A stretch of 64,000 bases of DNA. Source: a bacterium (GTDB lineage Bacteria; Electryoneota; JAOADG01). Positions 1 to 64,000 of the stretch are shown here, one piece after another; positions within the stretch are counted from its first letter, which is position 1, and each line of letters begins with the position of its first letter. Made by a program: the position numbers and the translations under genes. The stretch lies in NCBI GenBank assembly GCA_963681965.1, contig OY820579.1, positions 4,096,001 to 4,160,000 on the forward strand, read 5' to 3'. The notes below the pieces were generated by a model, which saw only the letters and a program-made list of their open reading frames with translations, did not search any database and had not been told where the DNA came from.

Positions 1-1008
1 CTGGAAGCGTTGCATTATCACGTTCGCAATTACCAGCATCGCGAGGCAATTGCTTGGTCTGATAAATTACTTGCTTGGCTGCATGACGAATCGGACACGG
101 AACGAACGGCGTCGCGACTCCAGCAAGTACTACACCACCGCTTCCGGATATTCTCCATCACCGGCGATACGACTTTAGAGCGCGATGCGATCGATCAATC
201 TCTTGCACTTGCGGAGAAATGGCAGTGGGAAGAGATCACTGCCGATGTACTCAATTCGCTCGGCAATCATCTCGATCTCCAAGGAAAAACCAGCGAATCG
301 ATCGAAGTCTTCAACCGCGCGCTGGCGATCTTTCGCAAATTCGACAATCATCACGGTTGTGCTGAGGTGCTCAATAACCTCGGTACCATTCACCTATTCG
401 AGAATCAATTCGACCAAGCATTGTCGCTCTTCGAACAGGCACTCGCGATCTTCCACGAGAGTCACGACCGCAAACAGGAAGGCATCGTCTTAAACAATAT
501 CGGTATCGTTTATCGCAAGCAGAATCACCGGCAAGAAGCGTTGGATATTCTCCAATCCGCAACGCAGGTCGCGCACGAAATCGACGATCGGAAAACGGAA
601 GCACAGGCATTTACCAACATCGGCAATCTCCAATACGATCTCGACCATAAATCGGAGGCTGTAGACGCGTTCCGCAAGGCACTAGCAATCGATCGGGAAA
701 TCGGCGATCGTCGTTCTGAAGCGTTGGTTATGAGTAATCTCGGATATCTCTACTTGGAAAATCGCGAATTTCGCGAAGCGGAACAGCTCTTTACCGGATC
801 GTTATACATTGCCCGCGAAACCCAGTCGGCGTGGAGTGAGTTGCAGGCGATGCTGAATCTGGTACAACTCTATATTGATACCGACAATCGCGCGAAAGCG
901 GTAGAATTCTATCGGAAAGTATTGAATCTGATCGAAGCAATGGGGTGGGATCCCACCAAGATTGAGGATTTCTCGACTGTGACAGCACAAATCGAGCAGT
1001 GGAAATAA
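1..1008 (+). CDS. Tetratricopeptide-repeat protein, 5'-truncated (MalT/TPR_12-like repeats)
   Basis: Frame is open from base 1. Repeated ~40-aa units such as 'VLNNLGTIHLFENQFDQALSLFEQALAIFHE' and 'AFTNIGNLQYDL..EAVDAFRKALAIDREIGDRRSEA'. Confidence 0.85.
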   Translation: MEALHYHVRNYQHREAIAWSDKLLAWLHDESDTERTASRLQQVLHHRFRIFSITGDTTLERDAIDQSLALAEKWQWEEITADVLNSLGNHLDLQGKTSESIEVFNRALAIFRKFDNHHGCAEVLNNLGTIHLFENQFDQALSLFEQALAIFHESHDRKQEGIVLNNIGIVYRKQNHRQEALDILQSATQVAHEIDDRKTEAQAFTNIGNLQYDLDHKSEAVDAFRKALAIDREIGDRRSEALVMSNLGYLYLENREFREAEQLFTGSLYIARETQSAWSELQAMLNLVQLYIDTDNRAKAVEFYRKVLNLIEAMGWDPTKIEDFSTVTAQIEQWK

Positions 1009-1040
1009 ATTCGGATCAATCTGTCAATTCGAATTGTGAT

Positions 1041-1143
1041 TCTCAAAAGTCAGTTGTCATCGTTAGTAGGGGCGGATCCCCGCATCCGCCCGCAGGTCAG
1101 GTAAAGCCTGACACCGAATCATGACAACTTGTTTTCATGAGTT
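1041..1143. repeat. ~100-bp nested-palindrome element (REPIN/MITE-like), copy 1
   Basis: Outer imperfect inverted repeat (agttgtcat...atgacaact) encloses GTAGGGGCGGATCCCCGCATCCGCCC and the hairpin GTCAGGT-AAA-GCCTGAC. Near-identical to the copies at 7294 and 12647. Confidence 0.85.
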
Positions 1144-1163
1144 CCTTGACCAGCAGGTTCGTG

Positions 1164-1466
1164 CTACTTAAATATCTCGCGTTTCAGTTCTTCAACTTTC
1201 TCCGTCCAAAAATGTAGTTCGGAAACATCTTCTGTCATCGAATACGCTACGATAATTTTCTGTGCGATCGAATATTGTAATGGATAGTACACATCGCTGT
1301 GTTCGCGTGCCAGAATACTGAAAGCATCGACATAACAGGATGCCGCGAGCAACGCCTGCCGTTCTTCCATCGCGGCATCGCCACGGTCGACTAGTTTCTC
1401 GGCTTGTCGATCCGGTACACTTTTTACTTCCCGGAGCAACTCGATAAATCTTCGCAGCTTGATCAT
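1164..1466 (-). CDS. Hypothetical helical protein
   Basis: 100-aa ORF downstream of the crotonase pair, with no competing ORF and no recognised motif. Confidence 0.55.
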   Translation of the reverse strand: MIKLRRFIELLREVKSVPDRQAEKLVDRGDAAMEERQALLAASCYVDAFSILAREHSDVYYPLQYSIAQKIIVAYSMTEDVSELHFWTEKVEELKREIFK

Positions 1467-1542
1467 TCTCAGTAACCTATTCGACGATAGTGGAATCGGC
1501 GGGATTGCTCCCGCCGATGAAAGAAATTTCTATCACAATACC

Positions 1543-2304
1543 CTAGTGGAATTTCGCTTGTCGTCCCTGTAGTACGGCGTTGACCCCTTCGCGAGCGTCG
1601 ACGGTCGTCATCAGATCGTTGAGGAAGATATCCTCGCTGATCTTCACGGCGCGGGTGACGGGTTCGTACAGACCACTGTCAACCGAACGTTTGACACACC
1701 GCAATGCCACATGACTGTGTCGGATAATGCGTCGTAACAAAACGTGGAGATGATCGTCGAATTCGGCGGTGGGATATACTGCGTTGATGATACCGATCTG
1801 TTTCGCGGTTTGCGCATCGATCGGATCGCCGGTTACCAACAGTTCTAACGCGCGATTGCGCCCGCAGAGCCGCGGAAGCAGCGCCGTCGCAACTGGAGGA
1901 AAGAGCGAATAATCAACTTCCGGTTGTCCGAAACTGGACCGCGCCGATGCGACACAAAGATCGCAAAACAGCGCGATTTCGCAACCGGTACCCAGCGCTT
2001 CGCCGTTGACTGCTGCAATGGTGATTACATCCGACATGTTCAAATTATCGAACAGTTTATCGAGTTCAACCATCATCTCGCCAACATGTTCCGGAACCAT
2101 GTCCTCGATATTCACGCCCGATGAAAAAACGCCGCTTGCGCCACGCAGCACAACGCATTTCAAATCCTTGTTGCGGCTTAAATCAATCAGCGATTCGTTT
2201 AACTTTCGTGCTAATTGCAACGAAATCAGGTTATTGGGTGGACGTGAGATCGTTAGTTCAGCGACATGATCGCGGCGAACAATTGATACTTCGTTCATGT
2301 TCAT
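1543..2304 (-). CDS. Enoyl-CoA hydratase/isomerase (crotonase) family protein, dienoyl-CoA hydratase-like
   Basis: Motifs FSSGVNI, AAVNGEALGTGCEIALFCD and FGQPE; RBS ggaggt upstream. Confidence 0.85.
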   Translation of the reverse strand: MNMNEVSIVRRDHVAELTISRPPNNLISLQLARKLNESLIDLSRNKDLKCVVLRGASGVFSSGVNIEDMVPEHVGEMMVELDKLFDNLNMSDVITIAAVNGEALGTGCEIALFCDLCVASARSSFGQPEVDYSLFPPVATALLPRLCGRNRALELLVTGDPIDAQTAKQIGIINAVYPTAEFDDHLHVLLRRIIRHSHVALRCVKRSVDSGLYEPVTRAVKISEDIFLNDLMTTVDAREGVNAVLQGRQAKFH

Positions 2305-2371
2305 AGTACACCTCCGTGCTGCGGAATTGAACTTACCTAAAACGGCTTGTTATATATAACCTAATCAAAGA

Positions 2372-3160
2372 TTAAGGTTTTTTCCACACTGGTTTGCGTT
2401 TTTCTAAAAAAGCTGTGGTTCCCTCTTTCATTTCCGGGCTGGCACATGTCGCTCCGAACCAGTAAGCTTCGCGCCCAAGTGCCACATCCAGCACAACATC
2501 CTGTCCGGCATAGCAGGCGCGCAGCGCGTTATGAACCGCAGTCGGACCCTTGGATAGAATCGTCTTTGCCAATTCCAAGGCTGACGGCATCAATTGGTCG
2601 GGTTCGACCACTTTACTAATCAAACCAATTCGCTGTGCTTCATCTGCCGTAATCGTTTCCGCCGACAGAATCATCTGAACGGCGCGGCTCATCCCTACTA
2701 AGCGTGTCAAGCGTTGCGTTCCACCGAAACCGGGAATTAGTCCAAGATTCACTTCGGGCTGCCCGAACTTCGCTTTGGTCGATGCAATTCGAATATGGCA
2801 CGCCATCGCCAATTCGCAACCACCACCCAACGCAAACCCATTGATCGCAGCAATGACTGGAACTTTCAGCAATTCGAGTAAGCGAAACACTTTATTTCCT
2901 CGTTCCGAGTATACTTCCCCGGTTTCGCGATCCAAATTCTGCAATTCGGCAATGTCGGCACCAGCGACAAACGCTTTCTCGCCAGCACCGGTAATTATGA
3001 TAGCACCGATCTCGGGATCGGTAGGTACCGACGAGACGAAGTGGTACAGTTCTTCAATAACTGCAATCGACAGTGCATTGAGTGCTTCGGGTCGATTGAT
3101 CGTGACAATCGTAACCCGGTCAATTTTCTCGAGTGATAAGAATTTATAATTGGTATCCAT
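2372..3160 (-). CDS. Short-chain enoyl-CoA hydratase (crotonase)
   Basis: Motifs NRPEALNAL, AFVAGADI, GFALGGGCELAMACH and FGQPEVNLGLIPGFGGTQRL, with both catalytic Glu present. Start placed at MDTNYK after a ggag RBS. Confidence 0.92.
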   Translation of the reverse strand: MDTNYKFLSLEKIDRVTIVTINRPEALNALSIAVIEELYHFVSSVPTDPEIGAIIITGAGEKAFVAGADIAELQNLDRETGEVYSERGNKVFRLLELLKVPVIAAINGFALGGGCELAMACHIRIASTKAKFGQPEVNLGLIPGFGGTQRLTRLVGMSRAVQMILSAETITADEAQRIGLISKVVEPDQLMPSALELAKTILSKGPTAVHNALRACYAGQDVVLDVALGREAYWFGATCASPEMKEGTTAFLEKRKPVWKKP

Positions 3161-3258
3161 ACTAATCTCCAATATATTTGTGGTATTAACCTATAAATGA
3201 TACGCTTTGATCCAACCGGAACAGAGAACCGAGTTTTCGTAGTGACCAAAGGAGACGA

Positions 3259-3783
3259 ATGAATACCTACCACCATCCTCATTCGGGAAAACGCGAGATA
3301 TCTTGGCAGGAATTCGGAGAATTGGCAAAAGAATTGGCATTGCGGGTCGACAAAAATTATCAACCGGATTGTGTCGTTGGTGTCTCGAAAGGCGGTTTGT
3401 CGCTTGCATCGGTTCTGGCAAGCCTGTTTCGGGTGAATCTGTTTCCCATTCGACTTTCCTACCGTGTACAAGACCGGGTCGTTCACGACAAACCGCGCTG
3501 GTCGGTCGAACCACCGGACGATGTCGAAGGGTGCAAGGTGTTATTGGTCGATGAAATTGCCATCAGCGGACAAACGCTCCGTGAGGCGGCGAAGGCAATC
3601 GACAATCGGGGTGCGACAGAAATCAAAACCTGTACGCTGTACATCCATCCCGGCAGTTTCAAACCGGACTTCTATCTGTTTGAAACTCCGGCAATGGTCG
3701 TTCACCCTTGGGATAAATGGGTGTTGATGGAGGGGAAAATTGTCATTCACCCGGAATACCGGCAACCTCCTAGTGTCAATTAG
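3259..3783 (+). CDS. Type I phosphoribosyltransferase (xanthine/hypoxanthine PRT-like)
   Basis: PRPP-binding motif VLLVDEIAISGQTL, plus VGVSKGGL and C-terminal KPDFY...VVHPW. Confidence 0.88.
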   Translation: MNTYHHPHSGKREISWQEFGELAKELALRVDKNYQPDCVVGVSKGGLSLASVLASLFRVNLFPIRLSYRVQDRVVHDKPRWSVEPPDDVEGCKVLLVDEIAISGQTLREAAKAIDNRGATEIKTCTLYIHPGSFKPDFYLFETPAMVVHPWDKWVLMEGKIVIHPEYRQPPSVN

Positions 3784-3919
3784 GTAATCGATTGTTTACG
3801 TGAGGATTAATTCTGATATTAAGCATTCAGACTTATACCGAAATAGCAGTATCTTGATTGGGCGCAGGAATGCGCCCATTTTACATAATCGAAATTAACG
3901 TCGGGAAGAAGAGCAAATT

Positions 3920-4984
3920 ATGCAACTGGGATTGGTTGGATTGCCGCGTGTCGGAAAAACGACACTATTCGGTGCACTGGTCGGAAAAGCCGTCGATAAA
4001 GGGTACGGCAAGCGGGAAATGCATATCGGGGTTGCCAAAGTTCCCGATCAACGGTTGGAAGATCTAACGGCGTTGTTCAATCCGCGCAAACAGATTCATG
4101 CGACGGTGGAGTATGTCGATGTCGGTGGTCTGGAAGCCGGCGCTGCAAAGAGCGGTTACGACGAGAACTTCCTGAAAGCGCTCTCCCAAACTGATGCACT
4201 CGTACTCGTATTGCGCGGTTTTGATGGCGAAGACGGTTCTGCTCCCGATCCAGTACGGGAATTCAGTTCCGCCGAAGACGAGTTCCTGCTCAACGATCTG
4301 GGAATGGTGGAAAAACGGCTCGAACGGCTTGACGGTCAACTCAAGAAAATGAAAAACGCCGAGCTGGAGCGCGAGCGCGATTTGCTGCGGCGCTGTTTCG
4401 AAACGCTGGAACAAAACAAACCGTTGCGGGTACTCGATTTCGAACTCGAAGATGAAAAACGGTTGCGCGGTTTCCAGTTTCTCTCATTCAAACCACTGAT
4501 GGTTCTGATCAATCTCGGCGAACAATATGCCGCGAAAGCGGATGAGTGGTGCAACGCAATCACTCCGAAACTATCTGTCCACAGTTCGGTATTGGCACTG
4601 CAAGGGGAAATGGAAGCGGAAATTGCCGAATTGGAAGAAGCGGATCGCGTCGCTTTCCTGCAGGATCTTGGCATCGCCGAACCGGCTGCGGCGCGCGTCG
4701 TACAAGCCAGTTACCAGTTGTTGCATGTGATCTCGTTTTTCACTGTCGGCGAAGACGAATGCCGCGCTTGGACGATCAAACGTGGTTCCAATGCCGTTAC
4801 TGCGGCAGGCACGATTCACACCGATCTGGCACGCGGATTCATACGAGCCGAAGTCACCCGCAGTGAAGACCAATTGAAGTGGAAAACTGCGGCAGCACTG
4901 AAGGAAAAAGGGTTGAACCGGTTGGAAGGGAAAGAGTATATCGTTCAGGACGGCGATATTCTGGTGATCCGCTTTGCCGTCTAA
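3920..4984 (+). CDS. ychF: YchF/OLA1-like Obg-family ATPase (DUF933 C-terminus)
   Basis: P-loop GLVGLPRVGKTT, VPDQRL, DVGGL, FFTVGEDECRAW, AAGTIHTD, GFIRAEV and RLEGKEYIVQDGD. Confidence 0.9.
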   Translation: MQLGLVGLPRVGKTTLFGALVGKAVDKGYGKREMHIGVAKVPDQRLEDLTALFNPRKQIHATVEYVDVGGLEAGAAKSGYDENFLKALSQTDALVLVLRGFDGEDGSAPDPVREFSSAEDEFLLNDLGMVEKRLERLDGQLKKMKNAELERERDLLRRCFETLEQNKPLRVLDFELEDEKRLRGFQFLSFKPLMVLINLGEQYAAKADEWCNAITPKLSVHSSVLALQGEMEAEIAELEEADRVAFLQDLGIAEPAAARVVQASYQLLHVISFFTVGEDECRAWTIKRGSNAVTAAGTIHTDLARGFIRAEVTRSEDQLKWKTAAALKEKGLNRLEGKEYIVQDGDILVIRFAV

Positions 4985-6008
4985 TTCGAAATCGTTGCAG
5001 TCAATACCACCGACTCCCACACATGAACTCAAACCGCTCCGGTTCACGATCGACGCTGGTCCCGCGATCACTGTCGCTGCGGCAATTCGCGAACAGTTGC
5101 CGGGCACATCTTGGAGTGTGGTTCGCAGATGGTTGACGCAGGGTCATGTGTATGTGAATGATCAAATCGTGAACGACGAAGCGCTGCGCGTGCTGCATGG
5201 CGACAACATCGAATTAAAGACGCAGGGCACCGGATCACGTAAAGCGGCAACCCAGCGTACGCAACTCTCCGGCATCAAAATCATCCATATCGACGAACAT
5301 ATCGTAATCGTCGAGAAGCCTGCGGGGATGGTAACTCAGGCGATTGCCAATTCGGAAGAAGAGTTCGATGTGTTGGAAGCGAGCAATACTCCGACACTGG
5401 AAGAGCTGATTATCCCGTTGGTCAAAAAAATCGTTGCCGCGCACCCCGAACTCAAGAGCGGTGCACCCCGGCAGGTTCACCGCATCGACAAAGATACCAG
5501 TGGCATATTGGTTTTTGCCCGCACTGGAAAAGCGTACGATTCGCTTAAACTGCAATTTTTCGAACACACGATCGATCGCGAATATCTCGCCGTTGTAGCC
5601 GGAAGAATTCAGCGAAACGAAACCATTCGATCGTATCTAATTCGCGACCGCGGCGATGGCAAACGCGGCTCGAGCGCTCGACCACAAGCTCATTCGAAAT
5701 TGGCAATCACTCACTTCGAACCGATTGAATCGTTCTCGCGCATCACGATTATTCGCTGCCACTTGGAGACCGGGCGAACGCACCAAATTCGGATTCACCT
5801 TGCCGACTCCGGACACCCTCTGCTCGGCGATCCGATTTACGGCAGCGAATATGCCTATTCGGGAATCCTCCCGCCTCCCCGCCTTGCACTTCATGCTCGC
5901 TCGCTTGGATTTCTCCATCCCAATGGAAAGCGAGTTTATTTCGAGAGCGATTTGCCTGAAGATTTATCGAAGTGGCTCGATCGGTTGCGAAAAAGCCATT
6001 CCCGGTAG
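4974..6008 (+). CDS. RluA/RluD-family 23S rRNA pseudouridine synthase with S4 domain
   Basis: Catalytic motif VHRIDKDTSG, plus KPAG, LETGRTHQIRIH, GDPIYG and LALHA. Confidence 0.93.
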   Translation: MPSNSKSLQSIPPTPTHELKPLRFTIDAGPAITVAAAIREQLPGTSWSVVRRWLTQGHVYVNDQIVNDEALRVLHGDNIELKTQGTGSRKAATQRTQLSGIKIIHIDEHIVIVEKPAGMVTQAIANSEEEFDVLEASNTPTLEELIIPLVKKIVAAHPELKSGAPRQVHRIDKDTSGILVFARTGKAYDSLKLQFFEHTIDREYLAVVAGRIQRNETIRSYLIRDRGDGKRGSSARPQAHSKLAITHFEPIESFSRITIIRCHLETGRTHQIRIHLADSGHPLLGDPIYGSEYAYSGILPPPRLALHARSLGFLHPNGKRVYFESDLPEDLSKWLDRLRKSHSR

Positions 6009-6171
6009 CACTACTTCTTATTTATCAATTCCAACCTCTTTGAATTATTCCTGATGTTAATCTTGTCGAAAGTCACAATAATTTTGTTTAATCTGTTTGA
6101 ATCAATCTATTTCATCCCGATTCAATGCTTATCTTCAAGAATTATTACATAATCCGATCATTGGAGAAATT

Positions 6172-7272
6172 ATGAGCAAATTGTTCATCTACTCGATTTT
6201 GATTGTACTACTTTTTTCGCTGTTAGCTATGGCGCAAGTAACATTGAATCGTACCGATATTCCCGATTCGATTGGTTATACCCCGACCTACATCACTAGT
6301 TCGAATCAACCGGTTACACTCGGCGCAACCGGCGGTAGTCAACGCTGGGACTTTTCCACTGTCCCGACCGGATCGACACTCCGCTCCTCTACCTACGTCT
6401 CGCCAGACAGCACATTGTGGCATTCAACGACCAACTGGGGAACGACTTCAAGTCCCAAATATGCGCAGATGGCACAGTTCGTCACCTCATTTGCCGGAAT
6501 GAATACACCGACTTACATGTACTATCGCTATCCGAGTGGCAACACTTCGCTTGAAATGATCGGCGTTGGATTGATGGGCGACAGCGATTTTCCACAACAA
6601 ATTGTCAAACCGACCAACACCTTTCGGAAATATGTGATTCCATTAACTTACAATCTGACTTGGCGGGATTCCTTGAAGGGCACCGTGGACACCCGCGACA
6701 GTGCTGGTTACGACTTAAAAGCAAAAGTGACAATGTATTTTCAGAATAGTATCGATGCATACGGAACAGTTGTTTACCCCGGCGATTCCGCGCAGTGCCT
6801 CCGACTCACAACCATCTGTACCGGAACGTACCAAGTCGGTTTTTTCTACCTCGGTTCGATCTGGGTACCGGTCTTGACCTCGAGTATTCCCGCTTATACC
6901 ACCGTCAGTTGGATCACACCTGGTGCCGGAGTGCTTGTTTCCGCAGTGAGCGATACCGGAATCACGACTGCTAATTTCACGACCGCGAAAACCTTGCAAG
7001 TCACCAATCGCAGCGATCTGCCGCGGATCCCAAGTAATTTATCGATAGCACTGAATGGCACCGATGCAAATTTAGCCTGGTCGCGAGTCGATTCCACAGT
7101 TGCCGGATTTCCCATAACGATATCCGGTTATCATGTTTATTCGTTGACTGAGTTCCCGGGTTCAACCAATCTGATAGGAACCATCACCAATCCAAATACC
7201 GTCAATTTCATCGATGGCAGTACAATTCCATCCAATCTTGCCCGGTATTATACTATTCGGGCAGTAAAATAA
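6172..7272 (+). CDS. Secreted beta-rich protein with an FN3-like C-terminal domain
   Basis: Signal peptide MSKLFIYSILIVLLFSLLAMA-Q, Thr/Ser-rich body, and a C-terminal ~85 aa similar to the C-terminus of 39786..41762. Confidence 0.75.
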   Translation: MSKLFIYSILIVLLFSLLAMAQVTLNRTDIPDSIGYTPTYITSSNQPVTLGATGGSQRWDFSTVPTGSTLRSSTYVSPDSTLWHSTTNWGTTSSPKYAQMAQFVTSFAGMNTPTYMYYRYPSGNTSLEMIGVGLMGDSDFPQQIVKPTNTFRKYVIPLTYNLTWRDSLKGTVDTRDSAGYDLKAKVTMYFQNSIDAYGTVVYPGDSAQCLRLTTICTGTYQVGFFYLGSIWVPVLTSSIPAYTTVSWITPGAGVLVSAVSDTGITTANFTTAKTLQVTNRSDLPRIPSNLSIALNGTDANLAWSRVDSTVAGFPITISGYHVYSLTEFPGSTNLIGTITNPNTVNFIDGSTIPSNLARYYTIRAVK

Positions 7273-7293
7273 GGATCGAACAATTATTGTATC

Positions 7294-7394
7294 CTTGAAA
7301 ATAAGTTGTTATCGGGAGTAGGGGCGGACCCCCGTGTCCGCCCGCAGGTCAGGCGAAGCCTGACACCGAATCTTGACAGCTTATTTTTCAAGAA
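7294..7394. repeat. ~100-bp nested-palindrome element, copy 2
   Basis: Outer IR cttgaaaataagttgttatcgg...ccgaatcttgacagcttatttttcaag; inner GTAGGGGCGGACCCCCGTGTCCGCCC and GTCAGGC-GAA-GCCTGAC. Confidence 0.9.
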
Positions 7395-7542
7395 CCATGA
7401 TAGTACCGACGGGTCACTTTCCATTACGCGAGAAGTTTCACAATTCACGTACTTGCGAAAATCTTTCGCAAACCTTGACAAAACAGTGATTCCCTTCGAA
7501 AATCTTCGTACATTTAGATAGCACTATTATTGTACTAAGGAT

Positions 7543-8457
7543 ATGAGTTCCGCTCAATTGCTCACACAATTTCTCGACGACATTGCGTACCGACGGAGCG
7601 GTAGCAGTCATACGCAAGTCAACTATCGCCGTGCGATTGAAACCTTTCTGGCATGGGTTTCGACGGACGATCCTGCTCAACTTGCGCATTATTCTGCCTA
7701 CGAATTGCAACACTATTTTACCTCCCGTGCCAAATCGGATCTCGCGCCACGCAGCGTTATCAACGAGCGTGCGGCGATCTCTTCATTCTACCGATTCCTG
7801 ATTCGACGCGGCGTGGTGCAACACAATCCCGTGAAACCAACCAAAGTCAAGAAACCCGACAAGACACTACCGAAATCACTACCGATGGCACCACTTAATC
7901 AGACGCTCGACACCATTCAAGCGACGCTGTCGGCACGGGATCGGTGGATCCTGGAAGGGCTTTATGGCACTGGATTGCGGGTATCGGAGTTTGCCGGAAT
8001 CCGGTTTAGCGATATCAGACCGGACGAACACCGGATTGAAGTAATCGGGAAAGGGTCGAAATTACGTTCCGTGCCACTCACCGAACGTGCTTGGGCGACT
8101 CTACTTGAGTATCTTTTAGAACGAGGCGCTTCGCCTCAGGCGTTGGGGGTATCGAACGAACCGGTGTTAGTTGGCGAGCACAATCGTCAGTTATCGGTTC
8201 GAACGATTCAACGGGTGGTTTCGCAGTTATTGGGCGGGTTACGGTCGGGCGCTAGCGTCACACCGCATCAACTTCGCCACAGTTACGCCAGCCATCTACT
8301 AGCCGATGGCGCAGATCTTCGTGCAGTACAGGAGTTATTGGGTCATGCCCGCTTGGGAACGACTCAAATTTACACTCACCTTGATGCCGGCAGATTGCAG
8401 GAGTTGGTTCGCAAGAATTTACCCCGCAGTCAGTCCGAACCTCTGGAGGAAAAATGA
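7543..8457 (+). CDS. xerC: Tyrosine recombinase XerC/XerD
   Basis: Full catalytic set: GTGLRVSE, GKGSK, HQLRHSYASHLL, LLGHA, TQIYTH. The xerC-hpf-hprK context indicates a housekeeping gene. Confidence 0.88.
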   Translation: MSSAQLLTQFLDDIAYRRSGSSHTQVNYRRAIETFLAWVSTDDPAQLAHYSAYELQHYFTSRAKSDLAPRSVINERAAISSFYRFLIRRGVVQHNPVKPTKVKKPDKTLPKSLPMAPLNQTLDTIQATLSARDRWILEGLYGTGLRVSEFAGIRFSDIRPDEHRIEVIGKGSKLRSVPLTERAWATLLEYLLERGASPQALGVSNEPVLVGEHNRQLSVRTIQRVVSQLLGGLRSGASVTPHQLRHSYASHLLADGADLRAVQELLGHARLGTTQIYTHLDAGRLQELVRKNLPRSQSEPLEEK

Positions 8458-8744
8458 AGCTGCAAGTCACAGCTCGTCGTTTTAAATTATCCGATCGATT
8501 GGAAACCTTGGTGCAAAAGGAAATCACCGCGTTGGAACGGCATTTCGACCATATCCACGATGTGAATGTCGTTTTGACCACCGATCATGGCGTCCGCCAT
8601 GTCGATGTGAAAATCCATGTGCCCAATCATACTTTATCCAGTGAGGGGGAAAGTACCGAACAATTTGACGTGCTGATTCCGCAGATCTTAAAGAAAGCCA
8701 CTACCCAACTTCAACGCCACAAAGAGAAGCTAAAGAAGTTATAG
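8454..8744 (+). CDS. hpf: Ribosome hibernation promoting factor (short HPF/RaiA)
   Basis: MKLQVTARRFKLSD...LERHFDHI...QLQRHKEKL pattern; ATGA overlap with xerC; lies directly before hprK. Confidence 0.85.
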   Translation: MKLQVTARRFKLSDRLETLVQKEITALERHFDHIHDVNVVLTTDHGVRHVDVKIHVPNHTLSSEGESTEQFDVLIPQILKKATTQLQRHKEKLKKL

Positions 8745-8751
8745 GAGATGA

Positions 8752-9732
8752 ATGGCGAATAAAGCCAAATCACTGTCGATAAAAGAACTGTTGGATGAAC
8801 TTGCCGACCGGCTACAATTGAAACTGGTAGCCGGACAGGCAGGGCTTGTCCGGGAAGTCCGCGAGCGCGATCTGAACCGCCCCTCGCTGGCACTTGCAGG
8901 ATTTTTCGGCGATTTCCGTCACGACCGGATCCAAATCCTCGGTAACACGGAAAATCATTTTCTCGAATGCTTGGACAACGACGAGCGGGTCAAGCGGATC
9001 AGTGAAGTATTTCGATTGCCGTTACCGATCGTGATTTTGACCGACCGGAATGCTCCACTCCGGGAAATCATTCAAGCTGCCGAGTTGAACGATGTACCGG
9101 TCTGTACGACGCCGCTATCGACCACAGTGCTCAGCAGCCTGTTGGTTACGGCACTCGACGAGCGGTTTGCGCCGACCTGTCAAGAACACGGCGTATTGGT
9201 CGATGTATATGGTATCGGGGTATTCATTGCCGGGAAGGCGCGTTCCGGTAAATCGGAACTGGCGTTAGACTTAGTCGAACGCGGTCATCGGTTGGTTGCC
9301 GACGATATCGTGGAAATCTCGCTCCGGATGGGCGGCATTTTAATGGGGCACGCCCCGGAATTGCTGCGCCATCTGATTGAAGTCCGCGGTCTCGGTTTCC
9401 TCGATGTCCAACATCTGTTCGGAGTACGTGCCGTGCGCTTCCAAAAGCGCGTGGAAATTGTACTCGAGTTGGTCCACGATATGCCGGAAGACGCGATCAA
9501 TCGGCTCGGACTCGAAAACGATGAGCGGGAATTTCTTGGGATCAGATTACCGGTAGTGAAATTGCCGGTTATTCCCGGAAAATATTTGACAGTATTGGCG
9601 GAATTGGTCGCATTAAATCATCTGCTGAAGATGCAGGGTGTCAACACTGCACAGGAATTTGAGATGCGTCAGCGGATGGAAATAGAGAAGAAACGGACGA
9701 TACGGAAGTATCTGGAGGGGGACTTTGAGTGA
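8752..9732 (+). CDS. hprK: HPr(Ser) kinase/phosphorylase
   Basis: Motifs NRPSLALAG, HGVLVDVYGIG, GKSELALDLVERGHRLVADD and EVRGLG. Confidence 0.96.
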   Translation: MANKAKSLSIKELLDELADRLQLKLVAGQAGLVREVRERDLNRPSLALAGFFGDFRHDRIQILGNTENHFLECLDNDERVKRISEVFRLPLPIVILTDRNAPLREIIQAAELNDVPVCTTPLSTTVLSSLLVTALDERFAPTCQEHGVLVDVYGIGVFIAGKARSGKSELALDLVERGHRLVADDIVEISLRMGGILMGHAPELLRHLIEVRGLGFLDVQHLFGVRAVRFQKRVEIVLELVHDMPEDAINRLGLENDEREFLGIRLPVVKLPVIPGKYLTVLAELVALNHLLKMQGVNTAQEFEMRQRMEIEKKRTIRKYLEGDFE

Positions 9733-10087
9733 GACACCAATCGGGATCGTTGTAACGCGCAACGAATGGGGTCCGCTGCTGGTCGAAGAAGTGGAAGGCA
9801 CTTACTGCGATTGTGGGCTTTACGCAGTGATCGTCAACCCCGCCTCACCGGAACTCATTCGTCCGGTAGCCATCGCTCCGGATCAATCCATTTTCTGGTT
9901 CGTCGATGCTCCGGGCAGCACTGCCGAACGTGCCGCTCAACGCGTGAAACTCGCGATCGACCACATTATCACCGGCTTTTCGATGCCGATGCTGCTCTCC
10001 TTCGTTACCAAACGAAAACACCTCCCGATCGAGGTTCTCGTCGCTCAGTGCCGTAGCGCGCTCGAGCGTGGAAATATCTGCGGGTAA
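9725..10087 (+). CDS. Degenerate PTS EIIA (mannose/fructose family)-like protein
   Basis: Follows hprK with overlap. IGIVVTRN, FVDAPGST and ITGFSMPMLL parallel the EIIA-Man motifs xxTHG, LxDLxGGTP and GVNLPML, but the phospho-His is absent. Confidence 0.6.
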   Translation: MSETPIGIVVTRNEWGPLLVEEVEGTYCDCGLYAVIVNPASPELIRPVAIAPDQSIFWFVDAPGSTAERAAQRVKLAIDHIITGFSMPMLLSFVTKRKHLPIEVLVAQCRSALERGNICG

Positions 10088-10160
10088 AAATAATATTCGG
10101 ATTCAGCAAATTCCTCTTGTAATATTATTCAATTTTCCATAAATTATCGCAATTACAATC

Positions 10161-10181
10161 GATATCAATTGCATTGATATC
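10161..10181. promoter_or_regulatory. Perfect 9-bp inverted repeat (candidate operator)
   Basis: GATATCAAT-TGC-ATTGATATC about 60 bp upstream of the 10242 start, in AT-rich intergenic DNA. Confidence 0.35.
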
Positions 10182-10241
10182 CATTCCTCATGTAATTCTT
10201 CCGTCCGTTTTTTTCTTTCATCAAATCTGGAGATTGCCAAC

Positions 10242-11249
10242 ATGAGTAATAAAGAGTATATCAATCCATTTTCCAAGGGTAAAACACAAGCATTGCTAAT
10301 ATTTACAATCGTTATCTATTTATTATTCTTACTCGCCAAGATGGTAGATAACGGTTTTTTAAATAACGATTATTTAAAAAATGTCGACCTGTTTAGGCTC
10401 AGAGAAACAATTGATGGTAAGTTACATGAATATTTGGATAACCTTAGTTATTGGATAATCAAGATCGCGCAAATATCGATCATGCTTGGTTTCGTGATTA
10501 TGGTCATTACTCAGTTTTACAAGAAACAATATCGACCGGAATTTGCCAAGCAGATATTTTGCGACTGGTTCAAATTCAACCTGATATCCGGTGAGAAAGG
10601 TGTCACCAGTATTGCGATTACTGGAAATGAGAACGACCCAAATAAAGACGATCCGACTCTGTACCGGGAACTCTTGTTTCTATCGCAATGCGGTGGTGAA
10701 AAAACATTGTTTAGTCTTCCGATCGAACATCTGTGCGGACAACTAAACACCGCAGTCGCGAATATTCTTCAGGATCCCACGAACCATCCTCAATTGATCG
10801 CTCACTTATGCGGACTCGATAAGAATCAGTTAGCCAGCACCGACCAACAGATTCAAATGTTCAAGCAAGTATTTACAACGGATTTCACAATTAATACAAA
10901 TACGTCATCTTCTAAGAATGATAATGAATCGGGTTCAGTAAGCAGTACGAATAGTAATCCTACACCCGATGAAATCGATCGTAAGCGGGCAATGGGTTTG
11001 ACGACGATCCATCATTTGATTCAGCGAAAGATCGACGGATTCCAGATTAATTATAGCTTTTCCTGGCAATCGCGATTATTAAGTGTCTCGGCGATTATCG
11101 CGTTGTTATTCAGTTTTCACCTCGCCGTAGTGCTGCGCGTGAAGGGACTGAATATATTGGGTTTCACATTACTGATCGCTTTGATCAGTACGTACACGTC
11201 GATGCTTTGGCGTGACGCAGTGTCCTATCTGGTTAAGCTCCGTAAATGA
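10242..11249 (+). CDS. Hypothetical integral membrane protein (about 2+2 TM helices flanking a soluble domain)
   Basis: Hydrophobic segments near aa 17-33, 70-92, 280-298 and 303-322; ggag RBS; AT-rich; ATGA overlap with the next gene. Confidence 0.7.
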   Translation: MSNKEYINPFSKGKTQALLIFTIVIYLLFLLAKMVDNGFLNNDYLKNVDLFRLRETIDGKLHEYLDNLSYWIIKIAQISIMLGFVIMVITQFYKKQYRPEFAKQIFCDWFKFNLISGEKGVTSIAITGNENDPNKDDPTLYRELLFLSQCGGEKTLFSLPIEHLCGQLNTAVANILQDPTNHPQLIAHLCGLDKNQLASTDQQIQMFKQVFTTDFTINTNTSSSKNDNESGSVSSTNSNPTPDEIDRKRAMGLTTIHHLIQRKIDGFQINYSFSWQSRLLSVSAIIALLFSFHLAVVLRVKGLNILGFTLLIALISTYTSMLWRDAVSYLVKLRK

Positions 11250-12214
11250 GCGACGAACTACCAGCGCGCGAGTTCTCGCGCTTGAAAACACGGATCTCTT
11301 ATCTGTCCGCCCGACAACAACCGAATGGCGGAAAGCCGCTTCAGCGGGTAGAACCTGCCTCCGGGCAGGTTGCTTCCTGCGTTACCGATAACTCGGGACT
11401 CACGGAAGATGTCGCTGATGGTTCGACAATCTTTCTTTGCATTCACGGTTACAACAACGATACTCTCGAAGCGATTCGGAGTTACCTTCACTTTGTCGAT
11501 AATCTCGAACAAATGGCACCCGATATCTTACCGGTTGCAAAAGTTTTTGGATTTGTCTGGCCAGGCGACGAAGCATGGAAATTAATAAGTGGTCCTTCTT
11601 TTTTGGATAAACCGAAAATCGCCGAAACTGTTGGCGCAAATCTGGCGTCGTATCTCGATTCCCGGTGTGGCAAAGTAGGAATCGACATTTACTTTGTTGC
11701 GCATTCGTTGGGTAATCGGGTATTATTTTATGCGTTGCGGCAATTCATGAAAATAAATAATCCCAAACTTCGTCTTCACGGGATTCTCTGTATGGCTGCG
11801 GCTGTTCCTGCATATACTCTTGAAGAAAAACACTACTTTCTAAAAGAACAGACCGATGCCGAATTAAAAGAGATCTTGAACGCGTTCAAATTGGTACAAT
11901 TCAGATACAACGGCTATTCTCATGATGATAAAACGCTAAGAAGACTTTTCTCAGTAGCATCAATAATCCTGACGCTTCCGAAAACCCATCTCTTGGATGA
12001 GATTTCTAACCAGAAAGCCATAGGGTATCTGGGAAAACCAGATACTCCCGGTCTCTGGAGTTTAAATTATAATTCTTATCTGGATCACAGTTTCTATTGG
12101 CCGGATAAGCCCAATGCATTGAAATTCTCAATGCTGGTCAAAGGTTACGTTCCACAAGAACTTCCGACGGCAACTCTTCCGATTGATACGATTGACGATC
12201 GATTGTTGCAATAA
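11246..12214 (+). CDS. Alpha/beta hydrolase, DUF900-like esterase/lipase
   Basis: IHGYNN, FVWPG, nucleophile elbow VAHSLGNR, MAAAV, SHDDKTL and the C-terminal His motif DHSFYW. Confidence 0.8.
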   Translation: MSDELPAREFSRLKTRISYLSARQQPNGGKPLQRVEPASGQVASCVTDNSGLTEDVADGSTIFLCIHGYNNDTLEAIRSYLHFVDNLEQMAPDILPVAKVFGFVWPGDEAWKLISGPSFLDKPKIAETVGANLASYLDSRCGKVGIDIYFVAHSLGNRVLFYALRQFMKINNPKLRLHGILCMAAAVPAYTLEEKHYFLKEQTDAELKEILNAFKLVQFRYNGYSHDDKTLRRLFSVASIILTLPKTHLLDEISNQKAIGYLGKPDTPGLWSLNYNSYLDHSFYWPDKPNALKFSMLVKGYVPQELPTATLPIDTIDDRLLQ

Positions 12215-12218
12215 TTTT

Positions 12219-12596
12219 TCAATCCCCCGTCGGTACAATTTTACTCGTTTCCACCATCAGCATCACCGTTTTCTTCGGTGCGCGAGGTCGATGCATCACG
12301 TCGCGCGTGATCGTCACCCCTTGTCCGGGCGATAGTTCAATCACACGATCGGACAAATCTATCAGCAATTTTCCTTCCAACACGAAGAAAAATTCGTCAT
12401 CCTGCTCGTGCTTATGCCAGTGAAATTCCCCTTCGACAATCCCGATGCGGACAACACTATCGTTCACCTGCGTTAGGGTCTGATTGAACCATTTCTCGGT
12501 GCAATTCGCAACGATTTCCGGTACATCGATCCGTTCGAGATGGGGGTACTTTTGATCGAGGTGAATATGGTATTCTTCGGGATTTGGCTGATCCAT
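12219..12596 (-). CDS. Cupin domain protein
   Basis: Cupin motifs GEFHWHKHEQDDEFFFVLEG and VMHRPRA. Confidence 0.9.
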   Translation of the reverse strand: MDQPNPEEYHIHLDQKYPHLERIDVPEIVANCTEKWFNQTLTQVNDSVVRIGIVEGEFHWHKHEQDDEFFFVLEGKLLIDLSDRVIELSPGQGVTITRDVMHRPRAPKKTVMLMVETSKIVPTGD

Positions 12597-12646
12597 TGAT
12601 GCCTCCGATGATGTAGAATTCCAATTGTAACAGAGAACATAGTATT

Positions 12647-12748
12647 TTCTTGAAAATAAGTTGTTATCGGTAGTAGGGGCGGACCCCCGCGTCCGCCCGC
12701 AGGTCAGGCGAAGCCTGACACCGAATCATGACAACTTGTTTTCAAGAA
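12647..12748. repeat. ~100-bp nested-palindrome element, copy 3 (best preserved)
   Basis: Outer IR ttcttgaaaataagttgttatcgg...ccgaatcatgacaacttgttttcaagaa; inner GTAG REP at 12673 and GTCAGGC-GAA-GCCTGAC. Confidence 0.9.
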
Positions 12749-12939
12749 CCACTTTAGTTGTTGAATATGAATAATTCGCAATTCGACAGAAAGTTGCGCA
12801 ATTCGGCTAATGAACCAATAATCAGTGATAAACGTATAACCTGCAAGTGTATGGCGGGTCAGGCGATACTTTCGCGAACTTGCGAATGACCGCACTAATT
12901 TACATATTGAAAATTGATTTTACCGAAAGCGAACCCCTC

Positions 12940-14937
12940 TTGAAAGGGAAATACCAACATATTCAGACCCCGGAAGCCATTCGGAAGCTAGATTTACCGG
13001 AATTGATCGAATTTGCCGCCGAATTGCGCGACGAATTGATCAGTACCGTGACAATGGTCGGTGGTCACCTTGCCCCTTCGCTCGGAACGGTGGAGTTAAC
13101 CATCGCGCTGCACAAGGTGTTCAATACACCCCGCGATCAGATTGTCTGGGATGTCGGACATCAAGCGTACGCCCACAAAATGCTGACGGGACGCCGCGAA
13201 CGCCTCTCGACAATTCGACAACTGAATGGTCTCAGCGGCTTTTTGAAACGTGCCGAATCGGAATACGACAGCTTTGGTGCCGGTCACGCTTCGACGTCGA
13301 TCTCGGCGGCATACGGCTTGGCGTGCGCTCGCGACCTGTTGGGTGAAGACTACAAAGTGGTGGCAATCATCGGCGACGGCGCGATGACTGGTGGTCTTGC
13401 TTACGAGGCGTTGAACAATGCCGGTAGTTTCGGTAGAGATATTCTCGTCATTCTGAACGACAACACGATGTCGATCAGCCCCAATGTCGGCGCGATTTCG
13501 AATTATCTTTCCGACGTTATTACCAATCCCCGCTACCGGAAAGTCCGCGATAAAATTTGGGAAATTACCGGCAAATTACCGGCAACCGAGACGATGCGAC
13601 ACATCGGACGAAGGCTTGAAGACGGCATGAAAGCGTTTGTCGGTCCCGGCATCCTGTTTGAAGATCTCGGTTTTCAATACATCGGTCCGGTCGACGGTCA
13701 CGATCTCTCGCACTTGATGCAGATTCTTCAGCGCGCGCAAACGATGAAGGGTCCCGTGTTGTTGCACGTACTCACCGTAAAGGGAAAAGGGTGGGATAAA
13801 GCCGAAGCCGACCCGGTGAAATATCACGGTATAAAGGCAGGCACTCCGGCACCATCGAAACAATTGGTGCAACCAAAATCGCCACCCGGCTATGCCGAAC
13901 CGATCGAACCGAAACGCAAGTCATCCGAATCGCTTATTCCCGAGAGTGTTGAAGCGAATCCTGCTCCTTCTTTTATGGATGCATTCGGCGAAATCATGAT
14001 CGATCTGGCAAAATCCGATTCCAAGATCGTGGCAATCACTGCGGCGATGAGTGAAGGAACGGGATTATCCAATTTTGCCGATGAGTTACCCGATCAATTT
14101 TTCGATGTCGGGATTGCCGAAGCGCACGGCGTCTGCTTTGCCGCTGGCTTAGCCGCTAAGGGGATCAAACCGGTTTGCGCTATTTATTCAACATTTTTGC
14201 AGCGTGCGTTCGATCAGATTGTACACGATGTCGCGATGCAACATCTCCCGGTCGTGTTCTGTATCGATCGCGCTGGATTAGTCGGCGAAGATGGACCGAC
14301 GCACCACGGTGTACTCGATCTCAGTTATCTAAGTTGCATTCAGGAAATGATTGTTGCCTGTCCAAAAGATGGCAATGAATTGCGCGATTTGATGCTCACT
14401 GCAATTTCGCAAAAAATGCAGCCATTCGCCATCCGCTATCCGAAAGAAAGTTCGATCGCATACTCGCGCGACTATCGCGGTAAGATTCTTCCGATCGGTA
14501 GTTGGGAAGTGCTGGCAACTGGTGCCACTGCGACAGTTATTGCTACCGGCGCGATGGTTTCCCGCTCGCAACAAGCCGTTAAGAAACTTCGGTCCGAGGG
14601 ATTCGACATCGGGCTCGTCAATGCCCGCTTCGTCAAACCAGTCGACAAAACATTACTAAATGAGTTACGTATAACCACTAAACGACTAATCGTCATCGAA
14701 GAAAATGCCCCAACCGGCGGGCTGATTTCTCAAGTTCGGAATGCGTTTGCGGAAATGGGTGACTATTGCCTTCCGATCGAAGCTTTCTGTTTACCGGATC
14801 GCTTTGTCGAACATGGCAAACGCGAAGAGCTATTGAACATGGTAGGATTGTCTTCGATCAAGATTGAACAACGTTTGCGGGAATTGCTGACTGGCACTGC
14901 GTCAAATACGGTATCCAATATTCGCGAGCAAGTATAG
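12940..14937 (+). CDS. dxs: 1-deoxy-D-xylulose-5-phosphate synthase
   Basis: Motifs GGHLAPSLG, WDVGHQAY, GDGAMTGGLAYEALN, DVGIAEAH, YSTFLQRAFD and DGPTHHG. Start placed at the in-frame TTG; the longer ORF begins at 12847. Confidence 0.97.
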   Translation: MKGKYQHIQTPEAIRKLDLPELIEFAAELRDELISTVTMVGGHLAPSLGTVELTIALHKVFNTPRDQIVWDVGHQAYAHKMLTGRRERLSTIRQLNGLSGFLKRAESEYDSFGAGHASTSISAAYGLACARDLLGEDYKVVAIIGDGAMTGGLAYEALNNAGSFGRDILVILNDNTMSISPNVGAISNYLSDVITNPRYRKVRDKIWEITGKLPATETMRHIGRRLEDGMKAFVGPGILFEDLGFQYIGPVDGHDLSHLMQILQRAQTMKGPVLLHVLTVKGKGWDKAEADPVKYHGIKAGTPAPSKQLVQPKSPPGYAEPIEPKRKSSESLIPESVEANPAPSFMDAFGEIMIDLAKSDSKIVAITAAMSEGTGLSNFADELPDQFFDVGIAEAHGVCFAAGLAAKGIKPVCAIYSTFLQRAFDQIVHDVAMQHLPVVFCIDRAGLVGEDGPTHHGVLDLSYLSCIQEMIVACPKDGNELRDLMLTAISQKMQPFAIRYPKESSIAYSRDYRGKILPIGSWEVLATGATATVIATGAMVSRSQQAVKKLRSEGFDIGLVNARFVKPVDKTLLNELRITTKRLIVIEENAPTGGLISQVRNAFAEMGDYCLPIEAFCLPDRFVEHGKREELLNMVGLSSIKIEQRLRELLTGTASNTVSNIREQV

Positions 14938-14950
14938 TGGGGGAACGATA

Positions 14951-15817
14951 GTGAAGATCGTCGTCGACGATCACGCCGGATTTTGTGGTGGCGTGAAGCG
15001 TGTAGTTCGATTGGCGGAACAATCGCTGGAAAATGGCGAGCAGATTCGATCGCTCGGTGATTTGATTCACAACGATTCCGAAATCAATCGACTGAAACAA
15101 CGCGGGCTCGAGATTGTCGATCATGAGATTTTCAATCGCAAAGAACATGGCGGCGTATTGTTGATCCGCGCACATGGCGAACCTCCCTCCACTTTTCAGA
15201 CCGCTGAAGACCAGCACATGACCCTCATCGACGGCACCTGTCCGGTGGTGACCAAATCGCAAAAAATCGCTCGCGAAGCCTATTTGCGCGGCGAACAAGT
15301 CGTCATTGTCGGTAAGAAATTTCATGCCGAAGTGAAAGGCATCATCGGTCACTGCGATAATCAAGCCTTCGCCATCATGCATGAAGCGGACATCGACGAA
15401 TTGCCGTTGACAAAAGATCGACCGGTCTTCGTATTGGCGCAAACAACGATTTCACCCGAAGAATTTCAAGCGGGCGTCGAATGGATTCGCAAACGCGGTT
15501 TCGAAGTTCACGTTCACGATACACTCTGTCGCTTCGTAACCGGTCGCGATAAAGATCTGGAAAAATTCGCCGCCGCTTACGATGTCATCTTAATCGTCGG
15601 CGGTCACAAATCGTCGAATACGAAATATCTTCACTCCGTTTGTCGCGAAAAAAATCCCAACAGCTACCATATCGAAGACGATTCGGAAATCGACTACCAT
15701 TGGTTCGACGGCAAAACCAGTGTAGGCGTTACCGGCAGCGCCAGTACGCCACCGTGGATGCTGGAACAGGTCCGGAACGTACTCGAAACGAAATTGAACA
15801 TGAACGTTGCCGAATAG
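14951..15817 (+). CDS. ispH: 4-hydroxy-3-methylbut-2-enyl diphosphate reductase
   Basis: Motifs AGFCGGVKR, IRAHG, DGTCPVV, HAEV, QTT, TLC, SSNT and SASTP, including the three Fe-S Cys. Confidence 0.96.
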   Translation: MKIVVDDHAGFCGGVKRVVRLAEQSLENGEQIRSLGDLIHNDSEINRLKQRGLEIVDHEIFNRKEHGGVLLIRAHGEPPSTFQTAEDQHMTLIDGTCPVVTKSQKIAREAYLRGEQVVIVGKKFHAEVKGIIGHCDNQAFAIMHEADIDELPLTKDRPVFVLAQTTISPEEFQAGVEWIRKRGFEVHVHDTLCRFVTGRDKDLEKFAAAYDVILIVGGHKSSNTKYLHSVCREKNPNSYHIEDDSEIDYHWFDGKTSVGVTGSASTPPWMLEQVRNVLETKLNMNVAE

Positions 15818-15890
15818 CATGTAGGACGAATTCTCGAACAATTCCACAAAATTTTCGTAATACTACTCTAGTATACCCTCAATAGGATTA

Positions 15891-16889
15891 ATGGAACAAA
15901 TCATGTCTGAAAACGAAAAGCGCATCTCCGGACCGACTCGTCGGATCAAAGAAATCGTCGAGCGCGAACGCGATCCCAATACTACTGAAGAAGTCAATGT
16001 GGTCATACGCCGCCCGGATTGGATTCGCGGGAAACTTCCCAGCACCCAACTGACCGGTCCGACCCGCGAGATCATGCGTCAGAACAACTTGCATACGGTT
16101 TGTGAAGAAGCACGCTGCCCGAATCTTGGCGAGTGCTGGCAGAAACGCCACGCGACGGTGATGATTCTCGGCGATACCTGCACGCGCTCTTGCGGCTTTT
16201 GTGCCATCAAGACCGGTAAACCGAATGAACTCGATTGGGACGAACCGCGTCGTGTCGGCGAAGCGGTTGCAGAACTGAATTTGAAACATGTCGTTATCAC
16301 TTCGGTGAATCGCGACGAACTGCTGCTCGGTGGTGCCGATATTTTTGCCGCGACAATCAAGGAAATCCGACAGCGAACTCCCGACACTCGAATCGAAGTA
16401 TTAACTCCCGATTTCAAAGCTTACGAACCGGCAATGAAAATCTGTTTCGACGCGCGTCCGGATATTTTCAATCACAATATCGAAACGGTTCCGCGGTTGT
16501 ACTACAAAGTCCGCCCTCAGGCAATCTATCAGCGTTCGCTCGATGTACTGAAAGCGGGTAAAGACGCAGGTTTGATCACTAAATCGGGGATCATGGTCGG
16601 TCTCGGTGAAACTAATGAAGAAGTGATCGAAGTACTCAGAGATTTACGTGGTGTCGGTGTCGACATGCTGACAATCGGGCAATATCTGCAACCGACGCGC
16701 GAACATTTACCGGTAGCACGATTTGTCACCCCGGACGAATTCAAAGAATATGAACGGGTTGCTTTCGAACTCGGTTTCGGTAGCGCAGCAAGTGGACCGA
16801 TGGTTCGATCCAGTTACAATGCCGAAGATTTCTTCGAACGTTCGAAGGTGAAAGTGCTATTCGAACAGAATCGCAAAGTGTATCATTGA
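15891..16889 (+). CDS. lipA: Lipoyl synthase
   Basis: Cluster motifs CEEARCPNLGEC and CTRSCGFC; C-terminal VRSSY. Confidence 0.97.
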   Translation: MEQIMSENEKRISGPTRRIKEIVERERDPNTTEEVNVVIRRPDWIRGKLPSTQLTGPTREIMRQNNLHTVCEEARCPNLGECWQKRHATVMILGDTCTRSCGFCAIKTGKPNELDWDEPRRVGEAVAELNLKHVVITSVNRDELLLGGADIFAATIKEIRQRTPDTRIEVLTPDFKAYEPAMKICFDARPDIFNHNIETVPRLYYKVRPQAIYQRSLDVLKAGKDAGLITKSGIMVGLGETNEEVIEVLRDLRGVGVDMLTIGQYLQPTREHLPVARFVTPDEFKEYERVAFELGFGSAASGPMVRSSYNAEDFFERSKVKVLFEQNRKVYH

Positions 16890-16894
16890 AAATT

Positions 16895-16923
16895 CGGCGG
16901 GTGATTATCCCGCCGTTTTTTTT
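16895..16923 (+). terminator. Rho-independent terminator after lipA
   Basis: Stem cggcggg-tgattat-cccgccg followed by a T-run. Confidence 0.8.
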
Positions 16924-17006
16924 ACCGACTAGTGAGCAGTTATCCAACTGCTGGAATTTGAGTGGCATACTGAAAATCAATCAGTCATTCCCTTCATTGA
17001 TTTGTA

Positions 17007-18653
17007 TCAGGCTGGTACTAATTCTGCCTCCTGACGGATCATTTGTTTCTGTAGTGCGATATTTTCCAATTTTCGCGTCTTAATCAAAGCTTTTGTGGGC
17101 TGAACAAGCGATAACAAATTTTTGTGTAGTTCAATTTCTTCATAGCTCAATGGTGCCCGGGAGTGGCGCCTCCGCCAAGTGGATACATGCTTCAGAAATG
17201 CAACCTGAATTGTTCCATTGAGTGCAGAATCGATTACTTCCTGACCGAATAATTCAGTCAGTCTGTTAAGACTCCCTTCGGCACGTTGAATCGATTCTTT
17301 GTTTTCTTCAATTCGAGCCTCGAAAAATTCACGCAACCCCATCACAATCGAATTCAATGTTGCTTCTTCATCCATATCCATTTGTTCGATGGTGATACTC
17401 TTTTCAGCGATAAACTTGCTCCCGGTTGCCGATTTACCTCGAATAGTAGAACCGATCACCTTTGAGCTATCAATGTTCCCATTAACCGAAACTGTCGCTG
17501 CAGCGCTGACTGAGGAATTCGCTACCGATCCGTTGACTGCGATGGACTGATCGCTGTGCAGATGACTGCTCTCGACACTTCCCTGAATCAGAATGTTCCC
17601 AGTAGTCTCAATGCTGGTATCAGCCTGCACGTTCCCCATCACAATCACGTCACCAGTGGCACAGATGATACTACCGACCACAAGATCACCCTTAATGTAC
17701 ACTGGTTGATCGGTCACAACCGACATCGCATCCGAGGATTCAAGTTCCAACGGTGGAACCACTGACACCGTTACTTTTTCCAGCATCGAACGTTCCCCGC
17801 GAGCGGTGTATTGCTGTTTGTAGGTTCGATCGATCAAGACAAATCCATCGACAGCCGCAGTTACCGATAATCCGTACTGAGCGGTCTTCGCCCCATTCGA
17901 ACCGATCACTCGAAAATCAAGTGCTTTCGAACAGGGAATAGTGGCACCATGTACATCGATACCTTCTTTCGTTCCGTCAACCGGTAACGTTTTCGAGCAT
18001 AACAAATCATCGGCTTTGACCATTCGCGATGTGCGGAATTCGTTGACTTTTGACGGGTCAGGTTCCAGTTCGAAATAAAATTGGATTTTGGCATCAGTAG
18101 CCGGCTCAGGCAGAGTTCCTTGCGCTCCGATTATTCCGTTGACGACTGATCGCGTGAATTTCGATTGTTTGATTCCCTGTTCAATGTTTTCGATTTTAAC
18201 TAATCGAGGCGACACCTTGTGTGTTTTCAAACAGCTTTCGATAAACTCAAGCGTTGTATATTGTCCGAATTCATTCATTGGATAGATCACGACGTCGGCA
18301 ATCATATCCTTGTATTCGATCTTGTCGTTACCCATTTGCGAGCGGAAAGTGATCTTCGGACTACCACTCGGAGGCGGTGAGCGACGAACAGTGATCTTCG
18401 TGGAAACAGTATCATCAGTGATGTTGGTAACTTGCGTATCGGTAAATTCCAGAAATTCCACCGGAATACCGCTGCTTTTTGAAAGAATCGTTTTAATTGA
18501 ACGCAACTTTTGAAATGATAAGGAAACATTTACAAAATCTTCTTTGGAGATTGTGGTCAGAATTTCCCAGCTTTCGGAATCGAGCTGGTTTACTTCAACG
18601 TTTAAATCGAGTAGCACCTGTTCGGGATCCTGCACCATTTGTTGTTCTGTCAT
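17007..18653 (-). CDS. FapA/DUF342-family protein
   Basis: GTLPEPATDAKI..F, VKADDLL..K..P.DG.EGIDVHG, and a beta-helix of 'IKGDL..GSII.ATGDVIVMGNV' repeats followed by a coiled coil. Confidence 0.7.
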   Translation of the reverse strand: MTEQQMVQDPEQVLLDLNVEVNQLDSESWEILTTISKEDFVNVSLSFQKLRSIKTILSKSSGIPVEFLEFTDTQVTNITDDTVSTKITVRRSPPPSGSPKITFRSQMGNDKIEYKDMIADVVIYPMNEFGQYTTLEFIESCLKTHKVSPRLVKIENIEQGIKQSKFTRSVVNGIIGAQGTLPEPATDAKIQFYFELEPDPSKVNEFRTSRMVKADDLLCSKTLPVDGTKEGIDVHGATIPCSKALDFRVIGSNGAKTAQYGLSVTAAVDGFVLIDRTYKQQYTARGERSMLEKVTVSVVPPLELESSDAMSVVTDQPVYIKGDLVVGSIICATGDVIVMGNVQADTSIETTGNILIQGSVESSHLHSDQSIAVNGSVANSSVSAAATVSVNGNIDSSKVIGSTIRGKSATGSKFIAEKSITIEQMDMDEEATLNSIVMGLREFFEARIEENKESIQRAEGSLNRLTELFGQEVIDSALNGTIQVAFLKHVSTWRRRHSRAPLSYEEIELHKNLLSLVQPTKALIKTRKLENIALQKQMIRQEAELVPA

Positions 18654-19214
18654 TTACTTAAGCACCCTTTATTCAGAAGTGATATCGTCATTTATTCAAA
18701 ATTCCTGAATACGGCTGATTGTGGGTTTCAAATGATAAAAAATATGACTCCCGATATTCCTCAATTCAGTAATAACTATTTTCTAAACTGATAATGTGGA
18801 GCGAGTTGACCACTAAATCATTTGCGGTTGATAAACTCCCAATGAAACCGATCGAAAATTACGAATTCAAGCCGGTAAGACCAATTCTCTCAAATGCTCA
18901 AAAATGAAACTGATAACGTTTGGATTACCAATTCCAGTTTTCGTAATCCTAATCTAAGAATATGAAGATGTAAGTCGGAGAGACTGATCAATACATGCAA
19001 ATTAAACCGTGAAACTTAGTTTTGAGAATCTGATTGAACTATTTGATAAATAAGCATGGAAGCATCGTTTTCGCTCTCAGCTTTTTGCGGTTTTCAGACA
19101 ATTTTCGTACCTTAGACAACGGTTTAAGGTTCCATGTCCCGTCTGACCGGAACCAGCAATGTTGGAGCTGCTCAGGATTGAACGCTCCGCGGTAACCCTC
19201 CAAGAGGACATAGC

Positions 19215-20300
19215 ATGCACAAGAAACTCTTTATTCCCGGACCGAGTGAAGTACGTCCGAAAATTCTCCAAGCGATGGCAACACCGCAAGTCGGACACCG
19301 ATCGAAAGACTATATCGCTCTTCATGAACGGGTCATTCCGAAAGTAAAGCAAATTCTTTATACCCAGAACGACGTGTTTCTCTGGGCATCCAGCTCGACA
19401 CTGGTAATGGAAGCCTGTGTCCGCAACCTGTCCCGCAAGAAAGTACTCTCCTGCGTGAATGGCGCTTTTTCCAAGCGCTGGGCGCAGATGTGCGGTTTCA
19501 ACGGTATTCCGAATGAAGTGCTTAGCGCCGAATGGGGCAAACCGATTACTCCCGAAGCGATCGATGCGAAACTCGCCACCGGCGAATTCGATTGCTTGAC
19601 GGTCGTGATGAATGAGACGTCGACTGGCGTCGAATCGAAGATCGGCGATATCGGAAAAATGATGGTGAAATATCCCGACGTGATGTTCTGCGTCGACGCG
19701 GTTTCCTGTATGGCTGGCGCGAAGATCCCGACCGACGAGTGGGGCATCGACGTGGTGCTCGCCGGTGTCCAGAAGTGCTGGGCAATGCCCGCCGGTTTGG
19801 CAATTTCAGCACACTCCGCACGTTCGCTGGAACGGTGCAAGGAAATCAAGTATCGCGGTCTCTATACCGACTTCCTCGATATGAAGAAGTACAGCGATAA
19901 GAACCAGACTCCGGCAACACCGGCTGTTTCGCACATTTTCGCACTCGACGTTCAGACCGACGACATTCTCGCCGAAGGTCTCGACAATCGCTGGGCACGT
20001 CACATGCGTCTCGCGAAAACAACGCGCGATTTCTGTGTCGACCACGGCTATGCGCTTTATCCCGAAGCCGGTTACGAATCGGTCACGCTGACTTGTGCGA
20101 ACAACACCAAGGGCATCGTGATTGCCGATCTGAATTCCGCACTCGGCAAGCGCGGATTCACCATTTCCAATGGCTACGGTGATCTGAAAGAAAAGACCTT
20201 CCGCATCGCACACATGGGCGATGTCACCGACGCCGAATTGAAGGAATTGCTCGATCACATCGACGACATTCTGAAAACCTTGCCGACCACCAACGGCTAA
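19215..20300 (+). CDS. Class V PLP aminotransferase (serine-pyruvate/alanine-glyoxylate type, probably acting as phosphoserine aminotransferase)
   Basis: LFIPGPS, GHRS, NETSTGV, VDAVS, GVQKC (PLP Lys) and FRIAHMG; adjacent to serA. Confidence 0.9.
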   Translation: MHKKLFIPGPSEVRPKILQAMATPQVGHRSKDYIALHERVIPKVKQILYTQNDVFLWASSSTLVMEACVRNLSRKKVLSCVNGAFSKRWAQMCGFNGIPNEVLSAEWGKPITPEAIDAKLATGEFDCLTVVMNETSTGVESKIGDIGKMMVKYPDVMFCVDAVSCMAGAKIPTDEWGIDVVLAGVQKCWAMPAGLAISAHSARSLERCKEIKYRGLYTDFLDMKKYSDKNQTPATPAVSHIFALDVQTDDILAEGLDNRWARHMRLAKTTRDFCVDHGYALYPEAGYESVTLTCANNTKGIVIADLNSALGKRGFTISNGYGDLKEKTFRIAHMGDVTDAELKELLDHIDDILKTLPTTNG

Positions 20301-20459
20301 TCATTCGAAGGGGCGGACTTGCAATAGTCCGCCCGAATTTCATCGGGCGGTACTGTTACCGCCCACTTTGTTATTGAAATACGACGATGAACGATCCCCC
20401 GGACAGCCCTGTCCGCAATCGCCATCGCGCCACTTTACGCCACCAGAAGGAGTTTTTCC

Positions 20460-21362
20460 ATGCGCGTATTGATTACCGACGGACTCGCGAAAAGCGCCGT
20501 CCAACAGTTGAAAGACGCCGGTTTCGAAGTAACCGAGCAATTTTATCCGCTAGAAGAATTGATCGCAGCCATCCCCAATTTCGAAGTGATCATCGTTCGC
20601 TCTGCAACCAAAGTGACTCGTGCCGTAATTGAAGCCGGGACCAACTTGAAACTGGCAATCCGCGGTGGTGTTGGCATCGACAATATCGATACCGTAGCCG
20701 CCAAAGAACGCGGCGTGAAAGTTATGAATACCCCCGCCGCCTCCAGCGCGTCAGTTGCCGAATTGGCAATCGCGCACATGTTCGCCGTTGTCCGCTTCCT
20801 GCCGTTGACGAATTCGTCGATGAAAGCCGGACAGTGGGAAAAGAAAGCATTTTCGAAGGGTACCGAAATCAGTGGCAAGACCCTCGGTCTCATCGGCTGC
20901 GGTCGCATCGGTATCGAATTGGCGAAGCGTGCCCACGCCCTCGGTATGACGGTTTTGGGTTACGATAAATTCGTAAAAATTACCGAACCGACCATCAAGC
21001 AGGTTGAGATGGATGAAATCCTGACGAAAGCCGACTTTATCTCACTCCATATCCCCCTACCCAAGGGTGAACCACCGGTGATCGGAGCTGCTGAATTGGC
21101 GAAAATGAAGCCGAGTGCGGTATTGATCAATTGCGCCCGCGGCGGAGTGGTTGACGAAGCGGCACTGATCGAAGCGTTGAAGGGTGGCAAATTGCGTGGC
21201 GCCGGGATTGATGTCTTTGCCGGCGAACCGAACTTCAACCCCGAACTGGTTGCATTACCAAATGTCTCAGTATCACCGCATACCGGTGCTAGCACTGTCG
21301 AAGCGCAGGATCGAATCGGAGCGGAAGTTGTTCAAATCCTTAAAAACGAAGCTAAAAAATAA
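20460..21362 (+). CDS. serA: D-3-phosphoglycerate dehydrogenase, short type without ACT domain
   Basis: Motifs VRSATKVT, RGGVGIDNID, SVAEL, GCGRIG, NCARGGVVDE and PHTGASTVEAQ. Confidence 0.8.
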   Translation: MRVLITDGLAKSAVQQLKDAGFEVTEQFYPLEELIAAIPNFEVIIVRSATKVTRAVIEAGTNLKLAIRGGVGIDNIDTVAAKERGVKVMNTPAASSASVAELAIAHMFAVVRFLPLTNSSMKAGQWEKKAFSKGTEISGKTLGLIGCGRIGIELAKRAHALGMTVLGYDKFVKITEPTIKQVEMDEILTKADFISLHIPLPKGEPPVIGAAELAKMKPSAVLINCARGGVVDEAALIEALKGGKLRGAGIDVFAGEPNFNPELVALPNVSVSPHTGASTVEAQDRIGAEVVQILKNEAKK

Positions 21363-21383
21363 GGGTTTGTAGACAGTTTTTTT

Positions 21384-21413
21384 GAGGGCACACAAACGTG
21401 TGCCCTCTTTTTT
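21384..21413 (+). terminator. Rho-independent terminator after serA
   Basis: gagggcacac-aaac-gtgtgccctc followed by tttttt. Confidence 0.85.
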
Positions 21414-21718
21414 GTTTTTCGAGTGCTAACTACAGTTAAAGAAATCACCTAAATAGATCCGATCTATTGGAAAACCGACTAGAATACGATAAATTGGAAT
21501 GATGTTGTGTAATTACAGCGGGTTTGCTTGGTCTACAGGGACTTAACTTAGTTCCTCTGTACAATTGTGTTTGCCTTGGCTTTATTGAATTTAGTTGCAT
21601 TATTTTCCGTGAAACATCGATCATTTCCAGCGGCATTCACATTGACTCAGCAATTCCGATTCAGCCAATAGTCGAGAGTTCGGCAGATTAATTTGATTAC
21701 TGATATTCTAATGCGCCG

Positions 21719-24700
21719 ATGAAGCGAATACCACTTATTCAGACTCCACCAAAAAACATTTTAACAGCGAGTTTTCTCGGTGGAGCCAAACTTATTTGGC
21801 GCGGTCGCGTTCTGACTGACTTTGCAACCCAGAAGGTTTTGGGTTTGTTTTGCTATTTGCTCGACAATTCGGAACAGCAGGTTTCACGGGAAAAATTGAC
21901 GTCGATGTTCTGGGGCGATTCCCCGGAGAGTCAAGCCCGCTATAATCTTCGGTACGCGCTGTGGAATATCCGCAAATTATTCAAAGAGACTGAAGACGAT
22001 CTCGATCCTTTCATCGCTTCGCGGACAGCTTGTCAAATTCACCCCGAATTTCATTACACTACCGATTGCGAAACCTTCCTCACCGAACTAAATACTCCTC
22101 CCGGACCGGATCGCGTCGATGCTTTGGAGCACGCGGTCGATCGATACAAGGGACAATTCCTCGACGGTTTTACGCTGCGCAATTTACCCGACTGGGAAGA
22201 GTGGTTGTACCACCGTCGGGAAGAGCTACTCAAGCGCTATCTCGAGGGAATGGTTGAGATCGGCAATCATTATCTGAATTCTCGTCATTCAAGCAAAGCG
22301 CTGGATATTTTCATGCACGCGTTGAGCGTGGCAAATGATTTGGAACCAGCGCACGAAGGGATTATCCGGGCATACGCCGAACAGGGTAAAACTTCGGCAG
22401 CATTGCGCCAATACAATGTATACGTCGATTTGATGCGCCGCGAATTTAACGCTCCGCCCCGACCCGAAATGGTGAAATTAGCCGATGCCCTTCGCAAAGG
22501 CGGTGAAGTTCCGATCACGACGATCATCGAAGAAAAACCGGCACCAGTCAAAATCGTTCACACAGCTCCGGAACCCGTCCACATTCCTAAGCCGGTTATC
22601 GAGAATGTTCCGACCATCATTTCGAATACCGATCCGGTACCATTCATCGGTCGAAAACAGGAAATGATTTCGCTGAATCAGTTGCTGGATCAGGTCAGTG
22701 TCGGCAATGGACAAGTGATGATTGTTTCCGGCGAAATGGGTATCGGAAAAACTAGATTGCTCTCGACTTTTCTCAAAGTCGTTCCGAAAACTTTTTTCAT
22801 CGGTATCGGCGAATCGCAGGAAATCGCTTCAACGCAACCATTGGAATCGCTCGATCATCTCTGCGAATATTTGTTGCGCGATCCGCGAATTCCACCGGAT
22901 ATGCGTGCCGAATATAACAGTACCGCCTCTTCGACCGTCGTGCATCCCGAAGGTGAAGTCGGATCGGAAGCGGCAATCATCGAAGCGAAGCGACGCTGGT
23001 TGATCAAGCTCGCTCAGATTGGACCATTGATTATTTTAATGGACGATCTGCACTGGGCAAGCGACAGCGTACTGATGTTTTTCTCGAATCTCGCACAGGA
23101 AGTCAAACGACTGCCATTGCTGTTGATCGGGATTTTCCGCACCTACGAAAATGTGACCGAAGATGCAATCGCGCCGTCACTCATCAGTATCGCGCGCACC
23201 GGCAGGTTGTGGCGAATCGAATTGAAGAAATTGTCCGATTCCGAAACTCTGCAATTGATTACCTCGAAAGCCTCGGATGTCGTGAATCAAATGCAGAAAG
23301 AAGAGGTCGAGAAATTAACGCGATTCACCGACGGTATTCCGTTATACGCAGTGGAACTGGGAAGTTTTCTACAGGAAGGTCGCGAGGATATCGTTCACAG
23401 TCCGATGCTCGACGATCGACCCGATTTCGAAGCCACTACCGGTGAAAAACTGATTCCACCGTTGATGGAAAAAATCGCCTCGTTGCGATTGAGTAAGTTG
23501 ACACCGATCCAGAACGAAATTCTCAAATCGGCTTCACTCATCGTCGGCGATTTTTCGGTAAAAGTATTGAAGCAATTGAAGGAACTCGACGACGAAACGC
23601 TGGAAGAGATTCTTGTCGATCTGGAGTACCGTAATTTCATTCACCATATCGAACGTGGCGACGAATTAATCTTTGCCTTCAATCATCAAATGGTGAAGCT
23701 CGCCATTGCGGAAACGATCCCATCGCTCGAGCGACGCCGACTATTCAAAGCGATCGTGAATGCTTACAACTCCAGCGAAGAATCCTGCAGTCCCGAAGCG
23801 ATGGCGTACTATTTGTTCAATTCCGGCGATCGCGTAGCAGCACTCCCGTTCTTGATGCAAAGTGCCCGGCAATGGTTCGCCGTCGGTGAAAAACGGCGCG
23901 GTTTGCAAAATTCACGATTTGCCTTCAAGATTGCGATGGAAAATATCGGCTTCAATCCCGATGGAATGGTCGATATTGTCTTGGAACATGCCAACCATCA
24001 AGTTCGATTCGGGATGGTGAAACCGGCACTCGATGTATTGAACGAGCTGATCACGCAACTCGAGCCGAATACGACCAAACCCGAAGGCAAGAAACTGCTG
24101 GCACGTCGCGACGAACTCCGCGAATTGCTGAAATCGCCCACCAAACCGGTTTCGAAGCTGGTATCGCCGTTGACGCTGGTAACAACGAAACGGTCGCTGG
24201 CGAATGTAAAATTATTGCACGATGATATCCCCGGTGCCACCGCCTTGATCGAACAGATCGAAAAGATGCTCGACAACATGGAAGACAGCAAGGGGATGTT
24301 GCTCGAATCGGGACGATTGCTGCAGTTGAAAGCCAAGTTGCTGTTGAAACTAAAGAAGAAAAGCGAAGCGACCCGCTTGTTAGAAAATTCACTCGAATTG
24401 CTTCGTGGTCCGGGTGCACTGGTCGATTTGGCGGAAAGTTATCTCTTGCTGGCGCATTTGGCGGTAGAAAAGCGCGATTGGGAACGTGCGAAAACATTGC
24501 TGGAAACTGCAACCGATTTGTCGCTCGATACCGACGACGAAATTCTCCAATCGAATTGTTATCACGCACTCGGAAAAATTTGTCTCCGACGCGACGAGAT
24601 GGAAGATGCCGAAGCCTATCTCCAACGAGCCGTAGAAGCGGGCGAGCATTCGTTGCCGTCGGCATCCGAGGTGGCACAATTGCGGATGGATTATGCCGAA

Positions 24701-24835
24701 GCGCTGTTCCAACAAGGCAAGCCGGAAGATGCCGCGCACGAACTCGATGTTGCGGAAGAATGCTTCAAGACCGACACCAACGACGATGGGCTGCGAAAAA
24801 TCCGCAAAGTCCGTTCCGACTACAACATCTCCTAA
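21719..24835 (+). CDS. SARP-type (winged helix + BTAD) transcriptional regulator with AAA/STAND ATPase and TPR domains
   Basis: N-terminal VSREKL..FWGDSPESQARYNLR; BTAD YKGQFLDGF...WEEWL; FIGRKQE, Walker A GEMGIGKT, Walker B ILMDDLHWA; C-terminal TPR-like helices. Confidence 0.88.
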   Translation: MKRIPLIQTPPKNILTASFLGGAKLIWRGRVLTDFATQKVLGLFCYLLDNSEQQVSREKLTSMFWGDSPESQARYNLRYALWNIRKLFKETEDDLDPFIASRTACQIHPEFHYTTDCETFLTELNTPPGPDRVDALEHAVDRYKGQFLDGFTLRNLPDWEEWLYHRREELLKRYLEGMVEIGNHYLNSRHSSKALDIFMHALSVANDLEPAHEGIIRAYAEQGKTSAALRQYNVYVDLMRREFNAPPRPEMVKLADALRKGGEVPITTIIEEKPAPVKIVHTAPEPVHIPKPVIENVPTIISNTDPVPFIGRKQEMISLNQLLDQVSVGNGQVMIVSGEMGIGKTRLLSTFLKVVPKTFFIGIGESQEIASTQPLESLDHLCEYLLRDPRIPPDMRAEYNSTASSTVVHPEGEVGSEAAIIEAKRRWLIKLAQIGPLIILMDDLHWASDSVLMFFSNLAQEVKRLPLLLIGIFRTYENVTEDAIAPSLISIARTGRLWRIELKKLSDSETLQLITSKASDVVNQMQKEEVEKLTRFTDGIPLYAVELGSFLQEGREDIVHSPMLDDRPDFEATTGEKLIPPLMEKIASLRLSKLTPIQNEILKSASLIVGDFSVKVLKQLKELDDETLEEILVDLEYRNFIHHIERGDELIFAFNHQMVKLAIAETIPSLERRRLFKAIVNAYNSSEESCSPEAMAYYLFNSGDRVAALPFLMQSARQWFAVGEKRRGLQNSRFAFKIAMENIGFNPDGMVDIVLEHANHQVRFGMVKPALDVLNELITQLEPNTTKPEGKKLLARRDELRELLKSPTKPVSKLVSPLTLVTTKRSLANVKLLHDDIPGATALIEQIEKMLDNMEDSKGMLLESGRLLQLKAKLLLKLKKKSEATRLLENSLELLRGPGALVDLAESYLLLAHLAVEKRDWERAKTLLETATDLSLDTDDEILQSNCYHALGKICLRRDEMEDAEAYLQRAVEAGEHSLPSASEVAQLRMDYAEALFQQGKPEDAAHELDVAEECFKTDTNDDGLRKIRKVRSDYNIS

Positions 24836-24930
24836 ACCCAACACCATCATTCAATCTTCTCATACGATCACCTGAATCATTTAGTATATTGTAGCTTCCA
24901 ATCAATCATGAATTACTTACTAGGAATTCA

Positions 24931-25833
24931 ATGGAACGGTTTGCTTATCTCGGTGTGATTGTCGCGGTCCTTGCGTATGCATGGTCGGCGATCTTCATTC
25001 GCATGGCAGTGGAAGCGCCGCCATTGGCAATTGCATTTTACCGGATGTTGATCGCGAGTATCGTCTGGACACCGGCGTACTGGTGGAAACCGAAAGGCAT
25101 CGCACCAACCCCGCTCACTTCGCGACAACGCAAATTGATTCTTCTATCCGGATTATTCCTCTGCTTCCATTTTGCCACGTGGATTGCTTCGCTCCGCCAT
25201 ACCACCGTCGCATCTGCCGTATTCATGATCCTGATGCAACCGATTATGGTCGCGATCGTCGCGCATTTCTGGTTGAAAGAGCGACTTCGTACACAACATA
25301 TTGTCGGTTTAATTGTCACGATTCTCGGCGCGCTGATTATTACATGGGGCGATGTCCAAATCAAACCGGAATATCTCGGCGGCGACCTGCTCGCATTGCT
25401 GGGCGCTGGTTTGGCAGGTGCGTATCTGCTTGTCGGTCGGATTGTCCGACCCGATCATCCCGAACACGGTGAAGGGGTTCCGCTGCATCGCTATATTCCA
25501 CTGGTTTATTGGACAGCGACGATCGGATTACTGATTCTCTGTCTCGCAAATGGCGTGACGCTGAGTGGGTTCGGTTCCGATACGTGGTGGGCACTGCTCG
25601 GTGTCGGGTTGATTCCGACGGTGATCGGACATAGTCTGTTCAATTGGGCGATTCGCTACCTCCCCGCACTCCCGGTCAACATTTCGCTGGTGGGTGAACC
25701 AATCGGCGCAACGCTGTTGGCATTCTGGATTTTCCACGAAACACCGGCAACCGGCATCTTTATTGGCGGACCGCTGATGATTCTCGCCGTGGTCGTGATT
25801 GTCATGACACCACAACGGATGAAAGTGCGATAA
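24931..25833 (+). CDS. DMT/EamA-family transporter
   Basis: About 10 TM helices in two EamA repeats (PLAIAFYR, WLKER, GDLLAL, GHSLFNWA, EPIGA). Confidence 0.9.
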   Translation: MERFAYLGVIVAVLAYAWSAIFIRMAVEAPPLAIAFYRMLIASIVWTPAYWWKPKGIAPTPLTSRQRKLILLSGLFLCFHFATWIASLRHTTVASAVFMILMQPIMVAIVAHFWLKERLRTQHIVGLIVTILGALIITWGDVQIKPEYLGGDLLALLGAGLAGAYLLVGRIVRPDHPEHGEGVPLHRYIPLVYWTATIGLLILCLANGVTLSGFGSDTWWALLGVGLIPTVIGHSLFNWAIRYLPALPVNISLVGEPIGATLLAFWIFHETPATGIFIGGPLMILAVVVIVMTPQRMKVR

Positions 25834-25842
25834 TTGACTTAT

Positions 25843-25950
25843 GTAGCCGCAGGCTTTAGACTGCGATCTTGTATCTTTTTTATCTTTTCCCACCACCCAA
25901 CACCTACCCCCCAACACCCATCTTTACTGTAGGTCGGAATTTATTCCGAC
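25843..25950. repeat. REP mosaic: GTAGCCGCAGGCTTTAGACTGCG + heptamer run + GTAGGTCGGAATTTATTCCGAC
   Basis: The same two GTAG palindromes recur in the same order at 58044 and 58081. Confidence 0.8.
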
Positions 25951-26004
25951 TCCTCTTGTGTCGTGCAAATTTCCATTTGTGCGAATATCATACGCCCCAA
26001 ACGG

Positions 26005-26036
26005 AAAAAAAAAGGGACGAATACGATTCGTCCCTT
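26005..26036 (-). terminator. Rho-independent terminator of the OFOR/Bfu operon
   Basis: A-run followed by aagggacgaat-acg-attcgtccctt, which gives a stem plus U-tail on the minus strand. Confidence 0.8.
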
Positions 26037-26058
26037 CGAAAAAATGTTTGAATGATGT

Positions 26059-26084
26059 GGGCGACCGCAGTGGGTCACCCCTAC
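26059..26084 (-). repeat. GTAG-type REP palindrome
   Basis: Minus strand reads GTAGGGGTGACCCACTGCGGTCGCCC directly after the stop codon. Confidence 0.65.
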
Positions 26085-26570
26085 TTACGCTACATTCAGG
26101 CGCGCCATCAGCGGTAACGGCGGGGTTTCGATTTGTTCGCCCGGAGCAAGATCGGGGCTGGGAATTTCGTTCCACTCCAGTGCGCGCGTCGGACAGAATT
26201 TCGCACACGCGGGATCGCCACCGCAAACATCGCACTTCACAATCTGTTTCGCCGCCGAATCGAAATGAATATTGCCGAACGGACAGGCGACGGTACACAT
26301 CATGCACAATACGCATTTCGCGGTATCGACTTCGATCGCACCGGTGACGGGATTGCGGATCAGCGCATTGGTCGGGCACGGTTTCTGACAGGCGGCGTCG
26401 TCGCATTGCAGACAGAGTACTACCGACGATGTGGTCGCGGTGAACGTATAGGCGCGCACGCGGGTCAATGCCTGCGATTTCGGCGATGTGCTGTGAACGA
26501 AGCTGCAGGCGATTTCGCAGGAACGGCAGCCGATACAACGGTACGGGGTAACCCAAAGTTTTTTAGACAT
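26085..26570 (-). CDS. 4x[4Fe-4S] electron-transfer protein (DmsB/CooF/HydN-like)
   Basis: Cluster motifs CIGCRSCEIAC, CLQCDDAACQKPCP, CVLCMMCTVACP and CDVCGGDPACAKFCP. Confidence 0.9.
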   Translation of the reverse strand: MSKKLWVTPYRCIGCRSCEIACSFVHSTSPKSQALTRVRAYTFTATTSSVVLCLQCDDAACQKPCPTNALIRNPVTGAIEVDTAKCVLCMMCTVACPFGNIHFDSAAKQIVKCDVCGGDPACAKFCPTRALEWNEIPSPDLAPGEQIETPPLPLMARLNVA

Positions 26571-26620
26571 GGCGAAGTTCCGATTTTTCTTTGTTAGCGA
26601 ACGAGGTTCGCGAAAAGATG

Positions 26621-27373
26621 CTACACAACATTGACAAATTTACGTGCCGTCTCAAGTTTCCGCGCACGATCGCTCTTGGTGAAGTAGTCGCGGGGCAAGC
26701 CGGACTTCTTCGCGAAATGATCGAGCTGTTCAGGCGTACCGAGCACCGTGCCGGTATCGGGACACTTCACCAGATCGAAGGTGTGATCCCAGATCGTGCG
26801 TTTGCCATCGGCTTCTTTGAACGGAATCGCGTCGGTCGGACAGGCATTCGCGCAGGCGAGACAGCCGATGCACGAGCGTTCTTCGTCCCATTCGAGTGGC
26901 GTGGCGATTACTTTCTGAATGCCGCGCGAGGTGCGTGCGATGGCATTGCGACCCACCGATTCGCAGACGCGAACGCAGATATCGCAGAGAATGCAGTTGT
27001 CGCCATCGACGCGAATCGGGAACGAGCTTTGCTCGATGCCGTACTCTTTCGCCCAGGCTTTGATCACATCGCTGTTCGGGCAGCGGGCGAGTTGCATGTC
27101 GAGCAGCGTCGCGCGGGTTTCAACCACCTTCTCGCTCATCGTGAAGACGTGCAGCCCTTCTTCCACGGGATAGAGACAACTGGTGACCAATTTCGACCAG
27201 CCGTCCCAATCGGGGCGCGTGATTTCGACAACGCATAAGCGGCATGCGCCGACCGGTTCGACACCGTCGTGATGGCACAGTGCCGGAATCTTTTTGCCTT
27301 CGCGGCGAGCGACCTGCAACAGGTATTCGCCCTTCTCCGCCGTGACTTCCTTGCCGTCCAATAAAAACTTCAT
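26621..27373 (-). CDS. NuoG/HydA N-terminal-like Fe-S subunit (BfuA-like; [2Fe-2S] + 2x[4Fe-4S]) with no catalytic domain
   Basis: IPALCHH...GACRLCVVE...TSC; CILCDICVRVC; CIGCLACANACPT; only 250 aa long. Confidence 0.88.
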   Translation of the reverse strand: MKFLLDGKEVTAEKGEYLLQVARREGKKIPALCHHDGVEPVGACRLCVVEITRPDWDGWSKLVTSCLYPVEEGLHVFTMSEKVVETRATLLDMQLARCPNSDVIKAWAKEYGIEQSSFPIRVDGDNCILCDICVRVCESVGRNAIARTSRGIQKVIATPLEWDEERSCIGCLACANACPTDAIPFKEADGKRTIWDHTFDLVKCPDTGTVLGTPEQLDHFAKKSGLPRDYFTKSDRARKLETARKFVNVV

Positions 27374-27416
27374 TGGAAATCCTTGTCGTGAATTTCACTG
27401 TTCGAACCGAATAACT

Positions 27417-28349
27417 TCATTCGTCGGGTTCGAAATAATCCATGTCAATTTTCTTTATCGTAATAGTACGATCAATTGAAACACCTAGATCGTGATCGAT
27501 CATTAACTCTAACAGCTTGTCACCGTCGATAAGAATGACTTTTTGGTTTTTCAAACTCTTCACATAGCTCTTTGCACTGGCTGAGAATTTTAAAAGCGTG
27601 ATAAAGACACCTTTGTCAGCTCCTACGCCAACCAACGCACCGATAAAGCTCTGGACTTCACCGCTTCCGACAGTGTTATTCTCATATCGTTTTGCTTGAA
27701 TGTGAATTTTCTCTAATCCTAACTTGTCTTCGTAAATAATTCCATCGATGCCACCATCGCCCGATTTTCCGGTTATCTCGCCTATTCCGTATCCCATTTT
27801 TTCTAATAATTGAACAACTAATTTTTCAAAGAATGATGCTGAACATTTTAAAATTGCTGACCGAACTTTTTCAAATAATTCAATTTTTAACAAGTCCTCG
27901 GCATCAGATAATTGGTCGTTAGGTGTCAGTTCTGATACTACTTGAATAGAGTTATTCGGTATAATATTTTGTTTTGTTGAATCAATCGTTACTTTTCGAC
28001 CAGATTTCTGCATCCATTCTCTAAATGAATCGCTGAATTCAGTTAAGCATTTTTCATTTATTTTTACTGGTTTCTGATCGAGTAATTTCATACCCAAATT
28101 GGTAATTTTATAATTTCCGATTGATGCTTGCTCGATGCATCCTGCTTTCATCAAGTAATATCTGGCCCAGTACACCCTGTCATCAAAAATAGTGTAACGC
28201 GGTTTATTCTTTTGTGCGATTAAATCATCGTCCGATAAATGAAAATATTCCTTTAAATATGATAAATACTCGCTTCGATGGTGTATCTTTCCATCGGATA
28301 AATATAACAAGAATGGTAACGTGATCTCATCGAATTTTGGTAGTGCCAT
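27417..28349 (-). CDS. mrr: Mrr-family type IV (modification-dependent) restriction endonuclease
   Basis: Mrr_N winged helix (FDDRVYWARYYLMKAG) and catalytic FEKLVVQLL..MGY, GDGGIDG, IQAKRY, GVFIT, LIDG; AT-rich. Confidence 0.92.
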   Translation of the reverse strand: MALPKFDEITLPFLLYLSDGKIHHRSEYLSYLKEYFHLSDDDLIAQKNKPRYTIFDDRVYWARYYLMKAGCIEQASIGNYKITNLGMKLLDQKPVKINEKCLTEFSDSFREWMQKSGRKVTIDSTKQNIIPNNSIQVVSELTPNDQLSDAEDLLKIELFEKVRSAILKCSASFFEKLVVQLLEKMGYGIGEITGKSGDGGIDGIIYEDKLGLEKIHIQAKRYENNTVGSGEVQSFIGALVGVGADKGVFITLLKFSASAKSYVKSLKNQKVILIDGDKLLELMIDHDLGVSIDRTITIKKIDMDYFEPDE

Positions 28350-28364
28350 TTCAATTCCTCGATT

Positions 28365-28649
28365 TTAATTGCGATTTCTTCGATAATGGACTACTGCAAT
28401 AATATTCACTCGATCAGAATAAATTCGATAAATTAACCGATATTCGCGAACAATCAATTCTCTAATCTCGAAAATTTTCGAGGGAATTACTGATCGACCG
28501 CGATTTGAATATCTTCGCAACGAATTGCCGGCATTCAAAAGATCAATGACAACTACCGATGCATATCGATCAGAATCTTCTGCGATGAAATCGTAGATGG
28601 ATTTTAGATCAAATCTTGCACCTTTTAACCAAATTACTTTCTTATCCAT
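28365..28649 (-). CDS. RelE/ParE-family toxin
   Basis: VIW...ARFDLKSIYDFIAEDS...GR...RELIV..YRLIYRI...IIAVVH; overlaps the upstream antitoxin. Confidence 0.88.
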   Translation of the reverse strand: MDKKVIWLKGARFDLKSIYDFIAEDSDRYASVVVIDLLNAGNSLRRYSNRGRSVIPSKIFEIRELIVREYRLIYRIYSDRVNIIAVVHYRRNRN

Positions 28650-28864
28650 GAAGCAACCAGCCGTTCCATCTTTTCCTGAGGAATACCGTTTCCTTCCTGC
28701 TCGTCTTGCAAACCACGTTCGATCTTTTGCAAAACATAAAGATGATACTGCATATCTTCGAGAGAACTATCCTCGGGTAACTGCTTCAGATATTTCAAAG
28801 CCTCTGCGCGTGGCAACACGACTTTGTCGACTTTAATTGATCTGACGTGATTTGTTGTCTTCAT
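28634..28864 (-). CDS. Cognate antitoxin of the RelE/ParE toxin
   Basis: LKQLPEDSSLEDMQYHLYVLQKIERGLQD..G...W pattern typical of ParE-associated antitoxins; upstream of and overlapping the toxin; ggag RBS. Confidence 0.8.
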   Translation of the reverse strand: MKTTNHVRSIKVDKVVLPRAEALKYLKQLPEDSSLEDMQYHLYVLQKIERGLQDEQEGNGIPQEKMERLVASWIRK

Positions 28865-28927
28865 GATTTCCTCCTTACTTAACGATACGCACTTAATGTT
28901 CGTACCGCAGGGAAATTACTTGCTAAC

Positions 28928-29347
28928 TCACACATCAAACGTGTAATTCTGCAAACCGTGATAATAATTCGCATACTTCGCAGTGAATTCGATCACCGTG
29001 TAATCGGGATCGTCGATCCCTTGCGGATAGTAGGTATCGAAACCGTCGCGCCACATCCGCTGCTTGGTGGCATGATCGTCGTGAAAGACGATTTCGCCCA
29101 CCAGCATCAATCCTTCGAATCCCTGCGGATCGAGAAAATAGAGACAACTGCGCGGATCGTGCGCAATAATCGTCGAGCGTTTCGCCGATTTATTCGTCGT
29201 GATCCAAAATTTCTTCAGACCATCGATCTCAGTGACGAGCATCGCCTTGATGTTCGGATAACCGTCGGTGCCATTCGATCCAAGCAGCACCACCTGCGAA
29301 CGTGCCGCCAATTTCTTCGATTTGTCGAGTACTTCGTCCGTTGTCAT
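28928..29347 (-). CDS. Pyridoxamine 5'-phosphate oxidase-like FMN-binding protein (general stress protein 26-like)
   Basis: GYPNIKAM, FWITTN, CLYF, GLMLVG and YYPQGIDDPDY. Confidence 0.85.
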   Translation of the reverse strand: MTTDEVLDKSKKLAARSQVVLLGSNGTDGYPNIKAMLVTEIDGLKKFWITTNKSAKRSTIIAHDPRSCLYFLDPQGFEGLMLVGEIVFHDDHATKQRMWRDGFDTYYPQGIDDPDYTVIEFTAKYANYYHGLQNYTFDV

Positions 29348-29371
29348 CGTTCGCTCGTTTTCAACTTACTT

Positions 29372-29468
29372 GGAGGTGGGACTTCAGTCCCGCCTTCTTT
29401 TCGTTGGCAGCGCAAGCTTCCAAGCCTGCGATTTCATTTTTCTATATGGGCGTATTGCCGCCCCTTCG
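29372..29468. repeat. Degenerate REP cluster
   Basis: Palindromes gggacttcagtccc, gcgcaagcttccaagcctgcg and gggcgtattgccgccccc in one intergenic gap. Confidence 0.5.
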
Positions 29469-29474
29469 GAAAAA

Positions 29475-30068
29475 TTATTTTCCGGAATTCAACTTGCGTA
29501 GTTCCTGACCGAGCAAATAGCTGTCGCGAAAACCCTGCTTGATCGACAATTCCAATTCGGCATCGTCGACATAATCCTTGCCTTCGAGAAACACCGTAAT
29601 CGTCTTCCGGGTATTCTTCGCAATCTTCGAAACAATCCCATCGGCATCGTTGAACCGGATCGATTCGCGCACCCCGACTTCACCCAACGGTTCGTAGCGA
29701 TACGCCGGATCGGTCTCCGGCATCCGTCGCGTTTGCAGCGTATCGGTATCGACTACCAACACGGCACGATCGTGATAAATTCGTTCGTCGCCGCTATACA
29801 CGGAAATCAAATCGTAATGACCGTCCAGCTTCACTGCGATATACAATCCGGTTTCATTCAGCCACGAGAATGCGAGATTGTTGTGCCGGAATTCGATACT
29901 GCCATCGTCCAATTTGAATGTCTGGAAATATTGCAGCATCGAATCGATTTTCGCATTCGACTTCGGCAACACTTGCGCTACCGCAGTCGACGCCGCCATC
30001 GTCGCCGAAATCAAGCACACCATTACCAACCATTTCATCGCTCGCATCGCATATCTCTCAAAAATCAT
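29475..30068 (-). CDS. Hypothetical exported protein
   Basis: Signal peptide MKWLVMVCLISATMAASTAVA-Q; starts 2 bp after the NuoF-like stop codon. Confidence 0.7.
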   Translation of the reverse strand: MIFERYAMRAMKWLVMVCLISATMAASTAVAQVLPKSNAKIDSMLQYFQTFKLDDGSIEFRHNNLAFSWLNETGLYIAVKLDGHYDLISVYSGDERIYHDRAVLVVDTDTLQTRRMPETDPAYRYEPLGEVGVRESIRFNDADGIVSKIAKNTRKTITVFLEGKDYVDDAELELSIKQGFRDSYLLGQELRKLNSGK

Positions 30069-30070
30069 CG

Positions 30071-31972
30071 CTATTGAACTACTACCGCACTGACTTTATC
30101 CGGGCAGACCGTGTAACAGATACCGCACTTGTCGCACTTCGCCGGATCGATCACATGCACCTTCTTGAATTCGCCGGTAATCGCTTGTTGCGGACACGCT
30201 TTGCCGCAGAGTAGACAGCCGGTACACTTGTCGGCATCGATCGAATAGGTAATCAAACTGCGGCAGACACCCGCCGGACACTTCTTCTCTTTGACGTGCA
30301 CTTCCCACTCTTCGCGGAAGAATTTCAACGTCGAGAGCACCGGATTCGCGGCATCCATCCCGAGCGAGCAGAGCGATCCGAGCTTCATCGCGCGGCAGAC
30401 CCGCTCGATCTGCGGGATTGTCGTATCGTCGGCGTTCCCGTCGCACACCAGTTGCACGAGGTGATAAAGTTGACGCAGTCCTTCGCGGCACGGCGTACAC
30501 TTGCCACAGCTTTCTTCCAGCAGGAAGTGAACAAAGTACTTCGCAATGTCAACCATACAATTCCGGTTGTCCATCACGATCATACCACCGGAACCCATCA
30601 TCGATCCGTTCGCAGTCAGCGTATCGAAATCGACCGGCACATCGAGCAGCGATTCCGGAATACAGCCGCCGGACGGACCGCCGGTCTGCACCGCTTTGAA
30701 CGGCTTGTCGCCGATAATGCCACCGCCAATATCGAAGATGATCGTGCGGAGCGTCGTACCCATTTCGACTTCGACCAAGCCGGTATTTTTCACTTTACCG
30801 ACCAGCGAAAATGCTTTGGTGCCGGGTGATTTTTTAGTACCCTTGTTAGCGAACCATTCGTAGCCATTTTCGAGAATCGGCGGTACGCACGCCCAGGTTT
30901 CGACATTGTTCAGTACGGTTGGCTTGTCGTAAAGACCTTTGATGACGCTGCGGGTATATTTTGCACGCGGTTCGCCGATCTTGCCCTCGATCGAGCGCAT
31001 CAACGCCGTGGATTCACCGCAAACAAATGCGCCGCCGCCGCGGGAGATCGTCACTTTGAAACTGAAATTCGGTTTGCCCAGAATATTGTCGCCCAGCAAT
31101 CCCGCCGCTTCGAGGGCATCGATTGCACGTTGCATTCGTTTCACTGCAAGCGGGTATTCTTTGCGGACATAAATAAATCCGCGCGAACCACCGAGTGCCC
31201 ATGCCGCAATCGTCATTCCTTCCAAGACTTTGAACGGATCGCCTTCCATGATCGAGCGATCCATGAAGGCACCCGGATCGCCTTCGTCGCCGTTGCAGAG
31301 GATGTACGGGCTACCGGCATCCATGGCAGATTTCCACTTGCGACCGGTGGAGAATCCGGCACCACCGCGTCCGCGCAAACCACTCTTGGTCATTTGATCG
31401 ACAATGGTTTTACCGTCGAGTGCAAAGGCGTTGAGTAATCCGTTGTACCCGCCATTGGCAAGATAGTCGTCGAGCGATTCGGGATCGACCACACCGCAAT
31501 TCTTCAATGCAATGCGATCCTGCTTCGCGTAAAATGCGATGTCGTTGCGTCCCTTGCAGCGGTTTCCCGTCAATGGATCTTTGAACAGGAGTTTTTCGTT
31601 GACTTCGGCTTTTCCGAGCAGCGCACTTACGATATCCGGCACATTCTTCAACTTCACTTGTTCGTAAAGAATGTCGTCGGGCAATACGTGCACCAGTGGT
31701 CCGACCTGACAGAAGCCGTGGCAACCGCTGGCGGAAAGATGCGTCACCGGATGCTTGCCGTTCTTGCTGTGCAGACAATCCTGCAATTCGGCAACGATGT
31801 TTACTTTGGCTTCTTTTAACTGCTTTTGAAGCTCTTCGAAAATTTCAAATGCGCCACCGGCAACACAGCCGGTACCGGCACAAACCACGATCCGCCGTCC
31901 CAATTTACCGTGAGCGGCAGCCATTTCGGTTTTACGCGCAATCAGTTGATCGATCGATTCGAAGCGGGTCAT
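30071..31972 (-). CDS. NADH-binding flavoprotein subunit, HydB/NuoF-like (BfuB-like)
   Basis: N-terminal [2Fe-2S] (CAGTGC...CHGFC), GLRGRGGAGF, NGDEGDPGAFMDR, SCGKCTPCREG...C, HVKEKKCPAGVC, and C-terminal 2x[4Fe-4S]. Confidence 0.94.
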   Translation of the reverse strand: MTRFESIDQLIARKTEMAAAHGKLGRRIVVCAGTGCVAGGAFEIFEELQKQLKEAKVNIVAELQDCLHSKNGKHPVTHLSASGCHGFCQVGPLVHVLPDDILYEQVKLKNVPDIVSALLGKAEVNEKLLFKDPLTGNRCKGRNDIAFYAKQDRIALKNCGVVDPESLDDYLANGGYNGLLNAFALDGKTIVDQMTKSGLRGRGGAGFSTGRKWKSAMDAGSPYILCNGDEGDPGAFMDRSIMEGDPFKVLEGMTIAAWALGGSRGFIYVRKEYPLAVKRMQRAIDALEAAGLLGDNILGKPNFSFKVTISRGGGAFVCGESTALMRSIEGKIGEPRAKYTRSVIKGLYDKPTVLNNVETWACVPPILENGYEWFANKGTKKSPGTKAFSLVGKVKNTGLVEVEMGTTLRTIIFDIGGGIIGDKPFKAVQTGGPSGGCIPESLLDVPVDFDTLTANGSMMGSGGMIVMDNRNCMVDIAKYFVHFLLEESCGKCTPCREGLRQLYHLVQLVCDGNADDTTIPQIERVCRAMKLGSLCSLGMDAANPVLSTLKFFREEWEVHVKEKKCPAGVCRSLITYSIDADKCTGCLLCGKACPQQAITGEFKKVHVIDPAKCDKCGICYTVCPDKVSAVVVQ

Positions 31973-32463
31973 TATTTCACCCCCTTCTTAAATAGCTTTT
32001 GTACTTTATCCGGCTGTACTTCCGGAAAATATTTCTCATCGACAATTACCACCGGCGCCATACCGCAGGCACCGACGCAATTGACGGTTTCGATGGTGTA
32101 TTCGAGATCGGGACGGGTGCCCGGTTCGGTCATGCCGGTTTCGCGATAGAGCGCTTCCAGCACCATCTGGGCATTGCGCACGTGACACGCGGTACCCATA
32201 CAGACTTTGATATTGATTCGACCCATCGGATCGAGCGAAAACGCTTTGTAAAATGTTCCGACCGCAAAAACTTTCGACTTCGGTACATCAAGCTGTTTTG
32301 CGACTTCCACCAAAACATCGCATGGCAGAAAACGGTACTCGTCTTGAACATCCTGCAGCACCATGATCAAGCTGGTTTCGTTGCGAGGATACTTCGCGAG
32401 AATCTTTTCCAATTTGGTGAAATCGTGTGCCGCCGGAGGCGTTTTGATATCGGCGTTGCTCAT
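31972..32463 (-). CDS. [2Fe-2S] thioredoxin-like subunit, HydC/NuoE-like (BfuC-like)
   Basis: VCMGTACHV and VNCVGACG, TFYKAF; overlaps both neighbours. Confidence 0.93.
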   Translation of the reverse strand: MSNADIKTPPAAHDFTKLEKILAKYPRNETSLIMVLQDVQDEYRFLPCDVLVEVAKQLDVPKSKVFAVGTFYKAFSLDPMGRINIKVCMGTACHVRNAQMVLEALYRETGMTEPGTRPDLEYTIETVNCVGACGMAPVVIVDEKYFPEVQPDKVQKLFKKGVK

Positions 32464-33029
32464 GCTACTGCCTCCACTTTCACTCGCGCTGCCGGTTCGG
32501 CAATCGCCTTGGCGCCACGCAGCAGTGCTGCGACGTTGACTTCAATGAATTTCGGTTTGGTTTGGAATTCGTGGCGGACGATCGCTTCGATGGTTTCCAT
32601 CTTCACGATTTTCGTCACACCGACGAATGCACCCAGTACGACCATATTCGGACCGCGGGGGTTATTCAATTCGTTGGCGATATGGTTGCAGGGGATCAGG
32701 TACTCTTCCAAATCGTCGCGACCGCTGGTGATCGGAATCAGCGAACTGTTGACCAGGCACAGACCACCCGCTGGAATCATCGGTGCGAATTTTTCGAGCG
32801 ACGGTCGGTTCATTGCCACCAGATTGCCCGGATTGTTCACCACCGGGCTGCCGATCGGATGATCCGCAATCACCACGGTGCAATAGGCAGTGCCACCGCG
32901 CATTTCGGGACCGTAGGAAGGAATCCAGACAACCTGTTTTCCCTCTTCCATTGCCGCTTCGGCAAGTAATTTGCCCGCCAGCATGATACCTTGACCGCCA
33001 AAACCGGCGAATTTTATTTCCATCTGCAT
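32460..33029 (-). CDS. 2-oxoacid:ferredoxin oxidoreductase gamma subunit
   Basis: AGFGGQGI, PSYGPEMRGG and NMVVLGA. Confidence 0.93.
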   Translation of the reverse strand: MQMEIKFAGFGGQGIMLAGKLLAEAAMEEGKQVVWIPSYGPEMRGGTAYCTVVIADHPIGSPVVNNPGNLVAMNRPSLEKFAPMIPAGGLCLVNSSLIPITSGRDDLEEYLIPCNHIANELNNPRGPNMVVLGAFVGVTKIVKMETIEAIVRHEFQTKPKFIEVNVAALLRGAKAIAEPAARVKVEAVA

Positions 33030-33123
33030 CGGAGAAATCCTCTTCTGCTTGTGTACCGCAAATAAAAGTTTGCGTGAATATTATACTCGAACCATCAAAC
33101 CCGTGATGAGACTCACGTCGGTT

Positions 33124-33873
33124 TTATTTCGTCGTCTCCGGCGTCTTCTTCACACCGGGTACGTAATACGGCTTCATATCGCTGGCGACCCATTCGCACG
33201 CGGCGCGCGGCGTCATGCCCCAGTTCGTCGGACAGGTCGACAATACTTCGACCAGCGAGAAACAGATGTTGTCGCGTTGATATTCGAATGCGCGCTTGAT
33301 CGCTGCTTTGGTTTCGATAATCCCTTTCGGGGTATCGACGGCGGTACGCGCGATGTATGCCGGAGTGCGCAACGTCGACAGCAATTCGCTCTCGCGAATC
33401 GGCCAACCGACATCGTCGACTTTTCGACCGAACGGCGACGTCGTGGTTACTTGTCCGGGCAACGTCGTCGGTGCCATCTGACCGCCGGTCATACCGTAGA
33501 TCGCATTATTTACGAAGATCGTGGTGAATTTCTCGCCGCGATTTGCTGCATGCAAAATCTCGTTGCCGCCGATCGATGCCAAGTCGCCGTCGCCCTGATA
33601 AGTGAAGACGATCAAGTCGGGTCGAGCGCGCTTCAGTCCGGTTGCAAATGCCGGTGCGCGACCGTGTGCCGCTTCCAGAAAATCGACATTGAAATAATTA
33701 TATGCCAACACCGAGCATCCGACTGGTGCCACGCCGACCGTACGTTCGCGTAAACCAAGTTCGTCCAGTACTTCGCCTACGAGCCGATGAATCACGCCAT
33801 GCGTACAACCGGGACAATAGTGCGTAATGGTCTCGGTCATCGCCTCGGTTCGTTGAAAAATCAGATCCGCCAT
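33124..33873 (-). CDS. 2-oxoacid:ferredoxin oxidoreductase beta (TPP-binding) subunit
   Basis: YCPGCTHG, PVGC, HGRA, GDGDLASIG, NNAIYGMTGGQ and CPTNW. Confidence 0.94.
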   Translation of the reverse strand: MADLIFQRTEAMTETITHYCPGCTHGVIHRLVGEVLDELGLRERTVGVAPVGCSVLAYNYFNVDFLEAAHGRAPAFATGLKRARPDLIVFTYQGDGDLASIGGNEILHAANRGEKFTTIFVNNAIYGMTGGQMAPTTLPGQVTTTSPFGRKVDDVGWPIRESELLSTLRTPAYIARTAVDTPKGIIETKAAIKRAFEYQRDNICFSLVEVLSTCPTNWGMTPRAACEWVASDMKPYYVPGVKKTPETTK

Positions 33874-33944
33874 TTTATCGCCTTTCCGGCAATTGCAGAT
33901 GGGTCAAGCGTTCGCGACCCGATCCTACAACCAATGATCTGTGA

Positions 33945-34997
33945 TTACAATAATTTCTTAATTTCTTCGACTACTTCTTCCGGTGCCGGTACTTGACCGC
34001 CTTGACGACCGTAGAAGTGAACCGGCTTCGTGCCTTCCATCGCCATGCGCACATCTTCGATCATTTGTCCATTCGACATTTCGATCGAAAGCAGCATCTT
34101 CGCACCGTCGCCGACTTTACGCAACTGTTGGTACGGGAACGGCCAGAGCGAAATCGGACGGAACAGACCGACTTCAATGCCGTCTTTTTTCAATTCGTCG
34201 ATGGCAGTCTTGCAGACCCGCGAGACCGTTCCAAAAGCGGTAATGACGATATCGCGCGGTTTGTCCAGATTGTAATATTCCCAGCGGCACTCGTTCGCTT
34301 CGATCTCAAGATATTTCTTGGCACGTTTCCGGTTCTCGACTTCCCCTTCGACGGGGTCGAGGAACAGGGTTCGCACTAGATGCGGTTTTCGACCTTTAGC
34401 GCCAGTAGTTGCCCAATCGCTTTTATCGGTCGGATGCGGCGGCGGTACATTGTCGAAATCGACCGGTTCCATCATCTGACCGATGAGACCATCCGCCATC
34501 AACGTGACTGTATTACGATATTTGTCGGCTAGTTCGAATGCCAACATCATCAGATCGACCGATTCCTGAACGGTAGCCGGAGCAAGTACGATCACTTTAA
34601 AATCGCCATGTCCCAAACCGCGGGTCATCATCATGTAGTCGCCCTGCGACGGCAGAATACCGCCCAATCCCGGACCGGCGCGACAGACATTGACGATCAC
34701 CACCGGCAAATTGGCAGCGGTGATATAGGAAATCGCTTCGGACATCAGTGCGATACCGGGCGAACTGGAAGTTGTAAACGTGCGTTCACCGGTGGAAGCC
34801 GCGCCAAATAGCGCATTCGATGCGGCAACTTCACTCTCCATTTGAAGGAACACACCGTTCACTTCCGGCAGACGGCGGACGAGATATTCGGAGACTTCAG
34901 TCTGGGGAGTAATCGGATACGCAAAAAAGCGAATGGCACCCGCACGGATAGCGGCTTCGCCGAGTGCTTCGTTCCCTTTCATCAGTACTTTGCTCAT
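33945..34997 (-). CDS. vorB: 2-oxoacid:ferredoxin oxidoreductase alpha subunit (VorB-type)
   Basis: MKGNEA, YPITPQTE, ESEVA, TSSSPG, RAGPGLG and EMSNGQM. Start placed at MSKVLM (ATGA overlap with the delta subunit). Confidence 0.9.
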   Translation of the reverse strand: MSKVLMKGNEALGEAAIRAGAIRFFAYPITPQTEVSEYLVRRLPEVNGVFLQMESEVAASNALFGAASTGERTFTTSSSPGIALMSEAISYITAANLPVVIVNVCRAGPGLGGILPSQGDYMMMTRGLGHGDFKVIVLAPATVQESVDLMMLAFELADKYRNTVTLMADGLIGQMMEPVDFDNVPPPHPTDKSDWATTGAKGRKPHLVRTLFLDPVEGEVENRKRAKKYLEIEANECRWEYYNLDKPRDIVITAFGTVSRVCKTAIDELKKDGIEVGLFRPISLWPFPYQQLRKVGDGAKMLLSIEMSNGQMIEDVRMAMEGTKPVHFYGRQGGQVPAPEEVVEEIKKLL

Positions 34998-35251
34998 TTC
35001 GTCACCCCCTTCGTTACAGTTGCATCGAAGAAGCGATAGACGACGGCATTGGCACCGATCGAGATTGCCAGATCCGGACAGGAAATCGCGCAAAGGGTAC
35101 AACCGATACAGCGTGGCTGATCGAATACTTCCGCGAAGAAGTACCCTTTGATGTTGATCTGACGCGACATCCGAATAATCTGTTGCGGACAGGCGCGCGC
35201 ACAAAGTTCGCACCCTTTACAACGATTTGGTTCAATATTTACACGGGGCAT
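34994..35251 (-). CDS. 2x[4Fe-4S] ferredoxin (OFOR delta subunit)
   Basis: CKGCELCARACP and CIGCTLCAISCPD; ggag RBS before MPRVN. Confidence 0.92.
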   Translation of the reverse strand: MPRVNIEPNRCKGCELCARACPQQIIRMSRQINIKGYFFAEVFDQPRCIGCTLCAISCPDLAISIGANAVVYRFFDATVTKGVTK

Positions 35252-35394
35252 ATTAACTCCGGTCATGGGTCGGTGAATCGCGACCCATCGCTGTCACCAG
35301 CCATTAGGCACTATGATAAGCACCTATTCGTTCCAAATTGGAACCTTTTTAAATCGAATAACAACCGCGGACGATGATTGAATCGCACCGCAGC

Positions 35395-36150
35395 TTACGT
35401 TTTTTGTGCCGCTGCCGCGCGAGCAAACCCGTCACGTGCATGCGTGACCTGCCGAATATTGATTCCCAACTTCCATGGTGGCAATAACATCCGAACGATC
35501 GGCAGGATCGGGAAATCGGCGGAAACCATTAACGGGTGATCCAGAAATTCATGGTTGACTGCGGCAAAGGCAAATTTCACCCCTTTCGCAACGGCGACGG
35601 TACGGGCAAACTCAATACCGTCCAATACCATTGTCGGGGTGGTTTCGTCCATCAAATGCGTGTTGGCGACAATCGCCGTCACTTTCATTCTTGAACTCCC
35701 TTCCACCTCGCTGATGAGCTGCAATGCGCCATCGACGGTTCCGGTGAAGGGTCGGTTTTTGTTTAGAACAAAAAACATTTCGTAGCGATTTCGGGCAAAA
35801 CTCTTGACTAATCCCGATAATACCGTCGCGCCCACACTATCGCCGCCGACATCCATAATCGAGATGCCTTGCGGTTGTTCGATGATTCCTCGGACTGTAG
35901 GTAGGAGAATCGGTAAATCGGCGCTGTGGTACTCCCCTTCCGGGGCAATAACTTCCACACCCAGCGCTTCCAGGGGATCGCGGGCTTCACGACAGCGAAA
36001 ATAAGGGTTGACTAAGTCAAGGTCGGCGATTTTAGTGATGACACCCGAACGCGCAAAGTGTGCGGCGTAATTGACTGCAACTTCAGTTTTACCACTACCG
36101 TAATTTCCAGTGAACAAAACCACAGGTGCGAAGGGAATGGACAAAAGCAT
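35395..36150 (-). CDS. P-loop NTPase (MinD/CbiA-like) upstream of the OFOR operon
   Basis: Walker A GNYGSGKTE, DLDLVNPYFR, DVGGD..GA and NRPFT. Start placed at MLLSIPF. Confidence 0.82.
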   Translation of the reverse strand: MLLSIPFAPVVLFTGNYGSGKTEVAVNYAAHFARSGVITKIADLDLVNPYFRCREARDPLEALGVEVIAPEGEYHSADLPILLPTVRGIIEQPQGISIMDVGGDSVGATVLSGLVKSFARNRYEMFFVLNKNRPFTGTVDGALQLISEVEGSSRMKVTAIVANTHLMDETTPTMVLDGIEFARTVAVAKGVKFAFAAVNHEFLDHPLMVSADFPILPIVRMLLPPWKLGINIRQVTHARDGFARAAAAQKT

Positions 36151-36420
36151 CAACGCCTCGGAAAAACAACGGTTCTGAGGAATAACTGCGGAAACCGTGA
36201 CGATGAGGAGAAGCCAACAATGATAGGTGATCGACAACCCGGCAAACCGAGTTGGATCGAGGTTTTTCAATGACTTCAATCCCCGAACGAGCATAATATA
36301 GGGAACTCAATTCAGCGATGCAATCGAGAAAATATTGCTAAATTTCCGAAAACAATGCAAGATTTCCGCGAATTATTTGTACATTAATCGAAATGTGAAA
36401 CTTCGATTATACTGGCTATA

Positions 36421-36630
36421 ATGCGTCTTATTCTGCGAATTCTGATCAAAATTTACCGCTATACCCTTTCACCACTTCTCGGCGGACAGTGTCGGTTTCA
36501 CCCATCGTGCAGTGTCTATGCCGAACACGCCATCATCAAGCACGGCGCGTGGAAGGGCAGCAAACTCGCCCTGATTCGCTTGCTCAAGTGCGGTCCGTGG
36601 CACCCCGGCGGGTTCGACCCGGTTCCGTAA
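36421..36630 (+). CDS. yidD: Membrane protein insertion efficiency factor
   Basis: [24 protein letters not shown] and [14 protein letters not shown]. Confidence 0.95.
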
Positions 36631-36641
36631 AGAGCGTGCAG

Positions 36642-36827
36642 CTCGAAAATTAGTTGTGATCGATAGTAGGGGCGGATCCCCGCATCCGCCTGCATCTTTT
36701 AATCCTTCTGGTGGCGCAGGCCTCCGAGCCTGCGATAATCCTTCTCGATATGCATTAAAATCGCTCGCGGTCAAATTTAAATTCGTGCAACCATCCGAGG
36801 ACGCGGGCGGTTCGCGCCCCCCCCTAC
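36642..36827. repeat. Partial nested-palindrome element plus additional REPs
   Basis: Left arm and REP ctcgaaaattagttgtgatcgatagtaggggcggatccccgcatccgcc; gcgcaggcctccgagcctgcg; and an inverted gggcggttcgcgccccccctac. Confidence 0.75.
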
Positions 36828-36961
36828 CAAAAGTGTAATGATAATTAACTAATACGATCGCAGTACTTCATTCAATCCTACCAGTGTCAAATCGAGACTT
36901 GCGACGATCAATCCGATTGATTAGTTTTGCCCCAATTTCAACACATTTCTGAAACGGGAGA

Positions 36962-37600
36962 ATGACCATGGAAGGGATCGGTGCACCGGAAAGTACCGGA
37001 CAGGGCAGATTTGAATTGCTGTGCGGGATCGTGATCACCCTATTTGCAGCACTTTTGGCAGTGACTGATCTGGGTGCCGGACGATTTGGCGACGATGAAT
37101 TGATTTCCTACAACGAAAAAGCGAACGCATATCAGTGGTTCAATTCGAAAGGGATCAAACAGACGCTGGTCGAAGGTCAACGCGACTTGTTACAATCGCT
37201 GCTCGACGCCAAAACGATCAATCCCGCCAATGAAGAAGCAATGAAAAAATACGTGACTCATCTTGAACAAGACATCGATAAATACAAGAAAGAGAAGAAA
37301 GAGATCTTACTCGGTTCCGCCAAGATCGGGCAGGAGAACTGGGTTCAAGATGTCGATGGGCAATTAGGGAAAGTTGTCGGGGCGAAAGAATGGGAATCAA
37401 AAAATCAAATTCTTGGTCAATCAGGAGATATATTCGACTACGCGTCGTTATTCCTGCAGATTTCGTTGGTGATCGGCGCGATAAGCATCGTTGTGCAATC
37501 CAAACGGATGAAGTACGCTTTCTTTACGATGATGTGCTGCTCGGGAATTACCGGAGTGATCTTTTCGGTGTTTGCATTTCGTATCGCCTTTAGTGTGTAG
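36962..37600 (+). CDS. DUF4337-like membrane protein
   Basis: N-terminal TM, A.QWFNSKGIKQ motif, coiled coil, and LFLQISLVIGAIS within two C-terminal TMs. Confidence 0.75.
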   Translation: MTMEGIGAPESTGQGRFELLCGIVITLFAALLAVTDLGAGRFGDDELISYNEKANAYQWFNSKGIKQTLVEGQRDLLQSLLDAKTINPANEEAMKKYVTHLEQDIDKYKKEKKEILLGSAKIGQENWVQDVDGQLGKVVGAKEWESKNQILGQSGDIFDYASLFLQISLVIGAISIVVQSKRMKYAFFTMMCCSGITGVIFSVFAFRIAFSV

Positions 37601-37601
37601 T

Positions 37602-37632
37602 AAAAAAAGGGTACGAGTCTGGACTCGTACCC
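37602..37632 (-). terminator. Terminator between convergent genes
   Basis: aaaaaaa-gggtacgagtc-tg-gactcgtaccc. Confidence 0.75.
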
Positions 37633-37655
37633 GAACTCTCGATATTCGTTTTTGC

Positions 37656-38702
37656 TCAGTCGCCGCGCAATTTCGAAACTGTTCGATCGTGCCGGATAAT
37701 ATCGTGCATCCATTGCGGGTAAGGGCGATACGGCTTGCTCAATTCGTCGAGTTTCGCCACTTCCCCGTCAGTCATCGTCCAATCTACCGCTTTAAGATTG
37801 TCCACTAATTGTTCAACCGATTTTGCACCGATAATAACTGATGCCACACCCGGTTTTCGCAACAGATAATTCAACGCGCCTTGGGCAACTGTCGCATCGT
37901 GAGCGGCAGCGATGCGATCCAATTCCTCGACAATCGGATACCCTTGATCATAGTTGATCGGGATGAAATTGTACTGCTCGGATGCTCTCCGTGCACCCTC
38001 CGGACCCTTCTCGCCGCGACGATATTTCCCGGTCAAGAAACCTCCACCGAGTGGCGACCATGGGGTAATACCGAGCCCCTGATCCAGACAGAGTGGAACC
38101 AACTCATTTTCCAGATCGCGCGAAATCAGCGAATAGAGCGCCTGCAATGAGACGAATTTCTCCAGATTCTGCCGTTCCGATGTCGCCAGCGCTTTCATCA
38201 GTTGCCAGCCGGCAAAATTGGAACAACCGAGATAGCGCACCTTTCCTTGCCGTACCAAATCATCCAAGGCGCGTAAGGTTTCTTCCAGTGGAGTGATGAA
38301 ATCGAAACTGTGGACGATGTAAAGATCGATGTGATCTGTGTTCAGCCGTCGGAGACTGTTTTCGCAACCGGTGAGAATGTGGTGGCGGCTTAGACCGACA
38401 TCATTGATCTCGGCACTCATACGACCGCGAACTTTCGTGGCAAGGACAATCTCGTTACGCCGGTCGTGCAAAGCCTTACCGAGAAACTCTTCTGCCATTC
38501 CGTACGAGTATACATCGGCGGTATCGAAAAAATTTACACCGGCATCGAGTGACAGATCGACGAGTCGCTTCGATGCTTGGTACTCCAATTCGCCAATTGT
38601 TTTCCAATACCCTCTACCCCCGAAAGTCATGGCACCGAAACAGAGTTCGGAAACCAATAACCCGGATTTTCCTAGTTGTCGATATTGCATTCTTCCTCCC
38701 AT
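37656..38702 (-). CDS. Aldo/keto reductase
   Basis: LGKSGLLVSELCFG, FDTADVYS, LATK, IDLYIVH, GKVRYLGCSN and WSPLGGG. Confidence 0.95.
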   Translation of the reverse strand: MGGRMQYRQLGKSGLLVSELCFGAMTFGGRGYWKTIGELEYQASKRLVDLSLDAGVNFFDTADVYSYGMAEEFLGKALHDRRNEIVLATKVRGRMSAEINDVGLSRHHILTGCENSLRRLNTDHIDLYIVHSFDFITPLEETLRALDDLVRQGKVRYLGCSNFAGWQLMKALATSERQNLEKFVSLQALYSLISRDLENELVPLCLDQGLGITPWSPLGGGFLTGKYRRGEKGPEGARRASEQYNFIPINYDQGYPIVEELDRIAAAHDATVAQGALNYLLRKPGVASVIIGAKSVEQLVDNLKAVDWTMTDGEVAKLDELSKPYRPYPQWMHDIIRHDRTVSKLRGD

Positions 38703-39105
38703 TGCTTAATCGTTCAATTGAAAATCAACAGAAAGATAACCAATCCTATCACGCTGTTCCAATGCAACCACCGAGAAACGCAATATGCATTGTGACTCGG
38801 AAATCCCAAAATCGAATCCAATCACTAAATTTTACCTAGAATGCTCATTTTTTACATATGGAGGATCCGAAAAAACGGAGTTGCTTTAACTAATATTCTA
38901 TATGGAAGTTATTGCTTCAGCTCTTGTTAATAAATTCTGAACGAGATTCTATACTTAAATATGAGTTCTTTGTGACAAAATTATTGAGTTTGTATTGAAT
39001 TATTCTTGCATGAACTCCAATGATATCATACATTATGTCGTATTTTACTACGTACTAACGTACTTCAAACGAACATCCGATTAATCTAACATCCCGGGAG
39101 GAATC

Positions 39106-39714
39106 ATGAAAAAATCCGTAATCGTAGTTCTAGCAGTATTATTGGTTGCATCGCTGTCGATGGCTGGCGGCTGGTCTTATGGTATCAAAGCCGGCTTGAA
39201 TATGGCAAGCTTGAAATTAGATCCATCACCGTCAGGTGTGACTGTGAAGTCGCGTACAGGCGTGGGCATCGGTGGTGTTTTTAACTACAATATCGATAAC
39301 AAGATGGATATCCGCACCGATGTACTCTATTTGATGAAGGGTGCGAAAACGGAATGGACCGGTGGCAGTGGCGAAGTGAAGCTTGACTATCTTGCGATTC
39401 AACCGACGTTCTCCTATAAATTCGCCGAATGGAATTGCAAACTGAACACCAGCAAAATGGGCAGTGCATTCTTTGAAGTCGGACCGGAAATTGCCATGAA
39501 GATCAGCGCGAAAGACAAAGATGGCAACAAGATTGAAGACGTCAAAGGCACCGATTTCGGTTTGAACCTCGGTTTCGGTATCAATATGCCGTTGTCGAAG
39601 GGTACGCTGGTTCCGGAACTTCGTTATTCCATGGGCTTGGCGAAAGTACTCGATACCGGCGGACAGAGCTGGAAGACCAGCGGTATCGGCATCATGGTCG
39701 GTTACATGTTCTAA
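39106..39714 (+). CDS. Outer-membrane beta-barrel protein (OMP_b-brl_2/PorT-like)
   Basis: Signal peptide, YGIKAGLN, DFGLNLGFG, ELRYSMGL and terminal aromatic VGYMF. Confidence 0.85.
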   Translation: MKKSVIVVLAVLLVASLSMAGGWSYGIKAGLNMASLKLDPSPSGVTVKSRTGVGIGGVFNYNIDNKMDIRTDVLYLMKGAKTEWTGGSGEVKLDYLAIQPTFSYKFAEWNCKLNTSKMGSAFFEVGPEIAMKISAKDKDGNKIEDVKGTDFGLNLGFGINMPLSKGTLVPELRYSMGLAKVLDTGGQSWKTSGIGIMVGYMF

Positions 39715-39729
39715 GATTTTTTCAGATGT

Positions 39730-39767
39730 AAAAAAACGGGATCTTTTTCAAGATCCCGTTTTTTTTT
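39730..39767. terminator. Bidirectional Rho-independent terminator
   Basis: A-run + cgggatctt-tttc-aagatcccg + T-run between convergent genes. Confidence 0.88.
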
Positions 39768-39785
39768 ATCTCTTTCTTTCTACAT

Positions 39786-41762
39786 TCACTGTTGCCAGCT
39801 CTTCACAATCGGACCACTGAGATCGTGTAATCTTCGCTCAACTTCGGTTAGCGACATCCCCGGTTCAAGCGAACGAATCACCCGATCAGTGCTAAAGCCA
39901 TCGGAAATATAGGATCGCACTTGGTAGAGCAATGAAGTACTAAAACGAGCCGCACCCAGGTGCGTATACGACGTTGCCGCCGGACCGGTCGTGTATGCCA
40001 GAAACGCCCAGGAATCGGTCTGGAGGTTCTTGAAAAAGACCAGATAATTGGTAATCGTTACCGGTACGCCGTGAATCGAAGTATCGACACGCGCCCAGTT
40101 GAGTTGGATGTCGTTACTGACTCGCGTAATCGTCAAATTGCCCGGAGTCGCTGGAAAATACTTCGATGTCCCCGATACGGAGATTTTCAGGGTATCGACA
40201 TTGATGGCACTCGATACTAATCCGATCTGACCGGAATACTGCCCCGGTGTCGTCGGTGTAAAGTAAATCTTGACTGTAGCGGAATCGCCCCCATTGATAT
40301 TTGCAATATTCGGCGAAGTGAAAGGCAATCCGCTCGGAATTGTTACCCATTGACTATTCTGCAAAGGTCGATTCCCCTTCACCCGGATCAGTACCGACAA
40401 CGAATCGCGCAATGTCGGTTCGATGATCGTGTTATAGCTCAAGGTTGTTTGATTGGAATAGGCATAATAACCGATCCCCAATCCCGAGATCGGGATTGTC
40501 ATCGAGGTATACGGTGCTACAAACGAAATTCGCAGAGTATCGAGATAGCTCAGCGTACTATCCGGTCGGAACCTGACCCATATTCTTAGTGTATCGTTCG
40601 CAAATATCTGATATCCTGAATTGGTCGGGTAGTTCGTATACACCCCGGTGCTGGCACCAGTGATTGCTTGATACTGAAATGGAAGATTTCCCTGATTGTA
40701 GATCTTCACCAACACCGAATCAACTTGATGTGGACAAGTACCATTGAATGCGATTGGCGAGGGCGTACATCCGAGTGCGGGAATATCGCGAATCGTAAAA
40801 TTCGAATCGCTGATATCGTTGATTGTCGATGTCGTCACCGAGCTGATGCGAATTCTAGCAGCGGTAGTCGCTACTCCGGAAACGATCCACGGTTCACTGC
40901 CGTCGTTCGTAGTCGATGCGAACAGCGTCTCCCACGTGGTTCCCGGATAATTGCGATTCAATTCAATCATCACATTTCCGGAAAATCCGTTCGAAGCCCA
41001 GCGAATCGTATCGCTCAGCGTTAGATAGCAAATATTTCCGCCATTCGGTTTGACAACTGTGATCGATGCCGGATTGTAAGTATATAGCGATGTGATTTCG
41101 GCAGCGCTCAAGGTACGATTGTAGATTCGCACTTCATCCATCACACCCGCCCAGTGACGATCCAGCCAATAGTGCGATCCCAATACCAGATTTTGCGAGC
41201 CATCGTATAGCGCCGGTCCACTACAGGTATCGCTCGATACCAATGCACCATTCACATAGAACCGAACAACCGTATTGTTTTTCACTACCGTCAGATATTG
41301 CCAGACATTTGACTGAAGTTGCGCATAGATCAACGTCTGAGTATACGGATTGCTGTTGACATAAAACATCATATTGTTGTTTTCAATGCTATTCTGCTGA
41401 ATGACCCAGCCATTCGACCAAGAGTGATCGTTGTCGATAATATTGGCATATGCTGCCTGTTCCGCTGCCGGTTTCACCCACATACCAATTGAAAAATATT
41501 GTGCCGTCATCCATGAACCGAGTTCGATTTTGCTATCCAATCCATTAAACGAATAGGCACCGGATGGATTACCGAATCGGTCGGTGACCAGCGTACAATT
41601 CGAGGCTGTTCCATTGTGATGATTGGCGGCAGAATCGTTGGCATTGCCATTCATCGGATAATAGGCAACCAGCCCGCTAGTCGGTTGAGCAAAGAGCGGC
41701 CAGACTAGAAATAGCAACACTAGTATACCGATTGTGAAAATTTGAACGATTGGTTTTGACAT
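39786..41762 (-). CDS. Secreted multidomain protein: LamG-like jellyroll, Ig-like domains and an FN3-like C-terminal domain
   Basis: Signal peptide; GLVAYYPMNGNAND, DRFGNPSGAYSFNG and MDEVRIYNRTLS (LamG_3); ITVVKPNGG..NDGSEPW (Ig-like); two ASH-like Ig domains; C-terminus similar to 7021..7272. Confidence 0.85.
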   Translation of the reverse strand: MSKPIVQIFTIGILVLLFLVWPLFAQPTSGLVAYYPMNGNANDSAANHHNGTASNCTLVTDRFGNPSGAYSFNGLDSKIELGSWMTAQYFSIGMWVKPAAEQAAYANIIDNDHSWSNGWVIQQNSIENNNMMFYVNSNPYTQTLIYAQLQSNVWQYLTVVKNNTVVRFYVNGALVSSDTCSGPALYDGSQNLVLGSHYWLDRHWAGVMDEVRIYNRTLSAAEITSLYTYNPASITVVKPNGGNICYLTLSDTIRWASNGFSGNVMIELNRNYPGTTWETLFASTTNDGSEPWIVSGVATTAARIRISSVTTSTINDISDSNFTIRDIPALGCTPSPIAFNGTCPHQVDSVLVKIYNQGNLPFQYQAITGASTGVYTNYPTNSGYQIFANDTLRIWVRFRPDSTLSYLDTLRISFVAPYTSMTIPISGLGIGYYAYSNQTTLSYNTIIEPTLRDSLSVLIRVKGNRPLQNSQWVTIPSGLPFTSPNIANINGGDSATVKIYFTPTTPGQYSGQIGLVSSAINVDTLKISVSGTSKYFPATPGNLTITRVSNDIQLNWARVDTSIHGVPVTITNYLVFFKNLQTDSWAFLAYTTGPAATSYTHLGAARFSTSLLYQVRSYISDGFSTDRVIRSLEPGMSLTEVERRLHDLSGPIVKSWQQ

Positions 41763-41884
41763 GATATCCCTCATTGTGAATTGGCGAGTCATTCGAACAA
41801 CAACAAAATGGAAACATGTACAACAGGATCGGGAATTCAGAACTAGCGAGCACTTCGATTAAGTCGATATTGAAATTTTTGAGG

Positions 41885-42020
41885 CTCTTGATAATATGTT
41901 GCTATCCGCAGTAGGGTCGGATCCCCGCATTCAACCGCCAATATTCGCGGGTACAGACACCCTTTTCGGTACATGTCCGTCGTAAGGCGAACACCGAACA
42001 TGACAACTTCTTTTCAAGAG
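41885..42020. repeat. Degenerate, longer variant of the nested-palindrome element
   Basis: Outer IR ctcttgataatatgttg...catgacaacttcttttcaagag; degenerate GTAG REP at 41911; different central segment. Confidence 0.7.
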
Positions 42021-42222
42021 ATTTAAGTATCAAAGGAATATTACATTGGAATTGGTTTAAGATAAGTTTACGGAACAGAAGTTTCAATCAAATATCGGAT
42101 AATTGGGATATTTTTGATGTCACTTGATCGGGATTTTACATCACTTAGGGATCGATTTCGGTGCTGTGTTCAGTAAAAACAATGAGTACCGTTAGCCGGG
42201 ATCGGTCGGTAGCGATTGGGAG

Positions 42223-45144
42223 TTATTCGCTGCGGTTTTGCTGCTGATATTTATAGTCTTTATTGTCCTCTTTGTAATAACCGGGGTAGAGTTTTTTCAT
42301 ACACTCGGGACAAATGCTATGAGAAAATTGCGCATCCGACCGCTCGGTGATATAGTGTTCGACTTGCAACCAATATCCTTTGTCGTCGCGAACGTGCTTG
42401 CAATTCGCGCAGATCGGAATTAGACCACTCAATACTTTGACATTTTCCAAAGCATCGGATAACTCTTTCGTGCGCGTCGCCACCCGCTCTTCCAACTTCG
42501 CATTGGCGCGTTTGACGGCTAGCAATCGAACAGTATAGATCAATACAATCACACCAATCACTATGACCGCTACCATCAATTTGAAGAGCATCGTTTCGTG
42601 ATAATATGCCGGCACGTTGATCGTGATGGTTTTCTTGAGATCCTGCTTCTTACCAAAAATATTGGTAGCTTTCAATTGAAAGGTATAGGTTCCCGGTGGA
42701 ATCTGATGGATGTTGACTTCATTCACCTTGGTCAGAAGCGAAAAACTGTCGCTCAATCCATCCAATTTCCACGAATAGCGATTGTTATGCTCGCTTACGA
42801 AATCCAACGATGCATAACGGATCTTAAGCGACCGTTGACCCCGCGGCAAATCGATCGAGGAGTGAATCGGATGCGAAGTATTGTTCGACCAAATCCCCGT
42901 TACCGCTACCGGTTTAGTATTGGTTCCAGAATTCCACAGTGTATTTAAATCGATAATGACGATATTGTTCGATTGGAGTAGTAAATAGCGATCGGGATCG
43001 ATTTCAATGATCCGTTTTACATTGTCTTCATCGAGACCGAATTGTCGATCGATCATATAATTCGACGTGGAATTGGCAAACAGTAACCCTTCCGATGTAG
43101 CATACAAGCGGTTTCCGTGCCGATCGAAAAATAGATCCTGATAACTGCATTTCTGATCCGATAACTCTTCCGGTCGCGAGATTCCGGAGCGATCGATTTT
43201 AACCACCCCTTCGCTTGCCAGAAAATAGAGATTACCCGATCCATCGGCGACGCACCGACTGATCGCACCGACATTGCCAACTTTCTTTAAGTCGCAATCG
43301 GTCAGTGAATCACCTTCCAATCGCATGAGCGATCCGGTGAAGGTGCCAAGATAGTAGCGCGAATCGAATGCATACCCGCCACACATCGCGATGTTGTCGC
43401 GCAACCGGTTCGCTATCGGCAGGTAGAGCAAAGTGTGATCGAAATCCCGCATATCCCATTGCACAAAATCTGCCGTACCGTAGCGATATAAATTATGATC
43501 TACCAAGCGGTAGCTGTGATTCCAATTGCCGAAAAAAGTTGTATTGTCGGGACCGGTGTAGGCGAAGTTGCAATACAACATCGCTTTTTCCCAATCCTTA
43601 TTGTAGATCAGTTTATCGCCCGTCCATTGGCAAATAAACCAACCGCAGTTAATCCACAACTTACCACTGCGATCCAATGAGAATACCGCTTTCTCACCGC
43701 CGGTATAAATATGACTCGCGAGTATTTTTACATTATTGTCGTGAATCAGGAACAGCGAAGAATCGGATAGCAGTACGATATCCTGATTTTTATCCAGCGC
43801 CAGACCTCGAATAATTTCTTCGCTGTTCAGTCGGATCGGTAGATCTGTCAGTTTCCCGCGGGAATAGCGGACCAATTTATTTTCGCAGGCGATATAGACG
43901 TCGCCATTGCGGTGTTTCACCGCTTCGACGGTTTCCTTAATAGCAGGAATTGTTTGCCGATTGTATTTCCTGATGCTGCTCGTGACCAGTTTTTGCAGAA
44001 TGCCTTCTTTGGTAGTAATCCAATAGATTCCCTGATCGTCGCGAAGACAATTGATTACGTCGTCGGAAACTAAACCGGTTGCTGCCGAGAACCGCAGCGT
44101 ATCGTTCGTGCGCAGAATCGTCAGACCATCGTTGTTGCCGACAACCTGCTCGGTTCCGAATAATTGAAAAAATGTCGTGGGTTTATCGAATGGGTCGACC
44201 GGTTTACATTTATGTAGCTCGTCGCCGATGATTTGGTAAACACCGTCGCGAGCATGGACCCATACATTTCCTTGATTATCGCGCAGGATTTTGTTAATGA
44301 ACCACCCCTTGGAATAAGCAGGTGCGATCCAAAATTTACTATTGGCAAGAAAGAAACTCTTACTGCGATCATTCGAATTAAATGTAAAACAGGTCGAATC
44401 GATCGTTTGTGCCGAATGATATACAAAACCGAGATGTATTCCGGGATATTTTTTTTGAAATTCCGCTTCCGGTAATCCTTCAAAATCTTTTAATAACGCT
44501 TTATCTTTCAGCTCCCACAGCGCCAGCAGCGTACTCAGTTTTACCCGATAAATTCCATCCATTTCGGATGCCAGCCAAAACGTCTCGGAAGTAGGATCGT
44601 AGGTAAAGTCGACCAGATAATTCGTCTGAAGATAAGTAGTATTGAAATTCCGCCAGATCCAAGCATAGAAGCCTTCGCCACGCTTCATGATCAGACCGGC
44701 AGATGTCGCGTAAAACGACATCCCCTTGATAAATTGCACATTCTTCACAACCAGATTGTGCAATGTCGGATCAACAGTGATTTTTCCAGTCTCCGGATCG
44801 TACACTGAAATCCCACTCCAGCTACAAATCCAGAGCTTACCATCAGGGGCTTCCACTATTTTGTAAGTATGGTTGTTCGAGAGCCCATCGCTCACGGAGA
44901 ATCGTTGGAATTCGTAACCGTCGTAACGCACAATTCCGCGCGATCCGGCAAACCAAAGGAAACCCCGGCTGTCTTGCATACTACCATTCACTTCGCCAAT
45001 ATCCGGGAAGTGGACATCGTCGTAAGTGTAGAACGCGTATTGTTGGGCTTGTGAACAGTGGGGAGAGAACAAAACCGCCAGACTGAGAATCAGTATGGAG
45101 AGCAGAGGAATTCGATTAATTACCGATCTCAAGTAATCGTTCAT
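42223..45144 (-). CDS. Periplasmic beta-propeller/Y_Y_Y sensor with a C-terminal Cys-rich domain and no histidine kinase
   Basis: QDSRGFLWF, YDGYEF, DGLSNN (Reg_prop repeats); YSWKLDG..PGTYTFQLKA (Y_Y_Y); TM; LEERVATRTKEL; LIPICANCK..RDDKGYW...FSHSICPEC. Confidence 0.88.
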   Translation of the reverse strand: MNDYLRSVINRIPLLSILILSLAVLFSPHCSQAQQYAFYTYDDVHFPDIGEVNGSMQDSRGFLWFAGSRGIVRYDGYEFQRFSVSDGLSNNHTYKIVEAPDGKLWICSWSGISVYDPETGKITVDPTLHNLVVKNVQFIKGMSFYATSAGLIMKRGEGFYAWIWRNFNTTYLQTNYLVDFTYDPTSETFWLASEMDGIYRVKLSTLLALWELKDKALLKDFEGLPEAEFQKKYPGIHLGFVYHSAQTIDSTCFTFNSNDRSKSFFLANSKFWIAPAYSKGWFINKILRDNQGNVWVHARDGVYQIIGDELHKCKPVDPFDKPTTFFQLFGTEQVVGNNDGLTILRTNDTLRFSAATGLVSDDVINCLRDDQGIYWITTKEGILQKLVTSSIRKYNRQTIPAIKETVEAVKHRNGDVYIACENKLVRYSRGKLTDLPIRLNSEEIIRGLALDKNQDIVLLSDSSLFLIHDNNVKILASHIYTGGEKAVFSLDRSGKLWINCGWFICQWTGDKLIYNKDWEKAMLYCNFAYTGPDNTTFFGNWNHSYRLVDHNLYRYGTADFVQWDMRDFDHTLLYLPIANRLRDNIAMCGGYAFDSRYYLGTFTGSLMRLEGDSLTDCDLKKVGNVGAISRCVADGSGNLYFLASEGVVKIDRSGISRPEELSDQKCSYQDLFFDRHGNRLYATSEGLLFANSTSNYMIDRQFGLDEDNVKRIIEIDPDRYLLLQSNNIVIIDLNTLWNSGTNTKPVAVTGIWSNNTSHPIHSSIDLPRGQRSLKIRYASLDFVSEHNNRYSWKLDGLSDSFSLLTKVNEVNIHQIPPGTYTFQLKATNIFGKKQDLKKTITINVPAYYHETMLFKLMVAVIVIGVIVLIYTVRLLAVKRANAKLEERVATRTKELSDALENVKVLSGLIPICANCKHVRDDKGYWLQVEHYITERSDAQFSHSICPECMKKLYPGYYKEDNKDYKYQQQNRSE

Positions 45145-45541
45145 CACTATTCGAAAGTTAGTTGTACCGAGCTGGCACTGTTCTTTTATATCGGCACTTT
45201 CCTGTAAATCATTATCAACTAAGTTGAGACGTATTGGTCTTGGCTGAAACCCCAAACATGACTGAGAAAACACTCTTTCAGTCTAATTATCAATATCGTA
45301 TCGTTGATTTCGGCAAGCAAATCGGAATTATGTCTATTACCAACTTCAGTACTATCGAAATCCGAACCTGTAACACGGTTATAATCTCGATTCTGGGCTA
45401 TTCGCCGAATCTCAGCATAACCCTATTCTAGCGAAAAAATCACAATTTATCTCATTTCCTATTGATTATCCCCCCACTCCGGTGTATCCTGTATGTTACA
45501 TTCAATTTTCAGTGCAATTTAAAAAAAATTAAGGAGAATCC

Positions 45542-46288
45542 ATGGCGATAGATCTGGAAAAAATCCTACGACCAGTCGATACGCCCCTGCCACCTTTTCC
45601 GGCGAAATACATGACGCTTGCCGGTGGCGAGCAATTAGTAATCCGTCAAGTCTCCCGCGATGAAATTCCCGAGATTCTACCCCATGTCGAACCGCTGATC
45701 CATGTCGAGCGCGACTATTACGACATCGTTGCAGCACGGGTCTATGCCGAACTGCTGAGTTACTACACCTACCGGGTGCAGGATGAGTACGTTTTGGCGG
45801 CGCAGATCGATGGCGAGTTGGTCGCAGTGGTCAACGGTCGGATCGTGAACAAAGATGTCGGCATGTCCTTCCATACCCTTGCACTCCGGCGCGGTTTGCG
45901 CGTAGGCGCTCACGCCTTTGCGGCGAAGATGGAATATCACATCGATGTGCTTGGGCAAAAGGAAGTACTGATTGTTGCCGAATCGCCGATCGGTTTCCGG
46001 CGCTGGATGATCGAATATAAGTTGGAAAAACGCTTTGAAATTCCTCACGAATTGGGCGGTTGTCCATCGTGGGCACTCACCAAAGAGCTGTTCGATAAAG
46101 CGCGCGACAGTTTGATTGTCGGTCGTCGACCGGTCCCGGAAGCGTTGCTGGTGAAAGCGCATGCCGCCATCCTGCCGCCGACCGATCCACCGCGACCTCC
46201 GGTCGACCTGCTCGCCGCAACGCGCTCACTCTACGATTCCACCGGAACTGCGCTGCTCGAGCAGCGAAAACATCTGGGAGGAAACTAA
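45542..46288 (+). CDS. Hypothetical protein, possibly GNAT fold; first gene of the catabolic cluster
   Basis: Strong aggag RBS; 1 bp gap to the thiolase start; LVIRQV...VLAAQIDGELVAV...RRGLRVG resembles GNAT strand order and motif A. Confidence 0.6.
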   Translation: MAIDLEKILRPVDTPLPPFPAKYMTLAGGEQLVIRQVSRDEIPEILPHVEPLIHVERDYYDIVAARVYAELLSYYTYRVQDEYVLAAQIDGELVAVVNGRIVNKDVGMSFHTLALRRGLRVGAHAFAAKMEYHIDVLGQKEVLIVAESPIGFRRWMIEYKLEKRFEIPHELGGCPSWALTKELFDKARDSLIVGRRPVPEALLVKAHAAILPPTDPPRPPVDLLAATRSLYDSTGTALLEQRKHLGGN

Positions 46289-46289
46289 T

Positions 46290-47465
46290 ATGCGCGATGT
46301 CTATGTAGCGGGAATCGGCATTACCAGTTTCACCCGGCTCGAGTATCCGTTGGTGGAAATTGCCGCCTATCCCGGATTGATGGCGATGAAAGAGAGCGGT
46401 ATCAAATCGATCGACCAACTCTATGTCGCCAACATGGGTGCTGCCCGGGTCAATCACCAGACCAGTCTTGCCAGTGCCGTCGTCGACAATCTGAGTTTGA
46501 CACCCGCCGGTGCAGTATCGGTTGAAAATGGTCCGGCATCCGGCGCTTCGGCAATCATGCAGGGTTTTCTCGCCGTCGCTTCGGGTGTGTACGATACCGT
46601 TATGGTCATCGGCGCCGAACGGATGCGCGAAGTGAACAATCTGGAAGCCACCGACTTCGTCGCGACACTCACTCACCCGATGGCGGAATACATCTACGGA
46701 ATCACACTCCCGTCGCTGGCGGGCATGTTCGCCCGGTTGTATATGGAAAAATACGGCGTTACCTCGCGACATCTCGCGATGGTCGCAGTAAAGAATCACA
46801 AACATGCGATGGACAATTTCTTTGCGCATCTGCACGAAGAGATAACGCTCGAAGGGATCCTCGATTCCCCAGACGCATCGACCAACAACCCGATCGTAGC
46901 CGACCCGTTGCGGTATTACGATATGTGCCCGGTATCCGATGGCGGTGCGTGCTTGATCTTGACTTCTGCCGATATCGCAAAGAAGACCGGCAAACCGATT
47001 GTGCGCCTCGCGGGTATCGGTCAGGCTACCGACACTCATGCCGTACACGACCGGAAGGATCCGACCGATCTGTTGGCGGTGCGGTTGGCAGCGCAAAAAT
47101 CGTTTGCAATGGCACAATTGACGCCGAAAGATGTCCATGTCGCCGAACTCCACGACGCATTCACGATTCTGGAAATTGCCGAAAGTGAAGAAGTCGGTTT
47201 CTTCGAACGCGGTCAGGGTCATATTGCGTTGCAGGAAGGATACACCAAAATCGGTGGTAAACTACCGATCAATCCATCCGGCGGTCTGAAGGCGAAGGGT
47301 CACCCGGTCGGCGCAACCGGCGTCGGACAGGCACACGAGATCGTGTTGCAGTTACGCGGCGAAGCCGCAAAACGGCAAGTGAAAGGGGCGAAAGTCGGTT
47401 TCACCTGCAATTTCGGCGGGTTCGGCAATAACGTCGTCTGTTTGACTTTTGTGCGGGAGGAGTGA
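46290..47465 (+). CDS. Thiolase-fold protein (SCP2/archaeal type) lacking the nucleophilic Cys
   Basis: VAVKNH, PVSDGGA, ELHDAF and INPSGGL.AKGHPVGATG; reads ENGPASG where ENACASG is expected. Start at MRDVYVAG after ggagg. Confidence 0.9.
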   Translation: MRDVYVAGIGITSFTRLEYPLVEIAAYPGLMAMKESGIKSIDQLYVANMGAARVNHQTSLASAVVDNLSLTPAGAVSVENGPASGASAIMQGFLAVASGVYDTVMVIGAERMREVNNLEATDFVATLTHPMAEYIYGITLPSLAGMFARLYMEKYGVTSRHLAMVAVKNHKHAMDNFFAHLHEEITLEGILDSPDASTNNPIVADPLRYYDMCPVSDGGACLILTSADIAKKTGKPIVRLAGIGQATDTHAVHDRKDPTDLLAVRLAAQKSFAMAQLTPKDVHVAELHDAFTILEIAESEEVGFFERGQGHIALQEGYTKIGGKLPINPSGGLKAKGHPVGATGVGQAHEIVLQLRGEAAKRQVKGAKVGFTCNFGGFGNNVVCLTFVREE

Positions 47466-47815
47466 TCGTGGAAATGAATATTTATGCCTACAAGTGCAAG
47501 CGCTGCGGTCACGTGCAATACCCTTACCGTACGATCTGCCGCAATTGTCACGAAAACGACCACAACGAATTCGATATCGTACCGTTGCCGAAGTCCGGGA
47601 AGTTGGTGACCTACACGCATCTATACAATCCCCCTTCGGACTATGCGATTGTCTGCCTGACACTGGGCATCGTCGAACTCGAAGATGGCAACAAAATCAC
47701 TGGACAACTCAACATCAAAAATCCGCGAACCGGAATGCCGGTGACCGGAAAAGTGGAAGTGGTCCGCAAAGACGAATACAACAAATATTACGGGATGGTT
47801 TTCTACGAAGCCTGA
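47462..47815 (+). CDS. DUF35 Zn-ribbon/OB-fold protein
   Basis: KCKRCG..YPYRTICRNC, GKLVTYT and GIVELEDG..ITGQL; overlaps the thiolase stop codon. Confidence 0.92.
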   Translation: MIVEMNIYAYKCKRCGHVQYPYRTICRNCHENDHNEFDIVPLPKSGKLVTYTHLYNPPSDYAIVCLTLGIVELEDGNKITGQLNIKNPRTGMPVTGKVEVVRKDEYNKYYGMVFYEA

Positions 47816-47879
47816 TCCCGACATACCGGATCAAGTAGCAATTCGCTCCCCGTTATCGAATGCGACCGACGGGGAGCAG

Positions 47880-48719
47880 TTGCCACAATTGCGAAGCTAC
47901 GGCGACGCGATTCGACGCGGTCACTTTCGCGTACACAGCCGGTTTGAGCATGTCGTCAATTTTCTCGATGGTGAGAATCTGGTATCGATTGTCGATCACT
48001 CTGTCGGTGCAGGTCCGACATCGATCATTCTCGATCGATTTACTCCAACCGAATGGTCTGCGCTGGCGATTTACTCCAATCGAATGCTACTCGATCGAAT
48101 GCGAATCGATCTCAACCCGGCGAATCAATATCAATCGCGAATCGCTTTTCCTCAGACGATCGAACAAATTCTGGTGATCGACAATATCGCTTCCCTGCAT
48201 GAACTTGTCGTGAGGCAAGCAACACCGGATAATTTGGCATTCCTGCTTTCCGACGATGAGGATATCGGAACCGATTTATCCTTCAAGGCGCAACTAAGAA
48301 CTCGGTTTTTTACCGCCAAAGCTCAGTTGGCAGCCGGGCAAATCGAAGCGGGCATCTCGCTCATCAAGGGCGTTGGTGTCGGATTGACACCGAGTGGCGA
48401 CGACTTTATCGCCGGAGCGATGGTCGCATTGCATTTACGGCAGCACTTATTTCCGATATCATTAACACAATTGATCGATCAAATTTATCAACGGTCGCAT
48501 TCGACCAATCCGATTGTAGCCACCATGCTGCGACAGGCACACGACGGTCGCGTGAATGAAAAATGGCAGCGTCTGATTACGGCGTTGACCGGTAATGAAC
48601 TGGATCGAATCAAACCACTCGCGCTAGACGTGCTTGCGACCGGCGCTACGTCCGGCGTCGATATGATGGTAGGTTTTCTCTTTGGCTTGACCAATTTCCG
48701 GTGTACACATGACAACTAA
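47880..48719 (+). CDS. DUF2877 (YlbF/AllH/YahE-like) protein
   Basis: VHSRFEHVVN, GVGVGLTPSGDDFIAG, TNPI and GATSGVDM..G. Confidence 0.85.
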   Translation: MPQLRSYGDAIRRGHFRVHSRFEHVVNFLDGENLVSIVDHSVGAGPTSIILDRFTPTEWSALAIYSNRMLLDRMRIDLNPANQYQSRIAFPQTIEQILVIDNIASLHELVVRQATPDNLAFLLSDDEDIGTDLSFKAQLRTRFFTAKAQLAAGQIEAGISLIKGVGVGLTPSGDDFIAGAMVALHLRQHLFPISLTQLIDQIYQRSHSTNPIVATMLRQAHDGRVNEKWQRLITALTGNELDRIKPLALDVLATGATSGVDMMVGFLFGLTNFRCTHDN

Positions 48720-50244
48720 CGGTCTTATCGTGCGCGGTGAATATTTCGATTCCGTCACGCTGATGATGGCGGCGAAGCGCGTCAATGAATTACCCGGTGT
48801 GATCGATAGTGCAATCGTGATGGGTACTGCCGAGAACAAAGCGATTTTAGCGGCATCGGGATTATTGATCGCGTCATTCGCAACGGCTACCGATGCCGAT
48901 TTGTTAATCGCGGCAAAAACCGACGATCCGGCTCGTGCCGAAACAATTCTTCCCGAAATCCGGGAATTATTGAAAACAATTCGGAAACGGGGAACATCCG
49001 GCAGCAAATCGTTACCGCGTACGCTCGATTCGGCAATCAAGCTATTACCGGATGCCAATCTCTGCATGATTTCGGTGGCGGGTCGTTTTGCCGGCGATGT
49101 CGCGATGAATGCATTGCAACACAATTTGCACGTGATGCTGTTCTCGGATAATGTCAGTGTCGAGCGGGAAATTGAATTGAAGCGCTTTGCGCGCGAACAC
49201 GGTTTGCTGCTGATGGGACCCGACTGCGGTACCGCGATTATCAACGGTGTTCCACTCGCGTTTGCGAATGTCGTTCAGCCGGGTGATATCGGTTGTGTCG
49301 CGGCAGCAGGAACGGGACTGCAGGAAGTCACGAGTCTCGTTTCGAATCTCGGCGGCGGTATCTCGCAAGCGATCGGCACCGGTGGTCGCGATGTCAAGCA
49401 AGCCGTCGGCGGAATTATGTTCCTCGAAACGATCCGCCTGCTGGCAGCAGATCCTGCCACAAAAGTCATCGTGCTGATTTCTAAACCGCCGCATCCCGAC
49501 GTTCTGAACAAGATTTTCGAACTTTGTATATCGATTACGAAACCGATTATCGCTTCGTTCCTCGGTGTCGATCCAGAAATCATTCGAGCTGCTGGTATGA
49601 TTCCGGCGCAATCCCTCGCCGCTGCCGCTCGTCGCGTAGTTGCATCGAGTAATCCGGAATTCGCTCCATCGGAATCGTCTGTGATCAATCCCAAAAAAGC
49701 ACCCGTCGAATTCACTGCGCAACAAAAATTTGTTCGTGGATTATTCAGTGGTGGCACTTTCTGTTACGAAGCGCAGTTGCTGTTGCACGATCTAACCGGT
49801 GCGATCTATTCGAATGCTCCAACTGGACGTTCGATCGCACTGGAAAATGTATTAGTAAGCCGCGAACACACGATCATCGATCTCGGTGAAGATGAATTCA
49901 CTGTCGGTCGACCGCACCCGATGATCGATTTTTCACTCCGCAACAAGCGGATTATTCAAGAAGCCGACGACCCTGAAACAGCGGTCATTCTGCTCGATCT
50001 GGTACTTGGCTATGGCGCGAACCGCGATCCACTTACCGACCTGCTACCGGCAATCCGGCAGGCGCAAGCCGTAGCAAAAGATCATTCTCGGAATTTACCC
50101 ATCGTCACTTCGGTGACGGGTACCGATAGCGATCCGCAGTGTCGTTCGACAGTGGTGGAAGGGCTCCGCAGCGCTGGAGTGATTGTTGCGGAATCGAATG
50201 CGGCAGCGTGCGAAATCGTAAAATCACTGCTCGGAATTCACTGA
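48709..50244 (+). CDS. fdrA: FdrA (AllF/YahF-like) succinyl-CoA-ligase-fold protein
   Basis: YFDSVTLM, MGTAENK, MLFSDNV, MGPDCGTAII, IGTGGRD, GLFSGGT, DLGEDEFTVGRPHPMID and LDLVLGYGA. Confidence 0.92.
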   Translation: MTTNGLIVRGEYFDSVTLMMAAKRVNELPGVIDSAIVMGTAENKAILAASGLLIASFATATDADLLIAAKTDDPARAETILPEIRELLKTIRKRGTSGSKSLPRTLDSAIKLLPDANLCMISVAGRFAGDVAMNALQHNLHVMLFSDNVSVEREIELKRFAREHGLLLMGPDCGTAIINGVPLAFANVVQPGDIGCVAAAGTGLQEVTSLVSNLGGGISQAIGTGGRDVKQAVGGIMFLETIRLLAADPATKVIVLISKPPHPDVLNKIFELCISITKPIIASFLGVDPEIIRAAGMIPAQSLAAAARRVVASSNPEFAPSESSVINPKKAPVEFTAQQKFVRGLFSGGTFCYEAQLLLHDLTGAIYSNAPTGRSIALENVLVSREHTIIDLGEDEFTVGRPHPMIDFSLRNKRIIQEADDPETAVILLDLVLGYGANRDPLTDLLPAIRQAQAVAKDHSRNLPIVTSVTGTDSDPQCRSTVVEGLRSAGVIVAESNAAACEIVKSLLGIH

Positions 50245-50286
50245 ATTGTTCCAAAGAAAATACATGTATCGAGGAAATAGCCAATC

Positions 50287-51690
50287 ATGAGCAATTTATT
50301 CGATCAAAAATTAAATGTGATTAATGTCGGTCTGGAATCGTTTAAGACGACACTCGATGAATCGGGAACGCCCGCAGTGCAGATGGATTGGCGTCCACCA
50401 CTGGCGGTGAGTACGGCTGCTCGCGATGCGATCACCGCTCATCGCACCGAAATCGACCAAGCGAATCGCGAGACGGTCGACCGCATCATCGCCGGAAAAC
50501 CATATTGGATTGGCTTGGGTCACGCGCTTGAATGTATCCCCGGCATGCACCCGAAATTGATTCTGCACGCCGGACCACCGATCACCTGGGAGCGGATGTG
50601 CGGACCGATGCGCGGCGCGATCATCGGCGCGTTGTTGTATGAAGGACTCGCCGCGGACGAAGTCACAGCCGAACAGATGGCGGCATCCGGCGAAATCGAA
50701 TACGCCCCGTGTCATGAACACGCCACAGTCGGTCCAATGGCGGGAATCGTGTCGGCGTCGATGCCGGTCTCGGTGGTGTTCAATGCCACGTTTGGCAATT
50801 ATGCCTACACCACACTGAATGAAGGTCTTGGTAAAGTATTGCGCTACGGTGCCTACAGCCCAGAAGTACTGACCCGCTTAAAGTGGATGGAACGCGTGTT
50901 GTTTCCGGTGCTGCAGGCTGCCGTCGCCCATGCCGAGAAAATCGATCTCAAAGCGATCATAGCCCAAGCGCTGCACATGGGCGATGAAGTGCACAACCGC
51001 AATCGCGCGGCGACCTCGCTGCTCTACCGTACATTGGCAACACATATCGTGCGTACTGCCGAGGATTACGAAACCGCTGCGAAAGTACTCGACTTCATCA
51101 ACGGTAACGATCATTTCTTCCTGAATCTTTCCATGGCATCCGGGAAAGCATGTCTCGATGCTGCGCGCGATATTCCCAATAGCAGCGTCGCCATCGTGAT
51201 GGCACGCAATGGTACCGACTTCGGGATCCAACTATCCGGCACGGGAAATCGCTGGTTCACCGGTCCTGCGCCGGTTCCCGATGCACTCTTCTTTCCCGGA
51301 TTCACGAAAGCCGATGCCAATCCCGACATCGGCGACAGCGCTATCACCGAAACGTATGGTCTCGGCGGTTTCGCGATCGCAGCATCACCCGCGATCGTGC
51401 AATTCGTCGGCGGTCAAGCCAGCGACGCGCTGCAATACACTTTGAAGATGTACGACATCACGACAGCGGAGAATCCCGGATTCCAAATTCCCGCGCTCGA
51501 TTTCCGCGGTACGCCGATCGGGATCGATGTCCGTAAAGTTGTCGATACCGGCATTCTCCCGTTTATCGATACGGGCGTCGCACACAAAAAACCCGGCATC
51601 GGTCAAGTTGGAGCAGGAGTGTTATCAGCACCGCCGGAACCGTTTATCAACGCCTTTGAAGGTTTTTCCGAACAATACCGAAACGCATAA
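50287..51690 (+). CDS. DUF1116 (YlbE/AllG/YahG-like) protein
   Basis: LHAGPPI, PCHEH..VGPMAG, MGDEVHNRN, NDHFFLN, ARNG, PDIGDSAITE and GQVGAG. Confidence 0.92.
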   Translation: MSNLFDQKLNVINVGLESFKTTLDESGTPAVQMDWRPPLAVSTAARDAITAHRTEIDQANRETVDRIIAGKPYWIGLGHALECIPGMHPKLILHAGPPITWERMCGPMRGAIIGALLYEGLAADEVTAEQMAASGEIEYAPCHEHATVGPMAGIVSASMPVSVVFNATFGNYAYTTLNEGLGKVLRYGAYSPEVLTRLKWMERVLFPVLQAAVAHAEKIDLKAIIAQALHMGDEVHNRNRAATSLLYRTLATHIVRTAEDYETAAKVLDFINGNDHFFLNLSMASGKACLDAARDIPNSSVAIVMARNGTDFGIQLSGTGNRWFTGPAPVPDALFFPGFTKADANPDIGDSAITETYGLGGFAIAASPAIVQFVGGQASDALQYTLKMYDITTAENPGFQIPALDFRGTPIGIDVRKVVDTGILPFIDTGVAHKKPGIGQVGAGVLSAPPEPFINAFEGFSEQYRNA

Positions 51691-51728
51691 CGAACGAATA
51701 CAATCAATCGAAAATGAAGGAGCAGAGC

Positions 51729-52541
51729 ATGAAGACTGAAGAATTTCTGGCATTCATGGGCAAATTGAAGCTCTACGATTTAACCCAGCGACTTTCGATC
51801 CACACCCCCCCGTGGCCGAGTTACATGCCGCTCGGGATCCAGTATTTCAAGCGCATCGCTGGCGCACACATGGGTCAGGGCGCCAATGGTCAAATCATCA
51901 CGACCAGCAATCATGTCGGTACCCATATCGATGGCGAGATTCATTTTCACGCGAGCGGTCGTGCGATCGGTCAGGTTCCGATGACGGAGTGGGTTGGTGA
52001 TGGCGTGATTGTCGATATTTCTAAAGAGGTCGAGGATTACGGTCTCTATTCGCCGGATTTATTGATGAGCAAAGCCGAAATCAAGAAGGGCGACATTCTG
52101 ATCATCAATACCGGCTATCACAAGTATGCCTGGGATCAACCCGGTTCCGACGAAATCCGCTACTTCGTGAAGCATCCCGGACCCGATCCGGAATTTCACA
52201 AGTGGGCGCTAAAAATGAAATTCAAGTGGATCGGCGTCGATTGCGGCAGCGCCGACCATCCGATGAACACAATCATTCGCAACTGGCATCCGAAACCGTT
52301 CATCGAAGCCGAGAAGAAATTGAAGAAGCAGTACGGCAAGGATTGGGATGAATTCTTCCCACCGGAAATTTATTATCAGGTAATGCACCTAAAATTGTTC
52401 CCGAAGAAATTGGTGCATGCCGAAAATCTCGGTGGTGAAATCGACAAACTCTCCAACAAACGCGCGTGGATCGGTCTGTTCCCGTTGCGCGGTATCGAGC
52501 TGGAATCGTCGATGTGCCGGATTGTCGCAATGCTTCCCTGA
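51729..52541 (+). CDS. Cyclase-family metal-dependent amidohydrolase (kynurenine formamidase/isatin hydrolase fold)
   Basis: YDLTQ, metal motif HVGTHIDGEIHF, KKGDILIINTG, GVDCGSADHP and HAENL. Confidence 0.88.
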   Translation: MKTEEFLAFMGKLKLYDLTQRLSIHTPPWPSYMPLGIQYFKRIAGAHMGQGANGQIITTSNHVGTHIDGEIHFHASGRAIGQVPMTEWVGDGVIVDISKEVEDYGLYSPDLLMSKAEIKKGDILIINTGYHKYAWDQPGSDEIRYFVKHPGPDPEFHKWALKMKFKWIGVDCGSADHPMNTIIRNWHPKPFIEAEKKLKKQYGKDWDEFFPPEIYYQVMHLKLFPKKLVHAENLGGEIDKLSNKRAWIGLFPLRGIELESSMCRIVAMLP

Positions 52542-52611
52542 TCGGTGTTGGGGATTGGTGCTTGGTGCGAGGAAAAGAAGTCGGGTGCATTGAGGATGAA
52601 CTACTTTTTTG

Positions 52612-52708
52612 GTAGGGGCGGTTCGCGAACCGCCTGTATCTAGTGGATAATTACTTGCGAAATTTTGCAGGCTCTTTCGGCAGAAGGGGCGGACCCCCGT
52701 GTCCGCCC
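52612..52708. repeat. Two REP palindromes within the catabolic cluster
   Basis: GTAGGGGCGGTTCGCGAACCGCC at 52612 and GAAGGGGCGGACCCCCGTGTCCGCCC at 52683. Confidence 0.8.
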
Positions 52709-52831
52709 GCAGATATTTTTTACTAGTACCGGTACTCTTGTCTGTACACGTTGTGCAGCGCCGATCATAGCATCCTGACAATAATAGATTTATTACAGTT
52801 TGACCGATACAAGCGTTAATGAGGAGTCGTC

Positions 52832-53719
52832 ATGGCGATCCTGCATGAATTCGACTACCACCGCCCGGAAACGGTGTCGGCGGCAGTCAAACTACTGACC
52901 AAATTCAAACATCCGATGTTGCTGGCAGGCGGCACCGATCTGATCAATGAATTGAAAGCGGAAGTCATCCACCCGGATGGAGTCATCGATCTCAAAGCAA
53001 TTCCCGAACTGCACGACATTACATTTTCGAATGGCGTCTTGACAATCGGTGCGGCTGTGACTTTTGCCGAATTGATCGAATCGCGGATCATTCAAACGAA
53101 ATTCCCGGTGATTGCGGAAGTCGCGCGAACCGTCGGTTCCACCGGTGTTCGCAATCGCGCCACCATGATCGGGAATATCTGTTCCGCCGTTCCCTGTGCC
53201 GACAGCGCCCCGTTGCTCACCGCCTATGAAGCGCACGTGTTGGTGCGCAGCCTCCGATCGAAACGAAAAATTCCGATCGCCTCGTGGTTCATCGGCAATC
53301 GCAAAACCGCCATCAAACCGGGTGAGATCGTTACTGCGGTGGAAATCGCATTGCCTGCCCGCAATCATGCCGGTTGCTTTGTGAAGTTGGGTCGCTACTC
53401 CGGTGAAGATCTGGCGCAAGCGAGTGTGATTATACTCGCGCTACCGAAACGCCAATATCGCATCGCGTTTGGTTCGGTCGGGATTACGCCAATTCGCGCC
53501 GAGCGGCTGGAAAAGCTGTTGAACGGGCATCTTCCATCGGACGAGCGTATTGCTGAAGCCAAAGCCATCATTCCGGAAATTGTCAAACCGATCTCCGATA
53601 TCCGTGCCTCGAAAGAGTACCGGTTACATATGTGTCAGGTAATGTTTGCGCGCGGAATCGAAGCCGCCGTCGCACGCCTGAATGGTAACGGTTCCGAATA
53701 CGGTTCGAAGTTGATCTAG
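52832..53719 (+). CDS. Xanthine dehydrogenase-family FAD-binding (medium) subunit
   Basis: FDYHRP, LAGGTDL, VRNRATMIGNI and PISDIRAS.EYR. Confidence 0.94.
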   Translation: MAILHEFDYHRPETVSAAVKLLTKFKHPMLLAGGTDLINELKAEVIHPDGVIDLKAIPELHDITFSNGVLTIGAAVTFAELIESRIIQTKFPVIAEVARTVGSTGVRNRATMIGNICSAVPCADSAPLLTAYEAHVLVRSLRSKRKIPIASWFIGNRKTAIKPGEIVTAVEIALPARNHAGCFVKLGRYSGEDLAQASVIILALPKRQYRIAFGSVGITPIRAERLEKLLNGHLPSDERIAEAKAIIPEIVKPISDIRASKEYRLHMCQVMFARGIEAAVARLNGNGSEYGSKLI

Positions 53720-53733
53720 GAGAGCGTGTCGCC

Positions 53734-54243
53734 ATGAACAATAAAACAGCATTTATCCTGAATGGTCAATCCGTGGAAATCGCGGTGGAACCGCATGAAA
53801 TCCTACTCGACGTGTTGCGCTACAAGCTCGGTGTGAAAAGTCCGAAATGCGGCTGCGATCGCGGCGATTGCGGGTCGTGTACCGTCATGATCGACGGTCG
53901 CACCGTCCGCAGTTGCATGGTGCTTGCGATCGAAATTGCCGGGCAGCGTGTCACGACCCTCGAAGGCTTGATGGCAGGCGGCGAGCTGACCAATCTGCAA
54001 CAGGCATTCCTGAAACATAATTCGTTTCAGTGTGGCTACTGCGCACCCGGAATGATTCTCTCCGCGACCGAATTGCTTGCGAAAAATCCTCATCCCGACA
54101 AGACCGAAATCAATCAAGCGATCGCGGGTAACCTCTGTCGCTGTACCGGATATCATCCGATCACCGATGCAATCGTCGAAGTCGCGAACGAAGCACCTCC
54201 GCCACCGAAAATTGCCAAAGCTGCGAAAGGAGGTCGGCGATGA
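53734..54243 (+). CDS. Xanthine dehydrogenase-family 2x[2Fe-2S] (small) subunit
   Basis: GCDRGDCGSCTV...SC, QCGYCAPG and GNLCRCTGY. Confidence 0.95.
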   Translation: MNNKTAFILNGQSVEIAVEPHEILLDVLRYKLGVKSPKCGCDRGDCGSCTVMIDGRTVRSCMVLAIEIAGQRVTTLEGLMAGGELTNLQQAFLKHNSFQCGYCAPGMILSATELLAKNPHPDKTEINQAIAGNLCRCTGYHPITDAIVEVANEAPPPPKIAKAAKGGRR

Positions 54244-56585
54244 GTGAACTCAATTTTGTCGGTCACGATGCCATTCGAGTGGATGGAAAAGTCAAAGTCA
54301 CCGGTGCCGCACAATTCGTCGACGATCTCGAATTCGGTCCCGGATTGTTGTTTGCCGAAATCATCGAGAGTCCCCACGCACATGCATTGATCAAAAAAAT
54401 CGATACCCGTGCGGCGGAAAAAGTGCCGGGTGTCGTGAAGATCGTCACTGGCGCCAATTTTCCGTATCGCTTCGGGTTGTATATGCACGACCGGTATATC
54501 TTTGCGCAGGATCGTGTCCGGTTCGTCGGCGAGCAAGTCGCCGCAGTGATCGCGCGCGATGTCGTGACGGCGAAGCGCGCCGCGAAACTGGTGAAAGTGA
54601 CCTATCGGGAACTCCCGCCGATCCTCGATGTCGCAACCGCAATGTCGCCTGATGCCTTGTTGATCCATCCCGAATTGAAAGGATACCACCACGTCCCGTG
54701 GTTCTTCCCGCAAGCGGACAGCAATATTGCGCACTGGCGCAAAGTCCGGAAAGGGGATACCGACGCAGGGATGCGCGAAGCCGATTTTATCTTCGAAGAT
54801 ACTTACACCGTTCCACGATATGCGCATTGCGCCATCGAGACTCATGGTGCCGTCGGACAATTCGATTTGTCGGGACGATTGACTGTCTGGTCGGCATCTC
54901 AATCGCCGTTCACTCAGCGCAATCTCTTTGCCGAAGCGCTTGCACCGTTGGGCATTACGCATAGCGATGTGCGGGTAATCGCACCGTATGTTGGTGGTGG
55001 ATTTGGCGGTAAAGCCGGAGTGTCGATGGAGATTCTCGCGGCAGCATTGGCAACTGCCGTACAGGGAAATCCGGTGAAAGTGCTCTGGTCGCGCGAACAG
55101 GAATTTTACAACACCTATCAGCGGCAAGGGGTGACGGCGAAAACCAAAATCGGTGTGAAGCGCGACGGTACGATCACTGCGCTGGAACAGACGTTGTATT
55201 GGGATGCCGGCGCGTATGTCGAATATGGCGCGAATGTCGTGAATGCCGCCGGTCTCTCTGCTACCGGACCATACCGCATTCCGCATGTCAAAATCGATTC
55301 GTATTGCGTCTATACCAATCTCCCGCCGGGTGGTCCGTACCGCGGCTTCGGCTATTCCGAATTCCTGTTCGGTCTCGAATCGCACATCAACGAAACCGCG
55401 AAAGCGCTCGGCATCGATCCAGTCGAGTTCCGGCGGATCAACGCGATTCAGGCGGGCGACACGCTAACCTACGGTGCGAAAATGAATCCAAGCGGGATGA
55501 AAGAGTGTATCGATAAAGCGGCAGCAGCAATCGAATGGGGCACGCCATCGCTTCCATCCGACAACCCGAATATCTTGAAAGGGAAAGGCTTCGCCTGCTT
55601 CTGGAAAGCACCGGCAATGCCGCCGAATGCGGCTTCGACCGCATTCATCAAATTCAATGAAGATGCCAGTCTGAATATTCTGGTATCTGCGATGGAGATC
55701 GGACAAGGCTTCCTGACAGTGATGGCGCAAATTGCCGCGGAGGTTTTAACAATTCCGGTCGAAAAGATTCGCGTTGAATTGCCGGACACCGATCGCAATC
55801 CGTACGAATGGCAAACCGTCGCCTCGCATATCACGTGGGGTACCGGCAATGCCGTCAAGAAGGCGGCGGAGGATTGCCGTGAGCAAATCTTTGCCGTGGT
55901 CGAACGCGCACTCGGCAAGTCGCACGAGGATTTATTTCTCGTGAATGAGGAAGTACATTCTCACAAAGATCTGGAATTCATCCTTCCGTTACGGAATTTC
56001 GTGATCAACGGGATCATGATGCCTGACGGCACCTTTCGCGGCGGTCCGATCATGGGACGTGGCACCTTCATGCCGGAATTTGCCTCGGCGCAATCCGATC
56101 CCGAGACCAGTCAAGGCAGCAAACCGAATGTTCATTACACCGTCGGTGCTGCTGCCGTTGAAGTCGAAATCGATCGTGAAAGCGGGAGTGTCCGCATTCC
56201 CCGGGTCGCGCTCGCAGTCGATGTCGGCAAGGCGATCAATCCCGGTCTGGTGAAGGATCAGGTGATCGGTGGATTAATGCAGGGGATCGCGACGGTGCTC
56301 TATGAAGACATGCGGTTCGATGCAAAGGGACGAATGCTGAACGACAACTTCACCGACTATAAAATTCCGACGGCACTCGATGTTCCCGACGAAGTGATTC
56401 CGATTATCGTCGAAGTCGCGCAACCGGACGGTCCCTATGGCGCTCGCGGGATGGGTGAACATACGATGATTCCAGCCGCGCCGATGATTGCGAATGCGAT
56501 CGAGAATGCGACCGGTATTCGAATCAAAGCGATGCCGATCACTGCCGAAAAAATCGCACTGGCAATCAAGAATCGCGGAGCGTAA
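54240..56585 (+). CDS. Xanthine dehydrogenase-family molybdopterin-binding (large) subunit
   Basis: KVTGAAQFVDD, GGGFGGK, YRGFG, EIGQG, DYKIPT and GARGMGE (catalytic Glu). Confidence 0.95.
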   Translation: MSELNFVGHDAIRVDGKVKVTGAAQFVDDLEFGPGLLFAEIIESPHAHALIKKIDTRAAEKVPGVVKIVTGANFPYRFGLYMHDRYIFAQDRVRFVGEQVAAVIARDVVTAKRAAKLVKVTYRELPPILDVATAMSPDALLIHPELKGYHHVPWFFPQADSNIAHWRKVRKGDTDAGMREADFIFEDTYTVPRYAHCAIETHGAVGQFDLSGRLTVWSASQSPFTQRNLFAEALAPLGITHSDVRVIAPYVGGGFGGKAGVSMEILAAALATAVQGNPVKVLWSREQEFYNTYQRQGVTAKTKIGVKRDGTITALEQTLYWDAGAYVEYGANVVNAAGLSATGPYRIPHVKIDSYCVYTNLPPGGPYRGFGYSEFLFGLESHINETAKALGIDPVEFRRINAIQAGDTLTYGAKMNPSGMKECIDKAAAAIEWGTPSLPSDNPNILKGKGFACFWKAPAMPPNAASTAFIKFNEDASLNILVSAMEIGQGFLTVMAQIAAEVLTIPVEKIRVELPDTDRNPYEWQTVASHITWGTGNAVKKAAEDCREQIFAVVERALGKSHEDLFLVNEEVHSHKDLEFILPLRNFVINGIMMPDGTFRGGPIMGRGTFMPEFASAQSDPETSQGSKPNVHYTVGAAAVEVEIDRESGSVRIPRVALAVDVGKAINPGLVKDQVIGGLMQGIATVLYEDMRFDAKGRMLNDNFTDYKIPTALDVPDEVIPIIVEVAQPDGPYGARGMGEHTMIPAAPMIANAIENATGIRIKAMPITAEKIALAIKNRGA

Positions 56586-56626
56586 CAAATCATTTATCGG
56601 TGAATATCGTATCAATGAAACGTTTG

Positions 56627-56650
56627 AAACCCGCCTTATTGGCGGGTTTT
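56627..56650. terminator. Terminator after the molybdoenzyme genes
   Basis: aaacccgcc-ttatt-ggcgggtttt between convergent genes. Confidence 0.75.
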
Positions 56651-56695
56651 GGCGTTATACACAGTTTTGAATGGATGGCGATTCGAATCTTCTGT

Positions 56696-57841
56696 TTATT
56701 CACCCAACAGTCGTTCGTACAGTGCAAACAGCTTTTCCTCTTCCGGTTCCCAACGAATATTCTTGCGCACCCATTCCCGAGCAGCCGCTCCTGCTCGCAC
56801 GCGCTCCCGTTCGTCCGACAGCACGGCAGCGATCGTATCGGCAATCGCAGTGGCATCTTCGGGAATGTAATAGACGCCGGGCAGATCGTTCGGCAGCACG
56901 TCCGCCAACGCTGCCAGTTTCGTGGTAATCACCGGTACGCCCCAACCGAGGTAGTAGAAGATTTTTTGCGGAATATTGAACCGGTAGCGATCAACCATCG
57001 TCGGCATCACTGCCAATTTCGCCATTGCCATTAAATCGTAATTCTCGTCGAGTGAAACATAACCGCGATGCTCGACCAATTCTTCGATACCGCGCGAAAT
57101 CAACGCTCGATCCCAGGGCAACAATTCCGGATCGGTCGGCGGTGTGCCGGTAAAAATCATTCGTGTCGGTCTACCGCGATCCTTTAACATTTTCAGAGCA
57201 TCGAGGATCAATGTCCCGCCGCGATCTTGTGTCAAAATACCGCCGTAATGCAGTTCCGGATGATTGCTCGGACGTTCCGGAATCGCGCGGTCCAATTCGA
57301 ATTGAAAGGGGAAATTCAACAACGGCTGTACCGGTTTGATCCGTTTATCGAGATAATAGCGTGCCGTCGGATTGTCGCTTGTCAACGTTGCATCGACTTG
57401 GTGCACCAGAAACGGAATGATATCGTTGGAAAACCACTGAAAGAATGGTTGCTTGAAGGTGCCCTGAGCATAATCGGCATATCGCGCGGCATCCGGATAG
57501 AATTCGTACGAATCGAAGATCGATGCGACATGTCGACGTTTGGCAATTTCAATCAAGATCGGCAATTGTTCGGGTGAATTGATCTGAATCGCGTCGGGCG
57601 GATCTGCCAGCATTTTGCGGCGATAAATTTTCATTCGCTCGTAACGTTCGCGAAACGATTGTCCCCCGGGATACCCGAAGATCTCGATTCCATCGACAAT
57701 TTTGTGATCGAATTTCGCGCGCGCGTGGATCTCGACCCGGTATTTTTTGGCGAGAGAGCGCGCAATACGCCACATCCGGACGTAATCCCACTGCGTGATG
57801 GTCGCTAGATGTACAATTCGTTTCATTGGAATAGTGATCAA
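56696..57841 (-). CDS. Glycosyltransferase, GT-B fold (family 4-like)
   Basis: LHYGGILTQDRG, HRGYVS, PQKIFYYLGWGVPVI (variant of P.K.FEY) and W..EEEKL..LY. Confidence 0.8.
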   Translation of the reverse strand: MITIPMKRIVHLATITQWDYVRMWRIARSLAKKYRVEIHARAKFDHKIVDGIEIFGYPGGQSFRERYERMKIYRRKMLADPPDAIQINSPEQLPILIEIAKRRHVASIFDSYEFYPDAARYADYAQGTFKQPFFQWFSNDIIPFLVHQVDATLTSDNPTARYYLDKRIKPVQPLLNFPFQFELDRAIPERPSNHPELHYGGILTQDRGGTLILDALKMLKDRGRPTRMIFTGTPPTDPELLPWDRALISRGIEELVEHRGYVSLDENYDLMAMAKLAVMPTMVDRYRFNIPQKIFYYLGWGVPVITTKLAALADVLPNDLPGVYYIPEDATAIADTIAAVLSDERERVRAGAAAREWVRKNIRWEPEEEKLFALYERLLGE

Positions 57842-58003
57842 ATTCGTCGAGTACTGAAATAAACGCTTCTGTTTAGCGGTCGGAACGAAATCACGACCGA
57901 ACTAGACAGCTTATATAATACAGGGAACGTGAAAATATCGTGAATAATCGCGATTAATGCAACCGAAATTTTTCCGACCATTTCTGGTATTCTTTATCTT
58001 GAA

Positions 58004-58102
58004 GTAGGAACTGGTCCCAGCATCCGCCCGTTTATTTTCAGTTGTAGCCTCAGGCTTTAGACTGCGAGCATCTTCTCATGGTAGGTCGGAATTTATTCCG
58101 AC
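58004..58102. repeat. REP mosaic
   Basis: Degenerate family-A REP at 58004, GTAGCCTCAGGCTTTAGACTGCG at 58044 and GTAGGTCGGAATTTATTCCGAC at 58081. Confidence 0.8.
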
Positions 58103-58150
58103 TTCTCTAGAATTTCTTGAAATCATTCGACTATTACTTCATAATATGAA

Positions 58151-60280
58151 TTACTTTAACAGGATTATCTTCTGCGTTCTAACCGCTTCACTTGCTTTCA
58201 TCCGCACAAAATATGTCCCTGACGATAGGCTTTTACCGTCGAAATTGAGTTTGTAATTCCCGGCGCGCTGAAATCCCTGCGATAGCGTCGTCACTTCGCG
58301 CCCCTGCAGATCGAAGACTTTTAGATCGACGTTGCCTGATTGCGGCAGCGAATACGAGATCCTGGTCGAGGAGTTGAACGGATTCGGGTAAGCAGGGTGG
58401 AGCGAGAGTTGAATCGGCAGTGAAGGCGTTCGTTGCTCTTCAACGAATGTTTCTCCGCCGTCGGTTGTATGAAGGATGGTGCCTAAATAACCGATTATCC
58501 ACCCTTCACTAAGATTGATAAAATGTACTTTCCACAGCTCATCTGAAGTACCACTATAAGAACAATCCCAAGTCACACCACCGTTGCTGGTTCGCATTAT
58601 TACACCATAAACTCCCACTGCCCAGCCATGCATGGAATCTAAGAATTGAACGCTATTTAATGTGGGACCATAGCGCTGTACCTGCCAAGTTGACCACCCA
58701 TCGAAAGTTTGGATGAGCAGTCCGTAACCGACGATCCATCCGTGTATTGAGTCGGGACAAGAAATGCCGAACATTTGGTAATCTTCCGGAAAAGGAATTC
58801 TGTTCCAGGTACTTCCACCATTATTTGTAGTCAGCAAACAATTTCCGCCGATTGCATACCCATGCAGCGTATCGCGAAAATCAACTTGCCAGAGATCCAC
58901 ATTGGGAAGAGTAGTGTGGTTCTGTATTGTCCAATTGTTGCCACCGTCATTAGTGTGAATAATTGTGGTATTGTTACCTGAAATCCAGCCTTGATGTCGA
59001 TCGACGAAACAGATACTCCATAACCGGGAATTCAGTTGATAAGGGCTTTGAGTACTCCATGAAACACCTCCATCTGTACTACGACAAATATGATCACTTG
59101 GACTTACTGCCCACCCGTAAAGCGAATCGACGAAGGTTACTCCCCAATAACTATCGCTTGTATCAACGAGTTGCGATGTCCAAGTGACTCCGCCATTCGT
59201 AGTATGGAGAATTGCTCCGCGTAAATTGTCCTCAACCAACGGTCCAGTTGCCCAACCATTATTTCGATCGATAAAATGAATATCGGTTAACCAGCTATAA
59301 TAACCACGGTTTCGGTTAACCCACGTACTACCGTTGTCGGTTGATTGAGATATTAAGCCATGGCTGCCAACAACCCATAAGGTATTCGTTGCGGAGTAAT
59401 CGATGTTGCGACCGATATAATAATTCGGAATTGAATCGGTGACCCAGCTACTCCCTCCATTGGTTGTCCGTAAGATAAACGATGCCACAGACGTGGTACC
59501 AAGAAGGCAACATCGATTGGAATCCCGAATAGCGATCGTAACCTGATTATAGAATCGGTTCACTTGTTGACAACACCAGGTTTCACCCCCATCGGTAGTG
59601 TGATAAATGCTATCGGAAATTGCCCATCCGGATAATGGTGTAGAAAATCCAATTTTCCATACCGCATGGGTACAGGGAAGCTGTCGTAACGTCCAATTAT
59701 CGCCACCGTCGGAAGTGCGATACATCGCACCGGAACCGCTGGTAACCCATCCTACCGAATCGTTGATGAAATTCACATCGTACAAACCGGTAGTGATCGA
59801 ATGTGCCAGATTACTCCAATTCGCGCCACCGTCGCTGGTATGAAAAAACACGCCATGCGTTCCAACAACCCAACCATGCGATTGACCGACGAACGACATT
59901 GATCGCAAACTATCAATCACGGGCATGTTCATGGGAAGCCAATTTTCACCGCCATTGCTGGTTCGATATGCCAATCGGTAGGAGCTTAGCAACCATCCGG
60001 TTTGTGAATTTGCGAATGCGATCTGTTTGAAATTGGCAAAAGTAGGTAGATTTTCCACCGCCCAGAAATTGCCGCCATCGGTCGTGTGCAGGAGTGTGCC
60101 GTCATCACCGGCGATCCAGCCATTCAAAGAATCGGAAAAGCAGATTGAGTTCAAATTGGCAGAGGTCGGATATGGGTTCTGGAATTGCCAATGCTCGCAC
60201 CATGCCAACAGTGGCAAGCTCAATATGAATATGGCAACGAAAAACTTGAAAGACGAATTCATCCTTACTCCGATCTTCAC
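58151..60280 (-). CDS. YCF48/BNR-repeat beta-propeller protein with T9SS type-A CTD
   Basis: Signal peptide; many GW..G..G....T.DGG..W repeats; YPNPFNSSTRISYSLP...SSGTYFVRM...KIILLK. Confidence 0.92.
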   Translation of the reverse strand: MKIGVRMNSSFKFFVAIFILSLPLLAWCEHWQFQNPYPTSANLNSICFSDSLNGWIAGDDGTLLHTTDGGNFWAVENLPTFANFKQIAFANSQTGWLLSSYRLAYRTSNGGENWLPMNMPVIDSLRSMSFVGQSHGWVVGTHGVFFHTSDGGANWSNLAHSITTGLYDVNFINDSVGWVTSGSGAMYRTSDGGDNWTLRQLPCTHAVWKIGFSTPLSGWAISDSIYHTTDGGETWCCQQVNRFYNQVTIAIRDSNRCCLLGTTSVASFILRTTNGGSSWVTDSIPNYYIGRNIDYSATNTLWVVGSHGLISQSTDNGSTWVNRNRGYYSWLTDIHFIDRNNGWATGPLVEDNLRGAILHTTNGGVTWTSQLVDTSDSYWGVTFVDSLYGWAVSPSDHICRSTDGGVSWSTQSPYQLNSRLWSICFVDRHQGWISGNNTTIIHTNDGGNNWTIQNHTTLPNVDLWQVDFRDTLHGYAIGGNCLLTTNNGGSTWNRIPFPEDYQMFGISCPDSIHGWIVGYGLLIQTFDGWSTWQVQRYGPTLNSVQFLDSMHGWAVGVYGVIMRTSNGGVTWDCSYSGTSDELWKVHFINLSEGWIIGYLGTILHTTDGGETFVEEQRTPSLPIQLSLHPAYPNPFNSSTRISYSLPQSGNVDLKVFDLQGREVTTLSQGFQRAGNYKLNFDGKSLSSGTYFVRMKASEAVRTQKIILLK

Positions 60281-60292
60281 TGCTACTGTTGT

Positions 60293-62533
60293 TTACTTGA
60301 TGAGTTGCAGCTTTCTGACCTGATTTTGATTGCCTGCTTTCATTCGCACAAAATAGGTGCCGGACGAAATATTCCTGGCATCGAAATTGAGTTTGTAGTT
60401 ACCAGCACGTTGAAATCCCTGCGACAACGTCGTCACTTCGCGCCCCTGCAGATCGAAGACTTTAAGATCGATGTTCCCCGATTGCGGCAGCGAATACGAG
60501 ATCGTAGTTGAAGAGTTGAATGGATTGGGATAGCAAGGAAAGAGAGTAAATTTTTCGGGAACGAGTTTTCGTTCGGTTTCGGTGGGGTCAACCCAAGTCA
60601 CACCACCGTTAGTCGTACGCAGCAAAAAGCCATTCGGTCCCGATATCCATCCATGAGCGACATCGGAAAAGCTGATACTATTACTCAAACCAGTCATCAA
60701 CGGTTGATACGACCAAGTCGTTCCGCCATCGGAAGTGTGCATCAAAATGTTTTCGTAATTCATCGAAGAACTGTTTAACCACTGTTCAATCATCCATCCA
60801 TCCATTCGAGAGGTAAAGGTTAAATTGGATAACGTCCACCCCGGTCGACCCAAAAAAACGGATATTCTGAATTGGCGGTTCCAATGATAACCGCCATCGG
60901 TGGTATGAAATAGACTTAATGAATTAGGGTATTGAGTAATCGTATCGGAAATCACGCCGCTTGCCCAGCCGGTAAGTGAATCGAAGAAACAGATTTTTTG
61001 AATAGTGACGGTAGTATCGATAGTTTGTCGATTCCAAGTAACACCACCATCAGTCGTACGGCGCAAAGCCCTAAGAAATACCCATCCATGCAACGAATCG
61101 ACGAAGGATATCATTGATGGTGATGAGTACGGAACTAATAAGTGTGCTGTCCAATGAACGCCGCCATCGGTCGTACGGAGTAACGAATCACTTTTGAATA
61201 ACCAGCCGTGATTCGGATCTGTGAATGTTCCATAGTAAAAATTGTTTGTTGATTGATCGGAACAGCGAATGCTCCAATGTCTCCCCCCATCGGATGAATA
61301 TTGCGCAATTCCGTAATGCAGTCCATTACCGTTAGTACGGCCGAATTTCCAAAATTGATTGGTATCGCACTCGATAAATCCATATACAACTAAAGAATCT
61401 ATATTCGATGAATCGGGATTACTCCAACTGCGACCGGCATCATTGGTTGTCCAGAGCTTACCATCGTTGCTGGAATAGCCATGGTTGCGATCGATATATC
61501 TGGAATATCCGCGAATTGGGATGCGTGGGTTCAGTTCAGTCCAGGTCAAACCAACATTGGTTGAATGAGCAATATATCCGCAGGTGCCGACGCACCATCC
61601 TTGATTCAAACTGGTGAATGCAATACTACCCGGAGGATTGTACCCTTGACTAAAATTATCGACGACAACTCGCCACGTCGTTCCACCGTCACTCGTTACG
61701 ATCAGTGAACCGTCACAAACCGCCAGCAGTGCTTGTTGATTTAAAAAATCGGAATAGATAAAGTATGAATCTCTACCTCGATTGGTCTGTTGCTGGTATC
61801 GGAGTGACCAATTCCGACCCCCGTCAGAACTGTGATAGACTGCATTTTCAAAAATACCCCAAATATTGTTGGTATCAGGTGCAATAAAGTCAAGGATATT
61901 CCGATGTACCGCGCTAGATAGATTCACCCAAGTTCTGCCACCATTTGTCGTCTTGCGAAAATGGCTAGTGTCAAAACCCGGCTCCCAACTCCATCCAAGA
62001 TTTCGATTGAAAAATTTGATTGGGTCTTGTCCATAATGGGAGACTACTTCATTCCAGGTAATTCCTCCATCGGTTGATTGCTGAAGGTTATCGTCGGCGA
62101 TTATCCATCCGGTGGAATCATCGACAAATTGCAACCGATTGATGTTCGTCCTAGTTAAGTCGCCAAAAAATGTGTAGATGGCAGTCCAGTTAGCTCCTCC
62201 ATTAGTTGTGCGAATTAGCATACCGGAATCCCCGGATGCCCAACCGTGATTCAAATTGGTAAATGAGACCTGTCGCAGGTGCCCGGGATAGATTGTCAAC
62301 CATGAGTTTGGACAGTTTTGTCTACTCCAAGTACTTCCGCCATCGGTGGTGCGAAGGATTGTGCCAAAGTCTCCTACTGCCCAGCCATGAAGACTATCGA
62401 GAAAAGTTACAGCGTTGAGCGATTGACCGGTGAATGTCGGACTAATCCAGTTCCAGTTTTGCGCTACAGATATTTGAAATATTGCGAGTATCAGGAATAT
62501 GATTACTGCCGTTTTCATTTTTATCTCCTTCAC
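60293..62533 (-). CDS. YCF48/BNR-repeat beta-propeller protein with T9SS type-A CTD
   Basis: Same architecture, with TTDGG repeats and YPNPFNSSTTISYSLP...KLQLIK. Confidence 0.92.
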   Translation of the reverse strand: MKEIKMKTAVIIFLILAIFQISVAQNWNWISPTFTGQSLNAVTFLDSLHGWAVGDFGTILRTTDGGSTWSRQNCPNSWLTIYPGHLRQVSFTNLNHGWASGDSGMLIRTTNGGANWTAIYTFFGDLTRTNINRLQFVDDSTGWIIADDNLQQSTDGGITWNEVVSHYGQDPIKFFNRNLGWSWEPGFDTSHFRKTTNGGRTWVNLSSAVHRNILDFIAPDTNNIWGIFENAVYHSSDGGRNWSLRYQQQTNRGRDSYFIYSDFLNQQALLAVCDGSLIVTSDGGTTWRVVVDNFSQGYNPPGSIAFTSLNQGWCVGTCGYIAHSTNVGLTWTELNPRIPIRGYSRYIDRNHGYSSNDGKLWTTNDAGRSWSNPDSSNIDSLVVYGFIECDTNQFWKFGRTNGNGLHYGIAQYSSDGGRHWSIRCSDQSTNNFYYGTFTDPNHGWLFKSDSLLRTTDGGVHWTAHLLVPYSSPSMISFVDSLHGWVFLRALRRTTDGGVTWNRQTIDTTVTIQKICFFDSLTGWASGVISDTITQYPNSLSLFHTTDGGYHWNRQFRISVFLGRPGWTLSNLTFTSRMDGWMIEQWLNSSSMNYENILMHTSDGGTTWSYQPLMTGLSNSISFSDVAHGWISGPNGFLLRTTNGGVTWVDPTETERKLVPEKFTLFPCYPNPFNSSTTISYSLPQSGNIDLKVFDLQGREVTTLSQGFQRAGNYKLNFDARNISSGTYFVRMKAGNQNQVRKLQLIK

Positions 62534-62651
62534 AACGCTTCGATCGAATAGTAGTAACTCATTTTCTGTCGTGCGATCCCACTATTATTCGGAGTGGCAA
62601 CCTCACAATTCGTAGTCTGAATTGCTTCCAAATTCAGATTCAAAACATGGA

Positions 62652-63272
62652 TTACTTCAACAAAACGACCTTCTGTGTTCTTACCGATTCACCTGCTTTC
62701 ATCCGCACAAAATAAGTACCCGACGATAAATTCTTCCCCTCGAAATTGAGCTTGTAATTCCCGGCGCGCTGAAATCCTTGATAGAGGGAACGCACTTCGC
62801 GCCCCTGCAGATCGAATACCTTTAGATCGATGTTCCCCGATTTAGGCAGCGAATACGAGATCGTGGTCGAGGAGTTAAACGGATTCGGGTAGTTTGGGTG
62901 CATCGTGAAGGACTGCGGGATCGATCGTTGCGGTGGTTCTTCAATCCAAGTGGTGCCACCGGTGGAAGTGTGAAAAATTGTACCCGATGCACCACTTATC
63001 CAACCGAGATTTCTATTAAGAAATGCCAGACCCTGAAAATAACCGGTACCAATTTCTGACTGAGAACTCCAATTTTGGCCGCCATCGTCTGTACGCAAAA
63101 TTGTCTCGGCAAATCCAATGATCCATCCAGTTGAATCATTGACAAATTGAACATTTGTTAGACTGGTACTTGTCGGCAGCGGATTCTGCCACTCCCAGTT
63201 CTGCCCCAACGCAGAGTTCGACAACGATTCGAACAGAATGAAAATCGCGGAAATAAGGATTGAGGTTTTCAT
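62652..63272 (-). CDS. Short YCF48/BNR protein (two repeats) with T9SS type-A CTD
   Basis: Signal peptide, QNWEWQNPLP, two BNR units, then NYPNPFNSST CTD. Confidence 0.85.
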   Translation of the reverse strand: MKTSILISAIFILFESLSNSALGQNWEWQNPLPTSTSLTNVQFVNDSTGWIIGFAETILRTDDGGQNWSSQSEIGTGYFQGLAFLNRNLGWISGASGTIFHTSTGGTTWIEEPPQRSIPQSFTMHPNYPNPFNSSTTISYSLPKSGNIDLKVFDLQGREVRSLYQGFQRAGNYKLNFEGKNLSSGTYFVRMKAGESVRTQKVVLLK

Positions 63273-63491
63273 CGCAACTCCAACAAGTTTCTGGAAGATT
63301 CTTGGTAGTATAATGATAATACAATCAAAAATATCGCAATTCTAGAGGAATTCAGTGAATTTGAAAAAATCCACCGGTAGTGGTCGCTTGTCGTCCAACC
63401 ACAACCGCAACTCATCAATTCTTCAGAATTACCGAATTATTTCTGGAAAAATGCTTTTACTTTAGCGAAAACTTGCTTATTTTTTGCAGCC

Positions 63492-63965
63492 ATGTCCGAA
63501 CCAACCCCCACGAATTCGTGGCGCATCTTACCCTTGACCGAAGATTACCGCAAGACCGCCTTCTTTGCGATGGCAGTCGCTGTATGCTTACTGGCAGTAC
63601 AACTCGGCTTTCAGGAAAACTGGCTGACGGCGCTTGCGGCGCTGTTCCTGCTCGGATCGCTACGAATGTTTTGGTCCCCCACCTGGTATGAGATTACTCG
63701 GGAGGGTGTGGTCGTGCGCACAGCGTTCTATCGCGTGGTACACAAATGGGAGCGGTTCAAAGTGGTGAAAGACGATCCGCGCGGTCTAGTATTGACCCCG
63801 TTCCGCAGCAATTCGCGACTGGAGAGTTTCCGCGGTCTGTTTTTGCGGCTGCCGCTCAACCAACTTGAGCTGAAAGCCGATATCCGGCGACAGTGCGAAC
63901 ACTACCTCGGCATCGCGCCTAAACCGGAAGTCGAACCGTCGACAACCACGGAGCACCCGGTATGA
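63492..63965 (+). CDS. Small membrane protein with two TMs and a PH-like C-terminal domain
   Basis: Two hydrophobic helices, then PTWYEITREGVVVR...HKWERF...LESFRGLFL. Confidence 0.65.
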   Translation: MSEPTPTNSWRILPLTEDYRKTAFFAMAVAVCLLAVQLGFQENWLTALAALFLLGSLRMFWSPTWYEITREGVVVRTAFYRVVHKWERFKVVKDDPRGLVLTPFRSNSRLESFRGLFLRLPLNQLELKADIRRQCEHYLGIAPKPEVEPSTTTEHPV

Positions 63966-64000
63966 ATTGGTTCGGCAATTATCAGACCACCGATACCGGT
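63962..64000 (+). CDS. Start of the next ORF, truncated by the window edge
   Basis: ATGA overlap with the previous stop; reads MNWFGNYQTTDTG and is open to the end of the window. Confidence 0.35.
   Translation, partial: MNWFGNYQTTDTG

Follow-up and report, generated by a model that had tools for sequence, protein, structure and literature searches.

Three of the described systems that come closest to the locus analysed here can be set out first. The oxidative pyrimidine pathway of Rhodococcus, Nocardia and Mycobacterium employs uracil/thymine dehydrogenase, barbiturase (EC 3.5.2.1) and ureidomalonase. The archaeal acetoacetyl-CoA thiolase/HMG-CoA synthase/DUF35 assembly, to which the PhlABC and Ltp2-ChsH2 systems are related, is a complex in which a scaffold allows an uphill reaction to be driven by a downhill one. 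The E. coli complex AllFGH has been shown to be an oxalurate/carbamoyl-phosphate transcarbamylase (PMC11326118).

The window, by which we mean the whole 64,000-nucleotide stretch of DNA analysed, holds a ten-gene cluster with likenesses to all three systems. Judging by gene context, we consider it fairly probable that the encoded enzymes convert uracil or thymine through barbiturate and ureidomalonate to carbamoyl phosphate, and hence ATP, plus a malonyl remnant, by a route that would be O2-independent and energy-conserving. The literature searched yielded neither a paper on this cluster nor a characterised pathway that uses these genes. This agrees with the preliminary description, which knew of no characterised pathway combining these modules and had named the discovery of one as grounds for abandoning its reading.

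Organization and conservation of the cluster

The ORF listing of the window contains ten co-oriented plus-strand open reading frames between positions 45542 and 56585, referred to here as g1 to g10, and both the ten-gene arrangement and the domain content previously assigned to it were confirmed with Pfam and NCBIfam. The spacing is as tight as had been claimed, with overlaps of 4, 11 and 4 nt and gaps of 1-64 nt, the exception being 290 nt between g7 and g8 (52542..52831). This intergenic gap contains two GC-rich hairpins, one folding at -20.5 kcal/mol (z -3.5) and a second, followed by a U6 run, at -18.2 kcal/mol (z -1.8), whereas the corresponding distance between the cyclase and FAD-subunit genes is merely tens of bases in most related loci. 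From their sequence, the hairpins may act as a terminator or attenuator inside the cluster, or may belong to a repeat element, and the cluster may give rise to two transcripts in the window's genome. Downstream of g10, where a terminator had been proposed, there is a strong intrinsic-terminator-like hairpin with a U-tract (56619..56665; -22.3 kcal/mol, z -5.4). The genes flanking the cluster in the window are unrelated to it and give no allantoin-pathway context.

Homologues of g1 that are 72-88% identical occur in 80 loci from more than ten phyla, labelled KSB1, Ignavibacteria/Bacteroidota, Verrucomicrobiota, Zixibacteria, Actinomycetota, Acidobacteriota, Elusimicrobiota, Lentisphaerae, Planctomycetota, Gemmatimonadota and others. 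The lineages that carry the cluster are uncultured and come from sediments, groundwater and peat. All ten genes stand in identical order in 28 of the 80 loci, the remainder being mostly ended by contig ends or the flank limit, and the co-occurrence of the modules, which had been set beforehand as a test, is thus wide. The neighbourhood comparison revealed no conserved genes outside the ten, and neither allantoin-pathway nor beta-oxidation genes were among the neighbours. In addition, all five 'half-cluster' genomes tested carry AllG elsewhere in the genome, and three of the five have a contiguous block of FdrA, AllG, cyclase, FAD, FeS and Mo genes. A distant subfamily of g1 (35-42% identity), designated g1b, is found in variants with AllH-FdrA-AllG-cyclase-XDH that have neither thiolase nor DUF35.

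A candidate ring opener of the cyclase family

The g7 gene (51714..52541) encodes a metal hydrolase of the cyclase family, to which kynurenine formamidase and isatin hydrolase belong (PF04199, 112 bits vs a cut-off of 23.1), that keeps the HxGTHxDxxxH metal motif in an alignment to 4cob and scores below the arylformamidase equivalog cut-off (46.2 vs 223). In order to count ring openers we used the 41 loci in which AllG and the FAD subunit are both covered. A cyclase is present in 33 of these and an AtzD/barbiturase-family protein in seven, all from Actinomycetota; none has both, and the single locus with neither lies on a contig that starts at AllG. This mutual exclusion of cyclase and barbiturase in otherwise orthologous clusters is the most telling clue and strengthens the earlier suggestion that the cyclase opens a ring to an acyl-urea.

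The ring opener of the Actinomycetota variant has 5hwe, 'Barbiturase', as its best PDB match (513.8 bits), cyanuric acid hydrolases scoring at most 310 bits. Furthermore, alignment shows that it has the complete set of five residues (N, H, K, V, A) by which Peat et al. 2013 (PMC3758960) define Bar-type specificity. By sequence, then, the ring opener of the seven variant loci is a true barbiturase. In the whole 4.24-Mb genome of the window, a family search and a tblastn search with a barbiturase query found no barbiturase/AtzD homologue (PF09663). Because this genome is without barbiturase while seven orthologous loci carry the full signature, the window's cluster is a variant of the oxidative pyrimidine pathway and not a member of it by the barbiturase criterion. 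We regard g7, on its sequence and its position, as a candidate barbiturase that is not homologous to the Bar family.

Additionally, we examined classical barbiturase loci of high-GC Actinomycetota, namely 14 of the 16 barbiturase matches at 68% identity or more. These loci have an adjacent carbamate kinase gene (13/14), an NCS2 permease (11/14), FdrA and/or AllG (10/14) and XDH-family subunits (8/14). In five classical loci an amidase-signature gene lies downstream of the Mo subunit, which bears on the fate of the malonyl remnant. The order determined with Pfam and NCBIfam is permease, carbamate kinase, AllH, FdrA, AllG, and the kinases score 309.4 and 267.1 bits against NF009007 (cut-off 266). 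The fact that AllH-FdrA-AllG directly follow the carbamate kinase gene lends weight to the earlier proposal that the FdrA module transfers a carbamoyl group to phosphate.

Proposed pathway

In the route we propose, the molybdenum hydroxylase encoded by g8-g10 would oxidise uracil to barbiturate, or thymine to 5-methylbarbiturate, using oxygen taken from water, and g7, unrelated to barbiturase, would open the barbiturate ring to ureidomalonate (3-oxo-3-ureidopropanoate). The AllH/AllF/AllG-type proteins g4-g6 would then phosphorolyse ureidomalonate to carbamoyl phosphate and malonamate, and a carbamate kinase encoded elsewhere in the genome would use carbamoyl phosphate to form ATP. Our best guess for the last step, held with lower confidence, is that the GNAT-fold protein g1 would transfer the malonyl group onto CoA, and that g2 together with the DUF35 protein g3 would serve as a soluble malonyl-CoA decarboxylase, or as a scaffold, to yield acetyl-CoA.

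The proposed intermediates from uracil through barbiturate to ureidomalonate are shared with the oxidative pyrimidine pathway, an orthologous Actinomycetota variant of the cluster bearing the true barbiturase. What sets the window apart from that pathway is its cyclase-family ring opener, a probable phosphorolysis of the acyl-urea (by AllFGH-type proteins with carbamate kinase) in place of hydrolysis to urea, the additional GNAT/thiolase-like/DUF35 trio, and the uncultured hosts. The published pathway leads to urea and malonate by way of a hydrolytic ureidomalonase (Soong et al. 2001, cited by PMC3758960 and PMC4051656). That this route yields no carbamoyl phosphate counts against the pathway proposed here. 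It also counts against the proposal that no NCS2 nucleobase permease was found in the window's genome and that there is no transporter in the cluster.

The GNAT-fold, thiolase-fold and DUF35 proteins

The 248-residue product of g1 (45542..46288) belongs to an unannotated family of 2569 clusters in a database of 5.8 billion proteins; among the 120 listed, all source names are 'hypothetical protein'. Its AlphaFold2 model is of moderate confidence (mean pLDDT 64.8). A Foldseek search of the PDB with this model returned GNATs as all of its top matches (best E 6.4e-07), and the nearest ESM Atlas clusters bear the name 'putative N-acetyltransferase'. The canonical acyl-CoA pyrophosphate-binding motif of GNATs is R/Q-x-x-G-x-G/A, which the invariant g1 segment RRGLRVGA resembles without being canonical. 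The label 'GNAT-like' applies only at the level of the predicted fold; g1 has no match to a GNAT or any other model in Pfam or NCBIfam, nor to PDB sequences. We regard g1 as a candidate malonyl-transferring or malonyl-processing enzyme.

The g2 protein is a thiolase-fold protein of the SCP2/archaeal type. Pfam thiolase N and C domains (Thiolase_C_1, 141.9 bits) bear out its previous identification, although its start had to be corrected to the in-frame position 46290 (46290..47465). It was also described as 'Cys-less', and indeed the nucleophilic Cys of the N-terminal domain, a defining feature of thiolases, is replaced by Pro in the window and in 23/23 aligned homologues (ENGPASG vs EAACASG in PDB 7yvy and 6esq); C213, H338 and C373 are likewise invariant. 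The protein scores under every NCBIfam thiolase cut-off (best 391.3 vs 420). The adjacent g3 (47462..47815) overlaps g2 by 4 nt, the arrangement expected of a thiolase/DUF35 complex, and encodes a DUF35 protein with a zinc ribbon and an OB fold (Pfam zf-ChsH2 and OB_ChsH2_C). Its true start is likely the ATG at 47468, and its four zinc-ribbon Cys are invariant in 19/19 sequences. Similarly to the archaeal complex (PDB 6esq/6et9; g2 matches 6esq at 217.4 bits), the window combines a thiolase-fold protein and DUF35 with a third enzyme. In contrast to that complex, the third partner has a GNAT fold in place of an HMG-CoA synthase or a KAS III-like enzyme, Pro takes the place of the nucleophile, and the corresponding assembly is putative.

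From gene context, the trio probably handles the malonyl remnant. The earlier suggestion that it processes the carbon remnant is plausible and is the least secure step of the pathway, the evidence for it coming from loci with g1b and a decarboxylase. In 20 of 80 metagenome loci, g1b adjoins genes for a carboxyltransferase, OAD-gamma, a biotin carrier and OAD-beta, a set that we take to be a Na+-pumping decarboxylase of the (methyl)malonyl-CoA or glutaconyl-CoA type. The position of this decarboxylase beside g1b and the cyclase therefore suggests a (methyl)malonyl-CoA intermediate. The decarboxylase is found in 0/80 loci with g1, thiolase and DUF35, and no locus has both; the window's cluster has the thiolase-like/DUF35 pair instead, and a homologous decarboxylase is encoded elsewhere in its genome, outside the cluster.

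By an estimate from textbook values, it would cost some 15-20 kJ/mol to transfer a malonyl group to CoA from a plain amide such as malonamate, and this counts against the last step as we propose it. The same route to ureidomalonate could be followed by a different late order, in which g1 would draw the malonyl group for CoA from the activated acyl-urea itself (ureidomalonate or even the barbiturate ring), so that the substrate of AllFGH would be a ureide that is either decarboxylated or bound to CoA (for example acetylurea or ureidomalonyl-CoA). Such an order could conserve both of the imide bonds in barbiturate. The downstream Na+-pumping decarboxylase speaks for a synthesis of malonyl-CoA that incurs no energy deficit, the cyclase lies directly upstream of g1b in many loci, and in split clusters AllH remains with g1-g3 or g1b and not with FdrA-AllG. 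The high group-transfer potential of acyl-ureas also fits, as seen in the reversible OXTCase reaction (PMC11326118). However, the g1 family is absent from the classical Actinomycetota loci (0/17) that have AllHFG and carbamate kinase, and AllFGH therefore works there without g1; moreover, the barbiturase of the variant cluster works by hydrolysis and sets ureidomalonate free. We consider this late order unlikely.

The AllFGH-type module

Phosphorolysis of ureidomalonate, as we propose it, would fall to the products of g4 to g6. The g4 gene (47880..48719) encodes an AllH (DUF2877) homologue (PF11392, 85.7 bits) and is the least conserved of the cluster, with a median identity of about 31%. The g5 protein (48709..50244) is an FdrA/AllF homologue (NF004760, 499.9 bits vs a cut-off of 433; PDB 3dmy, 309.9 bits) with CoA-ligase domains by Pfam (PF00549/PF02629, 124.5 bits), and g6 (50287..51690), present in single copy in the window's genome, encodes an AllG (DUF1116) homologue (PF06545, 324 bits; PDB 3clq, 439.7 bits). 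AllF, AllG and AllH are thus encoded together, the same three families standing in one block as in the E. coli AllFGH system with its carbamate kinase AllK (PMC11326118). The proposed chemistry is also shared, an acyl-urea and Pi giving carbamoyl phosphate and an amide. In contrast to E. coli, where allECD lie upstream and allK belongs to the same operon, the window's neighbouring genes are unrelated to allantoin use, the order is H-F-G and not F-G-H, and ureidomalonate, the substrate proposed here, exceeds oxalurate by one CH2. Nor is the kinase adjacent: a search of the genome, which the preliminary description had called for, did find a carbamate kinase-like gene, but it stands alone about 880 kb from the cluster. 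Carbamate kinase is present at E <= 1e-60 in 14/14 cluster-bearing genomes tested, and in 73/79 genomes of the window's phylum, where g1 occurs in only 3/79; it is not specific to the cluster, which tells against the proposed pathway.

As the families of E. coli OXTCase, AllF, AllG and AllH might instead serve another ureide or N-heterocycle, either oxalurate derived from purine or allantoin, or cyanuric acid or biuret, with the module acting as oxamate carbamoyltransferase or as biuret/allophanate phosphorylase. Consistent with this, allFGHK adjoins triuret/biuret genes in nitrifier MAGs (PMC12625717), and the Actinomycetota ring opener also exceeds the NCBIfam cyanuric acid amidohydrolase cut-off (457.8 vs 360 bits). 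That ring opener nevertheless fits barbiturase far better and has the full Bar signature, conserved allantoin-pathway genes are absent from the surroundings of the cluster, and the conserved neighbour families sampled with Pfam include no biuret or allophanate hydrolase. We therefore judge such a substrate to be decidedly improbable.

The molybdoenzyme subunits

The last three genes encode an XDH-family enzyme, with g8 (52832..53719) as the FAD-binding subunit (PF00941, 157.7 bits; PF03450), g9 (53734..54243) as the 2x[2Fe-2S] subunit (PF01799, PF00111) and g10 (54240..56585) as the molybdopterin subunit (PF02738, PF20256, PF01315), which bears a catalytic-Glu-type GMGE motif. The g10 protein scores below the cut-offs of all 13 NCBIfam equivalog models (XdhA 547.5 vs 780; HcrA 537.9 vs 994.55). 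Because it shares only about 29% identity with Mo subunits from the classical barbiturase loci, and its nearest solved relative is the alpha subunit of 4-hydroxybenzoyl-CoA reductase (356.9 bits), it is from gene context only that g10 is a candidate uracil/thymine dehydrogenase, an enzyme that hydroxylates the ring at C6. That context, the barbiturase swap together with the NCS2 nucleobase permeases at barbiturase loci, supports the earlier view that the Mo enzyme acts on an N-heterocycle and narrows the substrate to, most likely, uracil or thymine.

There is very little likelihood that the substrate is instead an aromatic or alicyclic acid, broken down via CoA esters with FdrA as ADP-forming CoA ligase, the Mo enzyme as a 4-hydroxybenzoyl-CoA-reductase-like dehydroxylase, the cyclase as a ring C-C hydrolase and thiolase/DUF35 as a BbsAB-like thiolase: the nearest solved relative of g10, the CoA-ligase domains of FdrA and weak NCBIfam matches of g2 and g3 to BbsB and BbsA would agree with it, but g10 and g8 lie far below the HCR equivalog cut-offs (110.3 vs 404.55 for g8, which matches HcrB in two pieces only), g2 is without the nucleophilic Cys, no beta-oxidation genes are conserved nearby, and the barbiturase, nucleobase permeases and carbamate kinase of related clusters indicate pyrimidines.

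If the proposed route through barbiturate and ureidomalonate is true, the cluster would carry out pyrimidine breakdown with ATP recovered from the ring, by means of enzymes that the literature found does not link to that pathway.

Results

Gene calling placed ten open reading frames on the + strand at 45542-56585, and Pfam and NCBIfam searches bore out the domain content that the preliminary description had assigned to this cluster. The product of the first gene, g1, had no family hit at the sequence level. Its AlphaFold2 model (mean pLDDT 64.8) has GNAT topology and the top Foldseek hits in the PDB were all GNATs; the earlier label 'GNAT-like' thus stands as a predicted fold and falls as a sequence-family assignment. 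Next come a thiolase-fold protein (g2, start 46290), a DUF35 protein with all four zinc-ribbon cysteines retained (g3), AllH/DUF2877 (g4), FdrA (g5), AllG/DUF1116 (g6), a cyclase-family protein that retains the HxGTHxDxxxH metal motif (g7) and a three-subunit XDH-family molybdoenzyme (FAD, FeS and Mo subunits, g8-g10). FdrA passed its NCBIfam subfamily cut-off (499.9 against 433), and a motif search found no SCS-type GHAG phosphohistidine motif in it. The window's molybdoenzyme fits no named NCBIfam equivalog: its Mo subunit g10 stayed under all cut-offs (xanthine dehydrogenase, 547.5 against 780; 4-hydroxybenzoyl-CoA reductase, 537.9 against 994.55).

The nearest solved structures to g2 were archaeal and SCP2-type thiolases (7yvy, 244.4 bits; 4yzo, 244 bits; 6esq, 217.4 bits). 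The description of g2 as a thiolase lacking its cysteine was correct: proline occupies the position of the nucleophile, as it does in 23 of 23 homologues, and g2 therefore fails the feature that defines thiolases. The GHP histidine is kept, and two cysteines, C213 and C373, are invariant and specific to the family.

Genes in the cluster overlap or lie at most 64 nt apart, except that 290 nt (52542-52831) separate g7 from g8. This insert, possibly a repeat element or internal terminator, holds two GGGGCGG...CCGCC(C) hairpins, one of them followed by U6, and is missing from most related loci. A strong hairpin with a U-tract lies 3' of g10. A consensus scan for promoters and terminators returned fewer sites than in shuffled sequences and missed the g10 terminator. 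Between 44800 and 57200, Rfam gave neither a riboswitch nor a leader; its sole match was an rnk leader under threshold (E 0.22) on the terminator hairpin. Both flanks carry unrelated genes on the opposite strand: a Reg_prop/Y_Y_Y protein, a glycosyltransferase and T9SS-tailed BNR proteins. The 1016-aa Reg_prop/Y_Y_Y protein (42223-45273, - strand), encoded divergently from g1, showed neither a kinase domain nor one for DNA binding, and it is not kept beside the cluster in other genomes. At 58151-63272 (- strand), three BNR/Ycf48-like repeat proteins in a row bear T9SS C-terminal sorting domains, which indicates that the organism belongs to the FCB-type group of phyla.

A scan for g1 using one genome per species returned 159 relatives, of which the best 80 loci were analysed. 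Among these best 80 of 159, g1 is 72-88% identical across many phyla, the loci being labelled KSB1, Ignavibacteria/Bacteroidota, Verrucomicrobiota, Zixibacteria, Kiritimatiellae, Lentisphaerae, Planctomycetota, Acidobacteriota, Actinomycetota, Elusimicrobiota, Gemmatimonadota, Eisenbacteria, Neomarinimicrobiota and proteobacterial MAGs. Median tblastn identities in the 80 loci were highest for g1 and g7 (both 79%), followed by g2 (76%), g10 (70%), g6 (65%), g9 (61%), g3 (58%), g5 (53%), g8 (51%) and g4 (31%). The co-occurrence of modules on which the preliminary description depended was confirmed, 28 of the 80 loci holding all ten genes arranged as in the window; most other loci run into a contig end or the limit of the 10-kb flank. 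Clustering of all ORFs of the loci revealed no conserved gene beyond the ten. In the metagenomes the g1 family amounts to 2569 clusters at 90% identity, and 'hypothetical protein' was every source name among the 120 clusters listed. The family is narrow in sequence space, with 174 representatives at 50% identity (E <= 0.001) among 1.84 billion.

Eight loci with room enough to show more carried g1-g3 alone, with or without AllH. When five genomes of this type were tested, AllG was found elsewhere in all five, and three of them have a contiguous FdrA-AllG-cyclase-FAD-FeS-Mo block. Split clusters of Verrucomicrobia (L133-L135, from genomes G404-G406, and L029, L032 and L038) keep AllH with g1-g2-g3 and FdrA-AllG with the cyclase and molybdoenzyme. 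That AllH stays with g1 is odd if AllH is a mere subunit of AllFG.

Within the window's phylum g1 occurs in 3 of 79 genomes, none of them from the window's own genus or family. This rarity, taken with the high identity between phyla, suggests that the whole cluster is transferred horizontally as one unit. Foreign or mobile insertions inside the operon leave the gene order unbroken (L003:16958-17392, L033:10827-12370, L006:17785-19224). The genes inserted in related operons (an IS200-like transposase, a BglII-type methylase/endonuclease pair, a B12-binding radical SAM protein and a beta-helix protein) were rejected as pathway members, being mobile or unrelated.

The clue to the substrate came from seven Actinomycetota loci with the order X-AllH-FdrA-AllG-FAD-FeS-Mo-g1-g2-g3, in which the cyclase is missing and X is a gene of the AtzD/TrzD/barbiturase family. 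In the 41 loci that captured both AllG and the FAD subunit, the cyclase was present in 33, X in seven, both in none and neither in one, whose contig begins at AllG. X passes the NCBI cyanuric acid amidohydrolase model; among solved structures, however, it matches barbiturase 5hwe best (513.8 bits), and five cyanuric acid hydrolases reach at most 310 bits. Peat et al. (2013) proposed five residues that tell barbiturases from cyanuric acid hydrolases (in sections of PMC3758960). When X was aligned by these criteria, AtzD R195, T321, R325, G345 and G346 corresponded to N, H, K, V and A, the barbiturase residue at all five positions. A search of the window's whole genome found no member of the barbiturase (AtzD) family. 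The simplest reading is that the g7 cyclase is a candidate barbiturase by non-orthologous displacement. If g7 does the job of barbiturase, the molybdoenzyme would convert uracil to barbiturate (or thymine to 5-methylbarbiturate), and the substrate of AllHFG would be ureidomalonate.

A search with X against 401 Actinomycetota genomes gave 21 hits, 16 of them at 68% identity or more. Stretches of 20 kb were taken for 14 of the 16 close hits (without G271 and G112, the latter a short contig) and for three distant hits; G271, flagged as unpublished, enters the hit count alone. Carbamate kinase is adjacent in 13 of the 14 close loci; other neighbours are an NCS2 nucleobase permease (11 loci), FdrA and/or AllG (10) and XDH-family subunits (8), and g1-g3 occur in none of the 14. 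By Pfam and NCBIfam, the order in two loci is a PucR regulator, then barbiturase - permease - carbamate kinase - AllH - FdrA - AllG - FAD/FeS/Mo, the kinases scoring 309.4 and 267.1 bits against the NF009007 cut-off of 266. The PucR-type regulator of these classical loci is divergent from barbiturase. In five loci an amidase-signature gene follows the Mo subunit, joined in three by a hydantoinase-A-type gene; this amidase would be a candidate malonamidase. Classical loci ending with amidase-signature and hydantoinase-A/oxoprolinase-type genes include L111:18656-19960, L120:16076-19455, L115 and L116.

Ureidomalonate is oxalurate with one additional CH2. In E. coli, AllFGH converts oxalurate and phosphate to carbamoyl phosphate and oxamate, and is co-transcribed with the carbamate kinase AllK (sections of PMC11326118). 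Given this precedent, the single extra CH2 and the kinase context, the natural inference is that AllHFG is a putative ureidomalonate carbamoyltransferase, phosphorolytic and supplying carbamate kinase. In contrast, ureidomalonase of the published pathway gives urea and malonate (as cited in parts of PMC3758960 and PMC4051656), in place of the carbamoyl phosphate proposed here.

Carbamate kinase was found at E <= 1e-60 in 14 of 14 cluster-bearing genomes tested. Yet the window's phylum has it in 73 of 79 genomes, of which only three carry g1, and it was rejected as a co-occurrence marker because it is there regardless of the cluster. Its presence in cluster genomes is compatible with the model without being diagnostic. 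The carbamate kinase for which the preliminary description proposed a genome search is represented by a kinase-like gene standing alone, ~880 kb from the cluster (L137:9544-11834, equivalent to G000:C1:3261543-3263833; 346.7 bits, just below the TIGR00746 cut-off). The gene that follows it encodes a 444-aa protein whose sole hit, a weak one, is of CobW type, and selA is ~8 kb off. No NCS2 permease was found in the window's genome. Two more XDH-family gene sets lie at G000:C1 ~1,031,900-1,046,100; their Mo subunits share 28-32% identity with g10.

A distant g1 subfamily, g1b (35-42% identical to g1), was traced in metagenome contigs with a four-sequence alignment as query. It sits in AllH-FdrA-AllG-cyclase-FAD-FeS-Mo clusters without thiolase or DUF35, for example in the window's order (L153, L154) or with an NCS2-type permease (L172, L179, L186). 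These clusters indicate that the GNAT-fold protein is the constant pathway partner, with thiolase/DUF35 as an optional pair. The neighbours of g1b in 20 of 80 g1b loci are a carboxyltransferase (PF01039, 629 bits), OAD-gamma, a biotin carrier and OAD-beta (443 bits), by sequence the make-up of a Na+-translocating (methyl)malonyl-CoA-type decarboxylase. Often this set comes after NupB/NupC-like ABC permeases and is joined directly to the cyclase. No biotin decarboxylase occurred in the 80 g1/thiolase/DUF35 loci, and no locus held both decarboxylase and thiolase/DUF35. Such a distribution suggests (methyl)malonyl-CoA as a pathway intermediate made by the GNAT-fold protein, and the Cys-less thiolase/DUF35 pair as a soluble counterpart of the biotin decarboxylase.

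One sister cluster (L169:3126-10726) comprises NupB/NupC-like ABC permeases, carboxyltransferase, OAD-gamma, biotin carrier, OAD-beta (the Na+ pump), cyclase and a distant g1-like GNAT; its relatives are L140-L145, L166, L168-L173, L181, L184, L195 and L196. In this type AllH is on the opposite strand, and no FdrA, AllG or XDH lies within the examined stretch. Glycosyltransferase and polysaccharide genes follow beyond AllH, which argues that the cluster ends there. Metagenome loci L207, L208 and L209 combine a g1-type GNAT (55% identity, with thiolase/DUF35) and a g1b-type GNAT in one cluster.

Discussion

To our knowledge, barbiturase is the only well-defined gene family in the oxidative pyrimidine pathway. 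Biochemical knowledge of the pathway itself goes back to the 1950s (sections of PMC3758960). The cluster would work alike, yet it fails this pathway's one sequence-defined criterion, barbiturase; similarly, its AllHFG proteins belong to the same families as OXTCase, yet the OXTCase gene context is missing. We conclude that the cluster, which is widespread in uncultured bacteria, most likely encodes a variant of the oxidative pyrimidine pathway made largely of enzymes without assigned function. Within the full-text literature searched, mostly outside subscription journals, we found no paper that describes the cluster, ties barbiturase to AllFGH or carbamate kinase, assigns the g1-g3 trio, or gives genes to uracil/thymine dehydrogenase or the ureidomalonate step. 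A match to a characterised pathway, named in the preliminary description as counting against its reading, was likewise absent from this literature. Together, the barbiturase swap and the classical loci support and sharpen its overall outline.

In the most far-reaching version of the pathway, a cyclase-fold enzyme would carry out the barbiturase step and an AllFGH-type phosphorylase would act on ureidomalonate to give carbamoyl phosphate and then ATP. Within a DUF35-scaffolded complex, the GNAT-fold enzyme would run 'backwards', transferring malonyl from N to S onto CoA, and the Cys-less thiolase-fold protein would pull this step as a malonyl-CoA decarboxylase yielding acetyl-CoA. In the sister clusters, the Na+-pumping biotin decarboxylase would take the decarboxylase role. 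One uracil would thus provide ATP from its ureido half and its malonyl half alike. Decarboxylation of malonyl thioesters has precedents in Cys-less ketosynthase-like proteins and in GNAT-fold malonyl-CoA decarboxylases.

Our confidence in the function of the trio is low, and the malonyl donor for g1 is uncertain. Transfer from malonamate to CoA would be uphill, so that either decarboxylation pulls the reaction within the complex or g1 draws on the activated acyl-urea itself as malonyl donor, in which case the late steps would come in another order. The complete fermentative pyrimidine pathway, combining a cyclase-fold barbiturase, an AllFGH-type ureidomalonate phosphorylase and a DUF35-scaffolded GNAT/Cys-less-thiolase route through malonyl-CoA, would require three undescribed activities, and we put it forward tentatively, as a scheme rather unlikely to hold in full.

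The cluster and its relatives offer concrete gene candidates for uracil/thymine dehydrogenase and the ureidomalonate step, and suggest that the ureido group is kept as ATP rather than lost as urea. If the proposal is true, the recently defined AllFGH enzyme class would gain a second substrate, and functions would follow for the widespread 'hypothetical' GNAT-fold family of 2569 clusters and for the cysteine-less thiolase/DUF35 pair. The cluster is carried by uncultured lineages that are abundant in peat, groundwater and sediments, and it may be a common nucleobase-recycling route in anoxic habitats.

Follow-up and report, generated by a model that had tools for sequence, protein, structure and literature searches.

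A thiolase-fold protein family with proline at the nucleophile position, encoded with DUF35 and GNAT-fold partners in a probable pyrimidine-degradation operon

Among described systems, the DUF35-bound thiolases of PDB entries 6esq and 7yvy are closest, by sequence and by fold, to the protein analysed here, which we call ThlP, and they share with it the HDxF and GHx motifs and a small adjoining DUF35 gene. Their complex is built of three proteins, and in it the enzyme that comes next draws an unfavourable step forward (PMC12329534). However, these thiolases carry a nucleophilic cysteine (EAACASG) where ThlP has proline, the third protein of their complex is an HMG-CoA synthase of the thiolase superfamily whereas that of the ThlP trio is a predicted GNAT-fold protein, and they belong to the mevalonate route whereas the ThlP pathway appears to be catabolic.

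To our knowledge, steroid side-chain aldolases are the only thiolase-fold enzymes described to date that lack the cysteine and have DUF35 partners. These, Ltp2-ChsH2 and Sal-Shy, resemble ThlP in both respects and perform a non-thiolytic C-C cleavage, but their catalytic residues are Tyr294 and Tyr344 in Ltp2 and Tyr302 and Cys304 in Sal, compared with His288 and Ala290 in ThlP (PMC12329534), and they differ from it in gene context and in a lower structural similarity (Z 48). The SCP2-thiolase-like protein of Trypanosoma brucei (TbSLP, PDB 5AB4-5AB7) is likewise a Cys-less thiolase fold and binds malonyl-CoA but, unlike ThlP, it has a YDCF motif and neither a DUF35 nor a GNAT partner. [quoted passage not shown]

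The Friedel-Crafts acyltransferases PhlABC and MucABC are DUF35 assemblies of three subunits, one of which belongs to the thiolase superfamily but has lost its catalytic residues (PMC6392133, PMC12960953). This dead subunit is HMGS-like, PhlC and MucB keep the cysteine and become acetylated, and the HDxF histidine that ThlP has is missing from both systems. Another relevant system is the oxamate carbamoyltransferase AllFGH of Escherichia coli, which phosphorolyses the acyl-urea oxalurate to carbamoyl phosphate (PMC11326118). All three of its subunit families occur in the ThlP operon, but there the allantoin pathway context and an adjacent carbamate kinase are absent, the AllH-like subunit is divergent and the substrate is presumably ureidomalonate rather than oxalurate.

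Results

The window is the whole 64,000-nucleotide stretch of DNA that was analysed (contig OY820579.1, GenBank assembly GCA_963681965.1). ThlP occupies a stop-free frame in it (ORF 46161-47465), and reading begins at ATG 46290, a start supported by the opening MR[DE]VY that the orthologues share. The gene and its active-site motifs are as follows.

46290..47465, + strand: ThlP, thiolase-fold protein of 391 aa with Pro82 replacing the nucleophilic Cys (Pfam, NCBIfam, alignments, model)
46524..46544, + strand: E79-N-G-P82-A-S-G85, the former nucleophile elbow (gaa aat ggt ccg gca tcc ggc)
47151..47162, + strand: H-D-A-F, aa 288-291; His kept, Ala replacing the Cys of SCP2-type HDCF
47298..47321, + strand: G-H-P-V-G-A-T-G, aa 337-344, with the second active-site His
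47406..47420, + strand: C-N-F-G-G, aa 373-377; Cys373 at the acid/base Cys position of classical thiolases

A sequence-only reading had reported ENGPASG in an otherwise undamaged frame, with HDAF and GHPVGATG present and both histidines kept, and the bases bear this out, with no stop in the frame. The codon of Pro82 is CCG (46533-46535), which differs from the cysteine codons TGT and TGC at all three positions, so that a one-base error cannot explain the proline; together with the conservation among orthologues given below, this rules out a sequencing error or a private mutation as its source.

Pfam recognizes Thiolase_N (E 9e-23) and Thiolase_C_1 (E 1e-41) in ThlP. Its best match in NCBIfam is PRK06064, with 391.8 bits under a cut-off of 420 bits, and all 25 NCBIfam models listed for ThlP score under their own cut-offs. 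In a BLASTP alignment with the genome's own classical thiolase, Pro82 pairs with the cysteine of VNKVCSSG, HDAF lies opposite NEAF, GHP opposite GHP and Cys373 opposite the CxG cysteine (CNGGG). Pro82 also aligns with the nucleophilic cysteine of three solved thiolases. The acid/base Cys position of SCP2-type enzymes (HDCF) is thus Ala290 in ThlP and the classical CxG position is Cys373, the latter as placed by the BLASTP alignment only.

Pro82 is a fixed signature of the family. ENGPASG is present in all of the 120 closest protein clusters listed (78-92% identical) and in 64/64 aligned orthologues from more than 10 phyla; close homologues with cysteine, which the sequence-only reading had named as evidence against a subfamily signature, do not occur in either set. 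Among the same closest clusters HDAF is kept in 119, GHP[VL]GATG in 120 and CNFGG in 119, and H288, D289, H338 and C373 are invariant, the last in 64/64 aligned orthologues. Identity between ThlP sequences is 72-92% across more than 10 phyla.

Two further cysteines had been put forward as substitutes for the lost nucleophile. The one in YDMCP does not hold up: the motif occurs in only 38 of the 120 closest clusters listed, where the family consensus is FDCCP. Cys213 itself is invariant in 64/64 aligned ThlP orthologues, but this position is Cys in 38 and Ser in 35 of 81 Cys-bearing relatives, and hence it is not special to the ThlP family. The cysteine in TCNFGG fares better in part. Cys373 is invariant and aligned with the classical CxG cysteine, which makes an acid/base role plausible but not that of a nucleophile, and only 2% of the 81 Cys-bearing relatives have Cys at this position.

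ThlP sits in a clade with good support in which the nucleophile is always replaced by Pro or Ser. The clade includes the cluster representative P0165, which shares the DNTSGSG motif of ST0096. The members of this clade are 40-60% identical to the ThlP of the window, and H288, D289 and H338 are kept in 18/18 of its rows. That both histidines persist in a far more divergent clade is unlike a decaying pseudoenzyme. The position of Cys373 is His in 8, Cys in 4 and Val in 3 of the 18 rows, so this residue is not kept across the wider clade and its proposed role as a proton donor would be restricted to the ThlP family.

The structural model of ThlP (pLDDT 88.5, pTM 0.91) places Pro82 between strand 74-78 and helix 84-98. 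Among solved chains, 6esq_A comes nearest to it (Z 57.2, rmsd 1.9 Å over 381 residues); 7yvy has Z 56.4, and the same two entries are the closest solved structures by sequence (7yvy E 2e-71, 6esq E 3e-63). PhlC has Z 52.9, and the aldolases 6ok1_C and 9myr_A have Z 48.5 and 48.4.

ThlP is the second gene of a trio, and its two partners are the following.

45542..46288, + strand: 248-aa protein, GNAT (acyl-CoA acyltransferase) fold by model; first gene of the trio
47462..47815, + strand: DUF35 protein with zinc ribbon and OB fold (zf-ChsH2, OB_ChsH2_C)

The DUF35 identity of the gene next to ThlP is confirmed by a zf-ChsH2 match above cut-off (26.7 bits against 23.2), accompanied by an OB_ChsH2_C match slightly below its own (26.0 against 27.1). 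The likely start of this gene is GTG 47468, giving a protein of 115 aa that opens with MEMNIY as its orthologues do. The family is 115-117 aa long, and the four cysteines of the zinc ribbon are invariant in 63/63 aligned sequences.

The 248-aa protein matches no Pfam family even at E 10 and no PDB entry by sequence, and has 2569 relatives at E<=0.001. Its AlphaFold model (pLDDT 81.2, pTM 0.78) was placed by structure: the best 50 rows of VIA-align are all GNATs (Z 8.4-11.7, model residues 17-193), led by 1yre_A (Z 11.7, rmsd 3.5 Å, 159 residues), and Foldseek gives 34 matches at E<=0.001. Malonyl-CoA decarboxylase is absent among these best 50 structural neighbours, an absence that is uninformative. 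GNATs bind the pyrophosphate of acyl-CoA through a Q/R-x-x-G-x-G/A motif, and the invariant stretch R117-G-L-R-V-G-A123 fits it in part. Its residues 195-248 form a conserved tail rich in Pro. Orthologues from 60 loci are 70-88% identical.

The trio is complete in 70/80 loci; in nine of the others it is cut by a contig end, and in one (L073) ThlP is frameshifted. In the window the TAA stop of the GNAT-fold gene ends 1 nt ahead of the ThlP ATG. The junction between these two genes is -8 to +12 nt in 64/65 loci, and the spacing from the ThlP stop to the DUF35 gene is -4 to +7 nt in 67/69. By gene order, we regard the GNAT-fold protein as a putative member of a complex with ThlP and DUF35. Indirect signs of an assembly are these close junctions and a Ser-type relative of ThlP (L096:4989-6512) that is fused to an OB_ChsH2_C domain (34.3 bits). 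Genes that join the GNAT-fold protein to ThlP were considered in three longer matches and rejected as fusions; P0391 and P0392 are read-through artefacts with long out-of-frame stretches.

The trio stands at the head of a conserved ten-gene cluster, which continues as follows.

47880..48719, + strand: AllH-like protein (DUF2877; PF11392, E 4e-24)
48709..50244, + strand: FdrA/AllF-like protein, domains of succinyl-CoA-synthetase type (NF004760, 499.9 bits, cut-off 433; Pfam CoA_binding and Ligase_CoA)
50287..51690, + strand: AllG-like protein (DUF1116; PF06545, E 5e-97)
51714..52541, + strand: cyclase-family (PF04199) metal hydrolase, candidate ring-opening amidohydrolase (Pfam)
52832..56585, + strand: Mo hydroxylase of the xanthine-dehydrogenase family (CoxMSL-type), three genes
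52832-53719, + strand: FAD subunit of the Mo hydroxylase
53734-54243, + strand: 2Fe-2S subunit of the Mo hydroxylase
54240-56585, + strand: Mo subunit of the Mo hydroxylase

All ten genes are found in 29/80 loci, and at least one cluster gene outside the trio in 58/80. Where the trio is isolated from the other cluster genes, an AllG orthologue (64-68% identity) lies elsewhere in 4/5 genomes, and in the window's phylum the GNAT-fold gene is present in 3/79 genomes, the same three that have AllG orthologues of at least 73% identity. The AllH-like subunit is divergent, with 26-38% identity between loci. Genes inserted between the cluster genes in four loci (L001, L014, L022 and L023) were rejected as extra pathway genes by their types, namely IS200, restriction-modification, PD-(D/E)XK or radical-SAM. 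A promoter and terminator scan of 45200-56800 gave fewer sites than shuffled sequence and is uninformative. Neither the trio nor the operon is described in the literature that was searched by full text.

What the operon degrades is suggested by one of its variants. In four actinobacterial loci (L072, L074, L078 and L076) a barbiturase orthologue is found instead of the cyclase-family hydrolase, and no locus has both. The replacement protein of L072 scores 533.9 bits to the solved barbiturase 5hwe against about 310 to cyanuric acid hydrolases. This replacement points to uracil/thymine breakdown via barbiturate. The window itself has no barbiturase, and the cyclase-family hydrolase, which has weak PDB matches to kynurenine formamidases, takes the corresponding place in the gene set; the uracil assignment is hence carried over from the four actinobacterial loci. 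Judged by gene content, the operon probably degrades uracil via barbiturate. In the genome of the window, one gene resembles carbamate kinase (346.7 bits, cut-off 358) and urease is absent (best score 20 bits), a combination that matches the urease-negative pattern described for AllFGH.

Among solved chains, the Mo subunit is closest to 1rm6, the alpha subunit of 4-hydroxybenzoyl-CoA reductase (E 2e-105), and it reaches no equivalog cut-off of NCBIfam. The match of the FAD subunit to the beta model of this reductase is limited to residues 1-120.

Discussion

In its place in the operon, the trio probably carries out a not-yet-described, non-thiolase step on the three-carbon remnant of the ring. 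Proline has no backbone NH. In PhlC two main-chain NH groups, one from the cysteine itself and one from Gly385, make up the oxyanion hole for the acetyl-cysteine (PMC6392133). With Pro82 the thiol is lost, and so is the backbone NH that would stabilize an acyl-cysteine, which excludes thiolysis and Claisen condensation through a covalent intermediate. The idea of the sequence-only reading that the enzyme performs a chemistry other than thiolysis is the most reasonable one, although its aldolase version fails the residue tests.

The analysis shows which active-site residues are present, how far they are conserved, which genes are linked and that a barbiturase takes the place of the cyclase in some loci; from this we infer a substrate, an order of steps, a physical complex and a chemistry. 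ThlP would be the catalytic subunit of a three-protein module in a uracil/thymine-via-barbiturate operon and would convert a malonyl-type C3 unit non-thiolytically to acetyl-CoA, a reading to which we assign a probability of roughly 45%. The Mo hydroxylase would oxidize the pyrimidine to barbiturate, and the cyclase-family hydrolase, or barbiturase in the actinobacterial version, would open the ring to ureidomalonate. The AllFGH-like enzyme would then use phosphate to cleave ureidomalonate, an acyl-urea, in the way that AllFGH of E. coli cleaves oxalurate, giving carbamoyl phosphate and a malonyl-type C3 amide, and the trio would turn the C3 unit into acetyl-CoA. Within the trio, the GNAT-fold subunit would take the malonyl group off nitrogen and place it on the CoA thiol. 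ThlP would bind the malonyl thioester with its carbonyl polarized between His288 and His338 and cleave the C2-C3 bond without an acyl-enzyme, the leaving group most likely being CO2 or else of carbamate type, and Cys373 may protonate the resulting acetyl-thioester enolate.

There are precedents for such a cleavage. KSQ and CLF domains have malonyl-CoA decarboxylase activity, and a C89A variant of thiolase reportedly has it as well. Cys-less TbSLP decarboxylates malonyl-CoA slowly (PMC12329534). As to the retained residues, a thiolase of the DUF35 type cannot do without its HDxF histidine (PMC12960953).

A more specific and still speculative version, which we think improbable as a whole, makes the trio a channelling machine. 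GNAT enzymes normally go from thioester to amide. Running the GNAT-fold subunit in reverse, from the nitrogen of malonamate or ureidomalonate to CoA, would therefore need a thermodynamic pull, which we postulate to come from decarboxylation in the ThlP pocket; C4-C5-C6 of uracil would in this way become acetyl-CoA without ATP. If so, together with the carbamoyl phosphate from the AllFGH-like enzyme, uracil would become a fermentable, ATP-yielding substrate. The oxygen introduced by Mo hydroxylases comes from water, so that the route could proceed without O2, and an anaerobic, ATP-yielding route could explain the transfer of the cluster through more than 10 mostly uncultured phyla.

It is also conceivable, although doubtful, that ThlP and DUF35 form a non-catalytic scaffold, a dead thiolase that holds the GNAT-fold or AllFGH-like enzyme in the manner of PhlA or MucA. 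Both catalytic cysteines of SCP2-type enzymes are gone (P82, and A290 in HDAF), and there are published parallels: PhlA has neither the Cys nor the Glu, but without it the complex is not active (PMC6392133), the HMGS-like units of the bacterial complexes are inactive (PMC12960953), and thiolase/DUF35 pairs are seen as hubs that recruit other enzymes (bioRxiv 10.1101/2024.07.05.601840). However, a scaffold does not account for the retention of H288, D289 and H338 throughout the divergent Pro/Ser clade, or for a Cys373 that is universal in the family and very rare in Cys-bearing relatives, and the identity across phyla is unusually high for a mere scaffold. Moreover, the chemistry of PhlABC and MucABC is done by a second, Cys-bearing thiolase-fold subunit, and the ThlP cluster has none.

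The trio could instead be an enzyme of the same operon that acts on a heterocycle other than uracil or thymine, or at another step (one candidate substrate being an intermediate of aryl-CoA type from the Mo enzyme), so that its substrate is not of malonyl type. The Mo subunit gives some reason for this, given that its best solved relative acts on a CoA thioester and that it falls under all equivalog cut-offs, as does a ring-opener of a cyclase family that is only weakly similar to kynurenine formamidases. We nevertheless regard it as unlikely: the fit of the FAD subunit to the reductase is confined to its first 120 residues, the barbiturase that excludes the cyclase in four loci ties the pathway to barbiturate, and AllFGH-like genes suit an acyl-urea intermediate.

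A retro-aldolase of the Ltp2/Sal type that cleaves 3-hydroxyacyl-CoA would fit a thiolase fold that lacks the cysteine and is accompanied by DUF35, a combination also seen in Ltp2-ChsH2 and Sal-Shy (PMC12329534), and the structural similarity to the two aldolases is high, but this reading is very unlikely for ThlP. As the sequence-only reading had noted, ThlP departs from Ltp2 in keeping its histidines. At the first position of the xDxF motif the catalytic Tyr of YDHF/YDCY is His, and the position of the essential Cys304 of Sal is Ala. The model is also clearly nearer to true thiolases (Z 56-57), and the cluster has no hydratase or MaoC gene. That ThlP is still a thiolase, with C213 or C373 (both invariant in the family) as acyl acceptor, is barely credible, given that C373 aligns with the acid/base cysteine, that C213 stands where 73/81 Cys-bearing relatives already have Cys or Ser and so is no replacement, that Pro82 takes the NH from the acyl oxyanion hole and that the protein scores under the NCBIfam thiolase cut-offs.

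If the malonyl-type, non-thiolytic reading is true, ThlP would represent a second, mechanistically distinct type of Cys-less thiolase-fold enzyme with a DUF35 partner, characterized by a proline elbow, both histidines and a third subunit of GNAT fold. The missing last steps of the oxidative pyrimidine pathway would be supplied as well, a pathway of which only barbiturase appears as a cloned and structurally solved enzyme in the literature searched. Public annotation of the ThlP and GNAT-fold family reads ‘acetyl-CoA acetyltransferase’ and ‘hypothetical protein’. Because the family is large and strongly conserved, these labels would mislead metabolic reconstructions of many uncultured lineages.

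Outside the ThlP family, a metagenome scan with the Pro-type relative P0124 gave 29 loci. Those with the motif are mostly Ser-type (ETASSTG/HDAF), with a few Cys-type (ENYCSSG/HDCF), and their neighbours are variable; tblastn found no relative of the GNAT-fold protein among these neighbours.

Sequence and conservation of ThlP

ThlP is a thiolase-fold protein with proline (Pro82) at the position of the nucleophilic cysteine, and its gene is the second of a trio at the head of a ten-gene operon:

45542–46288 (+), GNAT-fold gene, directly before ThlP
46290–47465 (+), ThlP
47462–47815 (+), DUF35 gene

The ThlP frame encodes 391 aa with no interruption, and at 46524–46544 it reads gaa aat ggt ccg gca tcc ggc (E79-N-G-P82-A-S-G85), as the sequence-only reading had claimed. 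Because all three bases of CCG differ from TGT and from TGC, the proline is not explicable by a single-base error. HDAF (aa 288–291), GHPVGATG (aa 337–344) and TCNFGG (C373), also named in that reading, are all found. Pfam assigns Thiolase_N and Thiolase_C_1 domains; ThlP lies below the cut-off for all 25 NCBIfam thiolase models listed, the top one being archaeal-type PRK06064 (391.8 bits versus a cut-off of 420). By sequence, the nearest solved structures are 7yvy, 4yzo and 6esq; Pro82 aligns with Cys in 7yvy and 6esq and with Ser in 4yzo.

Alignment of homologues, the check proposed earlier, shows that the proline is a family signature. ENGPASG occurs in 120/120 of the closest clusters listed (best 120 of 8000 scored hits, 78–92% identical), alongside HDAF (119/120), GHP[VL]GATG (120/120) and CNFGG (119/120). 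E79 to G85, H288-D-A-F-T292, G337, H338 and C373 do not vary between the window protein and 63 orthologues, which come from genome contigs of many phyla; taxa given in the record titles include Ignavibacteria, KSB1, Zixibacteria, Elusimicrobia, Verrucomicrobiota, Planctomycetota, Acidobacteriota, Myxococcota and Acidimicrobiia. The least likely rival reading is that ThlP is still a thiolase and employs a different cysteine; of the two motifs first named for it, TCNFGG holds the conserved Cys373, and YDMCP is found in only 38 of the 120 closest clusters listed.

An exhaustive HMMER search over representatives clustered at 50% identity gave 130 full-length rows including the ThlP query, with Cys (81), Ser (18), Pro (9), Asp (9), Gly (6) or other residues at the nucleophile position. 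A quick maximum-likelihood tree was built from 83 rows: 8 orthologues and the first 75 of the 130, with 55 representatives left out. It places ThlP in a 26-row clade (SH-aLRT 99) with 16 Pro, 10 Ser and no Cys; support for the tight ThlP family is 100. Among 18 rows of this Pro/Ser clade, H288, D289, G337 and H338 are each present in all 18, position 290 is Ala (14) or Met (4), and position 373 is mixed (H 8, C 4, V 3). Both SCP2-type cysteines were therefore lost long ago, whereas the two histidines were kept throughout; Cys373 is peculiar to the ThlP family.

Ser-type relatives of ThlP (ETASSTG/HDAF), a sister group on other contigs (L096:4989-6512 and L091:4872-6427), are fused to a DUF35 OB domain or lie beside a separate zinc-ribbon gene; the fused protein, at L096, has 508 aa and an OB_ChsH2_C domain. 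The genes around them differ (enoyl-CoA hydratase, ADP-forming CoA-ligase-like), and no GNAT-fold relative was found there.

Active site and structural model

The one classical thiolase in the window's genome (L081) carries VNKVCSSG, NEAF, GHPIGSSG and CNGGG. BLASTP pairs P82 with its nucleophilic Cys, H288DAF with NEAF, GHP with GHP and C373NFGG with CNGGG, so the ThlP active site looks thiolase-like, with the nucleophile alone missing. Proline has no backbone NH and at the elbow thus removes, besides the thiol, half of a PhlC-type oxyanion hole. The oxyanion hole of PhlC consists of two main-chain NH groups, that of the acetylated cysteine and that of Gly385, which hold the acetyl carbonyl (PMC6392133). 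Thiolysis by a DUF35-type thiolase requires the His of HDxF (PMC12960953).

In the AlphaFold model of ThlP (pLDDT 88.5, pTM 0.91) the strand-turn-helix elbow is retained, and Pro82 sits between strand 74–78 and helix 84–98. The model lies nearest to DUF35-bound thiolases (6esq, Z 57.2; 7yvy, 56.4; BbsB, 54.1; PhlC, 52.9; 4yzo, 52.9), with lower scores for TbSLP, a Cys-less SCP2-thiolase-like protein of Trypanosoma brucei (48.9), the steroid side-chain aldolases Ltp2 (48.5) and Sal (48.4), and classical thiolases (about 41). An aldolase of the Ltp2/Sal type is a further rival reading: these enzymes are likewise Cys-less, thiolase-fold and paired with DUF35, but their residues differ from those of ThlP and they act on steroids.

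Residues invariant in the family but present in at most 10% of the 81 Cys-bearing relatives include G81, H129, A144, R160, H161, the inserted T198-N-N200, H311, C373, N380 and N381, so the pocket seems remodelled. ThlP could instead be a pure scaffold, a reading to be set beside the missing nucleophile on one side and the retained histidines and invariant residues on the other. The model's sole low-confidence stretch (pLDDT <50) is aa 128–137 (46671–46700), in which H129, E133, Y136 and G137 are invariant; it may take on a defined structure only when a partner or substrate is bound.

Partners and operon

The 45542–46288 protein has no sequence match in Pfam, NCBIfam or PDB, and its relatives are 'hypothetical protein' in public records. 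Its model (pLDDT 81.2) has a GNAT fold, the best 50 VIA-align rows all being GNATs (Z 8.4–11.7), and a language-model search also returned acetyltransferases. A conserved Pro-rich C-terminal tail (aa 195–248, 46124–46285; ILPP..PP..DLLAATR..D.T), with pLDDT 54–58 over aa 221–240, could be a docking arm. The compact DUF35 protein has four invariant zinc-ribbon cysteines and, judging by orthologue starts, probably begins at GTG 47468.

The complete trio is found in 70 of 80 related loci; of the other ten, a contig end truncates nine, and in one (L073) ThlP is frameshifted. Junctions are tight, at −8 to +12 nt between the GNAT-fold gene and ThlP (64/65 loci) and −4 to +7 nt between ThlP and DUF35 (67/69); a search for genuine fusions between ThlP and the GNAT-fold protein found none. 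The operon continues downstream with AllH-, FdrA/AllF- and AllG-like genes, then a cyclase-family hydrolase and a xanthine-dehydrogenase-family Mo enzyme of three subunits. The full ten-gene set occurs in 29/80 loci and at least one non-trio member in 58/80; four of five trio-alone genomes have an AllG orthologue elsewhere (64–68% identical).

In the window's phylum (79 genomes), three genomes have the GNAT-fold gene and the same three have AllG orthologues at ≥73% identity; one further genome (G052) has a 55% AllG homologue and no GNAT-fold gene. This patchy presence, together with 70–90% identity across more than ten phyla, suggests that the cluster spread horizontally. Where additional genes interrupt the cluster, as they do at some loci, they are mobile or belong to restriction-modification systems. 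Some Bacteroidota loci carry IS200-type transposase and restriction-modification insertions (L022:16210-16641, L023:13969-14400, L023:10827-12367 and L023:15500-16408), at which flanking pathway genes are not lost.

The main clue to the pathway is at one related locus (L072), where an AtzD/TrzD-family protein stands in place of the cyclase. It scores 533.9 bits to the solved barbiturase 5hwe; for cyanuric acid hydrolases the figure is about 310 bits. Orthologues occur at L078, L074 and L076, with these positions in otherwise orthologous clusters:

L072:615-1709, barbiturase orthologue
L074:11599-12687, barbiturase orthologue
L078:585-1679, barbiturase orthologue

The cyclase is present in 37 loci, barbiturase in 4 and both in none. 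The cyclase-family (PF04199) hydrolase (51714–52541) and barbiturase thus appear to replace each other and, if so, the former may open the barbiturate ring, a role that has gone unrecognised.

Escherichia coli AllFGH converts oxalurate, an acyl-urea, and phosphate to oxamate and carbamoyl phosphate and, in the same account, is typical of urease-negative bacteria also having carbamate kinase (PMC11326118). A search of the window's genome (G000) for the urease alpha subunit found none; a carbamate-kinase-like gene (G000:C1:3261549-3262472; 346.7 bits versus a 358-bit cut-off) lies outside the window, far from the operon.

Proposed function

We propose that the operon would degrade uracil or thymine by way of barbiturate and ureidomalonate, and that the trio would convert the malonyl-type C3 unit left over to acetyl-CoA, through enolate chemistry with no acyl-enzyme. 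His288 and His338 would polarise the thioester, Cys373 would protonate, and the GNAT-fold subunit would probably load the acyl group onto CoA. The residue pattern, its conservation, the gene linkage and the barbiturase replacement are observed, and the trio's substrate, step order, complex and chemistry are inferred; action on another substrate is a rival reading, and we hold the specific decarboxylase step with modest confidence. Precedents for such chemistry include thiolase C89A, KSQ and malonyl-CoA decarboxylase. TbSLP, which slowly decarboxylates malonyl-CoA (PMC12329534), is another. No published description of the trio or operon was found in a full-text search that covered few subscription journals.

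Other genes in the window

Divergent from the operon, 42223–45273 (−) encodes a 1016-aa protein with Reg_prop and Y_Y_Y domains and a short Cys/His-rich C-terminal tail (C-x2-C ... H ... C-x2-C) instead of a kinase domain; tblastn matched at least half its length in 0/80 related loci. Two large BNR/Ycf48-like repeat proteins (58151–60280 and 60293–62533, −) carry Por_Secre_tail (type IX secretion) sorting domains.
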